From the NCBI GenBank assembly GCA_039181495.1, contig JBCDCP010000001.1, forward strand, positions 365 through 64,364: a stretch of DNA of 64,000 bases. The letters run 5' to 3'. Both the position numbers and the translations under genes were made by a program. Position 1 is the stretch's first letter; every line of letters starts with the position of its first letter. The notes below the pieces were generated by a model. It had not been told where the DNA came from. It saw only the letters and a program-made list of their open reading frames with translations, and made no database searches. Below, in pieces: positions 1 through 64,000 of the stretch. This stretch comes from Pseudomonadota bacterium. GTDB lineage: Bacteria > Pseudomonadota > Alphaproteobacteria > Rhizobiales > Tepidamorphaceae.

Positions 1-2
1 AA

Positions 3-2255
3 GCGGAAGACGCCATCGCGCGCTGTCGGGAGGCGGTTGAGGCAGAGCCCGACCTTGCGCGCCTGAAATTCCAGCTCGGCCGCGCGCTGCAGGCTGCGGG
101 AAACGATGCCGAAGCCTCGGAGTGGTTTGAGCGGGTGGCCGGACCGGACTACCCCGCCGCCATCGCCGCGCTGGCGGGAATGTATGCGCGAGGCGAAGGT
201 CTTGCGAAAAGCCAGCCGAAGGCGTTGGAGATGGCCCGCAGCGCGGCCGACACCGGCAATGCTGATGGCATGTACTGGCTTGGCTTTCTCTACCGCGAGG
301 ATGGTGATTTCGATGAAGCTCGGCGCTACTTCCTGCGCGCTGCCGATCGTGGGCATCCCGACGCGATGATCGCCCTAGGTGAACTCTATTCGATCGGACA
401 AGGCGTTGAGGTCAATCGCCAGCGGGCGCAGGCCTGGTTCGACCAGGCCGCTAACAAGGGCGCCCGCAAGGTGGGCGCGGGCGACCTCACCGAAGCCCTC
501 GTTGAGGAGGCACGCGAAACCGATGACCCTGCGCAGGCTTTCGCTTCCTTCGTAAGGGCCGCGGAAGCGGGCAGTGCCGAGGCCATGTATGAGGTCGGTC
601 GCGCATATTCGGATGGGCGCGGCATCGGCGAGAGTGCCTCTGAGGCAGCCGCTTGGTGGCGCAAGGCTGCTGAGTCCGGCAACGTTGACGCAATGGCAGC
701 GCTTGGCCGCGCGCACTATGACGGTACGGGCGTAGGACGAGATAACGACGAGGCTGTCAAATGGTGGCGTCGGGCGGCGCAGGCCGGCAACAATGCTGCG
801 ATGAAAGGGCTTGGCGATGCCTACTACTATGGGCGCGGGGTTCCCGAAGACGACCGAGAGTCTCTCGCATGGTATCTGCGCGCCGCCGAAGGCGGTCACG
901 TGCGGGCAATGTTCGACGTTGGCTATGCCTATGAGCACGGAGTAGGTGCCGACAAAGACTTGCGAGAGGCCGTTCGCTGGTACCAGCGAGGTGCCGACGC
1001 AGGCTCCGGCATTGCGATGGATAGCCTCGCCGATGCCCATTACTTCGGAGAGGGGGTCCCGGAAGACCGAAAGGAAGCTCTTCGCTGGTATATGAGGGCT
1101 TTCGATGCCGGTTACGTCGATTCCAGCTTTGACGTTGGTTATGCTTATGAGGAGGGTGCCGGCGCAGTCCAGGACCTCGACGAAGCTGCCCGCTGGTATC
1201 GCAAAGGTGCCGACGCCGGGTCGGGCATTGCGATGGATAGTCTTGCTGACGCCTATTTCTCTGGAGAGGGCGTCTCGCAAGACCAGGAAGAAGCCCTCCG
1301 CTGGTACAAGGCGGCTTTCGATGCTGGCTACACCAGCTCCAGCTATGACATTGGGTATGCTTACGAAGAGGGGGCCGGCGCAGCCCAGGACCTAGAGGAA
1401 GCTGCCCGTTGGTATCGCAAGGGTGCCGATGCCGGATCGGGCATTGCGATGGATAGCCTTGCGGACGCTTACTACTACGGGGAAGGCGTCTCACAAGACC
1501 AGGAAGAAGCCTTTCGCTGGTACATGAAGGCTTTCGATGCGGGTTACACCAGCTCCAGCTATGACATTGGTTACGCTTACGAAGAGGGCGCTGGCGCAGC
1601 CCAAGACCTAGAGGAAGCTGTCCGGTGGTATCGCAAGGGTGCCGACGCCGGGTCGGGCATTGCTATGGATAGCCTCGCGGACGCTTACTACTACGGACAG
1701 GGCGTCTCAGAAGACCAAGAGGAAGCCTTTCGGTGGTACATGAAAGCTTTTGATGCCGGCTATACTAGCTCAAGCTACGATATCGGCTACGCGTATCATC
1801 TTGGTAATGGATCCGTGCGGGACTTCGAAAAAGCACTGCAGTGGTATCGTACCGCAGCTGACGATGGAATTGCCGCAGCCAAGAATCAAATCGGATATAT
1901 GTATAATAACGGCCAAGGTGTTCGCGAAGACCACGATGAAGCCGAGAGGTGGTTTATCGAGGCAGCTGAAGACAATGACGAGGCTGCGATGTGGAACCTC
2001 GTCATTCTCTACGATGAAGGCGACCTTGGCAGAGTATATCCTCGCAAAGCAGCACGATACCTGATTGAGGCTGCCGAAAATGGCGAGGAGAAATCGCGGG
2101 ATTTGTTGCTGAACAGGATGAATGGTTACACGACGTCAGAAACACGTCGTGCGGTCCAGCGCATTCTTGCGGATCGGGGCGTCTACAATGGTCCCATCGA
2201 CGGCGATTTCGGACGCGGTTCGCGTCGAGCGGTGGAGCAACTGCTGGACGAATAG
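3..2255 (+). CDS. Sel1-repeat (SLR/TPR-like) protein with C-terminal peptidoglycan-binding domain; probably 5'-truncated by the window edge
   Basis: The frame is open from nt 3 (AEDAIARCREAVEAEPDLARLKFQLGRAL..., TPR-like), so the GTG at 135 in the ORF track is probably internal. The Sel1 signature (G...A...LG..Y..G.GV..D..eA..WY.kAA) recurs many times. The C-terminus RRAVQRILADRGVYNGPIDGDFGRGSRRAVEQLL looks like a PG_binding_1 motif. Confidence 0.8.
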   Translation, partial: AEDAIARCREAVEAEPDLARLKFQLGRALQAAGNDAEASEWFERVAGPDYPAAIAALAGMYARGEGLAKSQPKALEMARSAADTGNADGMYWLGFLYREDGDFDEARRYFLRAADRGHPDAMIALGELYSIGQGVEVNRQRAQAWFDQAANKGARKVGAGDLTEALVEEARETDDPAQAFASFVRAAEAGSAEAMYEVGRAYSDGRGIGESASEAAAWWRKAAESGNVDAMAALGRAHYDGTGVGRDNDEAVKWWRRAAQAGNNAAMKGLGDAYYYGRGVPEDDRESLAWYLRAAEGGHVRAMFDVGYAYEHGVGADKDLREAVRWYQRGADAGSGIAMDSLADAHYFGEGVPEDRKEALRWYMRAFDAGYVDSSFDVGYAYEEGAGAVQDLDEAARWYRKGADAGSGIAMDSLADAYFSGEGVSQDQEEALRWYKAAFDAGYTSSSYDIGYAYEEGAGAAQDLEEAARWYRKGADAGSGIAMDSLADAYYYGEGVSQDQEEAFRWYMKAFDAGYTSSSYDIGYAYEEGAGAAQDLEEAVRWYRKGADAGSGIAMDSLADAYYYGQGVSEDQEEAFRWYMKAFDAGYTSSSYDIGYAYHLGNGSVRDFEKALQWYRTAADDGIAAAKNQIGYMYNNGQGVREDHDEAERWFIEAAEDNDEAAMWNLVILYDEGDLGRVYPRKAARYLIEAAENGEEKSRDLLLNRMNGYTTSETRRAVQRILADRGVYNGPIDGDFGRGSRRAVEQLLDE
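969..1832 (+). repeat. Four tandem, near-identical 216-bp (72-aa) units inside the Sel1 gene; each unit equals two Sel1 repeats
   Basis: The translated units are almost identical: (A/V)RWY(Q/R)(R/K)GADAGSGIAMDSLADA(H/Y)(Y/F).G(E/Q)GV..D..EA(L/F)RWY(M/K).AFDAGY..SS(F/Y)D(V/I)GYAYEEGAGA.QDL(D/E)EA. Only the end of unit 4 diverges. Confidence 0.85.
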
Positions 2256-2590
2256 CGCTGCAATTCAGGCAGCAAACTGGAGTACGCTCTTGCCCGCGGA
2301 CTGCCTGCACATCGGAAAGCGGTGAAAAGCACGAAGGTCAGGGTTGAGCACATTGCCAATGCTCGGCTGCAGTTAGACTTCCGCGTTGCACAGGCTTGAT
2401 AGCAGGCATTCGTTGCGTTGTGCGTGGCTTGCTTTCCAGGATCGCTCTCGCTGCGAGTGCGCCCTGATGCCTATCTCGTTGGGCTTCCCGGAAACACGTA
2501 ATCGCCCCAAAACTAGCACGACAGGGCCTTCGTTCTGCCGTCAAGCGGGATCATTCCGCGGCAATCGAAATCAACACATGGCCCACGTTC

Positions 2591-2989
2591 ATGACATTGC
2601 ACTTGAAAACGATGGCGGTCGTCGTCACCGCCTGTCTCGGTCTTGCCCTCACGATCGGCGCGGCTGATGCCGCGCAAACGGAAGGATCAGCATCCTGGTA
2701 CTGTGCGGAACTGCATGGCAACAAGACTGCAAACGGCGAGCGCTTCGACAAGGGCGCCTACACCGCCGCCCACCGCAGCCTCGCCTTCGGTACACGTGTT
2801 TGCGTTGAAAATCAGATCAATGGCCGGGGTGTAACCGTCCGCATCAACGACCGTGGCCCATTCACGCGCAAGCGCATCATCGACGTTTCCCAGGCAGCAG
2901 CGACCCGACTTGGTATGGTCTCGCGCGGGACTGCTCCCGTTCGTTTGCGCATTCTGAAGTCGAACGCCAAACCTGGCCAGGCCTGCTAG
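2591..2989 (+). CDS. rlpA: RlpA-like lipoprotein (double-psi beta-barrel, septal-ring lytic transglycosylase family)
   Basis: Signal peptide MAVVVTACLGLALTIGAADA, then GSASWYCAELHGNKTANGERFD...AAHRSLAFGTRVCVEN..NGRGVTVRINDRGPF, the classic RlpA/DPBB motif string. Confidence 0.8.
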   Translation: MTLHLKTMAVVVTACLGLALTIGAADAAQTEGSASWYCAELHGNKTANGERFDKGAYTAAHRSLAFGTRVCVENQINGRGVTVRINDRGPFTRKRIIDVSQAAATRLGMVSRGTAPVRLRILKSNAKPGQAC

Positions 2990-3139
2990 TCGCCTGCAGC
3001 GTCTTCCAGGCGGGTCGGCACAATCACGGCGATTTGCCTGAGGCCGTTTCCGGTGTTCTGTCCCTCTCGGTGTAGGGCCTTGATTTACCCTGGTCAGGCC
3101 CTTTGTTGGTGGAGCGGGACACCAGAGAAGGGCCAGGAT

Positions 3140-3802
3140 TTGAAGCGCGCAATCATTATCGGGTCGTCTGGTGGGATCGGAGCCGCCATCAGCTCCGCGC
3201 TTACAGCGCGCGGCGTTCAAGTAACGGGCTTGTCGCGAACTACGCACGGCCTGGACGTGACCGATCCACCGTCAGTCGAGCGTGTGCTCGGCGCGCAGGA
3301 AGGTCCATTTGATTTGCTGATGGTGGCCTCGGGGGTTCTGGCCCCGTCGGGCTCTCGGCCAGAAAAATCACTCGACCAGATCGATGCGGCAGAGATGGCT
3401 CATGTCATGGCCGTCAACGCGATTGGCCCCGCGCTCATCCTCCGTCATGCTCCGCGGCTGTTGCCAGTGGACAGCCAGGCGATCGTCGCGGTGCTGACGG
3501 CCCGCGTTGGCTCGATTGCCGACAACCATTTGGGCGGCTGGTACTCTTATCGAGCCTCCAAGGCTGCGGCGAACCAAGTGGTTAGGACAGCGGCGATCGA
3601 GATCGGTCGAAAACGCAAGCATGCGATCGTTGTCGCGCTGCATCCTGGCACGGTGGAAACCGCCTTCACGCAAGCCTACGGCAACCACGCTAAGGTTGCG
3701 CCAGATGAGGCCGCACAGAACCTCCTGCACGTCATGGACGGGCTCACGTCTTCTGATACCGGCGGCTTCTTCGACTGGCGTGGTGAGCGGGTGCCCTGGT
3801 GA
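3140..3802 (+). CDS. Short-chain dehydrogenase/reductase (about 220 aa, C-factor-like SDR)
   Basis: KRAIIIGSSGGIGAAI Rossmann motif directly at the N-terminus, and YSYRASKAA catalytic Y-x3-K. I prefer the in-frame TTG at 3140 over the ORF-track ATG at 3053. The upstream 29 codons are not SDR-like and overlap a hairpin plus T-run (about 3086-3112) that could terminate rlpA. Confidence 0.7.
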   Translation: MKRAIIIGSSGGIGAAISSALTARGVQVTGLSRTTHGLDVTDPPSVERVLGAQEGPFDLLMVASGVLAPSGSRPEKSLDQIDAAEMAHVMAVNAIGPALILRHAPRLLPVDSQAIVAVLTARVGSIADNHLGGWYSYRASKAAANQVVRTAAIEIGRKRKHAIVVALHPGTVETAFTQAYGNHAKVAPDEAAQNLLHVMDGLTSSDTGGFFDWRGERVPW

Positions 3803-3926
3803 CACCACTTGGAACGTTAGATTCTGATCAAGGTGATGTTGCGGAGTGGCAGCTTGCGAGGTCATCGCGCCCGGCAAACTCATTGCTTTAGGCCCAAAAA
3901 TCTCTTTCGTGCATTGTCTGCTGTTC

Positions 3927-4367
3927 TCAGACGTTTAGGCCTTCTGCGCAGGCACGAAACTCGCGGACGGCTGGAGCCGCGCCGGCGAGTGACACGGCAA
4001 CGGCTTGATCCCCCAGAAGTGCTCTGGCGGTGTGGTTGAATTCAAGGCCGTTCAGAACATTGCCGAAACCTGTATCGTTGACCGAGACTGTTGCGCCATC
4101 TCCCGAGATCACGTGGCGGTCAGTTGTGATTGTGTTGCCCCTTGGCCCCTCGAAACGCATGGCAAAGATCGAGCCTTGCCGCCACGCACGGCTTAACGTG
4201 ATCGCTATGGAGTATTCTGGAATTGCCGGATCGTAGGTGAGACGAACAGACGCGTTCTCACCGTCATGGACCAATTCACATATACGGCCCGACCGGGCTT
4301 CCCAGGCCAATGCCGGCGCAGTGGTCAGCAACAGAATGGCAATGACGCGTAACATCCTGCTTCGCAT
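3927..4367 (-). CDS. Secreted hypothetical protein (about 146 aa)
   Basis: The internal ATG at 4367 gives the signal peptide MRSRMLRVIAILLLTTAPALA. The 65 codons upstream in the ORF-track model look non-coding. I recognise no family. Confidence 0.45.
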   Translation of the reverse strand: MRSRMLRVIAILLLTTAPALAWEARSGRICELVHDGENASVRLTYDPAIPEYSIAITLSRAWRQGSIFAMRFEGPRGNTITTDRHVISGDGATVSVNDTGFGNVLNGLEFNHTARALLGDQAVAVSLAGAAPAVREFRACAEGLNV

Positions 4368-4921
4368 AACATATTGCGGGGTAACCGTTTCAAGAAAGGA
4401 CACAGAGGTGGTTGCGGCAAGTGAAACCGTTGTCCGACGATAGACTCTAATTCTGTTGTTTGCCCGCTGTCTGCCGACGCTCATTCCAAGTCTGCGTTCG
4501 ACACCTGGCAGACCGTGAGACCAGCTCAGATTTCTCTCCGAACCAATATTCGACCATTCCAAGAAAGTTAGTTTTCAGTCCTTGAGAACGGCTCATATGA
4601 AGCCAGGGGAAATTGATCACTCCCCAGAGTCCCTCATGGGCTTCCGCCATATTTTCCCTGAACCGAAATCATCATCTGGTCGCCATTTGATCGGTTCATT
4701 CGGATGGAACGAGATACATTGACCGTTTGAGTATTGAACCATCGCGCCACCTTGACTGCAAAGGGGCCCCGAAATGCAAATGACGCGCGGCTGTTTTGTT
4801 GGTTTGTCATCGGTGCAAGCCATGGCCGCCTCTTCAAATCCAAAAGGGATTCATAACTGAAGCCCCGCCACACGGCGAGTGCGCTTCGACCCTTGAGGAT
4901 GTAAGGCAGATAAAGGGAGAT

Positions 4922-5410
4922 ATGACAATTTCCCAGCTGCCGACACTAGCCCATTCCGAAAACAACCTGTTCTGACAAGTCGTTTTCCGCTTGAGCCGTC
5001 GTTGGAATGTCGGTTCCAGGCGGAAAACAGAGGACCTTTGCTATTACTAGACGCGTTCATGAGAACGCCGCCCGCACAGGCGTGAAACCCTCAGCGCTTC
5101 GCCATTATGAAAGCGTAGGCCTCATTCAGTCGGAGCGCCGGAAGGGCTGCGACGCCAGTATGATCCGACAGTTCTGCAGAGGTTGTCGCTGATATCTTTT
5201 GGAAAGACCGCCGGCTTTTCGCTTGGCGAGGTTGTCTCGATCTTCAAGCTCGGCCAACTCATCCAGCTGCCACGCGATCATATCAAGGAATGAGCAGATG
5301 CTCTCGAGAGTGAGATCGCGCGACTGGAGACCGAAGTGCGCTTACCGCGGCACGTTGCTCCGGGGCTCCTTTGGAAGAGCAAGCCTTTTCGCCAGTCCTT
5401 AGATGAATAA
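4922..5410 (+). pseudogene. Decayed MerR-family regulator gene (intervening segment, frameshift, in-frame stop)
   Basis: A strong SD (AAGGGAGA) precedes ATG 4922, giving MTISQL and then a stop at 4973. AARTGVKPSALRHYESVGLIQSERRKG (the MerR HTH) follows in frame +1 from 5067. RRQYDPTVLQRLSLISFGKTAGFSLGEVVSIF returns to the original frame from 5153. There is an in-frame TGA at 5291, followed by a coiled-coil-like ADALESEIARLETEV. Confidence 0.55.
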
Positions 5411-7369
5411 CCCCGATGGTAGCGGGACGCTCAGCAGATTTCTGAAGCTGAAGGTGAACAGCAAGATCGTTGCGACTACGCCGATGGTCAGCAGCAGCCA
5501 GTACTGAGCCGAGGCCTTCTTGTGCTGAGCCACCAGCATCAGGGCCAGACCCATGGCGAGGCCAGCCAGTCCAAAGCCTAGAGTCGAAATCAGGGTTACC
5601 GCCCCGAACATGATTGCAGGGACGGCGACCCGTCGCGGGACGGATCCCGCGGCTGCTTCTTCCACCACTTCCCGCGTGATCAGCAGCTTGACAATAGCGA
5701 TCACAACGAAGGCCAGCATTCCATAGGCAATCGTGCGCGGGAAAACGGCCGCATCGGCATTGAGCGAAGCGCTTTGCATGACGACGACAAGGCCGATCGT
5801 ACCGAACGCGGCAAAGGAAAGAAGATCGCGGAGGATCGCGCCAGAGGGTGCTGCCTGCCGATCCGGCACTGGCTCCGTCGAGGAACGCTGGACCAGTCTG
5901 CGGACTTGCGGCAGGAACGGATAGATGAAGCTGATAAGCGTCATGGCGATGATGGCCATGGAAAGCGGCCGCCCGAAGAACTGTCCCCACAGATCGCCGA
6001 TTGCGTCCCCGATCGTCCAGCTTTGAACGAACCCTTGCTCGGCAATGCGGCCGAGAATGAGCCCCAGAACGATGGGGGATACGGAAAACCCGCGCTTGGT
6101 TGCGATCCATCCAATCACCCCCAGAATGATCATGATGGCGATGTCAGAGATGCTGTTGCGGATCGCAAAGGTTCCAATCACCGTCATGAAGGCGACGACG
6201 GGAACCAGAACCGATTTGGGCGCGCGGACGATCGCGCCGTAGGCAAAGCGCCCGATCAATAGGCCCACTGGTAGCATCAGGATGGTGGCCAGGATCAGCC
6301 CGAAGATGAAGGTGTAGACGATGTTGGCGCCGTCAGAGAACAGCGTAGGTCCGGTCCTGACCCCCTGAACAAGCAGAGCTCCCAGTATGACCGCATCCGG
6401 CGGTGTGCCGGGAATGCCGAGGACGAGCGTGGGGATGAACCCGCCCCCGACCGTGGCATTGTTGGCGGACTCCGTCGCCACGATGCCGCCGGGATTGCCC
6501 TCGCCGAATTTTTCGTCGCCTTTGCCAACGCGCCTGGCTTCAGAATAAGCCACAAGACCTGCGATCGACCCGCCTGCGCCGGGCAGCGCGCCAACCAATG
6601 TGCCGATGGCGGAGCTGCGCAGCACATTGATCTTGTTCAGCATCAATTTTCCGAAGGCTTCCGGGAGGCGAAAGCCGCGCCCTTTTTCCGGCGCCTCCAG
6701 ATGGCGCGTGGGCGTCGCCACGAGGTCGATCAACACCGGGATGCAATAAAGGCCGATCAGTGCGGAAACGATTTCGATCCCGCCCAGCAAGGTTTGCGAG
6801 CCGAAAGTGAAGCGCACCTCCGCGCTGGTTTCCGAGATGCCGATCATCGCGAGCAGAAGGCCGAAGCAGGCGCCAATCACGCCTTTGAGAAAATCCCCGG
6901 TCGATAGCGCCGCGATAAGCGAAAGGCCGAAAATTGCTAGCCAGAAATACTCCACCGGCCCGAAGGCGAGCGCGGCCTCGGCCAGTGGCGGCGCGAGCAT
7001 CAGAAGAGCGAAAGCGCCAACCAGGCCACCAACGACAGACGAAAGGCAGGCCACCGAGACGGCCAGATCACCATCGCCCCTGCGGGCCATCGGGTAGCCG
7101 TCAAAGGTCGTCGCGATGGCCGAAGGGGTGCCAGGTGTGTTGAGCAGGATAGCGGCATAAGCACCGCCATAGATCGCGCCGGTATAGATCGCGCCCATCA
7201 GGATCAGAGCGCTGTCGGGCGCCATGGAAAAGGTAATCGGCACGAGAACGGCAACGGCCATTGTCGCGGTCAAGCCAGGAATGGAGCCGATGATTGTACC
7301 GGCTGCCACGCCGGCCAGCGCAAGAATGAGGTTAAGTGGCGTGAAGGCCGAAATCAGGTAGTCGAGCAA
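5399..7369 (-). CDS. tctA: Tripartite tricarboxylate transporter large permease TctA fused to a C-terminal TctB-like small-subunit domain
   Basis: The N-terminal ~500 aa are typical TctA (GSIPGLTATMAVAVLVPITF, LNTPGTPSAIATTFDGYPMARRG, GALPGAGGSIAGLVAYSEA). The last ~150 aa have four hydrophobic segments and the FPRTIAYGML motif typical of TctB. Confidence 0.85.
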   Translation of the reverse strand: MLDYLISAFTPLNLILALAGVAAGTIIGSIPGLTATMAVAVLVPITFSMAPDSALILMGAIYTGAIYGGAYAAILLNTPGTPSAIATTFDGYPMARRGDGDLAVSVACLSSVVGGLVGAFALLMLAPPLAEAALAFGPVEYFWLAIFGLSLIAALSTGDFLKGVIGACFGLLLAMIGISETSAEVRFTFGSQTLLGGIEIVSALIGLYCIPVLIDLVATPTRHLEAPEKGRGFRLPEAFGKLMLNKINVLRSSAIGTLVGALPGAGGSIAGLVAYSEARRVGKGDEKFGEGNPGGIVATESANNATVGGGFIPTLVLGIPGTPPDAVILGALLVQGVRTGPTLFSDGANIVYTFIFGLILATILMLPVGLLIGRFAYGAIVRAPKSVLVPVVAFMTVIGTFAIRNSISDIAIMIILGVIGWIATKRGFSVSPIVLGLILGRIAEQGFVQSWTIGDAIGDLWGQFFGRPLSMAIIAMTLISFIYPFLPQVRRLVQRSSTEPVPDRQAAPSGAILRDLLSFAAFGTIGLVVVMQSASLNADAAVFPRTIAYGMLAFVVIAIVKLLITREVVEEAAAGSVPRRVAVPAIMFGAVTLISTLGFGLAGLAMGLALMLVAQHKKASAQYWLLLTIGVVATILLFTFSFRNLLSVPLPSGLFI

Positions 7370-7494
7370 AGAAGGTCTCCGTCTTACCCGAGTTCAGACG
7401 TTCATGTTTGCTACATAGCCACGGGTCACGGTGTGGAATGAAAAGGGCGGCCCGCTTCTTGTGAGGGCCGCCCAAAGATCTTCGTCGCGTCAGA

Positions 7495-8454
7495 TCAATT
7501 GATGACGCCTGCACTCTTGGCTGCAGCGGTGTACTCCTCGGCGCGTGCGGCAAGCCATGCGTCCATGTCCGCACCATAGCCCACATCCATAAGCGCGAAC
7601 CCGCCATCGAGCATCTGCTTCTGGAAGGCCGGATCGGCATTGATCTCTGCAATCATGCCCGCCAGCTTTTCGCGGATGTCTTCCGGGGTTGAGCTGGGGA
7701 CGGCAATGCCGCGATAGGCACCTGAGACGATGTCGAAACCGAGCTCCTTGAAGGTCGGCACGTCTGGGAACGCTGGATGTCGTTCGTCCATGGCCACCGC
7801 AAGCATACGGACTTTATCGCCCTGTTTAGCGCCGACGGTCGTGTAACCCCATTGCGCGCCAACCTGATTGCCCAAAAGCGCGGTTGTCGATGCGCCTGTG
7901 CCCTTGAACGCCACATAGGTTGTTTCAACGCCTGCCATCTGATCAAAGCGCACTTGTGCCAGATGGTTTGCCGTGCCTTTGCCCGAGCCCGACATTGTCA
8001 GCTTTTTCGGGTTGGCTTTGGCAAAGTCGATCAGGTCCTGCAGCGTATTGATATCGCTATCGGCATTCACCACGATCGCGTCCGGCGTGTAGTGGAACAT
8101 GTAGATCGCTGTGATGTCCTCGGTCTTGAAACCGACATCGCCCTGCTGGGGCTTAATGACGATATGCGGCAGGTTGATCCCCATAATGGAATGGCCATCG
8201 CCTGCCATCGTATTCAGCTGGGACCAGCCAACCGCGCCGCCACCGCCGGGCTTGTAGGAGACGACGAGCTCCTGGCCGAACTTGTCCTTGAAGTAGGACT
8301 GTTGAAACCGCGCAGTTATGTCGGATTCACCGCCAGGGCCAAAGGGGATCACATAGTCGACGGATTTCGAGGGGTAGTCCGCAGCCTGCGCCGTGACCGT
8401 GGCGAGGCCGAGCGTGGCAGCGCCAAGCGCTGCGATCAGTGTCGTTCTGAACAT
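7495..8454 (-). CDS. tctC: Tripartite tricarboxylate transporter substrate-binding protein (TctC/Bug family)
   Basis: Signal peptide MFRTTLIAALGAATLGLATVTAQA, then YPSKSVDYVIPFGPGGESD, the Bug-family signature. It sits directly upstream of tctA on the same strand. Confidence 0.85.
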   Translation of the reverse strand: MFRTTLIAALGAATLGLATVTAQAADYPSKSVDYVIPFGPGGESDITARFQQSYFKDKFGQELVVSYKPGGGGAVGWSQLNTMAGDGHSIMGINLPHIVIKPQQGDVGFKTEDITAIYMFHYTPDAIVVNADSDINTLQDLIDFAKANPKKLTMSGSGKGTANHLAQVRFDQMAGVETTYVAFKGTGASTTALLGNQVGAQWGYTTVGAKQGDKVRMLAVAMDERHPAFPDVPTFKELGFDIVSGAYRGIAVPSSTPEDIREKLAGMIAEINADPAFQKQMLDGGFALMDVGYGADMDAWLAARAEEYTAAAKSAGVIN

Positions 8455-8653
8455 CTATTTCCTCCGTTTGGGTGTCCTGCTCGTTTGTTGGCAGGACCTT
8501 ATCTGCGTTCTTTGCAGCGCAAAGGCCGCTCATTGGAACCGAGAATTTTAGCTGATCAGACCGATGGCATTTTAGCAAGTTGCCTCAGCCCGATAGCGCC
8601 AAGGCGTCGGTTTCAAGGCAGCTGAAAAGCCGGGATCTGCAACCAGCGGGGAA

Positions 8654-9583
8654 TCAAACGCCTTTCAGTACATGTAGGACGTTCTCCACGGTCAGCTGGC
8701 TGACGCGGGCATTTGCCTGGCTGGTAACACCGGCGATGTGCGGGGTGAGCAACAGATTGGGCAGCCCTGTGAAGGCCCGTGCCATTTCCGCGCTTGGCGG
8801 TTCTTCGGCAAAGACGTCAAGTGCCGCACCACCGATCTGGCCAGAACGCAGGGCGGCAATCAGGGCCGGTACATCGATAATCTCGCCGCGTGCGGTATTG
8901 ATGATGATAACGCCGGGTTTCATCAACGCCATCTTCTCGGCATCGATCAGTCCGACGGTTTCGTCGGTCAGAGGCACATGCAGGCTTATGATATCCGCCG
9001 TCGCCAAGACCGCGTCCAATGTGACGCGCTCAACCTGCGCCCAGGCCGGTTCACTCTCAGGCAGGTGCGGATCATGGGCACAGATCTCGATGCCCAGCCC
9101 TCTCGCGAGGTCGGCGACCTCGCGCGCGATGGCGCCAAAGCCAATAAGACCAAGACGCTGGCCGGCCGCTTCGTGACCAGACCCCAGTTTGGCGCGGGGC
9201 CATTCGCCGGACTGGATATCTGCAGTGGACTGAAATGCACCGCGCGCCAGCATCATCGCCGCGGCGATTACATATTCGGCGACCGATCTTGTGTTCGCTC
9301 CGGTGGCTGGGCAAACCTTGATCCCGCGCGCTTCACATTGATCGAGGTCTATGTTGTCGAGCCCTACACCCAGACGGCCAACGACCTTGAGCTTCGGTGC
9401 CGCTTCCAAAAGTTCGGCATCGACCCGTGTGCGATTGCGGACAATGACGCCCGCGGCGTCGCCGATTCCACCCAGCAGTCCAGGCCGGTTGTCGACCAGG
9501 CCTGGATCGAAGATGACCTGGATATCATCGCCAAATGCCTCCAGTGCCGTTTCGTCCATGAATTCCGTGATCAAAACCATCAT
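8654..9583 (-). CDS. D-isomer-specific 2-hydroxyacid dehydrogenase (PGDH-like)
   Basis: GLIGFGAIAREVADLARGLGIEI NAD-binding motif, plus ...INTARGEIIDVPAL...GAALDVF...P...LLLTPHIAG catalytic-domain motifs. Confidence 0.85.
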   Translation of the reverse strand: MMVLITEFMDETALEAFGDDIQVIFDPGLVDNRPGLLGGIGDAAGVIVRNRTRVDAELLEAAPKLKVVGRLGVGLDNIDLDQCEARGIKVCPATGANTRSVAEYVIAAAMMLARGAFQSTADIQSGEWPRAKLGSGHEAAGQRLGLIGFGAIAREVADLARGLGIEICAHDPHLPESEPAWAQVERVTLDAVLATADIISLHVPLTDETVGLIDAEKMALMKPGVIIINTARGEIIDVPALIAALRSGQIGGAALDVFAEEPPSAEMARAFTGLPNLLLTPHIAGVTSQANARVSQLTVENVLHVLKGV

Positions 9584-9627
9584 GATGTGTCTTGCCTCAA
9601 AACACGCTCTGGACCGCAGTCTTGGCG

Positions 9628-10713
9628 CTAAGCTGCCAAGTCGCGCATCACGGCGATCAGATCCGACTTTCCCTCGAACCCAATGCCGGGCAGTTCCGGC
9701 ATGGTGATGTAGCCATCTTCGACCTGCACCTCATCCGGAAAACCGCCATAGGGCTGAAACAGGTCCGGATAACTTTCGTTGCCGCCAAGGCCCAGCCCCG
9801 CCGCAATGTTCAGGGACATCTGGTGTCCGCCATGGGGGATGCACCGCGACGGTGACCAGCCCATCTGATCTAGCACTTCCAGTGTCTTCAGATATTCGAC
9901 CAGCCCATAGGACAGTGCACAGTCGAACTGCAGCCAGTCGCGGTCCGGTCGCATGCCGCCATAGCGCAGCAGGTTGCGAGCATCCTGATGCGAGAACAGG
10001 TTTTCACCCGTGGCCATCGCGCCTGGATAGAATTCCGATAGCGACGACTGCAGGTGAAAATCGAGTGGGTCGCCGGCTTCTTCGAACCAGAACAGATCGT
10101 AGGCGCGCAACATCTTTGCGTAAGCGATCGCCGTCTCCAGATCGAAGCGGCCATTGGCGTCTACCGCGAGCTGTGCCTCGTCGCCGATCTCCGAGAGCGC
10201 TGCCTCGATCCTGCGCTGATCTTCGGTGATCGACGCGCCGCCGATCTTCATTTTGACGACGGTGTACCCACGATCGACATAGCCGCGCAGTTCTTGGCGC
10301 AGACCCTTGTCGTCCTTGCCAGGATAATAGTAGCCACCGGCTGCGTAGACGAAGACACGCGGATCGGCTTCGCGGCCCCTCTGCTCGGCCAGGAGCCGGA
10401 ACAGCGGCGTGCCCTCGATCTTCGCAATGGCATCCCATACCGCCATGTCGATGGTGCCAACCGCAACGGAACGTTCCCCATGTCCACCCGGTTTTTCGTT
10501 CTGCATCATCGCAGCCCAGATTTTGTGGGCATCGAGATTAGTCGCTTGTTCGTTGAGCAACGATGCTGGCTCGGCATCGAGAATGCGGTCTCTGAACCGC
10601 TCGCGGATGAGCCCGCCTTGCCCATAGCGGCCGTTTGAATTGAAACCATAGCCGACAACCCGCCTGCCATCGCGTTCCACATCGGTCACGACCGCCACCA
10701 GGCTGGCTGTCAT
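9628..10713 (-). CDS. Enolase-superfamily enzyme (mandelate racemase/muconate lactonizing family), D-tartrate-dehydratase-like; the true start is probably upstream at 10791 (ATT)
   Basis: GYGFNSNGRYGQGGLIRERF, GERSVAVGTIDMAVWDAIAKIEGTPLFRLL, VKMKIGG, and the metal-ligand region AVDANGRFD...FWFEE. See the finding on the N-terminal extension. Confidence 0.8.
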   Translation of the reverse strand: MTASLVAVVTDVERDGRRVVGYGFNSNGRYGQGGLIRERFRDRILDAEPASLLNEQATNLDAHKIWAAMMQNEKPGGHGERSVAVGTIDMAVWDAIAKIEGTPLFRLLAEQRGREADPRVFVYAAGGYYYPGKDDKGLRQELRGYVDRGYTVVKMKIGGASITEDQRRIEAALSEIGDEAQLAVDANGRFDLETAIAYAKMLRAYDLFWFEEAGDPLDFHLQSSLSEFYPGAMATGENLFSHQDARNLLRYGGMRPDRDWLQFDCALSYGLVEYLKTLEVLDQMGWSPSRCIPHGGHQMSLNIAAGLGLGGNESYPDLFQPYGGFPDEVQVEDGYITMPELPGIGFEGKSDLIAVMRDLAA

Positions 10714-10971
10714 TTTGCTGAAATCGATGTAGGCGTTGCGGATGGGAGACGAGATCGGCTTGGTGATCTCGCAGATCTCAACGATACGAATGGCAGGGCC
10801 TCACTAGGCTGGCATTGGTGCTTTGTTGTCGTCCCAATGACCTATCAATGGCGGGTTGATTTTGCACGACCGAGACCGCGTTTTCGTTCTTATGTGATTG
10901 CTCGCGAGCATGTTCTGCGGTGATCAAAGTCAACCCTGCGGCACCAGCACGACCGTACTCAGATCAACTGC

Positions 10972-11841
10972 TCATCGGCCGCCGGCCGCTTCCTGCTGCG
11001 TGAAGAAAGAGGCGCCCTTGGGATAGGCTGGCGTTTCCACCTCGTAGGCTTCGGCACGGATCCGGTTCGGATTTTCTCCGCGCACGAATAGACCCTCGTG
11101 CCGCGTTGGAACCGGGTTGGGGCAACACGGCATTGCATCGCCGGCAGAGTAGACGCTGATGAAGAGCGTTCGCGGTGCGCTGGACTGGTTTGCGGTGGAT
11201 CCATGGGCGACCCTGGTATGCATCAGGCAGACTGATCCGGCCGGTCCATAGCAGCTCACGGCCTGTGCCTTCATGCTCTCCTCGACTTCCGGACCCACCG
11301 CTCCGGCGAACACGCCATCGCGCCAAAGCGAATGCAAAGGTCCCTTATGTGAGCCGGGTTGAACTTCCAGCGGACCGTTGTCTGGCGTCACCTCGTCAAT
11401 CATCAAGAGCGCGGTTATAAGATCCGAATTCGAATGTGGCGTGAACGGGAAGTCCTGGTGCCATTTCACTTCGGTGGCCGAGCCCGGCTGCTTCGCATTG
11501 ATCTTGGTGTGATGGAGCTTAACGTCGGGACCGATAAGGTCCGCCACCATGTCGGTCATCGCGCTGTCTGACATGGCCTCATAGTAGGCGTCGGAGATTT
11601 CGGTGGGCGCGGCAACACGGCGGAGGGCGGGTGCCTCAGCGCTGTGGCCCGGCTGAACATCGAAGCGCGCGCGTCCGTCCATAATCTCGCCGAACGGTCC
11701 ATCATGCACGCGGCTTTCCTCAACCCATGCGTCCATATCAGCCCGCAAACACCCAAGAAGCTCCGGCGAGACAGCGTTCTCCACGGTCAGGAACCCGTCC
11801 CGCCAGAATTGTTCACGCTGCGCATCGGTCAGAATATTCAT
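10972..11841 (-). CDS. Phytanoyl-CoA dioxygenase (PhyH) family Fe(II)/2-oxoglutarate oxygenase
   Basis: MNILTDAQREQFWRDGFLTVENAV N-terminus, then WHQDFPF...H..V.HGS motifs. The ATG at 11841 has a GAAGGGTGG SD; an alternative ATG lies at 11856. Confidence 0.8.
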   Translation of the reverse strand: MNILTDAQREQFWRDGFLTVENAVSPELLGCLRADMDAWVEESRVHDGPFGEIMDGRARFDVQPGHSAEAPALRRVAAPTEISDAYYEAMSDSAMTDMVADLIGPDVKLHHTKINAKQPGSATEVKWHQDFPFTPHSNSDLITALLMIDEVTPDNGPLEVQPGSHKGPLHSLWRDGVFAGAVGPEVEESMKAQAVSCYGPAGSVCLMHTRVAHGSTANQSSAPRTLFISVYSAGDAMPCCPNPVPTRHEGLFVRGENPNRIRAEAYEVETPAYPKGASFFTQQEAAGGR

Positions 11842-11912
11842 GGAACCACCCTTCATGATCTTTCCGTCTGCACCTCAGCATGCCCGTCGAATCCATTCAA
11901 CGCCGCGAATGT

Positions 11913-13136
11913 TCACGACTGGTGGGCAGGCGGTGTTGCCTGATCCGCTTGTAGACTCATGAGGCGTGGGCCGTAGACGAGCGCAAAGCCACTGAACGCC
12001 CCGATCCAAGCGATACCCGAAAGTACATGCAACAGGGCGGCTTGCGCAGGCCAGAAATCCACGAAGACACGGGCAGCGACTGCGCAGATCAAGAGCGCGT
12101 AGATCAACACGGTTCCTGGTCCCGCTGTCAGCTCCTGTCCGGTATGACCCAGCGTTGCGCGGGTCATGATCGCGAGCGTCATCAACCCGATCGCACCTCC
12201 CATCCACACATGCTGCGCAGCCGTCGCGCCAAGTAGGTCGGGCGCGACAATCGCTAAACCGAGCACTAACGCTCCGAGCGGCAGAAAGGCATAGCCCACA
12301 TGGAGCACGGTCACGAGTGGCTCAGCGACTGTCCGGTATCCGCGCCATCGTGCCAGCCGGATCAGATGCAGTGAGCCTGCCAACAACAGCGCGCTGCCGC
12401 TCACGGCTTCCTCGGGCACGATGATCCAGATGAGCAGTGCAAGAAACAGAACTACCAGCGCTATCTTGTCGTAGCGTTGCATGGGTGGTGTCGGGAGACT
12501 GCTCTCGCCTCGTTTTGCCAACCAGTTGCGCGTGAAAGACGGCACGACCCGACCACCGATCAGCGCGATCATCATCATGGCCATGGCGAGGCCAATACGC
12601 AGACCATATCCTCGGGCGGCGTACTCGCCACCTGCGGCCTCCCAGTGGAAGACTGCGTTGCCCAGGGTAAAGACGACCAGCATCGCCAACACGATCAGAT
12701 TGCGCCAGTTTTTGCTGGCGATGATTTCACGCGTGATGGCGAGCGCCAGGGCGAGCGGAAAGGCCAAATCGACGACAGCGACCAGAGCTGGTGAAAGCGA
12801 GCCGGAGATCGCGATAGCGAGCCTACCGGCAACCCAGAAGCCCACCAAAACGCCAAGCCTCCATCCAATGATAGGAAGCCGCCCGGTCCAGTTTGGCACA
12901 GCCGTTAGTAAGAAACCTGCGATGACAGCGCCGAGATAGCCGAACAGAAACTCGTGTGCGTGCCAGCTGATCGGGTCGAAGGCAGTGGGCAAAACGAGGA
13001 TGCCTGACAGCGTTGGAATCCACAGTGCCATGGAGAGCACTGCCCAGACTGCCGCGCCAAGAAAGAACGGACGAAAACCGAATGACAGAAGTGCTGGGCC
13101 TGTCCAGGCGCGCATCTGCTCAGCGGTGGTGGTCAT
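11913..13136 (-). CDS. nnrS: NnrS family membrane protein (NO-response haem/copper protein)
   Basis: FRPFFLGAAVWAVLSMALW and HAHEFLFGYLGAVIAGFLLTAVPNWTGR are NnrS hallmarks, and the protein is polytopic. I prefer the start at ATG 13136 (MTTTAEQMRAW) over 13196. Confidence 0.85.
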   Translation of the reverse strand: MTTTAEQMRAWTGPALLSFGFRPFFLGAAVWAVLSMALWIPTLSGILVLPTAFDPISWHAHEFLFGYLGAVIAGFLLTAVPNWTGRLPIIGWRLGVLVGFWVAGRLAIAISGSLSPALVAVVDLAFPLALALAITREIIASKNWRNLIVLAMLVVFTLGNAVFHWEAAGGEYAARGYGLRIGLAMAMMMIALIGGRVVPSFTRNWLAKRGESSLPTPPMQRYDKIALVVLFLALLIWIIVPEEAVSGSALLLAGSLHLIRLARWRGYRTVAEPLVTVLHVGYAFLPLGALVLGLAIVAPDLLGATAAQHVWMGGAIGLMTLAIMTRATLGHTGQELTAGPGTVLIYALLICAVAARVFVDFWPAQAALLHVLSGIAWIGAFSGFALVYGPRLMSLQADQATPPAHQS

Positions 13137-13480
13137 GACCCCTCGCAAACGCAATCCGGCGCCCTGAACAGATCTGACTCCAACAGACGGAAACACAGCA
13201 TCGGTGCTCTTGCCGTCTCATCTTTCGCGCACGGGCACTCCAAGCCTTGTTGTGATATCACGCGAGGACACTCAGGGCGATCAGCAAACTCGCGTTGGTC
13301 ATCCCTACGCTTAGATTCCCAAGAGCTGTCTCCATTTGCTCAGCCGCGTAATGCCTGTCCGAGGGTCGCAAAATCGACACGGAGCACCCTTGGCGATAAA
13401 AATCAAAATCACGGCGATTTAAGTTAAGAAAATCCCCTCGCAGCTGGAAATCTGGTTCCTCTGGTTTTGGAGGATCTGGC

Positions 13481-14602
13481 ATGACAGCGCAGCCGGACAT
13501 CGCATTCGGCTATGACCCCGACCCGTCGCGGTCGCGCTCTTTGCTGGCGTCCGCCTATACCGATGCGGACTGGTACAGCGCGGACCTCAAGCAGATCATC
13601 GCCAGGACATGGCAATGGGTCTGCCACGTTGAGAAGGTCCGTGAACCAGGCTCCTACATCGCGGTGGATATCGCCGGACACCCGGTGGCCGTCGTACGTG
13701 ACCGGGATGGAAATCTGCGGGCCTTCTACAATGTCTGCAAGCATCGCGCCCATGCGCTGCTATCCGGTGAAGGCAGATCGACCCGGATCATGTGCCCCTA
13801 TCATGCCTGGGTCTACAGGCTGGATGGCCAGCTCGTTCGCGCACCGCATACCGAGAACCTGCACGATTTCAGTGTCAGTGACATCTGCCTCGACACGGTG
13901 CAGGTGGAAGAATTCTGTGGCTTCATCTTTGTCAATCTCGATCCTGAAGCGGCATCGCTATCGGAGCAATCGGAGGATCTCGGCACGGAGATCAGACTTT
14001 GGGCTCCGGATATCGACAAGCTGACCTTTGGCCATCGCCTGACTTACGACATCCGGTCGAACTGGAAGAACGTCGTCGACAATTTTCTTGAGTGCTATCA
14101 CTGTCCGACGGCGCACAAGGATTTCTGCAATCTCGTCGACATGGACACCTATCAGGTGACCACGCACGGCATCTATTCAAGCCATATGGCTGATGCCGGA
14201 CAGGCGACCAACACGGCCTATGATGTCTCCAACGCTACTGTAAGGACTCACGCAGTGTGGTGGCTTTGGCCAACGACCTGCCTCATGCGCTATCCGGGAC
14301 GGTCGAGCATGATCGTACTGAACATCATTCCGGTCGGGCCTGACCGGACGCTTGAAACCTACGACTTCTTTCTCGAAACGCCGGAACCCAATGAGATGGA
14401 AGTGGATGCGATCCGCTATCTCGATGAGGTCCTGCAGGTTGAGGACATCTCGCTGGTTGAAAGCGTTCAGCGGGGCATGAATACCCCCGCCTTCACTCAG
14501 GGCCGGATTGTTCACGATCCGCACGGATCGGGGAAGTCGGAGCACGCGGTGCACCACTTTCACGGATTGGTTCTCGATGCCTATGCCAAGGGTGCAGCGT
14601 GA
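13481..14602 (+). CDS. Rieske [2Fe-2S] non-haem-iron oxygenase, alpha-subunit type (CntA/GbcA/choline-monooxygenase-like)
   Basis: Rieske motif CKHRAHALL...CPYHAWVY, and a mononuclear-iron region NFLECYHCPTAH. No beta subunit or reductase gene lies adjacent. Confidence 0.85.
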   Translation: MTAQPDIAFGYDPDPSRSRSLLASAYTDADWYSADLKQIIARTWQWVCHVEKVREPGSYIAVDIAGHPVAVVRDRDGNLRAFYNVCKHRAHALLSGEGRSTRIMCPYHAWVYRLDGQLVRAPHTENLHDFSVSDICLDTVQVEEFCGFIFVNLDPEAASLSEQSEDLGTEIRLWAPDIDKLTFGHRLTYDIRSNWKNVVDNFLECYHCPTAHKDFCNLVDMDTYQVTTHGIYSSHMADAGQATNTAYDVSNATVRTHAVWWLWPTTCLMRYPGRSSMIVLNIIPVGPDRTLETYDFFLETPEPNEMEVDAIRYLDEVLQVEDISLVESVQRGMNTPAFTQGRIVHDPHGSGKSEHAVHHFHGLVLDAYAKGAA

Positions 14603-14689
14603 ACCCGTCTGGCATTGTCGGGTTAGCGAGGACGCAGGTCTTTTCGCGCCTCCGTGCTGCGGCCAACCTCCGCCGGAGGTCTGCGTGAC

Positions 14690-15484
14690 ATGATGCTCAA
14701 GGGGAAAACGGCGCTCGTTACCGGTGCCCGCGGAGGGATCGGCCGTGCCGTGGTCAGTCGTTTCCAGCGCGAAGGCGCGACTGTGTATGCCGTGGATCTC
14801 TCAGCCGAAGGGTCACCGACCACCGGTGGAGAGGACGGCGGACTGTTCGTTCCAGTCGATGTCACCCGGGAGGGCGATGTCACCGGCGCCATGGATGAGA
14901 TCGGGCGGCAAGCAGGCAAGCTGGATATCCTGGTCAATGCAGCGGGAATCGAGATCGAAAAGACTATCGAGGACACCTCGCTGGAAGAGTGGAACCAGAG
15001 CTTTGCCGTCAATGTGACCGGCACATTCCTGACCTCGAAATATGCGCTGCCGTTGATGCGAAAGGCAGCGCAGTCGGGGTCCAGCGCCAGCGTTATCAAT
15101 TTCGGGTCCTATGACGGTTTCATCGCTGATCCAGGGCTTGCGGCCTATTGCGCAACCAAGGGCGCGGTTCATGCGCTGACCCGCGCCATGGCCTGTGATC
15201 ATGGTCCGGAGGGCATCCGCGTCAACGCGATATGCCCAGGCTATATCGACACACCGATGCTGCAGGGCTTCTTCCAGGGCGAGGGGTCCGGCGGCGGTGG
15301 CGGCAACATCGAGACGCTCAAGACTGCGGTGCGCGATGTTCACCCCTTGCGCACCTATGGCACGCCCGAGGATGTCGCCAATCTGGTCAACTGGCTGGCA
15401 TCCGATGAGGCGCGTTATGCGTCGGGACAACTGTGGATTCTGGATGGTGGCCTTTCGGCCCAGGTGCAGCAGATGAGACTCTGA
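14690..15484 (+). CDS. SDR family oxidoreductase
   Basis: KTALVTGARGGIGRAV, NAAG and YCATKGAV motifs. A GGAGG SD lies about 10 nt upstream of ATG 14690. Confidence 0.85.
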   Translation: MMLKGKTALVTGARGGIGRAVVSRFQREGATVYAVDLSAEGSPTTGGEDGGLFVPVDVTREGDVTGAMDEIGRQAGKLDILVNAAGIEIEKTIEDTSLEEWNQSFAVNVTGTFLTSKYALPLMRKAAQSGSSASVINFGSYDGFIADPGLAAYCATKGAVHALTRAMACDHGPEGIRVNAICPGYIDTPMLQGFFQGEGSGGGGGNIETLKTAVRDVHPLRTYGTPEDVANLVNWLASDEARYASGQLWILDGGLSAQVQQMRL

Positions 15485-15486
15485 GC

Positions 15487-16419
15487 ATGTCAAAGCCCGT
15501 CATCATCACCTGCGCACCAACGGGTGGGATCCACACCCCGTCCATGTCGCCGTATCTGCCGGTGACACCCGCTGAAATCGCAACCGCAAGCATCGAAGCC
15601 GCCGAGGCGGGCGCATCCATCATCCATCTGCATGCGCGCGATCCTGATACCGGCAAGCCCGATCCACGGCCAGAAACGTTTGGTCAGTTTCTGCCGGTCA
15701 TCAAGCAGTCGACGGATGCGGTGATCAATGTCTCGACCGGCGGTGGGCTTGGCATGACCATGGACGAACGCCTGCTGGCGGCGACAACCGCGAGCCCGGA
15801 AATGGCGTCGCTCAATATGGGGTCGATGAATTTCGGCATCTTCCCGATGCTCCAGAAGTACACCGAATTCCAGCATGACTGGGAGCGACCGTTTCTGGAG
15901 ATGACCGAGGATTTCATCTTCCCCAACACCTTCAAGACGATCCGGTATGCGATCGAGAAACTCGGCGGCGAACACGGTACGCGTTTCGAGTTCGAATGCT
16001 ACGACCTTGGGCATCTCTACAACGTCAAATGGTTCGTCGATCAGGGTCTGATCGAACCGCCCTTCTTCATCCAGATGGTGTTCGGCATCCTCGGCGGCGT
16101 TGGCGCTGAACTGGACAATCTGATGCACATGCACACCAAGGCGGATCAGCTCTTCGGGCCGGAAAACTATGAATGGTCGGTTCTGGCAGCCGGCCGGCAT
16201 CAGATGCCGTTTGCCACTCAGAGCGCGATGCTGGGTGGCAATCTGCGGGTCGGCCTCGAAGACAGCCTGTTTATCGGCAAGGGCGAACTGGCAACGTCCA
16301 ACGCCCAGCAGGTCAGCCGCATCCGCACGATCATCGAGAATCTCGGCCTCAGTGTTGCGACGCCCGATGAGGCCCGGGAGCGTCTGTCGCTCAAGGGTGG
16401 TGACAGAGTTGGGTTTTAG
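15487..16419 (+). CDS. BKACE family enzyme (3-keto-5-aminohexanoate cleavage / dehydrocarnitine cleavage enzyme-like)
   Basis: [32 protein letters not shown]...[13 protein letters not shown] is the BKACE (DUF849) N-terminal signature. The ATG at 15487 lies 2 nt after the upstream stop. Confidence 0.85.
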
Positions 16420-16430
16420 GGGAGTACGAC

Positions 16431-17849
16431 ATGCAGACGAAGATGCTGATCGATGGTGCTTTGGTTCCAGGTGCGGGTGAGGCGCTCGACATCATCGATC
16501 CCTCGTCTGGCGCCGTGATCGGTCAAGCTGCAGAATCCAGCGCCGATCAGGTCGAAGCGGCTGTGCGAACCTCCGCTGAGGCGTTTGGAGCTTTCTCGCA
16601 GAGCACTCCGGCCGAACGGTCAGCATTGTTGTTGCAGATTGCTGATGTGATCGAGAAGCACAGCCAGGAACTGGCCGAACTCGAAAGTCTCGATGTGGGC
16701 AAACCGTGGCCGTCCGCCCATGACGATGAGATGCCGCTGACCATCGATGTCTTCCGCTTCTTCGCCGGTGCTGCGCGAACGATGACGGGTTCCGCCGCTG
16801 GGGAATATGTGGCCGGGCACACTTCGATGATACGACGGGACCCGGTCGGCCCGGTAGCGGCCATCGCGCCATGGAACTATCCGCTGATGATGGCGTCGTG
16901 GAAACTGGCTGCGCCCATCGCTGCCGGGTGCACCGTGGTCCTCAAGTCGTCGGAAGTGACGCCGCTATCCACGTTCCGGCTGGCCGAACTGCTGCAGGAC
17001 GTGGTCCCCAAGGGCGTGCTGAATGTAATCCACGGGCGCGGCTCGACGATCGGTGACAGGCTGATCAATAGCCCCGAGATGGAAGCGATCAGCGTGACCG
17101 GTTCGCCGGCAACCGGCATGGCCGCGATGCGGGCGGCGTCCAACCAGATCCGTCATGTTCATCTGGAGCTCGGTGGAAAGGCTCCGGTTGTCGTCTTTGA
17201 CGATGCCGATATGGACGCTGTGGCCGAAACCATACGCTATGGCAGCTATTTCAATGCTGGACAGGACTGCGCCCAGCCCTGCCGGATACTGGTTGAAGAC
17301 GGTGCCTATGACCGGCTGGTAGCGGGCATTGTCGATCAGGTCGGGCAAATCCAGATTGGAGCGCCGAAGGCCGAGGGCACCGAAATGGGTCCGCTGGTCT
17401 CGGCGGCGCAGCGGGATCGGGTTGCCGGCTTCGTCGACCGTGCTCGTGCCGCTTGTGAGATTGTCACCGGTGGTGAAGCCGTTGAGGGCGATGGCTTCTT
17501 CTACGCACCGACGGTCATCGCCAATGTCGACAATGACGCTGAGATCGCCCGCGACGAGGTGTTCGGACCGGTGGTGACCATCTCCCGGTTCTCGGATGCG
17601 GACGAGGCCCTGCGGATTGCCAATGCCGGGTCCTACGGTCTGGCGTCTTCGGTGTGGACCCGTGATGTGGGCCGCGCCATGCAGATGACCGCGCGCCTGC
17701 GCTATGGATTCACCTGGGTGAACACGCATGGGGTCGGCACGCCGGAGATGCCCTGGGCCGCGATGAAAGCGTCGGGCACCGGCTGTGACATGTCGGTCTA
17801 TGCGCTCGACGCCTACACCTCGATTCGCCACGTCATGGTCGCACATTGA
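16431..17849 (+). CDS. NAD(P)-dependent aldehyde dehydrogenase (aminobutyraldehyde/betaine-aldehyde dehydrogenase-like)
   Basis: [30 protein letters not shown] and [12 protein letters not shown] (catalytic Cys) motifs. Confidence 0.9.
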
Positions 17850-18583
17850 TGCGCCTTGGTGGCAAGCGCGCGTTTGTCACGGGCGGTCGGCAGGGCATCG
17901 GCCGCGGCATCGTCGATGCCTTCGTCGCCGAAGGCGCATCGGTGATCATTTGCGGACGCGGCGAGAAGCCCGATGATCTGTCAGCTGATTGGATTGCGCT
18001 GGATGTGTCCGATAGCGACGCCGTCGGGCAAGCCGTGGCTGATCTCAGACCGCTGGACGTTTTGGTCAACAATGCCGGTGTTCAGGTCGAGAAAACGGTC
18101 GTCGACAGCACCGATGAGGACTGGGATCTGGTTATGGGGGTCAACGCCCGTGGAGTGTTCAATGTCTGCCGCGCTGCGATCCCGCAGATGAACCCCGGCG
18201 GGTCAATCATCAATATTGGGTCCATTTCAGGCGCGGTCGCGGACCCTGCCATGGCGCTCTACAACGCGTCCAAGGCCTTCGTGCACGGCCTAACCCGTTC
18301 GATCGCTATCGATCACGGGCCTCAGATTCGGTGCAATGCCATTTGCCCGGGTTGGATCGAGACCGGCATGCTGGAGGCTGGCTTTGGCCTCGCCAAGGAT
18401 CCCGAGCAGGCCAAATCCGACGCCGTCCAGCGGCACCCTGCCGGCCGCTTTGGTGCACCGGCTGATGTTGCATCGCTGGCAGTCTGGCTCGCATCCGACG
18501 AAGCCAGTTTCGCCACTGGTCAGCTGTTCACGATCGATGGCGGCATGACCGCGGCATCGCCCCTCAATCCAGGACTGTTCTGA
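17846..18583 (+). CDS. SDR family oxidoreductase
   Basis: [20 protein letters not shown] and YNASKAFV motifs. Its start overlaps the upstream stop by 4 nt. Confidence 0.85.
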
Positions 18584-19512
18584 TGAGCGACATCAAACGC
18601 ATCGCCGTGCTGGGCGCGGGCGTCATCGGCGCCAGCTGGACGGCGCTGTTTCTGGCCGCCGGTCGGAGTGTGGAGGTTTATGATCCGGCTCCTGGCGCCG
18701 AACAGGCGATCCGCGACTACATCGAGACTGCCTGGCCCTCTCTCGAGGATCTCGGCCTTACCAAACGTGCCACTCCTGATGGACTGAGTTTCGTCAGCTC
18801 GGCTGCTGAGGCGGTGGCGGAGGCCGATTTCGTTCAGGAGAACGTGCCCGAACGCATCGCGGTCAAACACGCGATTTTTGCTGAAGTCGAACCAGCGCTG
18901 GCGCAGGATGCGATCGTATCAAGCTCGACCTCGGGGATGACGCTGGAGGAGTTGCAGGAGGGATGGGACGATCCGGCCAAGCTGATCCTTGGCCACCCGT
19001 TCAACCCACCGCACCTCATTCCGCTCGTTGAACTGACGGCTAACGCGCGGACCGACGATGGTGTCCTTGAGCGCGCCGAAGCCTTTTACGCGGACATCGG
19101 AAAGGTCACGATCCGAATCAGGAAGGGCCTGCCGGGCCATGTGGCCAACCGGCTGCAGGCGGCGGTGTGGCGCGAGGCGGTATACATGGCCGTTGAAGGG
19201 GTTGCGAGCGTCGAGGACATCGACAAGGCGATGTGGGCCGGGCCGGGCCTGAGATGGGCGGCGATGGGCCCGACCATGCTGTTTCATCTCGGCGCTGGAA
19301 AAGGTGGCCTGCAGGCCTTCTGCGATCACTTCCGTGACACCTTCAATGGCTGGTGGGATGGTCTTGGCGACCCGCGCCTAGATGACGAGGTTATCGCCAA
19401 GCTCGTTGCCGGAGTGACCGATGAGGCCGGAGGTCAGTCCACCGAGGAACTTGCCGTCCGCCGCGACCGGATGCTCACCGCATTTCAGGCAGCGGCGCGG
19501 GAACTACGCTAG
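18583..19512 (+). CDS. L-carnitine dehydrogenase-like 3-hydroxyacyl-CoA-dehydrogenase-family enzyme
   Basis: IAVLGAGVIGASW Rossmann motif, FVQENVPERIAVKH, SSSTSG, GHPFNPPHLIPLVE and GF..NRL. The overall architecture is as I remember for LcdH/CdhA. Confidence 0.7.
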   Translation: MSDIKRIAVLGAGVIGASWTALFLAAGRSVEVYDPAPGAEQAIRDYIETAWPSLEDLGLTKRATPDGLSFVSSAAEAVAEADFVQENVPERIAVKHAIFAEVEPALAQDAIVSSSTSGMTLEELQEGWDDPAKLILGHPFNPPHLIPLVELTANARTDDGVLERAEAFYADIGKVTIRIRKGLPGHVANRLQAAVWREAVYMAVEGVASVEDIDKAMWAGPGLRWAAMGPTMLFHLGAGKGGLQAFCDHFRDTFNGWWDGLGDPRLDDEVIAKLVAGVTDEAGGQSTEELAVRRDRMLTAFQAAARELR

Positions 19513-20525
19513 TCGTGATCGGGGTCGTGCATCGGCCAGGCCCGAAACTCAAACGGCACCCGGCCCTCAATCCTGTCCTTGCGGGGCGGTAGTCCGAAAC
19601 GGTCATTATAGGCGCGGCTGAAGTGCACCTGGCTGTTGAAGCCGGATGCCACAGCGACTTCACTCAACTTCAGCTCCGTCTGGGTGACGAGCCCGCGCGC
19701 GCGATCAAGCCGAATATCCCTGTAATAGAGCGCCGCTGATTTCCGGACATATCGCTTGAACAGACGGCTAAGCTGCCGCTGCGAGATGTTCAACCGAACA
19801 CATATCTCGGGAATCGTCAGAGGCGTTTCTAGGTTGGCCTCCATGAGATCAACGGCGCGGCGGACAGCGCTCGGCGTGATGTGCCCAGTCGTCTCGATAG
19901 TTTTCGGATTTTGTGTTGCCGAAGGCCCACGAACGTCGTGGTGGAAAATGTAGCGCGCAACGGCGTTTGAGAGACTGATGCCCTTGATGTCTCGTAGGAG
20001 ATGGAGAGCGATGTCGACGGATGCAACGCCACCGCAGCAGGTGAAGACGTTGCCATCAATGACAAAAAGGTCTTCCGAGACGTCGAGGTCAGGAAACAGC
20101 TCAATCACTGCATCGATGTGCTCATAATGAACCGTCACCCGCTTGCCGCCCAACAGCCCGGCCTTGGCCAGCACGAAAGTTCCGGTGTCGAGCGCACCCA
20201 GCATTGCCCCATTGCGCGACCAGCGGATCAAGGCCTGATTGAACAAACCTGATGAATACTGTTCCGGGGTCCAGCTCGATGACACGACCACCAGATCGGG
20301 CTGTTTGTGATGGTGAGATTTGATCGGCTCGGTTGCGACCGAGAGTCCGCTGCTCGTTGGAACTTCGCCGCCCTCGTGTGACGCTATCGACCAGCGAAAC
20401 ATGGACTGTCCGGCGAGATAATTCGCAGCACGAAATGGATCGACAAAGGCCATCGTTGTCGCCGCGTTGAAGTAAGGCGTGACGATGATGAGAATCTCGA
20501 ACGATGCCGTGCCGATCCCGGCCAT
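19509..20525 (-). CDS. GlxA-family transcriptional regulator (DJ-1/PfpI-like domain + AraC HTH; CdhR/GbdR-like)
   Basis: An N-terminal amidotransferase-like domain (FTCCGGVAS) and a C-terminal AraC HTH (LSEVAVASGFNSQVHFSRAYNDRFGLPP). It converges on the catabolic operon. Confidence 0.85.
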   Translation of the reverse strand: MAGIGTASFEILIIVTPYFNAATTMAFVDPFRAANYLAGQSMFRWSIASHEGGEVPTSSGLSVATEPIKSHHHKQPDLVVVSSSWTPEQYSSGLFNQALIRWSRNGAMLGALDTGTFVLAKAGLLGGKRVTVHYEHIDAVIELFPDLDVSEDLFVIDGNVFTCCGGVASVDIALHLLRDIKGISLSNAVARYIFHHDVRGPSATQNPKTIETTGHITPSAVRRAVDLMEANLETPLTIPEICVRLNISQRQLSRLFKRYVRKSAALYYRDIRLDRARGLVTQTELKLSEVAVASGFNSQVHFSRAYNDRFGLPPRKDRIEGRVPFEFRAWPMHDPDHD

Positions 20526-20723
20526 GTCTATTTATGCAATGAGTTGGCCAAAAATGTAAAACAGGTCGGCTGTTCGAGTCGGTGATCATGCCGTCTTTGC
20601 GTCTCGGCTGGGCTTTCGATGGCTACGGCATAGGGGCATGGCATCGAGCGACGCTTGGCCGGCCACACGATTCTTGAATTCGATGGCGACCGAACGCTTT
20701 GGACGTGAAATCGTTTGCTGCCG

Positions 20724-21599
20724 TCACAGCTGTTTTTCAAAAAACTTGTCGGGATAGGGGTCGTCGTTAAAGCGAGGGATTTCGACCCAGCCAGTCGATC
20801 GGTACAGCTTTTCCGCCTCTGGAAGTGCTGAGTTTGTGTCCAGACGAAGCACGGACACGCCAATCTCGGACGCCGCCGTTTCAGCAGCTATCATCAGCCG
20901 GCGAGCGAGGCCGAGACCACGCGCGGAGGGCGCGACCCAGAGCCGCTTGATCTCCGCGGCTTCGCCGCCATGACCTTTGAGCCCAACGCAGCCTAGTGGC
21001 AGACCGTCGGAGATGGCGATGAAAAAACTGCCGCGCGGGCGGATCATGTCTTCCGCGTCGGGGTCGCAAGATAGCGAAACGTCAAAGCCGCGCTCGAAGC
21101 GACGTTCCAGTTCGGCATAATACTCTTCAAGGCAGTAGCGGGACCAATCGTGCCGCGGATCGGTTTCTTCGATTGTGATGCGGTTACGGCCAAATGCAGA
21201 ACCGATCAGATCCATGGCATCGAGCAGAGCCTCGCTGTCCGGGTACCGCGACATCAGATCGCCGGCTTGCGCATCCGACAACTGTTCGTAGGCTTCGAAC
21301 TCCCGCTCGCCTGTTGCTGTGAGGCTGGCAATGCGGGCGCGGGCGTCGTCAGAGTCAGGTGTCGTGACGATCATTCCATCAGCTTCAAGAGACCGAAGGA
21401 GCCGGCTTGTCAGTCCTGAGTCGAGGCCAAGATAGGCGCGCAATTCCGAGACACGGCTGTGACCATGTCCGATGGCGTTGAGCAGCCGGGCAGCCCCTAG
21501 CGGGCGCCCCCGTCCGAGAAATGAAGAATCCAGTGCGCCGACTTCCGTCGTGACGGCACGGGCAAACCGGCGGACGCGTGAGATAGGATCAAGACTCAT
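20724..21599 (-). CDS. MarR-type winged-helix domain fused to a GNAT acetyltransferase
   Basis: N-terminus: RLLNAIGHGHSRVSELRAYLGLDSGLTSRLLRSLEADGMIV (MarR-like). C-terminus: IKRLWVAPSARGLGLARRLM (GNAT acetyl-CoA motif A). Confidence 0.8.
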   Translation of the reverse strand: MSLDPISRVRRFARAVTTEVGALDSSFLGRGRPLGAARLLNAIGHGHSRVSELRAYLGLDSGLTSRLLRSLEADGMIVTTPDSDDARARIASLTATGEREFEAYEQLSDAQAGDLMSRYPDSEALLDAMDLIGSAFGRNRITIEETDPRHDWSRYCLEEYYAELERRFERGFDVSLSCDPDAEDMIRPRGSFFIAISDGLPLGCVGLKGHGGEAAEIKRLWVAPSARGLGLARRLMIAAETAASEIGVSVLRLDTNSALPEAEKLYRSTGWVEIPRFNDDPYPDKFFEKQL

Positions 21600-21684
21600 G
21601 GTAGCTGACTTTAGTCAGATAAAATGAGAGGTGCAATACCGCCCTGAATTCCGTGCGCATGCGTGGTTGATCTGACGTCCAAAG

Positions 21685-21725
21685 TGTCAAGTTTGTGTGA
21701 CATAGTTCGGCGAACACACTAGAGT
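21685..21725 (+). promoter_or_regulatory. PpsR/CrtJ-type palindrome TGTCAAGTTTGTGTGACA (21685-21702) overlapping a putative bchI promoter (GTGACA-N17-TAGAGT)
   Basis: An exact TGT-N12-ACA match lies 57 nt upstream of the bchI ATG. The right half-site works as a -35-like hexamer, and TAGAGT lies at 21720-21725. Confidence 0.6.
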
Positions 21726-21758
21726 TGCGCTGGTTGGGATGATGCTTGGCCCGCGTGC

Positions 21759-22829
21759 GTGTCGGCATGTTCAACGCATTCAACGGCAACAGGACCGTAT
21801 CCAGTGGCAGCACCGTTTCCATTCTCGGCCATTGTCGGACAGGACGACATGAAGCAGGCGCTGCTGATTGCCGCGGTTGATCCGGCGATCGGTGGTGTAC
21901 TTGTGCTGGGTGACCGCGGGACGGGCAAGTCCACCGCTGTGCGTGCGCTGGCCGCCTTGTTGCCAAAGATGGTGGCTGTGCAAGGCTGCCCGTATCATTG
22001 CGATCCGGAGAAGCCAGCGGCTTACTCCGAATATTGCAAGGGCCTTTCTGTCGAGGAGCTTGCCAAGACCGTGAAGATTCCGGTGCCCGTGGTGGATCTT
22101 CCGCTGGGCGCGACGGAAGACCGGGTGGTGGGTGCGCTCGATATTGAGAAGGCGCTGACGCAGGGCGAGAAGAGTTTTCAACCCGGGCTTTTGGCGCAGG
22201 CCAATCGTGGATTTCTCTATATCGATGAGGTCAATCTGCTCGAGGATCATCTTGTCGATCTGCTGCTCGACGTGGCGGCGTCGGGTGAGAACGTAGTGGA
22301 GCGCGAGGGCCTCAGTGTGCGCCATCCGGCACGCTTCGTGCTCATTGGCAGTGGTAACCCCGAAGAGGGCGAATTGCGGCCGCAGCTCATGGATCGGTTT
22401 GGGCTGTCGGTCGACGTGCGCACTCCCGAGGATCTCAAGACGCGTATCGAAGTCGTTCGCCGTCGTGACGCCTTTGAACGCGGTCCCGAAGAATTTCTGG
22501 AGAAGACGAAGCGCAAGGATGCTGCGATCCGGCGCAAGCTTGTGGCCGCGGCGCGCAGGCTGGATGAAGTCGATGTGCCCGACACCGCGCTGGAAACAGC
22601 CGCGCGGCTTTGCATTGCCTTGGGAACCGATGGATTGCGAGGTGAACTGACGCTGATGCGGGCAGCACGCGCGTTGACGGCGCTGGAAGGCCGGGATCAT
22701 GTCACTGATGCCGATATTCGGGCTGTCGCACCCATGGTGCTGAGCCACCGCCTGCGCCGCGATCCACTCGATGACTCCAGACCCGTGGTGCGTGTTGAGC
22801 GTGCTTTGGCAGAACTTTTTCCGGCGTGA
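21759..22829 (+). CDS. bchI: Magnesium chelatase ATPase subunit I
   Basis: PFPFSAIVGQDDMKQALLIAAVDPAIGGVLVLGDRGTGKST, GFLYIDEVNLLEDHLVDLLLD and SGNPEEGELRPQL. Confidence 0.95.
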   Translation: MSACSTHSTATGPYPVAAPFPFSAIVGQDDMKQALLIAAVDPAIGGVLVLGDRGTGKSTAVRALAALLPKMVAVQGCPYHCDPEKPAAYSEYCKGLSVEELAKTVKIPVPVVDLPLGATEDRVVGALDIEKALTQGEKSFQPGLLAQANRGFLYIDEVNLLEDHLVDLLLDVAASGENVVEREGLSVRHPARFVLIGSGNPEEGELRPQLMDRFGLSVDVRTPEDLKTRIEVVRRRDAFERGPEEFLEKTKRKDAAIRRKLVAAARRLDEVDVPDTALETAARLCIALGTDGLRGELTLMRAARALTALEGRDHVTDADIRAVAPMVLSHRLRRDPLDDSRPVVRVERALAELFPA

Positions 22830-22853
22830 TGGGGCCGGTATGCGTGAGGCCGC

Positions 22854-24782
22854 ATGAGCGGAAGAGACAAAGCGCCGGTTTTTGACATCGCCAATGAGGG
22901 GCGTGGTCAACCGCCCAAACCACCCTTGCCACCCGGCAAGTCTGCTCTCGGGCCGCCGTCTGAACCAGAACAGCCGGGCCCTGTAGGCCCTGATCCGGCA
23001 GAGGTGTGGTCGAACGCGCTGATGTCGGCTGCTTTAATTGCGATCGATCCGTCCGGGTTTGGTGGAGCCTGGGTGATGGCGCAGGCAGGCCCGGTGAGGG
23101 ACCGTTTTGTTGATGCAGTCAAGGCGTTGCGCCCGGATGACTCTGCGTTCCGCAAGATGCCGGCGCAGATCGCCGAGGATCGTCTCATTGGTGGGCTCGA
23201 CCTGACTGCCAGCTTGGCCAGCGGACGGGTCGTTGCCCAACGCGGGCTGATGGCCGAAGCCGATGGCGGCATGCTGGTTCTGCCCATGGCGGAACGGTTG
23301 CAACCAATCACAGTGTCCCGACTGTCGGAGGCACTGGACACCCATTGTGTCCGGGTCGAGCGGGACGGCATCGGCACTACCCATGAGGCACGGATCGGGA
23401 TCCTTGCGCTCGATGAAGGCACTGAGAATGACGACAGGGTGGCACATGCCCTGGTCGACCGGCTCGCGTTCTATGTGGACCTGAGCATGGTGCCCGTGCG
23501 TGTCGCTGAAGCGGGAACGTTAGGCGCGCATGAAATCGAGGCGGCGCGCCTGCTCTATGAGGCGATGCCTCACGATTCCCGGAGCATTGAGACGATCTGC
23601 GCACTGGCTGCGGCCTTTGGTGTTTCTTCGGTCCGGGCGGCGCTGTTTGCCTTGCGTGCGGCCTGTGCTTTCGCCGCGCTCGATGGCCGTAGCGTCATTG
23701 AAGACGAGGATATTGAAATGGCGACGCGGCTCGTCCTGCTGCCGCGTGCGACCCAGATCCCGGCGCCACCGGCCGAGGACGACAATGACGATCAGTCCGA
23801 TCCGCCACCTGACGACAATGCTGACGAGACGCCGCCGCCCGAAGATCCCGAACAGGAGATCCCGGAAGGCGGGCTGCAGGACAGCATGCAGGAGGCGGAA
23901 GCCGCGCTAATTCCCAAAGGGTTGCTGGACAAGCTGGCGGCGTCGGCACAACGCAGTCTGACGGCTCAATCTGGCGGTGGAAAGGGTGGCTTGCGGGCGG
24001 CACAGCTGCGCGGCCGCCCAATCGGGTCGCGTGCCGGTCGGCTTGATGGCCGCGCACGATTGCATGTGGTCGATACGCTCCGGGCCGCTGCACCATGGCA
24101 GCGCATTCGGAACAGTAACAACGATGATCGGCGCCAGGGCGGCAGGATCGCCGTTCGTGGAGAGGATATTCGCGTCCGTCGGTTCAAAGAGCGGATGGAG
24201 ACCCTGACGATCTTTGCCGTCGATGCATCTGGATCGCAGGCCCTGAACCGGCTCGGCGAAGCGAAGGGTGCAGTCGAATTGCTGTTGGCTGATTGCTATG
24301 CGCGCCGCGATCAGGTGGCACTTGTGGTGTTCAGGGGCGCTGACGCAGAGATCGTATTACCTCCCACCAGATCCCTGGTCCGCGCCAAACGGGCGCTGTC
24401 CGGCGTTCCGGGTGGTGGCGGCACACCTCTGGCAGCGGGGATCGATGCGGTGCGAATTCTCGCGGAGGATGCTCAGCGCAAAGGGCAAACTGCCCACGCG
24501 GTCTTCCTCACTGATGGCAGCGCGAATGTCGGCTACGATCCCAGCGGCGGCAGGGCTGCAGCCCGGGAAGATGCCCATAATGCTGGAGCGAAACTCAAGG
24601 CGCTCGGCGCAAGCGCGATCCTGATCGACACGAGCCCCCGCCCTCAGACACGCGCGGAAGACGTGGCCACCGCGCTGGGTGCGATTTATCTGCCGCTACC
24701 CTTTGCCAATGCCCGAGGCATTCGGGACGCTATCAATGTCCTACCCGGTTCTGCAGCCGGTCCGTCTACCCGGAGCCGATGA
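22854..24782 (+). CDS. bchD: Magnesium chelatase subunit D
   Basis: A degenerate AAA+ N-domain, an acidic/proline-rich linker (PAPPAEDDNDDQSDPPPDDNADETPPPEDPEQE) and a C-terminal vWA domain (IFAVDASGS...GGGTPLA). It lies directly after bchI. Confidence 0.92.
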   Translation: MSGRDKAPVFDIANEGRGQPPKPPLPPGKSALGPPSEPEQPGPVGPDPAEVWSNALMSAALIAIDPSGFGGAWVMAQAGPVRDRFVDAVKALRPDDSAFRKMPAQIAEDRLIGGLDLTASLASGRVVAQRGLMAEADGGMLVLPMAERLQPITVSRLSEALDTHCVRVERDGIGTTHEARIGILALDEGTENDDRVAHALVDRLAFYVDLSMVPVRVAEAGTLGAHEIEAARLLYEAMPHDSRSIETICALAAAFGVSSVRAALFALRAACAFAALDGRSVIEDEDIEMATRLVLLPRATQIPAPPAEDDNDDQSDPPPDDNADETPPPEDPEQEIPEGGLQDSMQEAEAALIPKGLLDKLAASAQRSLTAQSGGGKGGLRAAQLRGRPIGSRAGRLDGRARLHVVDTLRAAAPWQRIRNSNNDDRRQGGRIAVRGEDIRVRRFKERMETLTIFAVDASGSQALNRLGEAKGAVELLLADCYARRDQVALVVFRGADAEIVLPPTRSLVRAKRALSGVPGGGGTPLAAGIDAVRILAEDAQRKGQTAHAVFLTDGSANVGYDPSGGRAAAREDAHNAGAKLKALGASAILIDTSPRPQTRAEDVATALGAIYLPLPFANARGIRDAINVLPGSAAGPSTRSR

Positions 24783-24785
24783 ACC

Positions 24786-25718
24786 ATGTGGACGCAATTC
24801 GACAGACCGCGGTGGAGCAGAGAAGGTCAGGACTGGCCGAATCGCGAACACAGTCTGTTCGTCGAGGCTGATGATGTTCGTTGGCACGTTCAGCGGATGG
24901 GCCGCCGGGACGCTCGAACCCTAATACTCGTCCATGGCACAGGGGCATCGACTCATTCTTTCCGCGATCTCATGCCGATACTGGCGGAGGATTTTGATGT
25001 CATTGCCATGGACTTGCCGGGCCACGGCTTCACCGAGGCATCGTGGATGCTGCGGCCGACCTTGCCCCGCATTGCGACGGTCCTCGCCGGTCTGCTCAGG
25101 TCGCTTGATGTCGGTCAGGTTGTCGGGGTTGGGCATTCAGCCGGTGCTGCGATCCTCGCTCGGATGGCGCTCGATCATCACGACGGGCCCGCTGCACTGC
25201 CGGGAGGCATAGTCAGCCTCAACGGTGCCTTCATGCCGTTCAGGGGCATGGCCGGGCAGATCTTTCCTTCGATGGCCAAGATGCTGTTCATGAATCCCTT
25301 TGTGCCGCGCATGTTCGCGGCCACGGGCCGCGACCCCGAACGTGTGGCGCGGTTGCTCGACTCGACGGGGTCCAAACTCGACGCGCGGGGCCAGGACCTG
25401 TACCGGCGGTTGTTCACATCCCCGGGTCATGTCTCTGGGGCGCTTGCGATGATGGCCAACTGGGACCTTGACAGGTTGATCCGTGACTTGCCGCGTCTGC
25501 GGGTCCCGCTGACTCTGGTTACCGGTGACAAGGACGGGACCGTGTCCCCGGCCGATGCGCGGGATATCCAGGCCATGGTCAGGCACGCCGAGAGGATCAA
25601 CCTCGAGCATCTCGGGCATCTCGCCCATGAAGAGGCGCCGGAGTCGGTCGCTGATATTGTGCGGTCGCACCTTTCCCAGGTCGAACGGTCGGATTCCCAA
25701 AAAGTCGCGGTGTCGTAG
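24786..25718 (+). CDS. bchO: Alpha/beta-hydrolase BchO (magnesium-chelatase-associated accessory protein)
   Basis: LILVHGTGASTHSF...MDLPGHGFT...GVGHSAG nucleophile elbow. Its position after bchD and before crtI matches Rhodobacter. Confidence 0.85.
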   Translation: MWTQFDRPRWSREGQDWPNREHSLFVEADDVRWHVQRMGRRDARTLILVHGTGASTHSFRDLMPILAEDFDVIAMDLPGHGFTEASWMLRPTLPRIATVLAGLLRSLDVGQVVGVGHSAGAAILARMALDHHDGPAALPGGIVSLNGAFMPFRGMAGQIFPSMAKMLFMNPFVPRMFAATGRDPERVARLLDSTGSKLDARGQDLYRRLFTSPGHVSGALAMMANWDLDRLIRDLPRLRVPLTLVTGDKDGTVSPADARDIQAMVRHAERINLEHLGHLAHEEAPESVADIVRSHLSQVERSDSQKVAVS

Positions 25719-25753
25719 AATTGTGGATGTCCCGCTACTCTGACGAACGGTAA

Positions 25754-25771
25754 TGTCAGCCGATGCTGACA
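25754..25771. promoter_or_regulatory. PpsR/CrtJ-type palindrome TGTCAGCCGATGCTGACA overlapping the crtI start codon
   Basis: An exact TGT-N12-ACA with fully symmetric TGTCAG/CTGACA arms. The only plausible crtI ATG (25763) lies inside the spacer. Confidence 0.6.
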
Positions 25772-27307
25772 CGCGCCTCACCGCCTGATTCCGAGACGCT
25801 CGCTGACAAAGAGCAACACCATGCGCCACATGCTGTTGTTGTCGGTAGTGGTTTTGGCGGTCTGGCCGCTGCCGTGCGCCTTGGCGCACGCGGCTATCAG
25901 GTAACGGTGCTCGAGCAAAATGAGCAGCTTGGCGGCCGGGCTTCGGTGTTCCGGCAGGACGGTTTCACCTTTGATGCTGGGCCTACCATCGTCACGCTGC
26001 CTTTCCTGTTCGAAGAGTTGTGGACCCTTTGCGGGAGGCGCATGGAAGACGACATCGACATGCGCCAGCTGTCACCGTTCTACAAGCTGATGTTTCATGA
26101 CGGCTCGCACTTCTGTGCGTCTGGCGATCGTGAGGAAATGCGTGCTGAAGTGGCGCGTTTGTCGCCCGGGGATGTCACCGGCTATGACCGTTTCTTCGAA
26201 GAAAGCCGCAAGATCTACGGCTTTGCCTTCGAGCGTCTCGGCCAGATGCCGTTTCACCGGCTGTGGGACCTGATCAAGGTCATCCCTGAGTTCATTCGTT
26301 ACCGCGCCGACCGGTCGGTCTATGCACTCGCATCACGTTTCGTGCAGGATCCGCGCATCCGGATCGCGTTGAGCTTTCACCCGTTGTTCATCGGTGGAAA
26401 CCCGAACCGGGCAACGGGTCTGTACTCGCTCGTCTCCTATCTTGAGCATCGTTACGGCGTTCACTTCGCAATGGGCGGCACTGGTGCACTGGTGACTGGC
26501 ATTGCCGGACTGATCGAGGGTCAGGGTGGCACGCTGAGGTGCAATTCGGCGGTTGACGAGATTCTCGTTGAGAACGGACGGGCATCCGGTGTGCGCTTGG
26601 AAACGGGCGAAGTCTTGCCGGCTGATATCGTGGTGTCGAATGCCGACTCGGCCTTCACCTATGGCAATCTGCTGCGCAACCACAGCCGCCGCCGCTGGAC
26701 GGATAAGAAGCTGTCCTCGTCACGCTATTCCATGAGCCTCTTCGTCTGGTACTTCGGTACCGATCGGCTATACGAGGATGTCGACCATCATTGCATTGTG
26801 CTGGGCCCGCGCTACCGACCGCTGCTCAAGGACATTTTCGACCGCAAGCTGCTGGCAGACGATTTCAGCATCTATCTTCATCGGCCAACAAAGACTGATC
26901 CGTCACTGGCGCCGCCGGGTTGCGATACCTTTTACGCCCTGTCGCCGGTTCCGCATCTCGATGCCGATATTGATTGGAGTTCGATGGCCGAAACCTATCG
27001 GGAGAAGATCGCGGCTGAACTGGAACGGCGTCTGTTGCCCGGGCTGACCGACCACATCGTCACATCGAGACTGTTCACCCCGATCGATTTTCGTGATCGG
27101 CTTTCGTCGATCAAGGGTGCCGCCTTTGGTCTCGAGCCGATCATCACCCAGAGTGCATGGTTCCGGCCACATAATCGCAGCGAAGAAGTTGACGGCCTGT
27201 ATCTCGTGGGTGCAGGCACCCATCCCGGCGCGGGCCTTCCGGGCGTCATTTCCTCGGCTCGTATTCTTGATGACATCGTGCCACACGGGGAGACTGTTCG
27301 TGCGTAA
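25763..27307 (+). CDS. crtI: Phytoene desaturase
   Basis: HAVVVGSGFGGLAAAVRLGARGYQVTVLEQ..LGGR FAD fold, the C-terminal YLVGAGTHPGAGLPGV motif, and synteny with crtB. Confidence 0.93.
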   Translation: MLTRASPPDSETLADKEQHHAPHAVVVGSGFGGLAAAVRLGARGYQVTVLEQNEQLGGRASVFRQDGFTFDAGPTIVTLPFLFEELWTLCGRRMEDDIDMRQLSPFYKLMFHDGSHFCASGDREEMRAEVARLSPGDVTGYDRFFEESRKIYGFAFERLGQMPFHRLWDLIKVIPEFIRYRADRSVYALASRFVQDPRIRIALSFHPLFIGGNPNRATGLYSLVSYLEHRYGVHFAMGGTGALVTGIAGLIEGQGGTLRCNSAVDEILVENGRASGVRLETGEVLPADIVVSNADSAFTYGNLLRNHSRRRWTDKKLSSSRYSMSLFVWYFGTDRLYEDVDHHCIVLGPRYRPLLKDIFDRKLLADDFSIYLHRPTKTDPSLAPPGCDTFYALSPVPHLDADIDWSSMAETYREKIAAELERRLLPGLTDHIVTSRLFTPIDFRDRLSSIKGAAFGLEPIITQSAWFRPHNRSEEVDGLYLVGAGTHPGAGLPGVISSARILDDIVPHGETVRA

Positions 27308-27344
27308 GCCCAACGAAAACGGCGCTGATGAAAATGCGTCAGGC

Positions 27345-28391
27345 ATGGTCCTTTCGCGCGAAGATCTCGCGGTCTGCCGTGCGTTGATCAAAGACGGGTC
27401 CAAGTCCTTCTATACGGCCTCTTTGCTGCTCCCCGAACGTGTCCGTGCGCCCGCTTACGCGATCTATGCATTCTGTCGTGTCTCCGACGACGCCGTCGAT
27501 GATCCGGGCGCGAAGAGTGATGCCGTCACCGATTTGCGAGCGCGTCTGGACAGCGCCTATGCCGGTTCGCCGCGTGATGATGCGGTTGACCGGGCCTTTG
27601 CCGGTGTGGTCCGCCGCTATGCCATCCCCCGCTCCCTGCCAGAAGCACTGCTTGAGGGCCTTGAATGGGACATGCAGGGCCGGCGTTATCACAGCCTGTC
27701 GGAGCTCTATGATTATGCCGCCCGGGTTGCCGGCGCGGTTGGGGCGATGATGAGCACACTTATGGGTGCGCGAAGCCCTGATACGCTTGCCCGTGCGTGT
27801 GATCTCGGGGTTGCCATGCAGCTCACCAACATCGCCCGTGATGTTGGCGAAGATGCCCGTAATGGCCGGATTTATCTGCCGCTCGACTGGCTTGCTGAGG
27901 GGGGTATCGATCCAGAATCCTGGCTTGCCGATCCAGCGTTGACTCCGGAAATACAACGATTGACCGCGCGGCTGCTGGATGACGCTGATCATCTCTACAA
28001 TCGCTCGGTATCGGGCATCGCGCGGCTGCCGTCGGCCTGCCGCCCGGCAATTCACGCTGCCCGGCTGATCTACCGCGAGATCGGCAAAGTGGTTGAACGA
28101 AACGGATATGATTCGTTGTCGACCCGAGCTGTTGTCTCGGCCAGCCGGAAGGGTCAGCTTGTCGCTGCCGCATTGGGAGCCATGTTTGTGCCATCCGGTC
28201 CGCACTCTGATCCACCGCTCGATGAAACGGCATTTCTTGTGGATGCTGTGCCTCCCCGGGCGCCCAAGGCCGGGATCGGCGAAGGCGTTCACGCCGATTG
28301 GTGGGAGATCGATGAGAGGGCCGGTCGGATCGTGGCTTTGTTCGGCCAACTTGAAGCCCGCGACAAGCAGGGCTTTCGCGACGTTTCCTAA
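27345..28391 (+). CDS. crtB: Phytoene synthase
   Basis: SKSFYTASLLLPERVR, YAFCRVSDDAVD and the MQLTNIARDVGEDARNGRIYLP squalene/phytoene-synthase signatures. The start is ATG 27345, or the GTG at 27300 overlapping the crtI stop. The longer ORF-track model overlaps crtI and is rejected. Confidence 0.9.
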   Translation: MVLSREDLAVCRALIKDGSKSFYTASLLLPERVRAPAYAIYAFCRVSDDAVDDPGAKSDAVTDLRARLDSAYAGSPRDDAVDRAFAGVVRRYAIPRSLPEALLEGLEWDMQGRRYHSLSELYDYAARVAGAVGAMMSTLMGARSPDTLARACDLGVAMQLTNIARDVGEDARNGRIYLPLDWLAEGGIDPESWLADPALTPEIQRLTARLLDDADHLYNRSVSGIARLPSACRPAIHAARLIYREIGKVVERNGYDSLSTRAVVSASRKGQLVAAALGAMFVPSGPHSDPPLDETAFLVDAVPPRAPKAGIGEGVHADWWEIDERAGRIVALFGQLEARDKQGFRDVS

Positions 28392-28482
28392 GGGAAGTTG
28401 TCTGCCAATATACCAAGCGGACATGTGACTTCGGCCCGGCACGGTCTATATAGCGATCGTGCGAACAATGCGGGTCGAGCTG

Positions 28483-28986
28483 ATGAGCTGGTCATTTCTG
28501 GTGTTTGCGGGAGCATGTTTTGTGGCCGCTCTTTCCGGCGGGCTGTTTCGCCCCGGAGCCTGGTACCGCGCCCTGAACAAACCATCATGGCAGCCACCGG
28601 ACTGGCTGTTCGGGCCTGTCTGGTTCGTTCTCTACTGGATGATTGCTTTTGCCGGGTGGATTGTCTGGGAACGAACGGGCGGACAGGGCGATCTGGCGGC
28701 AGCCGCTTTGCCAATGCTGGCTTATGTGGCGCAGCTTGTACTGAACTTCCTGTGGTCGCTGTTGTTTTTCGGTATGAAGCGAATGCGGCTGGCGTTCATC
28801 GAAGTTCTTGCGATGCATCTTTCGATCGTGGCCTGCATCGTTCTGTTCTGGCCGGTCAGCCACGTCGCCGCATTGCTGATGATGCCCTACCTCGCCTGGG
28901 TCAGTTTTGCTGCGTTTCTCAACTACACACTGTTTCGGTTGAACCCCGATGGCGGGCTCGACCCGGCGGTTGCGAGAGCCTCTTGA
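28483..28986 (+). CDS. tspO: Tryptophan-rich sensory protein TspO/MBR
   Basis: WYRALNKPSWQPPDWLFGPVWFVLYWMIAFAGW, five TM segments, and a position after crtB as in Rhodobacter. Alternative starts are at 28459 and 28468. Confidence 0.9.
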   Translation: MSWSFLVFAGACFVAALSGGLFRPGAWYRALNKPSWQPPDWLFGPVWFVLYWMIAFAGWIVWERTGGQGDLAAAALPMLAYVAQLVLNFLWSLLFFGMKRMRLAFIEVLAMHLSIVACIVLFWPVSHVAALLMMPYLAWVSFAAFLNYTLFRLNPDGGLDPAVARAS

Positions 28987-29167
28987 TCAACGCCCAAACA
29001 CTCATTCTCATTGAGCTGTTTCTGGTCTTTGGCGGCCTATTAGCCTTCTTTGCCTGGCAGATGCACGCGTTGAAACGGGCGCGAGAGGAACGCGAGGCGC
29101 GCGAGCGGCAGGCAGCCGAGCAGTCAGTTGCCGGTCGGAAAACCAAGAAGAAAGCGAACTCGCGCGG

Positions 29168-30040
29168 CTAGCGGGAAATCGGCGTTCTTGGCGGTCCCGA
29201 GAAGATGCTCCGCGGCATCCGCCATGGCAGCATGAGCCGGGTCGTCCAATGGTCGAAACGCCGAAGGTCGAGCGATTCGTGGACAGCCGGTGCATTTTCG
29301 CCGAGCAGATGGGTTTGAAGCTCCGATCGTGCATAGAAAGGCGTGTCTTCAAGTGTTCGCGTCACGGTTGCTGAGCGGGCGCGATGGGTTCCTTCATCGG
29401 CTTGGACAAACCGGCGGATGCGCCAGAGGGTGGATGGCAATGTGCGCCGTTCAGGCGGTTCGAACAGATCGGCCTTGCCGGATCGGTCAAAGCGTACTGC
29501 GATGGAAGATCGCGCGTCGTTCCGGTCAATCGAATCATAGAGAACAGCCGCGCCATCGTTGAGATCCGCGCGCGACCAGTCCCACTCGGTGAAACCTGCT
29601 TCGAGCGGCTCGGTTCCCATATTGGTGTCGAGATAGCCATGCCCGGACCAGTGGCAGGCCGGTTGATCGAATTCCACCTCAATGCGGGAAACTGGCGCGA
29701 TGGCCCACCAGCGGTGCCGCGCCTGATCGTCGAGCTGAAAAGCAGTGTCAGTGATCGCATGCGGCGACAGTCGAATCCGCCCTTTGACCCGATAGGGAAG
29801 GGGTGCGCCGATCTCGTCGATCTCGAGCAACAACGCATTGCCGTCCCACCGCATCGCGCTGGGGCCAACGATAAAGTTCTGCTTGTCGCGAAACACCGCC
29901 TTGCGGGGCCGTTCGGTCATGGTCCAGCGTTTCACACCCTTGCCGTAGAGCGCGACATTGAATGCGCAGTGGTCGTCGGGCCTCTTGCGGCCGGCCCAGA
30001 AGTAGTAGGGTGAGAACACCGAACCCACGAACATGATCAT
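29168..30040 (-). CDS. crtC: Hydroxyneurosporene synthase / carotenoid 1,2-hydratase (minimal model; the ORF stays open to 30415)
   Basis: MIMFVGSVFSPYYFWAGRKRPDDHCAFNVALYG..., HGYLDTNMG and FYARS motifs, and synteny with crtD. See the finding on the N-terminal problem. Confidence 0.85.
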   Translation of the reverse strand: MIMFVGSVFSPYYFWAGRKRPDDHCAFNVALYGKGVKRWTMTERPRKAVFRDKQNFIVGPSAMRWDGNALLLEIDEIGAPLPYRVKGRIRLSPHAITDTAFQLDDQARHRWWAIAPVSRIEVEFDQPACHWSGHGYLDTNMGTEPLEAGFTEWDWSRADLNDGAAVLYDSIDRNDARSSIAVRFDRSGKADLFEPPERRTLPSTLWRIRRFVQADEGTHRARSATVTRTLEDTPFYARSELQTHLLGENAPAVHESLDLRRFDHWTTRLMLPWRMPRSIFSGPPRTPISR

Positions 30041-30066
30041 GCTCAGGCCATAACGGCCGCAATCGC

Positions 30067-31647
30067 TCAGCCCGTCGACATACCACCAGAGATAACCACC
30101 GGGCTCGACCGTCTGGTCGAAGTCAAATCCTGGTGGAGAGATTGCGCTGCCAGCCGTCCCGACAGCGCTGCCATCGGCACGCCCGGTCCCGGATGAACGC
30201 TGCCCCCGGCGAGATACAGGCCGCGTATCCGGGTCCGTGCTTCCGGCCTGCGGAATGATGCGTTCCAGCTGTGATTCGCCCGACCGTAAAGCGCCCCGCC
30301 GGTCCCCGGGAACAGCTTCTCGAAGTCCTCCGGCGTGGTCAGAACCTGATTCACCGAATCCGTCTCCAGCTTGAGGCCCAGCCGCTCCAGATGGGTGAAG
30401 GTCTGCTGATGACATCTATCGGTCTCCTGTGCGGTCCAGCCGGTGTCGTCACCTGTGGCTGGCGCGTTGGTCAGAATGAGCAACCTTTCGCGGCCGTCGG
30501 GTGTTGCGGCGTTTGCCACATCGCCCCGGTCCTGCGCGCAAACATAAACTGTGGGATCGGCCGGTGTCTGTCGTTGGCGGAAAATCTCTTCGAATTCCGC
30601 GCGATAGCCGTGGTTAGCTGGATTAGAGAAGAACACGTTGTGGCGCAGGAGCGGAAATCCGTCTGCCTTTGCGAACGCGGTCCAGACGCAGGCCGAAAGG
30701 GAACGGTCTTTCAAAGAAACAGGTTCAGCGACACTTTTTACCTGATCGCCCAACAGGCCCCAACCAAGTGCTGAGACGTCGCCATTGTAGATGACATGGC
30801 GTCCGGGGATGTGCTCGCCGGTGGTCAGTGTGACACCGCTAACGCCGTCATTTCCTGTTTCGATTCGCGCGACCCGACAGCCGGTTCGGACAATTGCGCC
30901 GTTATGCGTCGCACTGTTTGAAATCGCCTTGGCCAGGGCGTGCATGCCACCCTCAACATACCAGACGCCCTGTTGCTCGACATGGGCAACAAGCATCAAT
31001 GTGGCTGGGCACAGGAACGGTGATGACCCGCAATAGGTGGCATAACGGCCAAATAGTTGCTGCAGACGAGGATCCTGGAAATGTCGGCCAAGTGCTGCCC
31101 ACATTTTCGAAAAGGGTCCGGCGCGCAACAGCGCTGGCCACTTGGCAAACCCCATACGTTTATGCAGCGACAGCATGCCCGGGCGCGAGCCGCGGATGAA
31201 GGGCCCTTCCAGCGTCTCGTAGATCTCTGCCGCATGGGCACAGAATCCGCGGAAAAGATCGGCTTCGGCTGGCCCGGACAGTGATTCTATCGCTGCCGCC
31301 GACCGATCAACATCTGCAAACAGGTCAAGTGTCGTTCCGTCCGGCCACGCGTGACGTGCCAGGATATCGGCGCGCTGTAACGTTACCGCGTCTTCGAATT
31401 GCTGGCCGGCTTCGGCATAAAGACCATCGAACACCCATTTCATGGTGAACACGGTCGGGCCTGCATCAACCCCTTCGGCGGCATCGGGAAGATGGATCTG
31501 ACGCATCTTGCCACCGACCTGCTCGGCTGCCTCCAAAACGGTTACCGGGCGACCCGTTGCTGCCACCGCAAAGGCGGCGCTGAGTCCGCCGATGCCAGCG
31601 CCAATGACGATGACATGATCGGCGGAAGAGGTCGGCATTTGCAGCAC
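30067..31647 (-). CDS. crtD: Hydroxyneurosporene/methoxyneurosporene desaturase
   Basis: VIVIGAGIGGLSAAFAVAATGRPVTVLEAAEQVGGK and the C-terminal YLAGGSVHPGPGVPMAALSGRLAA. It is divergent from crtE. Confidence 0.9.
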   Translation of the reverse strand: MLQMPTSSADHVIVIGAGIGGLSAAFAVAATGRPVTVLEAAEQVGGKMRQIHLPDAAEGVDAGPTVFTMKWVFDGLYAEAGQQFEDAVTLQRADILARHAWPDGTTLDLFADVDRSAAAIESLSGPAEADLFRGFCAHAAEIYETLEGPFIRGSRPGMLSLHKRMGFAKWPALLRAGPFSKMWAALGRHFQDPRLQQLFGRYATYCGSSPFLCPATLMLVAHVEQQGVWYVEGGMHALAKAISNSATHNGAIVRTGCRVARIETGNDGVSGVTLTTGEHIPGRHVIYNGDVSALGWGLLGDQVKSVAEPVSLKDRSLSACVWTAFAKADGFPLLRHNVFFSNPANHGYRAEFEEIFRQRQTPADPTVYVCAQDRGDVANAATPDGRERLLILTNAPATGDDTGWTAQETDRCHQQTFTHLERLGLKLETDSVNQVLTTPEDFEKLFPGTGGALYGRANHSWNASFRRPEARTRIRGLYLAGGSVHPGPGVPMAALSGRLAAQSLHQDLTSTRRSSPVVISGGMSTG

Positions 31648-31691
31648 GATGGGGGTTCCTCTTGGTCGCGCGAACCGGCTTTATTGATAAG

Positions 31692-31709
31692 TGTCAATCA
31701 AAATTGACA
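31692..31709. promoter_or_regulatory. PpsR/CrtJ-type palindrome TGTCAATCAAAATTGACA in the divergent crtD/crtE intergenic region
   Basis: An exact TGT-N12-ACA with perfect 7-bp arms (TGTCAAT/ATTGACA). It lies 45 nt from the crtD ATG and 116 nt from the crtE ATG. Confidence 0.7.
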
Positions 31710-31824
31710 GTCAGGCAAGACAATTGAACTAGACATTCTGGCTGATGGTCCCTACCCTTTTTGATCAAGCGCACTAACCCGCGCGCATCGCGACGATTGC
31801 CTGGGAGCCGGAGGGAGCGGAGCC

Positions 31825-32694
31825 ATGAAGTCACTGGCACGGATCGAGCAGGCTCTGGATCATGCGCTGGAGCGCGCAACCGGAGAAACCTGTCCGCCGC
31901 AACTGGCAGACGCGGTGCGTTACGCATTGTTCCCCGGTGGTGCGCGGGTCCGGCCACGGCTCTGTCTGGCCGTTGGACTAGCCTGCGGTGACGATGCACC
32001 CGAACTGACCGATGCGGCCTGCGCGGCCGTCGAGATCATGCATTGCGCATCGCTGGTCCATGACGACATGCCTTGCTTCGATGACGCTGAGACGCGACGC
32101 GGGCGCCCCTCAGTGCATAAGACCTTCGGTGAGCCGTTGGCGCTGCTTACCGGCGATGCAATGATCGTTCTCGCATTTGACATTCTTGGCCGTGCTGCAT
32201 GCTCGCATCCTTCGCGGCTGGGCCCGTTGGTCTCCGCATTGTCTGGTGCGGTTGGAATGCCGAACGGCATCACGGCCGGGCAGGCCTGGGAGAGCGAAGA
32301 CAGTCCGCCGCTCGACCTCTATCACCGGGCCAAGACTGGGGCGCTCTTTATCGGCGCATGCCGGCTGGGCGCGATTTCGGCAGGCGGAGATGCTGATGCG
32401 TGGGTCACGCTAGGCGATCGTCTGGGCGCGGCCTATCAAGTTGCCGACGATCTGCGGGATGCCGCTGCCGATGAGGATGAGATCGGCAAGCCGGTTGGCC
32501 AGGATGGTATCCATGACCGGCCCAATGCTGTGGCTGAACTCGGAATTCCGAAAGCGCTGGGCAAACTCGACAGCCTGGTGCGTGGCGCGATTTCCGCCAT
32601 TCCCGAATGCCGCGGAGCGGAGATGCTCGAAGCCCTCATCCGCAGTGAAGCAAAGCGGCTGGTTCCCAACAAGCTTGCAAAGTCGGCGGCCTGA
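31825..32694 (+). CDS. crtE: Geranylgeranyl diphosphate synthase
   Basis: First DDxxD region HCASLVHDDMPCFDDAETRRGRPSVHK and second region YQVADDLRD. Confidence 0.9.
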   Translation: MKSLARIEQALDHALERATGETCPPQLADAVRYALFPGGARVRPRLCLAVGLACGDDAPELTDAACAAVEIMHCASLVHDDMPCFDDAETRRGRPSVHKTFGEPLALLTGDAMIVLAFDILGRAACSHPSRLGPLVSALSGAVGMPNGITAGQAWESEDSPPLDLYHRAKTGALFIGACRLGAISAGGDADAWVTLGDRLGAAYQVADDLRDAAADEDEIGKPVGQDGIHDRPNAVAELGIPKALGKLDSLVRGAISAIPECRGAEMLEALIRSEAKRLVPNKLAKSAA

Positions 32695-32706
32695 TTGGGG
32701 CCGAAC

Positions 32707-33939
32707 ATGTCGGCACACACCGAAAGCAGTCTGGGGAGACCATCGACGGACGCTGACGGAAAAGCCCTCACCACGAGCCACGATACGGGACGATCTGCGG
32801 CAACCGGATGGTTGCGTTCGCGCTGGTGCGCGTTTCGTGACCGCATGCTCCAGGACATCCGGTTTCAGCGTTGGGCTGCGGGATTTCCGCTGACCGCGTG
32901 GCTGGCGCGCAAGCGAACTTCCGAGCTCTTCGATCTCACAGCCGGTTTCGTTTATTCGCAGATCCTTCATGCGATCGTCTCCCTCGACATTCTTCCATTG
33001 ATGTCGAAAGGGCCGATACCATTTGCACGTCTTCTGTCCGAAGTTCAGCTTTCCGAGGATGCCGCGCGCCGGCTGTTTGACGGGGCCGTTGCCTTGCGTC
33101 TGATGGAACGGCGCGGTGAGGAGGCCGGGCACACGCTCTACGGGCTAGGCGATCTGGGCGCTGCATTGCTGGCCAATCCCGGTGTCGGTGCGATGATCCG
33201 GCACCATGCGCTGCTCTATCGTGACCTGACCGACCCCGTTGCGCTGTTGCGCGGCGAAACAGTTGATACGGATGGCCACACTGCGCTGTCGCGATACTGG
33301 GCTTATGTGCGCAACCAGGACGCGGACACGCTACCGGCCGAGCAGGTGTCGGACTACAGCGCGCTGATGGGAATCTCACAGGCGTTCATTGCCGAGGAGA
33401 TTCTGCGCGCCTATCCGATTGGAAGACACGCCCAGGTGCTCGATATCGGTGGCGGTCAGGGCGCGTTCATTCAGGCCGCTGCTGCGGAAACGACACAGAC
33501 CCGGTTCCAGCTGTTTGACCTTCCTGCTGTGGCCGAACGAGCGGCTCAGCGCTTTGCCGAAGCTGGCTTGGCAGAACGTTGCGTTGCCCATGGCGGGGAC
33601 ATGTTCGCAGGCGACTATCCGCCGGGCGCTGATCTCATCTGCCTCATCCGTGTTCTTTACGATCACTCGGATGATGCCATCGTAAAATTGCTCACCGCTA
33701 TTCGCGGTCATATGGCGGCCGACTCGACGCTGCTGGTGGCCGAACCCATGGCCGGCGTGCGCAGCGCCGAACGCATGGGTGACGCCTATTTCGGCATGTA
33801 TTTGTTTGCCATGCATGGCGGCCGGCCAAGGACTCAGGCCGAACTCACATCCTTCCTGAAAGAGGCCGGTTTCTCGACCGTGACGCGCCACTCTGTCCGC
33901 AATCCGATGCTGACGAGTGTGGTGACTGCAAGACCTTAG
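32707..33939 (+). CDS. crtF: Demethylspheroidene / hydroxyneurosporene O-methyltransferase
   Basis: SAM-binding VLDIGGGQGAF, a dimerisation-domain N-terminus, and synteny crtE-crtF-bchC. An alternative TTG start lies at 32695. Confidence 0.88.
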   Translation: MSAHTESSLGRPSTDADGKALTTSHDTGRSAATGWLRSRWCAFRDRMLQDIRFQRWAAGFPLTAWLARKRTSELFDLTAGFVYSQILHAIVSLDILPLMSKGPIPFARLLSEVQLSEDAARRLFDGAVALRLMERRGEEAGHTLYGLGDLGAALLANPGVGAMIRHHALLYRDLTDPVALLRGETVDTDGHTALSRYWAYVRNQDADTLPAEQVSDYSALMGISQAFIAEEILRAYPIGRHAQVLDIGGGQGAFIQAAAAETTQTRFQLFDLPAVAERAAQRFAEAGLAERCVAHGGDMFAGDYPPGADLICLIRVLYDHSDDAIVKLLTAIRGHMAADSTLLVAEPMAGVRSAERMGDAYFGMYLFAMHGGRPRTQAELTSFLKEAGFSTVTRHSVRNPMLTSVVTARP

Positions 33940-33957
33940 GGATTTCACGTCCGTAAG

Positions 33958-34001
33958 TGTTAAGTTTGCTTGACATGTCTTAGCGTCAAATTAGACTGAC
34001 A
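33958..34001 (+). promoter_or_regulatory. Tandem PpsR/CrtJ palindromes 8 bp apart overlapping a sigma70-like bchC promoter (TTGACA-N16-TAGACT)
   Basis: TGTTAAGTTTGCTTGACA (33958-33975) and cGTCAAATTAGACTGACA (33984-34001, one mismatch). The -35 TTGACA is at 33970-33975 and the -10-like TAGACT at 33992-33997. Confidence 0.7.
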
Positions 34002-34258
34002 ATCAGAACAGCCTAGGACTAGCCCGGAGGGGGTCAGGCCAGCTCGGCTGGCACGCGTGGCAGTACCGGTCGCCGATCTCAACACCCTCCGCAGCAACGC
34101 CCTTCAAACCGCGCTGACGATCAGGCGGCGGAAAACACGATCAGGACGGCATTGAAGATCAAGCAATGAACGTTTCGGCAAAGGATCTGCATAGTCTGAC
34201 CGATCAGGCCAGCGCCGATGTGCACGACGGCCCTGATCGGGCCATCGCCCTTGAAGCG

Positions 34259-35200
34259 ATGGCTGTCGTTCTGCAGTCCCCGGAACAGCTTGAAGTACGC
34301 CGACTGTCGCTCACACCGCCCGAGCGCGATGACATAGTCGTCGATATCGCCTTCAGTGGAATTTCGACAGGAACCGAAAGGCTGCTTTGGACGGGGCGCA
34401 TGCCGCAGTTTCCCGGCATGGGCTATCCACTTGTTCCTGGTTATGAATCTGTCGGAACGGTGGTCGCAGCAGGCAGCGATGCTGCACACGCGGTGGGGGA
34501 TCCGGTCTTTGTTCCCGGCGCCCGCTGTTATGGCGATGTCCGGGGGCTTTTCGGTGGTGCGGCATCGAGGGTCGTGCTGGCCTCGGACCGTGCCGTCGCG
34601 CTTGATGGAGTGTCCGGCGAAGAGGGCGTTCTGATCGCATTGGCGGCAACCGCCTATCATGCGCTTTATCGATCAACCGACGCGTCCGATGTGACGCTGC
34701 CAGAGCTGATCGTCGGACATGGCGTACTGGGCCGGCTGGTGGCGCGGCTGGTCGTTGCGCTGGGTGGCGAACCGGTGGTCTGGGAAGCCAACGAACTCCG
34801 TCATGGCGGAGCCCAGGGCTACCGCGTGGTGCTTCCGGAAAACGACCTGCGGACCGACTATCCCGTCATCTGTGATGTCAGCGGCGCAGCCGACATCCTT
34901 GACACGCTGATCGAACGTCTGGGCAAGGGCGGCGAAATCGTCCTCGCCGGCTTCTACGAACAACCGCTGAGCTTCGTGTTTCCGCCCGCCTTCATGCGCG
35001 AGGCGCGAATCCGCATCGCCGCTGAATGGGCGCCGCAGGACCTGGCCGCCGTCAAGGCGCTGATTGCTGAGGGGCGGCTCGATCTAGGGGGGCTCATTAC
35101 CCATCGCAGGCCTGCAAGCGAGGCTGAGGATGCCTATGCAACGGCGTTCTCGGACCCGCAATGCCTGAAGATGATCCTCGATTGGAGGGCATCGTCATGA
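34259..35200 (+). CDS. bchC: Bacteriochlorophyllide a dehydrogenase (3-hydroxyethyl dehydrogenase)
   Basis: [18 protein letters not shown]...[42 protein letters not shown]. The ATG at 34259 gives the usual length of about 313 aa. The ORF-track ATG at 34166 adds 31 atypical residues. Confidence 0.9.
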
Positions 35201-35237
35201 CGACTGCGCTGGATCGCAACTGTTTGAGGGGACAGTC

Positions 35238-36272
35238 ATGAACGCAATTCCACCAAAGCCGAACGGGTCTGGCCCGGGCAAGGGTAACGGCAAGCCGAAC
35301 ATGCGCGATCTATTGCGCGCCGAAGCGGCAATCGACCCCGATGCCGTGCACACCGGCGAAGTCACCAAGGAAACCCAGGTGATCGCCATCTACGGCAAGG
35401 GCGGCATCGGCAAATCGTTCACGCTGTCAAATCTCAGCTACATGATGGCGCAGCAGGGCAAGAAGGTTCTGCTGATCGGGTGCGACCCGAAGTCCGATAC
35501 CACGTCGCTGCTGTTCGGCGGCAAGTCTTGTCCCACAATCATCGAGACGTCGTCGGCCAAAAAAGCCGCTGGTGAAGACGTCGAGATCGGTGACGTCTGC
35601 TTCAAACGCGATGGCGTGTTTGCCATGGAGCTTGGCGGCCCCGAGGTCGGGCGTGGCTGTGGCGGACGCGGCATCATCCATGGTTTCGAGCTGCTCGAAA
35701 AACTCGGCTTCCACGACTGGGATTTCGACTACGTGCTGCTCGACTTCCTCGGCGACGTGGTCTGTGGAGGCTTTGGCCTGCCGATCGCCCGCGACATGTG
35801 CCAGAAGGTGATCGTTGTCGGCTCAAACGACCTGCAGTCGCTCTATGTCGCCAACAATGTCTGCTCAGCGGTCGAGTATTTCCGCAAGCTTGGCGGCAAT
35901 GTCGGCGTGGCCGGTATGGTGGTCAACAAGGATGACGGCACCGGCGAAGCGCAGGCCTTTGCGGAAACCGTCGGTATTCCGGTCCTGTCAGCGATCCCAG
36001 CTGATGAGGATATTCGCCGCAAGAGCGCCAATTACGAGATCATCGGCATGCCCGATGGCGAGTGGGGCGAGCTGTTCGCCCAGCTGGCCACTAATGTGGC
36101 TGTCGCGCCGCCGCTGCACCCTGAGCCGCTTACGCAGGACGGTCTGCTGGGCCTGTTCAAGGACGAGGAGACCGGTGCCAACGAACTGCTGATCCCTGCC
36201 ACCATGGCGGATATGTGCGGCGTCAACCATGTCGAGCGGCCATCGCTCGAAGTCATCTACGATAACGTCTGA
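35238..36272 (+). CDS. bchX: Chlorophyllide a reductase iron protein subunit X
   Basis: NifH-like [41 protein letters not shown] and the CGGFG cluster ligand. Confidence 0.95.
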   Translation: MNAIPPKPNGSGPGKGNGKPNMRDLLRAEAAIDPDAVHTGEVTKETQVIAIYGKGGIGKSFTLSNLSYMMAQQGKKVLLIGCDPKSDTTSLLFGGKSCPTIIETSSAKKAAGEDVEIGDVCFKRDGVFAMELGGPEVGRGCGGRGIIHGFELLEKLGFHDWDFDYVLLDFLGDVVCGGFGLPIARDMCQKVIVVGSNDLQSLYVANNVCSAVEYFRKLGGNVGVAGMVVNKDDGTGEAQAFAETVGIPVLSAIPADEDIRRKSANYEIIGMPDGEWGELFAQLATNVAVAPPLHPEPLTQDGLLGLFKDEETGANELLIPATMADMCGVNHVERPSLEVIYDNV

Positions 36273-36281
36273 GGCACGGCG

Positions 36282-37898
36282 ATGACCGATTATGCCGATG
36301 ATACAATTGACCGTCCGCCGCCGGACAAGACCGAATCGGCGGAAGCGATCTACGATGCCGCCGGTGCAGCAGCCCAGGCAGAACGGGCTCAAGCGCCGAC
36401 CGTTGCGGACACTCCGGATTCCGGCGATGGCGTCGGTTGCCATGCCGGAGCAGCCGCGATGGAGAAAGCAGCGCGGGAAGCCGGCAAGTCCGACGTGCTC
36501 GATCAATATGCCAAGGACTATCCGAAGGGTCCGCACGATCAGCCCCAAAGCATGTGCCCGGCCTTCGGGTCGTTGCGGGTCGGCCTGCGGATGCGGCGAA
36601 CGGCCACCATCCTGTCGGGCTCGGCTTGCTGTGTTTATGGCCTGACTTTCACCTCGCACTTCTATGGCGCGCGGCGAACGGTGGGCTATGTGCCATTCAA
36701 CTCCGAAACGCTGGTCACCGGAAAGCTGTTCGAGGACATCCGGGATGCGGTCCATGAAATCGCCGACCCCGAACTCTATGACGCGATCGTCATCACCAAT
36801 CTCTGCGTTCCGACAGCGTCAGGCGTGCCGCTGCGGCTCTTGCCGAAGGAAATCAATGGCGTTCGCATCATCGGTATCGATGTGCCCGGCTTCGGTGTGC
36901 CGACCCATGCCGAGGCCAAGGACGTACTCGCCGGGGCAATGCTGGCCTATGCCCGTGCCGAGGCCGAGCAGGGACCGGTGACGGCACCGGCGCAAGGCGC
37001 GTCCGACAAACCAACGGTGACGCTGGTGGGCGAAATGTTCCCTGCCGATCCGGTTGGCATTGCCCATCTTCTCGCGCCAATGGGTCTTGCCGCAGGGCCG
37101 GTTGTGCCGACGCGCGAATGGCGCGAACTGTATGCCGCGCTCGACTGTGCGGCCGTCGCCGCGATCCACCCGTTCTACACAGCTTCATTCCGTGAGTTTA
37201 CGGCAGCCGGTCGCCCGATCGTCGGTTCCGCGCCGGTTGGTGTTGACGGTACGGCGAGCTGGCTTGAGGGCATCGGTAAGTCGTGCAACGTGCCAACCAA
37301 GGACATTGAGGCGGCAAAGGCAGCTGCTCTACCGGCCATCAAGGGTGCGCTCGCGGCGATGCCGATTGACGGCCGGATCACGATGTCCGGTTATGAGGGC
37401 TCAGAACTCCTGGTGGCGCGGCTGCTCTGCGAGAGCGGCGCCGATGTCCGCTATGTCGGTACCGCTTGCCCGAAGACACCCTATTCGAAGGCCGATCGGG
37501 AGTGGCTTGAGGCGCGCGGAGTGCACGTTCAGTACCGTGCATCTCTGGAGCAGGATCTGGCGGCCTTCAAGGAATTCAAGCCTGATCTGGCGATCGGTAC
37601 GACACCCATCGTCCAGAAGGCCAAAGAGACCTCCACGCCATCTCTTTACTTCACCAACCTGATTTCTGCCCGTCCTCTGATGGGGCCGGCGGGGGCTGGT
37701 TCTCTGGCCCAGGTGATCAACACCGCAATGGCCAACAAGGCGCGTTTCGACGCGATGACGGCGTTCTTCGAAGGTGTTGGAACCGGCGACAATACCGGCG
37801 TCTGGGCTGAAGCACCGAAGCCAAGGCCGAAAAAGAAGTCGACGGTGTCGCTGATCGGGAAGCGCGAACCCGTGGTTGAGGGGGCCATCGGCACATGA
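36282..37898 (+). CDS. bchY: Chlorophyllide a reductase subunit Y
   Basis: NifD-like, with CPAFGSLRV...[12 protein letters not shown]. It lies between bchX and bchZ. Confidence 0.93.
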
Positions 37899-39355
37899 CC
37901 CTGATCCTCGACCATGATCGGGCCGGTGGATACTGGGGCTCGGTCTACGTCTTCACCGCCATCAAGGGACTGCAGTGCATCATTGATGGACCGGTCGGGT
38001 GTGAAAACCTGCCCGTGACCTCTGTGCTGCACTACACCGATGCCCTGCCGCCGCATGAACTGCCAATTGTCGTGACCGGGCTTGCCGAAGAGGAGCTTGG
38101 CAAGGACGGCACTGAGGAGGCGATGAAGCGGGCGCATGGAACGCTCAACGCTGACGAACCGGCCGTTGTTGTCACTGGGTCGATCGCCGAGATGATCGGC
38201 GGCGGTGTGACGCCGGAGGGAACCAACATCCTACGCTTCCTGCCGCGGACTATCGATGAGGATCAGTGGCAGTCTGCCGATCGGGCGATGCAGTGGCTGT
38301 TCACGGAATTCGCAATGAAGGGCAACAAGTTGCCCAAGCCGCGCAAGAAGGCCGAAGGCGACAAGCCGCGCGTCAACATCATTGGGCCGGCCTACGGCAC
38401 CTTCAACATGCCGTCTGATCTGGCCGAGATCCGGCGGTTGATTGAAGGCGTCGGGTGCGAGATCAACATGGTCTTCCCGCTTGGCAGCCATCTCTCGGAT
38501 GTGCGCCGGCTGGTCGATGCTGACGTCAATGTTTGCCTGTATCGGGAGTTCGGACGCCTGTTGTGCGAAAAGCTCGAGAGGCCTTACCTGCAGGCCCCGA
38601 TCGGCCTTCATTCCACGACCAAGTTTCTGCAGAAGCTGGGCGAGTTGACCGGACTCGATCCGGAGCCGTTCATCGCGTCAGAGAAGCACACCACAATCAA
38701 GCCTATGTGGGATTTGTGGCGCTCGGTGACACAGGATTTCTTTGGTACGGCCAGTTTCGGCATCGTTGCCAACGAAACCTACACCCGCGGCGTCCGGCAT
38801 TTTCTCGAGGACGAACTCGGACTGCCCTGCAATTTCTCGATTTCGCGCTGCGCCGGCAAGAAGACCGACAACGCCGATGTGCGCGAATTGGTGCACAACA
38901 AGACACCATTGGTGCTGTTCGGCTCTTACAACGAGCGCATGTACCTGGCCGAATGCGGTGGCAAGGCGAGCTACATTCCGGCCTCGTTCCCCGGTGCCAT
39001 CATCCGTCGTTCAACCGGCACTCCGTTCATGGGCTATGCCGGCGCCACCTACCTGCTTCAGGAAGTCTGCAATGCGCTGTTCGACGCCTTGTTCCACATC
39101 CTGCCGCTGGCGCCGCAAATGGATGCGGTCGAGGCGACGCCGTCGCGGCTGCATGAAGAGCTGCCCTGGGACAGCGATGCAAAGCGCGCCTTCGATGAAA
39201 TCGTCGAACGCGAGCCGGTACTGGTGCGGATTTCGGCCGCGAAACGCCTGCGTGATGCAACCGAACGCGCAGCCAAGAAGAACGGTGAGCCAAGTGTGAG
39301 CCTGGCGCGGCTTGAAGCCACATCCGGTGTGGTTCGGGAGGCCGAACCCGCATGA
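37895..39355 (+). CDS. bchZ: Chlorophyllide a reductase subunit Z
   Basis: [30 protein letters not shown], an ATGA overlap with bchY, and NifK-like architecture. Confidence 0.93.
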
Positions 39356-39452
39356 CGCTGATCGAAAACGCCATCACCGGGCAACCCCCCGGTTCAAGAG
39401 TTTCCAACCGTGGACCGGCCTTTGCCGCGCCCACCAACAGAAGAGGTGTCCC

Positions 39453-39758
39453 ATGTCCAGCACTATGACAGGGCCCATTGAAGCGCCGCTGCAAGATGTG
39501 GGCGTCGAGGCCAAGGTGGCTGCCAAGGCACCGGACCGGACGTCACGCGTGCACGCCAGCATCCGTCGCGGCGAACGGCGCGAATATCGCTTTGTCTGGG
39601 CGATCGCGTTTCTGTTCTTCCTCGGCGTCGTGATCCTGGCGCGGTTCTTCCCGCGGTCCTGGCGCCCTGACCCGATTGGAACAGGTCAGTACAGAACGGT
39701 TTTCGGTGAGGCGAAGGCCATCACCAACATGACTATTCCCTACGCCTTCATGGGCTGA
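39453..39758 (+). CDS. pufQ: PufQ-like small membrane protein (101 aa)
   Basis: It occupies the position between bchZ and pufB. A basic stretch (RRGERREYR) is followed by one TM segment (FVWAIAFLFFLGVVILARFF) and a short tail, as in PufQ. An AAGAGG SD lies 6 nt before ATG 39453. The ORF-track extension to 39312 overlaps bchZ. Confidence 0.5.
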   Translation: MSSTMTGPIEAPLQDVGVEAKVAAKAPDRTSRVHASIRRGERREYRFVWAIAFLFFLGVVILARFFPRSWRPDPIGTGQYRTVFGEAKAITNMTIPYAFMG

Positions 39759-39770
39759 GGGAACCGTGAT

Positions 39771-39838
39771 CCCCAGGGGCGTGACACTTGCGCCTCTTGG
39801 GGATGCCCGCCACGGGGCGAAACTACCGTGGCATCCCC
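39771..39838 (+). promoter_or_regulatory. Two GC-rich, mutually exclusive hairpins in the pufQ-pufB intercistronic region
   Basis: Hairpin 1: CCCCAGGGGCG (39771-39781) pairs with CGCCTCT-T-GGGG (39791-39802). Hairpin 2: GGGGATGCC..ACGG (39799-39815) pairs with CCGTGGCATCCCC (39826-38). Both use the GGGG at 39799-39802. Confidence 0.45.
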
Positions 39839-39897
39839 GCCGCACGGGATGGCTGCGGTAACTCGGCTTGTTGGCCAAATCAGTCGGAGGATTTTAT

Positions 39898-40119
39898 ATG
39901 GCTGATAATAACCCTTCCTGGACCGGTCTGACGGACCAGGAGGCCGAGGAATTCCATCGGTACTACATCCAGGGAATGATGTTGTTCGTCGCGATTGCGG
40001 TCGTGGCGCACTTCCTGGTCTGGATGTGGCGTCCGTGGATTCCAGCAGAAGGGGGCTATGCGCAGGTCATTGACGGCGCATCCTCGCTGGCAAGTTCCGT
40101 CTTGCCGATGATCGTCTGA
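39898..40119 (+). CDS. pufB: Light-harvesting 1 (B870/B875-type) beta polypeptide with a long C-terminal extension
   Basis: [47 protein letters not shown]..., with the BChl-ligand His in AVVAHFL and Trp at His+9. A GGAGG SD lies 7 nt upstream of ATG 39898. The ORF-track start at 39868 is probably too early. Confidence 0.9.
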
Positions 40120-40132
40120 GGAGACAGGAACC

Positions 40133-40264
40133 ATGCATCGTATCTGGAAAGTCTTCGACCCCAGACGCGTCCTGGTCGCCCAGGGTGTGTTCCTGTTCTC
40201 GCTTGCTGTGATGATCCACTTCGTCCTGCTTTCGACGGAGCGGTTCAACTGGTTCACGGGCTAG
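40133..40264 (+). CDS. pufA: Light-harvesting 1 alpha polypeptide (43 aa; absent from the ORF track)
   Basis: Manual translation gives [43 protein letters not shown]. It has the LH1-alpha signature [16 protein letters not shown], the ligand His in MIHFVLL and Trp at His+11. A GAGGAG SD (40118-40123) lies 9 nt upstream of the ATG, which is 13 nt after the pufB stop. Confidence 0.88.
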
Positions 40265-40531
40265 CCTTTAGAAAAGGCTGTCCCCGCGAGCTACGGCTAT
40301 CAGACGAGTGTGGGGCGTCCGGAGTGGTGTTGCGAATGCGCATTGCCCCGCTGCCCTGCAAGACATCAAAGGTGAAGGACGGCGCTTCGGTACGCCGGAG
40401 ACCGCCCCTCACCTAAAACAATGCCGGCTCCCGGAGGACTCCGGGTGAGGGAGCCGTCCTGGCGCCGGACATCGAGATCAGTTTCCGGAGCCTGTCAGGC
40501 TGAGCCCCTCCTTGCCTGATAACGTTCCGGA

Positions 40532-40565
40532 GGGGGAAGCTTCGGCTTCCCCCTTTTTATTTTTC
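40532..40565 (+). terminator. Rho-independent terminator closing the pufQBA transcript
   Basis: GGGGGAAGC-TTCG-GCTTCCCCC (perfect 9-bp GC-rich stem with a tetraloop), followed by TTTTTATTTTT. Confidence 0.8.
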
Positions 40566-40599
40566 TGCTGGGTGATGATTGAGCCGGAGGTGGGGCGCG

Positions 40600-41196
40600 T
40601 CAGAAATCCAGTTCCGGAAAGCGCTCCGCATAGATCCGAAACCACGGCGTGAAGTCTGCGGGCTTTTCTTTGATCTCCGCGCGCAGATCCATTGGTGCAA
40701 TCCAGCGCACAGCCGCGACCTCCTCGGGGTTGAGCCCAAAGGACAAAGTGTCCTTGTTCACTACGCCGCGGAACATGTGAACCCGTTCATGCTCCCACAG
40801 TCCGTTGCCAACATCGGCGGCGTACTCAATTACCCGTTGTTCGGTGATGTCGGCGGTGACACCGATTTCTTCCGCCATGCGCCGATGCGCCGATGCTTTC
40901 GGTTCCTCGCCCCAATGTGGATGGGTGCAACAGGTGTTCGCCCACATGCCGCCGCAATGGTATTTGTCGTGGGCGCGCTGCTGGATCAGCAACTCGCCTT
41001 GCTCGGAGAACAGAAACACCGATATTGCCAGATGCAGTGTCGGCTTCTCATGGGCCGCCATCTTCTCAATCTTGTAGAATGATCCGTCGGCTGCGATGCC
41101 CGGAATCATGATCGGTTCAACCGCCGATACCGAAGACGCTGACGTCTCGGTCTCTTCAGTTGAATCGGCTTCGGGTTGATCAAACGGGCTATCCAT
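40600..41196 (-). CDS. idi: Isopentenyl-diphosphate delta-isomerase, type 1 (Nudix fold)
   Basis: HLAISVFLFSEQGELLIQQRAHDKYHCGGMWANTCCTHPHWGEE...RRMAEEIG. The ATG at 41196 (MDSPFDQ) overlaps the bchJ stop by 8 nt. The longer ORF-track start would overlap bchJ by 83 nt. Confidence 0.85.
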   Translation of the reverse strand: MDSPFDQPEADSTEETETSASSVSAVEPIMIPGIAADGSFYKIEKMAAHEKPTLHLAISVFLFSEQGELLIQQRAHDKYHCGGMWANTCCTHPHWGEEPKASAHRRMAEEIGVTADITEQRVIEYAADVGNGLWEHERVHMFRGVVNKDTLSFGLNPEEVAAVRWIAPMDLRAEIKEKPADFTPWFRIYAERFPELDF

Positions 41197-41899
41197 GAGG
41201 CTTGTCTTCTGCTGCTGGCGCCAGCTGCCCTGAACGCCATCGTATCTCGAACTCACACGCCGGCGCGCCATGTCCCTGGCAGGCAGTTTCTTTCACCACT
41301 GTAGTGCGCTGAACGAGAACGCGAAACAGGTATTCGAATGTTGCCGCGACATAGCTGCAGGTCGGCCTGGCCTCGGCGGACCGCGCATTCTGAGTCTCGA
41401 CCCCCACAGCGGCTCTCCCATGGTTGCATGAACCGCGGCAATAGGGGCAGTCGGCAATTCTGAAGGTCATACCCGCTCGTTCGCCTTGCCACGAAAAGCT
41501 GCCGCTGCCTGCAAACGTCCAGGCGTGATGTCCGATCGATGACATCAGTATCCGCGCTGCCAGCGGGGCCGGCAGTATCTTCATGAGCCACTGGGCGGGG
41601 CGTGGGATCCGATGGTTTAGCAGATAACGTGCGGTGCGTTGGCCGGCATCACAGTTGACCATGTCGGCGCGTTCATTCCCGAGGAGCCGCCAAAGAGCAT
41701 CTTGCAGCGCCACGACGTCATCTTCAGGCACCATGTCCTGGGGAGGTGATTCAAGGTGGTGCTCGAGCTTCGCGGCCCCGAAAACGGTTCTGACCAAGTC
41801 GATGCCGGTTTCATCCGTTTGGGTTGAAGCCACGGTTTCGACGTTCAGCGCCTCGGCAACACGCAGAATTGCATTGGGGCCGATCCGCGCGATTGCCAT
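41189..41899 (-). CDS. bchJ: Bacteriochlorophyll 4-vinyl reductase-like protein (V4R domain)
   Basis: ARIGPNAILRVAEAL, the MVPEDDVVAL..LW, TARYLLNHRIP and HAWTFAGSGSF strings as remembered for BchJ, and a TAATG junction with bchE. Confidence 0.8.
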   Translation of the reverse strand: MAIARIGPNAILRVAEALNVETVASTQTDETGIDLVRTVFGAAKLEHHLESPPQDMVPEDDVVALQDALWRLLGNERADMVNCDAGQRTARYLLNHRIPRPAQWLMKILPAPLAARILMSSIGHHAWTFAGSGSFSWQGERAGMTFRIADCPYCRGSCNHGRAAVGVETQNARSAEARPTCSYVAATFEYLFRVLVQRTTVVKETACQGHGAPACEFEIRWRSGQLAPAAEDKPHG

Positions 41900-43608
41900 T
41901 ACGCGTGTTGGCGGCCAGCCGGTCCGATCAGCTGAATCCGGCCGGTTTTCTCGACGACGGCCATCTCCTCATCGCTCAACTGTTCGGTGCCGCCACCGCA
42001 CGCCTTGGCTGCTTCGGCTCGTTTGGCCTGTTTGGCGGACTTGATCTGATCCGTGAGCGCGGCCTTGCGCTCGGCGGCCTTGCGCGACTTGTCATGCATT
42101 GCTTCCCAGTCGGCCATCTGAGCCGGCGCGATCTCGCGGCTATCGTCAAAGTGGAAGTCGACGCTCTTCTTTGATTGTGGACCCCAATAACCAACCTTGC
42201 CCAGGTCGTAGAAGGTGCGCTGGAAACCGGCCTTCATGAAAGCCTTGAGGCAACCGAGCAGGTATTTCCGTCGATAGCCGCGACCGCGCCATGGATAATG
42301 GAACAGTGCCTTGATCATGTAGAAGCGCCGGTAGTTGTGCATCACCCGATCGAGCAGGGTGGCCCGGTCCATCGCAGCGGGCTTCATGATCGGCGTAACG
42401 AAGTTGTATTTTTCGAAGTCGAACACTTCGACCTGATCGCGAATCTCCTGATAGAGCGGCGTGAACGGCCACGGGGTGTACATGGTCCAGTTTGCGAGGT
42501 CGGGGTTCCAGTCGCGGGCGAAGCGATAGGTCTCTTCCAGCGTCTCTTCGGTTTCGTTGTCGAGCCCGACGATGAACTGCGCTTCGGTGAAGATGTCGGC
42601 CTCGCGCAACAGCCGGATCGCCTTTTTGTTTTCTTCGACCCTGGTCTCCTTGTTGAACAGGTCGAGCTTCATTTGCGCAGCCGCTTCGGTGCCGAGTGAG
42701 ATGTGCACAAGACCAGCCTTCCGCCACAGCGGCAGGAGATCCTTATCGCGCTGGATGTCGGTGACGCGGGTGTTGATACCCCACTGGACGCGCCGCGGCA
42801 GATCGCGCGCAATCAACTCCTCGCAGAACTCAATGAACTTCTTGCGGTTGATGGTCGGCTCCTCGTCGGCAAGGATGAAGAAGCCTACACCATGGTTCTC
42901 GACCAGATCCTCAATCTCGTCGACGACCTTCTTGGGATCGCGAATGCGGTAATCCCGCCAGAATTTCCACTGGCTGCAGAACGAGCAAGTGAACGGGCAG
43001 CCGCGCGCCATGTTCGGGATTGCAAGCCGCGTGTTGAGTGGAATGTAGATGTAACGTTCCCAGTCAAGGATCGACCAGTCGGGCTTGATCTTCTCGAGAT
43101 CCTTGATCGTCGGTGCGGCTTCATTGGCGATGATCTCGCTGCCGTTGCGATAGGCGATGCCCTTGATTTTGTCGCGATCCTGTTGCCAGCGGCCTTCGGC
43201 GACCGCGTTGCACAGCGCGACAAAGATCTCTTCACCCTCACCGCGCACGATGCAATCGACCTGCGGCGCTTCCGACAGGACTTGCTTATACATGAAAGTG
43301 GCATGTACGCCGCCGAGCACGCGAAGCGCTGATGGGTGTGCTTCCTGCGCCAGCTGCAAAACGCGTTCGGCCTTGTAGATCGACGGTGTGATCGAGGTGA
43401 CGCCAACAAGGTCGGGCTTCAGTTCGGCGATCCGCGCCCGAAGATCGTCATCCTCGACATTCTCTGTCATCGCGTCGATGAAATGCACGTCCGCGTATCC
43501 GGCCGACTTGGCAGCACCGGTCAGATAGGCGACCCAAGCCGGGGGCCAGTTCCCCGCGATCTCGGCGCCGCCGGAATGGTAGTTGGGGTGTACCAAGAGG
43601 ATGCGCAT
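41899..43608 (-). CDS. bchE: Anaerobic Mg-protoporphyrin IX monomethyl ester oxidative cyclase (B12-binding radical SAM)
   Basis: [38 protein letters not shown] (B12-binding domain) and the radical-SAM motif [11 protein letters not shown]. Confidence 0.93.
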
Positions 43609-43631
43609 AGCGGGGTCCTGACGCTAAGGAG

Positions 43632-43649
43632 TGTCAAGGAAAGATTACA
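43632..43649. promoter_or_regulatory. Weakly symmetric TGT-N12-ACA element (TGTCAAGGAAAGATTACA) in the divergent bchE/orf125 intergenic region
   Basis: It matches TGT-N12-ACA, but only the outer triplets are symmetric. It lies 24 nt upstream of the bchE ATG. Confidence 0.35.
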
Positions 43650-43732
43650 CCAATGCCCGTTCTGATTGATTGACCTAGATCACCACGGCCGGTGGTAGCG
43701 ATCTTTCCAATTGGCAGGACCGTATCGCGTGC

Positions 43733-44110
43733 ATGGAAGATCTGCTCAGGGCGGCCTATGCAGCGAATATTCTCATTCTGTTGCCGGTCGTGGTGTCGCT
43801 GTTTCGTGTGCGTTCGATTGAACCGCTGCCGGCATTCGGTCACTGCGGGTCCGCAGATGCGCCGGTCGCCTTTGTGCTGGCGAGCCTCTGGGGTGGAATC
43901 TTAATGTGTTCCGCACTTGGCCTGTTCGCGCCGGTGGCCCTTATCCCGCTACTGATCTTTCAAGTGGTCTACAAGGCTATCTACCTCGCCAGCTTTGTCG
44001 CTCTGGCAGTGCTGCGCGGCAAGCATGACACCGTGCCCATAGGAATGGTCGCCGTCTTCTCGGTCATTGTCACGGTATGGCCACCGCTGATCTGGTTTTC
44101 GTGGGTCTAG
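43733..44110 (+). CDS. Hypothetical 4-TM membrane protein (orf125) embedded in the PGC
   Basis: Plausible codon usage and four hydrophobic segments (ANILILLPVVVSLF, VAFVLASLWGGILMCSALGLF, LIPLLIFQVVYKAIYLASFVALAVL, MVAVFSVIVTVWPPLIWF). I recognise no family. Confidence 0.5.
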   Translation: MEDLLRAAYAANILILLPVVVSLFRVRSIEPLPAFGHCGSADAPVAFVLASLWGGILMCSALGLFAPVALIPLLIFQVVYKAIYLASFVALAVLRGKHDTVPIGMVAVFSVIVTVWPPLIWFSWV

Positions 44111-44155
44111 ACATGATCGATGTCAGAGGGTTGGTCGGACCAGCCTCGTTTCCGT

Positions 44156-44923
44156 TCAGCCAAACTGCAGTTCGGCTGGAAGTGGGTCGCGTCCGCCCCA
44201 TTGGCCTTCAAAGCCCAGAACGCGGAAGCGAGCGTAGAGTTCCTCGCGGAACCAGCCATTGCGGCGTACTTCCTTGATCGCAGCTGAGTGAAACTGGCTG
44301 CGATAGGCAAAATTCTTCATTGCCTGGACGTCGTCCCAGATGGAAAACGTGACCTGCTGAAGCCATGGCACCTCACCAATACCGATCTTGAACAGCATAT
44401 GGGTTTCCTCACGCACCGTGGTCGAGATGTCCGGTGCCCAGCGCCAGAAACTGATGGCATGCTGCGGCTTCACTGTTGCCCGGGTCAGCACCGCCATGGG
44501 GAGGGGCGGGTCGTCGTCGGGCACGATGTCGAACGGCGCATCAGAATCCCAGACCCCTCGGCTCGAGATGGCCTGAATGTAGACCGTCCAGTGCTCAATG
44601 GCGTGATCGCGATAGCGGTCATAAACCGCGCTGTTGCTGATGGCCTGGCGCGCTTGCATAAGGTCGTCCCAGGTGCCCATCAGCGCGTAAACGCCGAAAT
44701 TAGGTATTGGCGTGAAGCCCTCACCAGTGCCTGAGCCGAACATCTTGGCAAAGCCGATGCCGGGCGTCTGGTTGAACGCGGCCCGGGAGAACTGCATCTG
44801 GCTGAACGCCCAAAGCTTGTCGGCGGTGCCACCAAACCGGAAGAACGACAGTGCGATGGCTTGACCTGATGCTATCTCAGGCCTGCCTTGGGCTGTATCT
44901 TCATTGACCGGCGCAAGCATCAT
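44156..44923 (-). CDS. crtA: Spheroidene monooxygenase
   Basis: LSFFRFGGTADKLWAFSQMQF...GIGFAKMFGSGTGEGFTPIPNFGVYALMGTW...LFKIGIGEVPWLQQVTFSIWDD...NGWFREELYARFRV matches my recollection of CrtA. The ATG at 44923 avoids an overlap with hemA. Confidence 0.8.
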   Translation of the reverse strand: MMLAPVNEDTAQGRPEIASGQAIALSFFRFGGTADKLWAFSQMQFSRAAFNQTPGIGFAKMFGSGTGEGFTPIPNFGVYALMGTWDDLMQARQAISNSAVYDRYRDHAIEHWTVYIQAISSRGVWDSDAPFDIVPDDDPPLPMAVLTRATVKPQHAISFWRWAPDISTTVREETHMLFKIGIGEVPWLQQVTFSIWDDVQAMKNFAYRSQFHSAAIKEVRRNGWFREELYARFRVLGFEGQWGGRDPLPAELQFG

Positions 44924-44969
44924 GCTTCTCCGGAATAGAGCACTTGGTTGGCGCGAAAACCGAACGCGA

Positions 44970-46184
44970 TCAGGCGACAGCGCGGGCCAATGCGCATTGC
45001 GACCAGAGTTCGCCGATGGCATCGACCAAGTGTTCGATATCGGCTTCGGTGTGCAACGGTGATGGTGTCAGTCGCAGCCGCTCGGTGCCGCGTGGCACCG
45101 TCGGGTAGTTGATTGGCTGCACATAGATGTTGTGATGGTCGAGCAGGTGATCAGAGATCCACTTGCACTTGACCGGATCGCCAACCATGACCGGAACGAT
45201 GTGGCTCGGATTTGGCATGTGCGGAATGCCGTTTGCATCAAGCCGTGCCCGCAGCTTGGCGACAATCGCCTGATGCGCGCGACGTTCCTCCTGGCTCTCC
45301 TTTAGGTGCCGGATTGAAGCCGCAGCACCTGCGGCCAATGCCGGCGGCAGAGCCGTGGTGAAAATGAACCCCGACGCGAAGCTGCGCACGAAGTCGCACA
45401 TGGCCGCCGAGCCGGTGATGTAGCCACCCATGACCCCGAAGGCCTTGCCCAGCGTGCCTTCGATGAGGCTGACGCGATCCATGAGACCTTCGCGCTCGGC
45501 AATGCCGCCTCCACGCGGGCCATACAGACCGACGGCGTGGACTTCGTCGAGATAGGTGAAGGCGCCATACTTCTCGGCGACATCAAGAATGTCTGCCATG
45601 GGCGAGATATCACCGTCCATGGAGTAGACCGATTCGAACGCCACGACCTTGGGACGACCGGGCTCAATGCCACGCAACTTGGCTTCAAGGTCTGCGACAT
45701 CATTGTGCCGGAACAGCTGCTTCTCGGCGCGGCTGTGGCGGATGCCTTCGATCATCGAGGCGTGGTTTCCGGCGTCTGACAGAATCACGCAGCCCGGGAG
45801 CTTGGCTCCGAGCGTCGAGAGGCTGGCCCAGTTCGAGACATAGCCGGAAGTAAACAGCAGAGCTGATTCCTTGCCGTGAAGGTCGGCCAGCTCACGCTCC
45901 AAAAGTACGTGATAGTGGTTGGTGCCGGAGATATTGCGGGTGCCGCCTGCGCCTGCACCGCAACGTTCGATCGCTTCCTGCATGGCGGCCGTCACCTTGG
46001 AGTGCTGGCCCATGCCGAGATAGTCGTTGGAACACCAGACGGTGACATCGTGGGTGCCGTCACCGGAGTGTCGCGTCGCGCGCGGGAAATCGCCGCGGTG
46101 CCGCTCAAGATCAGCGAACACGCGATAGCGACCTTCTTCGTGAAGGCCGTCCAGCTCGGTCTTAAAGAAGCTCTCGTAATTCAT
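44970..46184 (-). CDS. hemA: 5-aminolevulinate synthase
   Basis: [41 protein letters not shown] and the PLP-lysine region TLGKAFG. Confidence 0.93.
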
Positions 46185-46281
46185 CGTCTTCTCCCCAGTT
46201 CCCCATTCCCTGTCTTCGTGTTTCCCGGGAAAGGGCGGATATCTTGTCGTCCCTCGCCGACTGTCGCCTTTGGCACCTTCT

Positions 46282-47220
46282 TTATTGCCATTCTAATTTT
46301 AGAGCATTCGGTCTGCGATTGTCCCTTGTGGCTACTGCGGACGGGTGTGACACGGAGTCGCCCCGCAGTTGTGTTCGATCGAATCCTGCGGTCACTGGCG
46401 CAGCAGCATGGCTGGTGCCCGATGGTGCCAGCACATAGTCCGCGCCGCGTGCAATTTCGCTTTCATCGCGCGCCCGCAATGCCCAGCGCCACAGCGCTGC
46501 ATCGGGAATCGGCAGCACAAAAAACCAGTGCTCCACGATGGCCAGTGCGAGGAATGTGGCGACCAGCGTGATCCCCGCCTGCACGAAAGGATCGCCGCTG
46601 GCGAGACCAAGATGAATGAGCCAGCCAAGCGCGATGCTCGCCAGCGTGACGACGACCGGAAACAGCGCGTTGATGCGGTCGCGCCGGAAGTAGCTCTTCA
46701 GATAGGCGAGATGCTCGGGCAGGAACTCTTCGGCCAGATTGGGGGCACCGAGAAACACATTTAGCTTTGCCGAAATGCGCATGGCCCAGAGGACGGTGAA
46801 CGTCCACAGTGCGATCTGATTGTCACCCGCCCAGCTCAGCCAAACCAGCATCAGCAGCGTTGTCAGGATCGCCAGCTCGTGATGCAGGATGGTCTCGAAA
46901 GCGGCGCGGAAGCGCGGATTTCCGCTTAGATCGGGAGGGCAGGGTGTGCGCCGGGGGCCGGTCACGTAGCCGAACAGAAAGCTCATCTCGTGCCAGGCCC
47001 AGATGAGCAGACCGCAGCTGAAGCCAGCAAAAGCACCGGCGACCGTGGTGTTGTCGCGAATGGCATCGACACCAAACAGCGCCAGTACAGCGACAATGCT
47101 GGCCAATGCCATGACCACTTCTCGGGCGAAGGGGGACAAGCGCAGCAACAGCAGGATCGCCCCGGTGGAAAACCACCAGGCAAAGATGGCAAAGCCGATC
47201 GCGATCACTGCTGTCTGCAT
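46282..47220 (-). CDS. puhE: Photosynthetic complex assembly protein PuhE
   Basis: A polytopic protein with [29 protein letters not shown] and [18 protein letters not shown]. It lies between acsF and hemA, as in other PGCs. Confidence 0.85.
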
Positions 47221-47251
47221 AGCCTGTTCTTGATCCCTCTTTCGATTATCC

Positions 47252-48349
47252 TCACCAGGCCGGTTGCAAACGGCTGGTGTCGGGGATTTCGTTCTCGATC
47301 ACCGGAATCATGTAGAGCCGGGCAAAGACCACGCCTGCGCGCGCCATCAGCCAGGCCTTCTTGATCCGTGCTCCGAGACTCGTGTCTTCCTCGATTGCGT
47401 TCATCTTCCGGTTCAGCGCTTCGAGTTCCTTCAGTCGGGCCAGAAAGGCGGGGTTGTCGAGATCGATGAGCACCGGAAAGACCTGCTTGGAGATCTCCGA
47501 GGTGATGCGAAACACTTGCATGTCGTAGTCGTCGATATCGACGCCAACCGCGTCGTGGAAGGCCGGGCGGGCGTGGTCGCGGCAGTACATTGTTGCGAAC
47601 ACGGCCAGCAGGAAAAACCGGATCCAAAGCCGGTTGCGGCCCTCGAGCATGTCCGGGTTGGCGCGCATCAGAAGCGAGAATGCTTCGCCGTGGCGGAACT
47701 CGTCATTGCACCACTGCTCGAACCACTTGAAGATCGGATGGAAGCGTTTTTCGGGATGCTTCTCGAAATGCCGGAAGATCGAGATGTAACGGGCATAGCC
47801 GATCTTCTCAGACAGGTAAGTGGCATAGAAGATGAACTTCGGCCGGAAATAAGTGTACTTCTTGGCCTTGGTCAGAAAGCCGAGATTGACCGCAAAATCG
47901 AACTCGCGCAGCGCGTCATTGATGAAGCCGGCATGGCGGGCCTCATCGCGGCTCATCAACGCGAAGAGCTGGCAAATGTCCTTGTTTGTGCCGCGGCGCT
48001 TCATCTCCTTGTAGAGCACGCAGCCGGAGAACTCGGCCGTGAGCGAGCTGACCAGGAAATCGATGAGCTCCTCGCGCAATTCGGTATCGAGAGCGTCGAG
48101 ATCGATCTGGTCCCAGTCGGCATTTTTCTTGAAGTGTCCCTTGTTGGGATCGGACTCCATTTCCGCAATCAGCGCATCCCATTCGGCACGCACCGGTGCG
48201 ACGTCGATCTTGTCGAGCGTGTCGAAATCGGTGGTGTAGAAGCGGGGGTTCAGAAGTGTCGACTTCTGCGCCATCTGCGTGGTGACGTTCTGTTCGCTCA
48301 CCTGGTCCGTGAGCTTCTGAATGTCTTCGGGACGAGCGGGGGCGTTCAT
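47252..48349 (-). CDS. acsF: Aerobic Mg-protoporphyrin IX monomethyl ester oxidative cyclase (di-iron)
   Basis: [36 protein letters not shown] and [11 protein letters not shown] (two E-x-x-H di-iron motifs). Confidence 0.93.
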
Positions 48350-48678
48350 AGTTTCACCTCCTCAGAGAAGCTGAATTCGCACAGTTCCATGAATTCGAAG
48401 TCGCCGGTCATGCGGGTCCACAGACGCTCGGGCCACGTGGCGCGCAGGATGGTGGCACGACGGTCGAATTGCTGGACTTCGCCGTAGGGGACTTCGATAG
48501 CCGATCCATGGACGACCACTTCGTCACCGGGCTCGACAGTTCGACCGCCGGCAAAACGAACATGCGCGTGCAGGCTCTCGAACGTATGAGACACTTCAAC
48601 TGTACAATCGACATCTTCGCTGCTGGCACCAAACAGACGTGCGAACAAGGAAGGCTGGTGCAGGGCTGTATCGCTCAT
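48346..48678 (-). CDS. Conserved PGC-associated hypothetical protein (orf110) translationally coupled to acsF
   Basis: A GGGAGG SD lies 7 nt upstream of ATG 48678, and there is an ATGA stop/start overlap with acsF. The protein is soluble and acidic. A small unnamed ORF occupies the same position upstream of acsF in other PGCs (recollection). Confidence 0.6.
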
Positions 48679-48855
48679 CGGCCTGCCTCCCGGACACGTG
48701 GTGTCGCTGGTATGTCGATGGTCGCTCTCTGCCTGACGGCAGTCTCTGAAGATCGCGGAACTTTGTCTGATGCTCCCATGTCTTCCCCTCCTAAAATCAA
48801 AGAACGTCGTTTGCGTATTTTCGGCGGGCGTCTTGCTGCGTCCTTGATTGGTCTC

Positions 48856-48903
48856 AAAGGCCTGTTCGGCCTTTTGTTGCGTCCGGCAGTTAATGCCGGA
48901 CGC
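48856..48903. other. Two consecutive perfect hairpins in the puhA-orf110 gap
   Basis: AAAGGCC-tgttc-GGCCTTT (48856-48874) and GCGTCCGGCA-gttaa-TGCCGGACGC (48879-48903). There is no U-tract in the puhA (minus) direction, so this is more likely an attenuator or RNA-stability element than a full terminator. Confidence 0.4.
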
Positions 48904-48953
48904 TAACTTCTGCCGGCTTCTGCCGGCCTGTTCTGCGGTCTGTCGTTTCGATA

Positions 48954-49745
48954 CTACAGAAGCGGCTCCTGCCGTTTGGGATGGGCATAGAGCAGGCCGC
49001 CACCGTAGTAGCCCATGATCTTGTCCTCCTCGAGCAGAGTCACCTGGGTTTTCTTCGCGGTCTCGGGGACCTTGGTGAACTGGGCTGCCGTGATTGCCGA
49101 AACCATCACGCGGCCCTCACGCGGTTTGACGTCGCAGAATGTCATCGGCAACAGGACATTCTTGGCCTTGGCGCCTGAACCGGTTGTCACCTCATAGTAG
49201 CGGATGATCTGCTCGGCCCGGTCGACCCAGATGTCGGCCACTTCACCCGCCTTCTCGCCGTCGGCACCAATGACAGAATAACCGCGCGGGTCACGATCCC
49301 CAGCTGCGACACTGAAGCTCTTGTCTGAACGCATCGGCACAACGCGTGGCTTGTTGTCGAAGGTCACATCGACCACGTCGGGCCGCATTGCATAAGATGC
49401 CGGGCCAACGCCGTCTTGCATGGGGTTTCCTGTTGGCTCATAGGGTGCACCGTCCCAAGAACCAGTGCGTTCCAACTTGAGCTTACGGGTCTCGCGCACA
49501 TCGTTGGGATAGGAGACCGACCCGCGCCCATGCGGCTTCTTGAAGGTCTTGGGGTCCGGCATGAATACCGGGCCGGGATTGTCCAGTTCGCCGGTCGTGT
49601 CGGACTCAAGCGGATAGCCTTCGCGCCGGGTCTCCATCTGGAGATAGAAGATCAGGCCAAAGAAGAAGACCCAGAACACGTAAAGTGTGATCTGAGCGAC
49701 GTCGATATATTCGGTGACTGCTCCAAGTTCCATTTTATCCTCCAC
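48954..49745 (-). CDS. puhA: Photosynthetic reaction centre H subunit
   Basis: N-terminal TM segment IDVAQITLYVFWVFFFGLIFYLQMETRREGYPLE, and a PRC-barrel C-domain (GYSVIGADGEKAGEVADIWVDRAEQIIRYYEV). It looks full length and has no lesions. Confidence 0.92.
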   Translation of the reverse strand: MEDKMELGAVTEYIDVAQITLYVFWVFFFGLIFYLQMETRREGYPLESDTTGELDNPGPVFMPDPKTFKKPHGRGSVSYPNDVRETRKLKLERTGSWDGAPYEPTGNPMQDGVGPASYAMRPDVVDVTFDNKPRVVPMRSDKSFSVAAGDRDPRGYSVIGADGEKAGEVADIWVDRAEQIIRYYEVTTGSGAKAKNVLLPMTFCDVKPREGRVMVSAITAAQFTKVPETAKKTQVTLLEEDKIMGYYGGGLLYAHPKRQEPLL

Positions 49746-49790
49746 GCTCCGTGTGGTTGTCCCGGTTGAGCTCTCTGATGGCCCGCACCA

Positions 49791-51224
49791 TCAGCCGGGG
49801 AGTTCGGCCAGGCCGAACGAAGGCGACGTTGATCGGGCCCGGCGGTAGCGAACCAGCGGACCGATCGTGACAAGGGTTGCGAAAAGCAGTGCGATCTCGA
49901 TGTGGTAGACCATGATATACCCGGTCGAGATGTCGTTTAGGGCCGGGCCAAGTGCGCCGGCTTCGGCGGCCTTTGTGGTCAGGTCGCGCAGGATTCCTCC
50001 TGCCGCAAGACCAAGGCCCATGGCCGTGGCCTGCACCGCGCCCCAGGCGCCGAGTGCGAGACCGTTGTCGCTGATCTCGGCGAGGTCCATGGCTGCGATC
50101 AATGCGCCAACCGCGAATAGGCCGCCGCCAAAGCCAATGAAGGTGACGCCAACCCTGAACAGCAAAGGTGAGGCAAGGGGTTGCGCAATGATCACTGCTG
50201 ACAGGGCAAAAATGCCGACAAGCACGCCATAGGCGGCAAGCCTGTGCGGATCCATTCCGCGAGACAGGCTACGCGCGGCAATGGCAAGCCCGACAAGTGT
50301 TCCTCCGGCGAGCAGCGCGGTAAGAAGCGTTGTTGCGCTGACAGAAAGGCCGAGCACCTCACCGCCATAGGGTTCCAGCAAAACGTCCTGCATGGCAAAG
50401 CCGGCAGTGCCCAGGCCGACGGCGAGCAGAAGACGGAAACAGCGCGGATCATTGCGTAACTTGGCCCAGGCTTCGGCAAAAGGCGGTCTTGGCGCAGACC
50501 TGTCGACGCGCTGACTGCGCCGCAGCTCCTGCTTCCAGAGCGCCAGTGCATTGAGAACCACAGTGGCGACGGCGGCACCCTGAATGACCTGAATGAGTCG
50601 TTTGGGAGAGAAGTCGGTGAGCAGTGCGCCGAAGATGAGCGCGCTGCCCAGCATCCCAACGAGCAGCATGACATATAACAGCGCGACGACGCGCGGGCGT
50701 GCCTGTTCCGGCGCAAGATCCGTTGCCAGTGCCAGCCCGGCGGTCTGGGTCATGTGCATCCCCGCTCCGACCAGCAGGAATGCCAATGCAGCCGCCGCTT
50801 GGCCAACCCACTCGGCGCCGCCATAGAACGGATCGGTCATCACCAGAAGCGAGAACGGCATGATCGCGAGACCGCCAAACTGCAGCAGTGTGCCGTTCCA
50901 TATGAAGGGTACACGGCGCCAGCCGAAGGCGGACTGATGGGTATCTGAACGGTGGCCCATCAACGCCCGGAAGGGTGCAAAGACCAGCGGCAGTGAGACC
51001 ATCACCGCGACGATCCACGTGGCGACACCCATCTCGACGATCATCACGCGGTTGAGCGTGCCGGTCAGCAGGACAGCCGCCATTCCGACCGAGACTTGAA
51101 ACAGCGACAGGCGCAACAGGCGCGACAAAGGCAGTTCGTCCGTGGCTGCGTCGGCAAACGGCAGAAAGCGGGGTCCAAGTGAGACCCACTCCTGCACGAC
51201 CTGACGGGACAGACGCGTGATCAT
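49791..51224 (-). CDS. lhaA: LhaA (PucC/BCD-family MFS protein, LH1 assembly factor)
   Basis: LSRLLRLSLFQVSVGMAAVLLTGTLNRVMIVEMGV is the PucC-family signature. It has about 12 TM segments and lies between bchM and puhA, with an ATGA overlap with bchM. Confidence 0.88.
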   Translation of the reverse strand: MITRLSRQVVQEWVSLGPRFLPFADAATDELPLSRLLRLSLFQVSVGMAAVLLTGTLNRVMIVEMGVATWIVAVMVSLPLVFAPFRALMGHRSDTHQSAFGWRRVPFIWNGTLLQFGGLAIMPFSLLVMTDPFYGGAEWVGQAAAALAFLLVGAGMHMTQTAGLALATDLAPEQARPRVVALLYVMLLVGMLGSALIFGALLTDFSPKRLIQVIQGAAVATVVLNALALWKQELRRSQRVDRSAPRPPFAEAWAKLRNDPRCFRLLLAVGLGTAGFAMQDVLLEPYGGEVLGLSVSATTLLTALLAGGTLVGLAIAARSLSRGMDPHRLAAYGVLVGIFALSAVIIAQPLASPLLFRVGVTFIGFGGGLFAVGALIAAMDLAEISDNGLALGAWGAVQATAMGLGLAAGGILRDLTTKAAEAGALGPALNDISTGYIMVYHIEIALLFATLVTIGPLVRYRRARSTSPSFGLAELPG

Positions 51225-51958
51225 CTGCGTTCTCCCGTGTCGGGATGTGTCGTCCGGCGCAGTTCGAAAGCTTGCGATGTGTAAAACCCGCTGGCGATGC
51301 GCTGTGTCCTGCCGGCCTGCCAGGATTTGAGGCCTGGCTCACGATCGCACAATGCCAGCAGCTTCCTGGGCGCAACTGGCTCGATGGCCGGCGCGCGGTC
51401 GGAGCGGGGAAACAGTTTACCGGCCGCATGCATAGCGGTAAGCGCCGGGGTACGCGGCGCGAATGTGAATACAATCGAATGTCGCGTGCGTGCTGCCAGT
51501 GCTGACAGGACACAGACCGCATCCGGCGCGCGATAATGGATGAGAGAGTCCATTGCCACCACATGGTCGAACCGGCCAAGAGCTTCGTCGAGCATGTCGC
51601 CGGACCGGAAATCGATCTGTGCCAGTGTGTCCGCATCGATCAGCTCAGCTGAGCGTTGCCGTGCTACGTCGACCAGTGTCGGTGACAGATCAATCGCCAA
51701 AACGTCAGCGCCGCGTCTGGCGGCTTCGATCGCGAATGCTCCGGTGCCGCAGCCGGCATCGAGCACCCGTTTTCCTGAAAGATCGTCCGGCAACCATGAC
51801 AGTAATGTCGCCCGCATGCGATCACGGCCTGCCCGGACCGTGGCGCGGACACCGCTGACATCTTCTGTCGATGTCAGCTTGCGCCAGGCTTCGGCCGCGG
51901 TTGAATCGAAATAGGTTTCGATCTTTCCGCGGCGGTCGCGATAGGTGAGCGTTGGCAT
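51221..51958 (-). CDS. bchM: Mg-protoporphyrin IX methyltransferase
   Basis: YFDSTAAEAWRKLTS...VRATVRAGRDRMR and the SAM motif VLDAGCGTGAFAIEAARRGA. Confidence 0.92.
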   Translation of the reverse strand: MPTLTYRDRRGKIETYFDSTAAEAWRKLTSTEDVSGVRATVRAGRDRMRATLLSWLPDDLSGKRVLDAGCGTGAFAIEAARRGADVLAIDLSPTLVDVARQRSAELIDADTLAQIDFRSGDMLDEALGRFDHVVAMDSLIHYRAPDAVCVLSALAARTRHSIVFTFAPRTPALTAMHAAGKLFPRSDRAPAIEPVAPRKLLALCDREPGLKSWQAGRTQRIASGFYTSQAFELRRTTHPDTGERR

Positions 51959-51979
51959 GGTCCGGTTCTACCCTCCGCC

Positions 51980-56713
<4,734 letters not shown>

Positions 56714-56742
<29 letters not shown>

Positions 56743-58336
56743 AAAGCGTCTCGACGGTGATGGTTGCGATGCCACGCTCTGAAGCGAAGCGTTCGGTGTT
56801 GCGGCGGGCCTTGCCGCGTACGAAGAATGGAATCTTGCGCAGTTCCTTTTCCGCATCGCCCGACCAGGACAACGCATCGGTCTCGTTCGGTTCAGCGGTA
56901 TCTGCCGGGGCTGCGTCGGGCATGACGATGGGCTCGCCGGGGGCACCGTCGCTTGGGGCTTTGCGACCATGCCCGAGATGCGAAGCGCCGGCTTCATCGT
57001 GGAACTCGAAGTCTTCGCGGAACATCGTCAGCAAGTGTTCCTCGAGCCCCATCGTCAGCGGGTGGACCCAGGTATCGAAGAGGACGTTGGCGCCCTCGAA
57101 ACCCATCTGGGGCGAATAGCGTGCGGGATAGTCCTGAACGTGCACGGGCGCCGAGATGACAGCGCAGCCTATGCCCAGCCTTTTGGCGATGTGGCGTTCC
57201 ATCTGGGTGCCAAGGACCAGCTCAGGCTGTGCTTCGGTGATGGCATTCTCGACATCGAGATAGTCGTCGGTGATCAGCGCCTCGAGACCATAGGATTCGG
57301 CTGCGGCCCGCACATCGCGGGCAAACTCGCGGGAATAGGTGCCAAGGCCGACGACCTCGAAAGCGAACTCTTCTGAAGCAACGCGTGCAGCGGCGAGGGC
57401 ATGAGTCGCATCGCCAAAAATGAAGACGCGCTTTCCTGTCAGATATGTCGAGTCGATCGAGCGTGAGTACCAAGGCAGGCGGGAGCCTTCCCCGTCCAGG
57501 ACGTGACTCACGTCAAGGCCAGTGATCTCACCGACCTCCGAAACGAAATCGCGTGTTGCGCCATATCCGATTGGGACAATGGTCGTCATCGGCTGGCGGA
57601 AGGTGCGCTTGAGCCAACCCGCGGCGACATGTGCGATCTCGGGATACATGACGACGTTGAAATCGGCCTCGCCAATCGCAGCGATGTCTGAAGGCCGCGC
57701 CGGCATAGGCGCAACGACGTGCACATCAACTCCGATCAGATCGAGCAGGCGGGTGAGTTCGGTGATGTCGTCACGATGACGAAAGCCGAGCCCTGTCGGG
57801 CCAAGCAGATTGGCGCATGGGCGGCGGCCCTGCTCGGCAGCGGCCGCTGCGATCTCACCGGCCCCCGGGCTGGCCGTGCCGGGTGCTGGAGCGTGTGGAC
57901 CAGCCAATGAGCGGACCAACTGGTAGAAGGTTTCGGCCGCGCCCCAGTTCTCCTTCTTGGAGTAAGACGGCAGCTCAAGCGGCACGACAGGAACAGGCAG
58001 GTTGAGTGCCTTGGCCAGCCCGCCGGGATCGTCCTGTATCAGTTCTGCCGTACAGGATGCTCCGACGATCAGCGCCTGGGGATCGAAGCGCTCATAGGCG
58101 TCACGCACTGCTGACTTCATCAGCTCTGCGGTATCGCCGCCCAGATCGCGCGCCTGAAATGTGGTGTAGGTCACAGGTGGTCGTGCCTTGCGCCGTTCGA
58201 TCATCGTGAACAGCAGATCGGCATAGGTATCGCCCTGCGGCGCATGCAACACGTAATGCAGCCCGTCCATTCCGGTTGCGACCCGCATGGCGCCGACATG
58301 GGGCGGACCTTCATATGTCCAGACGGTCAGCTGCAT
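56714..58336 (-). CDS. bchB: Light-independent protochlorophyllide reductase subunit B
   Basis: [48 protein letters not shown]. Confidence 0.95.
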
Positions 58337-58339
58337 CGC

Positions 58340-60204
<1,865 letters not shown>

Positions 60205-60368
60205 ACTTACAAATCTCTGTTTTGGCGCGTGTTTCCTGTTTGACTACACGTCGCGCTGACTACCCCTCGAACCACGCCTGAAGGTCGGATCTCTGATCCC
60301 CACGCCCTTTCCGCAAGGTCCATTTCGTGCCCGCCAACAACCCCGGAGGGCTGTCCCGAATGGTCAGA

Positions 60369-60450
60369 ACTGTAGCCGAGGGGGGTGATATGTCAACCAA
60401 ACTTGACGTCAATATACGTTGACATTTTTCGCGTGGGAGAAAATAGATAT
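60369..60450. promoter_or_regulatory. Two abutting PpsR-type palindromes flanked by back-to-back divergent promoter-like elements (bchF leftward, ppaA rightward)
   Basis: TGTCAACCAAACTTGACg (60391-60408) and cGTCAATATACGTTGACA (60407-60424), i.e. GTCAA-N6-TTGAC|GTCAA-N6-TTGAC. On the minus strand, TTGACA (60396-60391)-N16-TACAGT (60374-60369). On the plus strand, TTGACA (60419-60424)-N17-AATAGA. Confidence 0.6.
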
Positions 60451-60735
60451 GTACAATTTCAGATTTGGAAAAATACGCATCTGGGTAGCCTGAGATGTCT
60501 GACGGGGTAACTGCAACTCGGAACCGGGCGCGGAGGCGGCGCTTCGGCCATGCAGCGGGCAAATGGTTGTTCCATTCAGCCCGTATCCCTGCGCAAGGCC
60601 GGCCAGGCCGCGAGCATGCATCAGACATGCCACCGGAAAAGACGGTTCCGGAAAAATTTGGCCGGACGCGTTGCTGCCATCCGTCATGGTCCAGTGCACG
60701 GACAAGTGCCGGCACGGCCCATAGGGGAGGTTGCA

Positions 60736-61758
60736 ATGGCCCGCTTGAAACACACCCAGCGCGTGTTGTCCGAATTCTGGGGTACGCGTGAGCCGGAAGA
60801 TGGCCGCGGCAGTGAGGATCAACGGAGGTTCGGGCTGCCGATCGGTATAGCTCTTACGGGAGAGGGACAGTCGGCCAATTCGATGGATGAGCCGACACTG
60901 ATCGATATGATCGAAGGTGAAATCATACCGCGACTGTTGTTGTCGCATCGTGGCGAGACGCCGGCCTTTGTAAAAGGGCGCGTCGATGATGATGCCGATG
61001 CGCCGATTGTCCTGCGCGAAGGTGGTCTCGGGACGGCTCCGGTCGGTCGACGCCGGTTTGCCGAAATCGCCGACTGCGACCAGTTTGCCCGCCTTCTTAT
61101 CGACCACGATGTCGAACTGGCATCGCGTTATGTCGATGTCCTGCGATACAATCTCGGGATCAGCGACAGTGCCATCCTGCTCGAGTTGCTTGCGCCAGCG
61201 GCGCGACAGTTGGGCCGGATGTGGGAAGACGACCTCTGCAGCTTCACCGATGTGACCGTAGGCATCTGCGCGCTTGAGCGGCTGCTCGTTCAGATGCGCC
61301 AAGGCATCGCGGCGGAAGATGCACCGGTTGTCGATCCAGTTGATGCGTCGAACAGTGCGACCGCGCTGCTGACTGTCCAACCGGGCGAACAGCACGGATT
61401 CGGTTTGCTGATGGTTCAGGAGCTATTCCGCAGGGCCGGTTGGGATGTGTGCAGCGGACCTTTTGCAACCGCAGAAGGTCTGGTCGCCGAGGTGAGGCGT
61501 AACTCTTATACGCTGGTGGGTATCTCACTGGGTGATGCGGCGGCTCTAGAAGACTGCGCCGCATTGATTGCTTCGATCCGTGCGGCATCGAGGAATCGTA
61601 ATGTGGCGATCTTTGTCGGCGGCTCCGCTTTTTCGGACCATCCCGAAAGGGCAGCACATGTGGGTGCCGACGATACTGCAGAAGATGGAGAGACGGCCGT
61701 CTCGAAGGCGGCCCGGCTGTTGGAAACACCATTGGTGGCGCCGCGATTAGACTCGTAA
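60736..61758 (+). CDS. ppaA: Cobalamin-binding photosynthesis regulator PpaA/AerR
   Basis: C-terminal B12-binding domain (LLTVQPGEQHGFGLLMVQELFRRAGWDV...LVGISL...IFVGG). It lies immediately upstream of ppsR and is divergent from bchF. A GGGGAGG SD precedes ATG 60736. The ORF-track start at 60550 is probably too early. Confidence 0.8.
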   Translation: MARLKHTQRVLSEFWGTREPEDGRGSEDQRRFGLPIGIALTGEGQSANSMDEPTLIDMIEGEIIPRLLLSHRGETPAFVKGRVDDDADAPIVLREGGLGTAPVGRRRFAEIADCDQFARLLIDHDVELASRYVDVLRYNLGISDSAILLELLAPAARQLGRMWEDDLCSFTDVTVGICALERLLVQMRQGIAAEDAPVVDPVDASNSATALLTVQPGEQHGFGLLMVQELFRRAGWDVCSGPFATAEGLVAEVRRNSYTLVGISLGDAAALEDCAALIASIRAASRNRNVAIFVGGSAFSDHPERAAHVGADDTAEDGETAVSKAARLLETPLVAPRLDS

Positions 61759-61801
61759 AGAGCTTTTCTCATCGTGACGCTGCCGAAAACAGGTTGCCGG
61801 A

Positions 61802-63235
61802 ATGGACAGGGTAGTGACCCAACATAGGCGGTTTCGCGATGCGGCGGCCCATCTGGGGCCGTTGGACGACGATGTTACCGGTGACATCCTGTCTGCAGCC
61901 GCCGACCTCGTGTTGGTTGTCGATCCCAAAGGCATCATCAACGACCAATCGGTGGCTGATGCGGACCTTGCCCGCGACGACCGGGTGTCCTGGATCGGGC
62001 AGGCGTGGAGTGATGTTGTCACGCCCGAGAGCCAGCCCAAGATTGAGGCGATCATCAGCGAGGCTCAGCGAGAAGGTGTTTCGCGGCCACGCGAAATCAA
62101 CCACACCATCGTTGGCGATGATGACTTGCCGATGCGCTATGTCGCAATCCGGCTTGGCGATACCGGACGGGTGATGGCCTTTGGCCGCGATCTTCGCAGT
62201 GTCGCACGGATGCAGCAGCGTCTGGTCAATGCCCAGATGGCCATGGAGCGTGATTTTGCACGGCTGCGGCAGGCCGAGGCGCGTTATCGCCTGCTGTTCC
62301 AGATGGCATCTGAGCCCGTGCTGATCATTGATGCGGCAACGCAGGCGGTATCGGAGGCAAACCCTTCAGCCTGCAATCTGGTGGACCTCGCAGCACCTAA
62401 GTTGCTTGGGCGAAGATTGGTGCAGGTGTTTGATCCGGCCAGCCGCGATAGTGTCCGCGCCCAACTTGCCGCTGCCTCTGCCGTCGGGCAGGCGACCCCG
62501 TTCCAGGCCCGTCTCGCCAATGGGCGTGAGGTGAACCTCGCTGTGTCACTGTTCCGGCAAACGGATCAGGCCTTCCTGCTTGTGCGGATGTCTTCGGATT
62601 CAGCGCAGTTGCTGGTGCGCGGAGGTGCGGACAGGGAAAGCAGAGCCGTTCTTGATGTTATCGACGCCTTGCCGGACGGTTTCGTCCTTTTGGATGACAA
62701 CCGTCAGATCATCGATGCCAATTCGGCCTTTCTCGACTTGATCCAGATTGCGTCGATTGATCAGGCCCGCGGTCAGTCGCTTGAAAAATGGTTCGAACGA
62801 CCAGGCGTCGATTTCAATGTGCTCATGTCTAACTTGCGGGAACACGGATCTGTGCGCCGTTTCCCGACCATTCTTCGCGGCGATCTCGGATCGCTTGAAA
62901 ATGTCGAGATCGCGGCGGTCTCGGTTACTGGGACCAATGAGGGCTTCGTTGGACTGGTGGTGCGCAGCGTTGGCGCAGCTGCGCGGCCCAATATCCTTGT
63001 TGATGGTTTCCCGGCCCGCTCGGTTGATCAGCTCTCGGAGTTGGTCGGCCATATGTCACTCAAGGACGTGGTGCGGGAAACAACAGATGTGGTCGAACGG
63101 TTGTGTATCGAAGCCGCGCTCAAGCTGACCAGCGATAATCGCGCCTCGGCAGCACAGATGCTCGGCCTGAGCCGTCAGAGCCTTTATGCCAAGCTGCGTC
63201 GCTTTGGTATGGTTGAGAGCAACAACGCTAACTAG
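61802..63235 (+). CDS. ppsR: Photopigment suppressor PpsR/CrtJ (PAS domains + Fis-type HTH)
   Basis: Multiple PAS-like segments, the C-terminal HTH NRASAAQMLGLSRQSLYAKLRRFG, and synteny ppaA-ppsR-bchG. Confidence 0.9.
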   Translation: MDRVVTQHRRFRDAAAHLGPLDDDVTGDILSAAADLVLVVDPKGIINDQSVADADLARDDRVSWIGQAWSDVVTPESQPKIEAIISEAQREGVSRPREINHTIVGDDDLPMRYVAIRLGDTGRVMAFGRDLRSVARMQQRLVNAQMAMERDFARLRQAEARYRLLFQMASEPVLIIDAATQAVSEANPSACNLVDLAAPKLLGRRLVQVFDPASRDSVRAQLAAASAVGQATPFQARLANGREVNLAVSLFRQTDQAFLLVRMSSDSAQLLVRGGADRESRAVLDVIDALPDGFVLLDDNRQIIDANSAFLDLIQIASIDQARGQSLEKWFERPGVDFNVLMSNLREHGSVRRFPTILRGDLGSLENVEIAAVSVTGTNEGFVGLVVRSVGAAARPNILVDGFPARSVDQLSELVGHMSLKDVVRETTDVVERLCIEAALKLTSDNRASAAQMLGLSRQSLYAKLRRFGMVESNNAN

Positions 63236-63361
63236 TATGCGAATGGTTGCCGGCCGCGGGCGTTGGCGGCGACAAATTTGCAGTCTTGGTGGCCGTTGAC
63301 CTTAGGCGTAGCCGAATGCCGGATCACCCGAATCAGCGGGTCTGTAGGACCGATCCAAGAG

Positions 63362-63427
63362 TGTCAAAAAATCTAGTCAGACTAAGTGTCAATTCAAATT
63401 GACACTCAATTTTCCGCGGTCTAGCCT
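63362..63427 (+). promoter_or_regulatory. PpsR-type sites and a promoter-like element upstream of bchG
   Basis: Perfect TGTCAATTCAAATTGACA (63387-63404). A degenerate TGTCAAAAAATCTAGTCA (63362-63379) lies 7 bp upstream. TTGACA (63399-63404)-N17-TAGCCT (63422-63427). Confidence 0.6.
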
Positions 63428-63433
63428 TCGGGT

Positions 63434-64000
63434 ATGACAGAGTCCGCGATTGCGTCTGCAGAGCCTGCCGGCAAGAGGGTCAAAACCCATCTGCCACAGC
63501 CATTGGCTGTGCTTGAATTGCTCAAGCCGATCACATGGTTCGCACCGATGTGGGCCTTCATGTGCGGCATGGTGTCCTCAGGCGTTTCGATCTCGCAAAA
63601 CTGGGTCTTGGCCGTGCTTGGCGTGGTGCTCGCCGGGCCATTGGTCTGCGCCATGAGCCAGGCCATCAATGACTGGCATGATCGCCATGTCGACGCGATC
63701 AACGAACCGGGGCGGCCTATTCCATCGGGGCGGATTCCCGGCCGCTGGGGCCTGTACATCGCAATCGTCTGGACGGCGCTTTCGCTGGCTGTTGCGGCGG
63801 TTCTAGGTATCTGGGTGTTTGTCGCTGCGTGTCTTGGATTGGCTTTGGCCTGGGCCTACTCAGCACCACCACTTCGGCTCAAGAACAATGGCTGGTGGGG
63901 CAACGCGGCTGTCGGCTTTTCCTATGAGGGGCTGGCCTGGTTCACCGGCGCAGCGGCGCTGATCGGCGCGTTTCCGGACTGGCGGATCGTAACGCTCGCG
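63434..64000 (+). CDS. bchG: Bacteriochlorophyll synthase (UbiA prenyltransferase family), 3'-truncated by the window edge
   Basis: Manual translation gives MTESAIASAEPAGKRVKTHLPQPLAVLELLKPITWFAPMWAFMCGMVSSG...AMSQAINDWHDRHVDAINEPGRPIPSGRI (the NDxxDxxxD-type motif). It is not in the ORF track because no stop occurs before the window ends. Confidence 0.9.
   Translation, partial: MTESAIASAEPAGKRVKTHLPQPLAVLELLKPITWFAPMWAFMCGMVSSGVSISQNWVLAVLGVVLAGPLVCAMSQAINDWHDRHVDAINEPGRPIPSGRIPGRWGLYIAIVWTALSLAVAAVLGIWVFVAACLGLALAWAYSAPPLRLKNNGWWGNAAVGFSYEGLAWFTGAAALIGAFPDWRIVTLA

Follow-up and report, generated by a model that had tools for sequence, protein, structure and literature searches.

The question raised by this locus is why its puf operon stops after pufA, where the genes for reaction-centre (RC) subunits L and M are expected, and where these genes are to be found. 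The window, meaning the whole 64-kb stretch analysed, has G+C content of 60% and carries an almost complete proteobacterial photosynthesis gene cluster. Ordinary metabolic genes occupy positions 1-21000, and the cluster extends beyond the window end at 64000. The features are as follows.

From 21759, plus strand: bchI (start 21759), bchD, bchO, crtI, crtB and an unassigned ORF
Minus strand: crtC and crtD
Between crtC/crtD and bchC: genes for a polyprenyl diphosphate synthase (crtE position) and a methyltransferase (crtF position)
34166-35200, plus strand: bchC
35238-36272, plus strand: bchX
36282-37898, plus strand: bchY
37895-39355, plus strand: bchZ
39453-39758, plus strand: ORF for a 101-aa membrane protein in the pufQ position, pufQ-like by position and conservation
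39898-40119, plus strand: pufB, LH1 beta (73 aa, of which about 25 form a C-terminal extension; NF040862, 84 bits, cut-off 61)
40133-40264, plus strand: pufA, LH1 alpha (43 aa), the final gene of the operon (NF040861, 78 bits, cut-off 35)
40600-41271, minus strand: idi, convergent on pufA
41189-41899, minus strand: bchJ
41899-43608, minus strand: bchE
Minus strand, beyond bchE: crtA, hemA, puhE and acsF
48346-48678, minus strand: ORF of 110 aa in the bciE position, directly upstream of acsF, with no Pfam match
48679-48953: gap of 275 nt after puhA, where puhB and puhC are usually located
48954-49745, minus strand: puhA (RC-H), kept in the cluster after lhaA (TIGR01150, 364 bits, above cut-off)
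Minus strand, beyond puhA: lhaA, then bchM, bchL, bchH, bchB, bchN and bchF
Plus strand, distal end of the window: a ppaA-like gene for a B12-binding protein, then ppsR and the start of bchG
61814-63235, plus strand: ppsR (TIGR02040, 445 bits; its 473-aa form is MEM8876282.1)
63445-64000, plus strand: start of a gene running off the window end, presumably bchG by its reading frame and the motif LKPITWFAPMWAFMCG

The genes from bchC to bchZ (34166-39355, plus strand) represent the upstream part of the transcription unit ending in pufBA. They match NCBIfam equivalogs above the cut-offs, as do all bch genes scanned; idi, bchJ and bchE are NCBIfam equivalogs as well, and bchH, bchB, bchN and bchF were named from NCBI names and Pfam context. 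The bacteriochlorophyll pathway is intact (bchI, D, O, C, X, Y, Z, J, E, M, L, H, B, N, F and acsF); no bchP was seen within the window, and this gene is presumably located past its end. The initial annotation had described puhA, both LH1 genes, lhaA, puhE and the bacteriochlorophyll and carotenoid pathways as looking intact. Profile matches above cut-off were obtained for puhA and both LH1 genes, and none of the genes compared with a sister species (see below) has an internal stop. The name pufQ for the ORF at 39453-39758 did not hold up equally well. No Pfam match at E <= 0.01 and no NCBIfam match at E <= 0.001 was obtained, and what favours the name is position and conservation: about 20 related loci encode a protein of 30-64% identity in this position, and the ORF is conserved in the sister species with dN/dS of 0.18.

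Exactly 335 nt (40265-40599) separate the end of pufA at 40264 (stop codon TAG, 40262-40264; product MEM8876263.1) from the idi stop codon (40600-40602, minus strand). In the NCBI annotation, PufA is MEM8876263 and BchE is MEM8876266, leaving numbers for idi and bchJ only and no gene in the gap. A pattern scan of the gap found one terminator only, at 40529-40556, with a 12-pair stem (7 G-C), a 4-nt loop and then TTATTTTT. Its consensus fold has 9 pairs, and it is invariant in the sister species. With a G+C-rich stem-loop followed by a T-run, it is predicted to be an intrinsic (Rho-independent) terminator. The puf operon thus ends after pufA as originally proposed, in non-coding DNA with a predicted terminator, with idi-bchJ-bchE convergent on it.

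No ORF for PufL or PufM had been noticed in the window, and searches bear this out. Rhodobacter sphaeroides PufL and PufM gave a best E of 3 in tblastn against the whole window, while the same queries gave matches of 60-74% identity in 73 related loci used as positive control. The lineage's own PufL, PufM and PuhB::PuhC (described below) reached a best E of 0.18 against the whole window. Genes puhB and puhC, also said to be missing, have no match anywhere in the window, and 275 nt alone separate puhA from the 110-aa ORF. No translated match to pufL was found in the 335 nt, nor to puhB or puhC in the 275 nt, so no remnants were recognised there. The expectation that pufL continues the order bchCXYZ-...-pufBA is well founded: 80 loci were fetched from species-representative genomes by their BchZ, 73 of them extend past pufA, and pufL directly follows pufA in all 73. 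Four puf arrangements are described in aerobic phototrophs, pufQBALMC, pufQBALM, pufBALM and pufLMCBA, with BA and LM together in all four (Zheng et al. 2011, PMC3176799). The same work gives bchFNBHLM-lhaA-puhABC as a conserved block, and the gene order puhBC-bciE-acsF-puhE is named in PMC10576062. The window resembles the canonical cluster in having bchCXYZ followed by a small ORF and pufBA, intact LH1 genes, puhA after lhaA, predicted PpsR-type control and the same bch and crt set. It differs in that pufLM is neither directly before nor directly after pufBA and that puhB and puhC do not directly follow puhA.

Since the source is a metagenome-assembled genome (MAG), the pufA/idi junction could result from chimeric joining or from the collapse of a deletion within one contig, or from a binning error. 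Against this, a Logan contig of 1,619 bp from run SRR22824324 is 100% identical to window positions 39081-40699 and encodes the exact PufB protein. Three Tara scaffolds were found via cluster mates of the window's AcsF.

ERZ28653575 scaffold_27, 131 kb: cluster scaffold
ERZ28653543 scaffold_63, 111 kb: cluster scaffold
ERZ28653513 scaffold_39, 113 kb: cluster scaffold

About 21 kb was read in each, and all three share the gene order of the window, the pufA/idi junction and the gap after puhA. Their order is bchB...lhaA-puhA-orf110-acsF-puhE-hemA-crtA-bchE-bchJ-idi, convergent on pufA-pufB-orf-bchZ. Nucleotide identity to the window is about 85%, so these scaffolds represent a sister species, and the junction, being common to both, is older than their split. 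The 335-nt region aligns between the two species and contains conserved blocks. A misassembly or deletion artefact at 40265-40599 is therefore excluded by five independent assemblies, three of them from separately assembled samples of a different species, and we give it practically no weight.

Another explanation is early functional loss, with pufLM and puhBC deleted and the cluster decaying or kept for pigment synthesis only. The absence of pufL, pufM, puhB and puhC from 64 kb of the window and from the stretches of about 21 kb of the three Tara scaffolds is in its favour, as is a relatively high dN/dS of pufB (0.36, higher than in other genes). However, comparison of the window with the Tara sister species, at dS of about 0.7, gave dN/dS of 0.098 for puhA, 0.046 for lhaA, 0.106 for puhE, 0.037 for the 110-aa ORF and 0.038 for bchZ, all without stops. 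Judged from these ratios, puhA, lhaA and puhE, which would be useless without RC-L and RC-M, are under strong purifying selection, and genes serving RC-LH1 only have thus been kept in two species without pufLM at this site. The cluster is probably still in use and not decaying. The values for these genes and for the ORF in the bciE position (0.04-0.11), together with the relocated genes described next, make early loss, which had been named as the alternative, very improbable.

A search with the PufL of the Tepidamorphaceae MAG L016 recovered MEM8877411.1 (P0070), 'photosynthetic reaction center subunit L [Pseudomonadota bacterium]', whose gene lies on a 23,276-bp contig. Its number is about 1,130-1,150 above those of the window proteins MEM8876248-6282, as expected if one MAG submission contains both contigs and this one, being shorter, comes later. 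A search with the fused PuhB::PuhC protein of the island described below recovered P0182, a 371-aa protein of an NCBI 'Pseudomonadota bacterium' MAG. It has both a PuhB and a PuhC domain, its contig also measures 23,276 bp, and the two contigs are taken to be one. P0180, in the same 90% cluster as MEM8877411.1, is encoded on nine Tara scaffolds. Three samples with such scaffolds also hold the long cluster scaffolds listed above.

ERZ28653575 scaffold_5, 312 kb: island scaffold
ERZ28653543 scaffold_6, 277 kb: island scaffold
ERZ28653513 scaffold_31, 127 kb: island scaffold

The context of this island in the sister species is constant in every scaffold long enough to show it.

Left flank: dctPQM, glyoxalase, AMP-binding enzyme, RidA, thioesterase and a DUF6356 gene, then a spacer of about 750 nt
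Core: pufL (277 aa), pufM (419 aa), a terminator and a convergent PuhB::PuhC gene (379 aa)
Right flank: a spacer of about 860 nt, then tolC and gltB

The island PufL matches TIGR01157 with 404 bits and PufM matches TIGR01115 with 509 bits; PuhB and PuhC are also above the NCBIfam cut-offs. Intact PufL and PuhB::PuhC in almost certainly the same MAG, and intact pufL, pufM and puhB::puhC in the samples that hold the sister species' cluster, speak further against loss. The suggestion that RC-L and RC-M are encoded elsewhere, possibly with puhB and puhC, is thereby supported. From the contig with MEM8877411.1 and the sister-species island, we infer that both subunits are encoded in the same genome as the cluster.

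No trace of pufBA, puhA or pufC (cytochrome subunit) was found within 10 kb of the island, and no integrase, conjugation or phage genes within the same distance. Neither a tRNA nor long flanking repeats were found at the island, where one 14-nt direct repeat is the only flanking repeat. G+C content, about 0.67 in the flank upstream of the island, is 0.60 from pufL into the first part of pufM and falls to 0.51 in the puhBC-tolC spacer. On each side there are at least 10 kb of ordinary metabolic genes, and the island probably lies at least 50 kb from the cluster. A known plasmid-borne cluster found no support; megablast of positions 30000-50000 against PLSDB gave, among the matches listed, only single-gene matches at 74-76% identity.

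The island could belong to a different, co-occurring organism, the cluster's organism then having no RC-L and RC-M. Cluster and island are on separate scaffolds in every assembly, and in the NCBI MAG they are linked by accession number and binning only. Nevertheless, such an organism would have to carry pufLM and puhBC without pufBA, puhA or bch genes nearby, that is, the exact complement of the gene content of the cluster. Tetranucleotide correlation between a cluster locus (L082) and an island locus (L085) is 0.987, the highest among all pairs tested, and their G+C contents are 65.3% and 64.4%, respectively. Divergence is parallel as well. For the window's MAG and the Tara species, identity is 93.5% in PufL, within the range of the cluster proteins, most of which are at 86-97%. 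Between ERZ28653575 and ERZ28653543 the cluster is 99.66% and the island 99.14% identical, and between ERZ28653575 and ERZ28653513 the values are 98.4% and 97.3%, respectively. The island promoters carry the operator type of the cluster, and selection on puhA, lhaA and puhE would be left unexplained by a foreign island. NCBI binning assigned the two contigs to apparently a single MAG, and by accession proximity the cluster contig and the 23,276-bp PufL contig are almost certainly from the same MAG. A separate organism thus seems improbable to us. The case for linkage in one genome, built on accession proximity, equal contig size, composition and co-divergence, argues for a genuinely split puf operon in this lineage, with pufBA and puhA in the cluster and pufLM relocated together with fused puhB::puhC. 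We hold this with high confidence, and the non-canonical separation of RC genes from the cluster, as first proposed, is supported in its relocation form.

TGT-N12-ACA is the known operator type of PpsR/CrtJ; such palindromes overlap promoters and frequently come in tandem. A scan for TGTCAAN6TTGACA with up to two mismatches found 10 PpsR-type matches in the window, where 1.5 were expected, several of them perfect and several in tandem.

33958-34001, plus strand: tandem PpsR-type palindromes upstream of bchC
21685, 25754, 31692, 43632, 60391/60407 and 63362/63387: further PpsR-type sites

The sites lie upstream of bchI, crtI, crtD/E, bchC (tandem), bchE, bchF/ppaA (tandem) and bchG (tandem); the same scan found none in 39356-40599. 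On the 20.8-kb island locus L085 there are three matches against 0.34 expected, all in the two promoter regions of the island. A tandem pair lies 143-186 nt upstream of pufL with the spacing seen at bchC, and the third site lies about 110 nt upstream of puhB::puhC. The candidate sites are TGTAAATTTCACTTGACG, TGACAAGTTAACTTTACA and CGTCAATTCGAATTGACG. All three have two mismatches to the extended consensus and none is a perfect TGT-N12-ACA, but every island copy that covers the two promoter regions has conserved them. From these motifs, PpsR (61814-63235) would be the expected repressor of the cluster and of the relocated pufLM/puhBC island alike.

In such a system, the unit of bchCXYZ, the ORF in the pufQ position and pufBA would end at the terminator about 265-300 nt after pufA, with hairpins before it, and the island would be transcribed from its own promoters, overlapped by the PpsR-type palindromes. 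RC-L/M, RC-H and LH1 would then come from separate transcripts co-ordinated by the shared repressor. The account of Rhodobacter in PMC11354728 describes a single pufBALMX transcript in which stabilising hairpins after pufA set the LH1:RC ratio (citing Klug et al. 1987), by segmental decay via intercistronic hairpins, and a 3'UTR-derived sRNA, PcrX (Eisenhardt et al. 2018). The window is similar to Rhodobacter puf in having stable hairpins directly after pufA and a structured 3' end on the puf transcript, which is conserved here; it differs in that the hairpins lead into a full terminator with no pufLM downstream. With a full terminator predicted after pufBA and a putative separate promoter for pufLM, the LH1:RC ratio would result from separate transcription and decay, that is, from promoter strength and the stability of separate mRNAs, and not from segmental decay of one pufBALM transcript.

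The 335-nt region itself folds as a row of hairpins (-138.8 kcal/mol, z = -3.2), and its identity to the sister species is uneven.

40265-40371, plus strand: variable first part after pufA with one predicted hairpin, 45% identity
40372-40416, plus strand: conserved hairpin in the pufBA 3' region, 91% identity
40417-40474: segment with 67% identity
40475-40565, plus strand: conserved long hairpin and intrinsic terminator, predicted end of the bchCXYZ-pufBA transcript, 93% identity

Four-fold degenerate sites in the flanking genes are 62% identical, so the two blocks with 91% and 93% identity are under sequence constraint. The hairpin at 40372-40416 has 17 predicted pairs and a single compensatory change among three sequences only. 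No Rfam family reached its threshold in the 335-nt region; the best match, BjrC80 with 22 bits against a gathering score of 80, was taken as chance. In nhmmer and blastn searches the region was absent from the pufA-pufL spacers of relatives and from the RC island, and was found in this lineage only. In RNAduplex comparison of the conserved 3' element with the start regions of 34 genes, pufL, pufM and puhBC did not rank high, and the energies were unrealistic. Going by its conservation and predicted fold, we take the conserved 3' region to be a putative module that stabilises and terminates the pufBA transcript; an RNA of the PcrX kind derived from it is possible but unsupported. The roughly 190 nt of structured, conserved RNA (40372-40565) may serve as a stability element, or as a regulatory RNA originating from the 3'UTR, and would then help LH1 output to match the unlinked RC genes.

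Unlinked pufLM and pufBA are known from Chloroflexus-type phototrophs. As in this lineage, their antenna and RC core genes are at separate loci, but they belong to a different phylum and are not known to have a photosynthesis gene cluster, while here a full proteobacterial cluster persists, from which the RC core and assembly module alone has departed. No published pufBA-pufLM split in Proteobacteria was found in a literature search of incomplete coverage. The arrangement is a new organisation of a well-known system. The initial annotation had mentioned, with reservation, a pufLMC-puhCBA mini-cluster in Citromicrobium. This is accurate, as Citromicrobium sp. JL354 has, in addition to its complete cluster, an incomplete second one, pufLMC-puhCBA, which is located in an integrative conjugative element (ICE) and ascribed to horizontal transfer (Zheng et al. 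2012, PMC3338782). As a parallel to the present case it fits in part. RC core and puh assembly genes are contiguous and away from bch and crt in both, but the JL354 set has pufC and puhA and is an extra copy, whereas the island lacks both, has puhB and puhC fused and is the only copy seen, and the mobile-element genes, tRNA or long flanking repeats that could suggest an ICE are missing within 10 kb of it.

Surveys use pufM or pufLM to count marine aerobic anoxygenic phototrophs, and they assess photosynthesis gene clusters in MAGs by how complete these are. In this lineage pufLM is missing from the cluster contig, and the only other photosynthesis gene on the pufLM contig is puhB::puhC. Consequently, the cluster half can be scored as degenerate and the pufLM half as an orphan or a binning error. 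If the proposed regulation is true, the textbook control of the LH1:RC ratio through one pufBALM transcript with a stable pufBA segment would be dispensable in this lineage, which would then offer a natural experiment on control exerted by PpsR at promoters only.

The nearest cluster found is that of L016 (JANQNT010000004.1), and identities to clusters of this Tepidamorphaceae type (L016, L014 and L021) are 87% for BchE (L016), 59% for PuhA and 79-80% for PufL. In these three MAGs, pufBALM is convergent on fused puhB::puhC-puhA-idi-bchJ-bchE. They share with the window the order bchZ-orf-pufBA ... idi-bchJ-bchE-hemA, and with the island a fused PuhB::PuhC gene that converges on pufM; L016 also has the Pro/Ala-rich PufM tail of the island. 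The difference is that pufLM, puhB::puhC and puhA lie between pufA and idi in these MAGs, where the window has 335 non-coding nt. Since the inner layout of the island and the fusion match those of L016, L014 and L021, the simplest path would be one excision of the whole block in an ancestor resembling L016, and the pufLM/puhBC block probably left the cluster as one piece. At least one more rearrangement is needed, as puhA is beside lhaA in the window and beside idi in L016.

In a second marine lineage from Tara (L096-L098), pufL-pufM-puhB::puhC are co-directional, and divergent to them are a bciE-like ORF, acsF, a copper protein gene and genes for LH beta and LH alpha. Other lineages than this genus therefore also have pufBA apart from pufLM, and pufLM linked to fused puhBC. 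The pufL-pufM and puhB::puhC genes may be a self-contained, PpsR-controlled 'reaction-centre cassette' that can leave and re-enter clusters. This mobile cassette and a functional role of the 190-nt pufBA 3' RNA are speculative proposals, and rather unlikely. The occurrences on which the idea of a cassette draws, and which support the view that RC core genes and their assembly factors travel as a module, are the island described here, L096-L098 with their other layout, and the Citromicrobium ICE.

The genes puhB and puhC form a single fused gene, puhB::puhC, with a product of 371-406 aa; the two proteins that were tested each matched both NCBIfam models. It was located as follows:

L085 (sister-species locus from Tara), 12610-13749, (-) strand: fused puhB::puhC
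L016 (cluster of a Tepidamorphaceae MAG, the nearest relative), 15273-16493, (-) strand: fused puhB::puhC
L096 (locus of a further Tara marine lineage), 9847-11061, (+) strand: fused puhB::puhC

The fusion is common to the lineage of the window, Tepidamorphaceae-type relatives, and the further Tara lineage. No published description of a puhB-puhC fusion was found in the literature. A third gene layout is present in this separate marine lineage, at L096-L098 (e.g., ERZ28653625 scaffold_23). A 43-aa ORF, pufL, pufM, and puhB::puhC are coded there in one direction, while the divergent arm has a bciE-like ORF, acsF, a 161-aa blue-copper protein, LH beta (59 aa), LH alpha (48 aa), a 229-aa ORF, and a PucC/LhaA-like gene.

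PufM of the sister species and of the nearest relative is extended at its C-terminus by a tail of about 60-100 aa in which Pro, Ala, Glu, and Thr are abundant:

L085, 10893-12152: pufM with C-terminal tail
L016, 13196-14359: pufM with C-terminal tail

These proteins are 419 aa and 387 aa long, respectively, compared with the usual length of about 305-325 aa. Tail length differs from strain to strain, giving proteins of 396, 407, and 419 aa; PufM of the L096 lineage is 326 aa long and has no tail.

Further DNA features were identified in and around the pufLM/puhB::puhC island:

L086 (another island copy), about 9710-9975, and the start of L089 (also an island copy): MITE-like insertion of about 265 bp
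L085, 9118-9131 and 14358-14371: exact 14-nt direct repeat CCATGCACCAGGCA

The insertion, present in some strains, separates the PpsR-type promoter from the start codon of pufL, and its ends are terminal inverted repeats GGTTGAGGACTCATATTCTG ... CAGAATATGAGGCCTCAACC. L085, L087, and L088 are without it, yet their PufL protein is identical. The copies of CCATGCACCAGGCA flank the island, the first one within a DUF6356 gene; by a rough estimate, about 0.06 is expected by chance.

In the window, pufA is followed by conserved non-coding DNA:

window 40372-40565: two conserved blocks, a hairpin and a long hairpin with terminator

These blocks are 91-93% identical to those of the sister species, while identity at four-fold degenerate sites of the same species pair is only 62%. 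None of the Rfam families matched the blocks. An anti-Shine-Dalgarno-like motif, CCCCUCCUU, is exposed in the apical portion of the long hairpin, and the terminator 5' arm (GGAGGGG) could be another pairing partner for this motif.

PufB (window 39898-40119) is 73 aa long and continues at the C-terminus for about 25 aa past the usual ...WRPW end, and PufA (window 40133-40264) is short, with 43 aa compared to 46 aa in the sister species. Against that species, four-fold-site identity is highest in pufB (0.86), and the dN/dS values of pufB (0.36) and pufA (0.45) are the peak of the cluster.

One further ORF was found among the pigment genes:

window 43733-44110, (+) strand: 125-aa hydrophobic ORF, located between bchE and crtA but encoded on the other strand

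It has no family match, and no gene was called at its position in the sister species. When idi is read as its longest ORF, it shares 83 nt with the end of bchJ (window 41189-41271), and its NCBIfam match begins only at residue 67; the real idi start is probably further downstream. Conservation relative to the sister species is lowest in idi and bchJ, with 80% and 68% aa identity, respectively. The window encodes two Mg-protoporphyrin monomethyl ester cyclases, oxygen-dependent acsF (47252-48349) and oxygen-independent bchE (41899-43608). Both are present and strongly constrained by purifying selection (dN/dS 0.069 and 0.028, respectively), which suggests that pigment is made over a range of oxygen levels.
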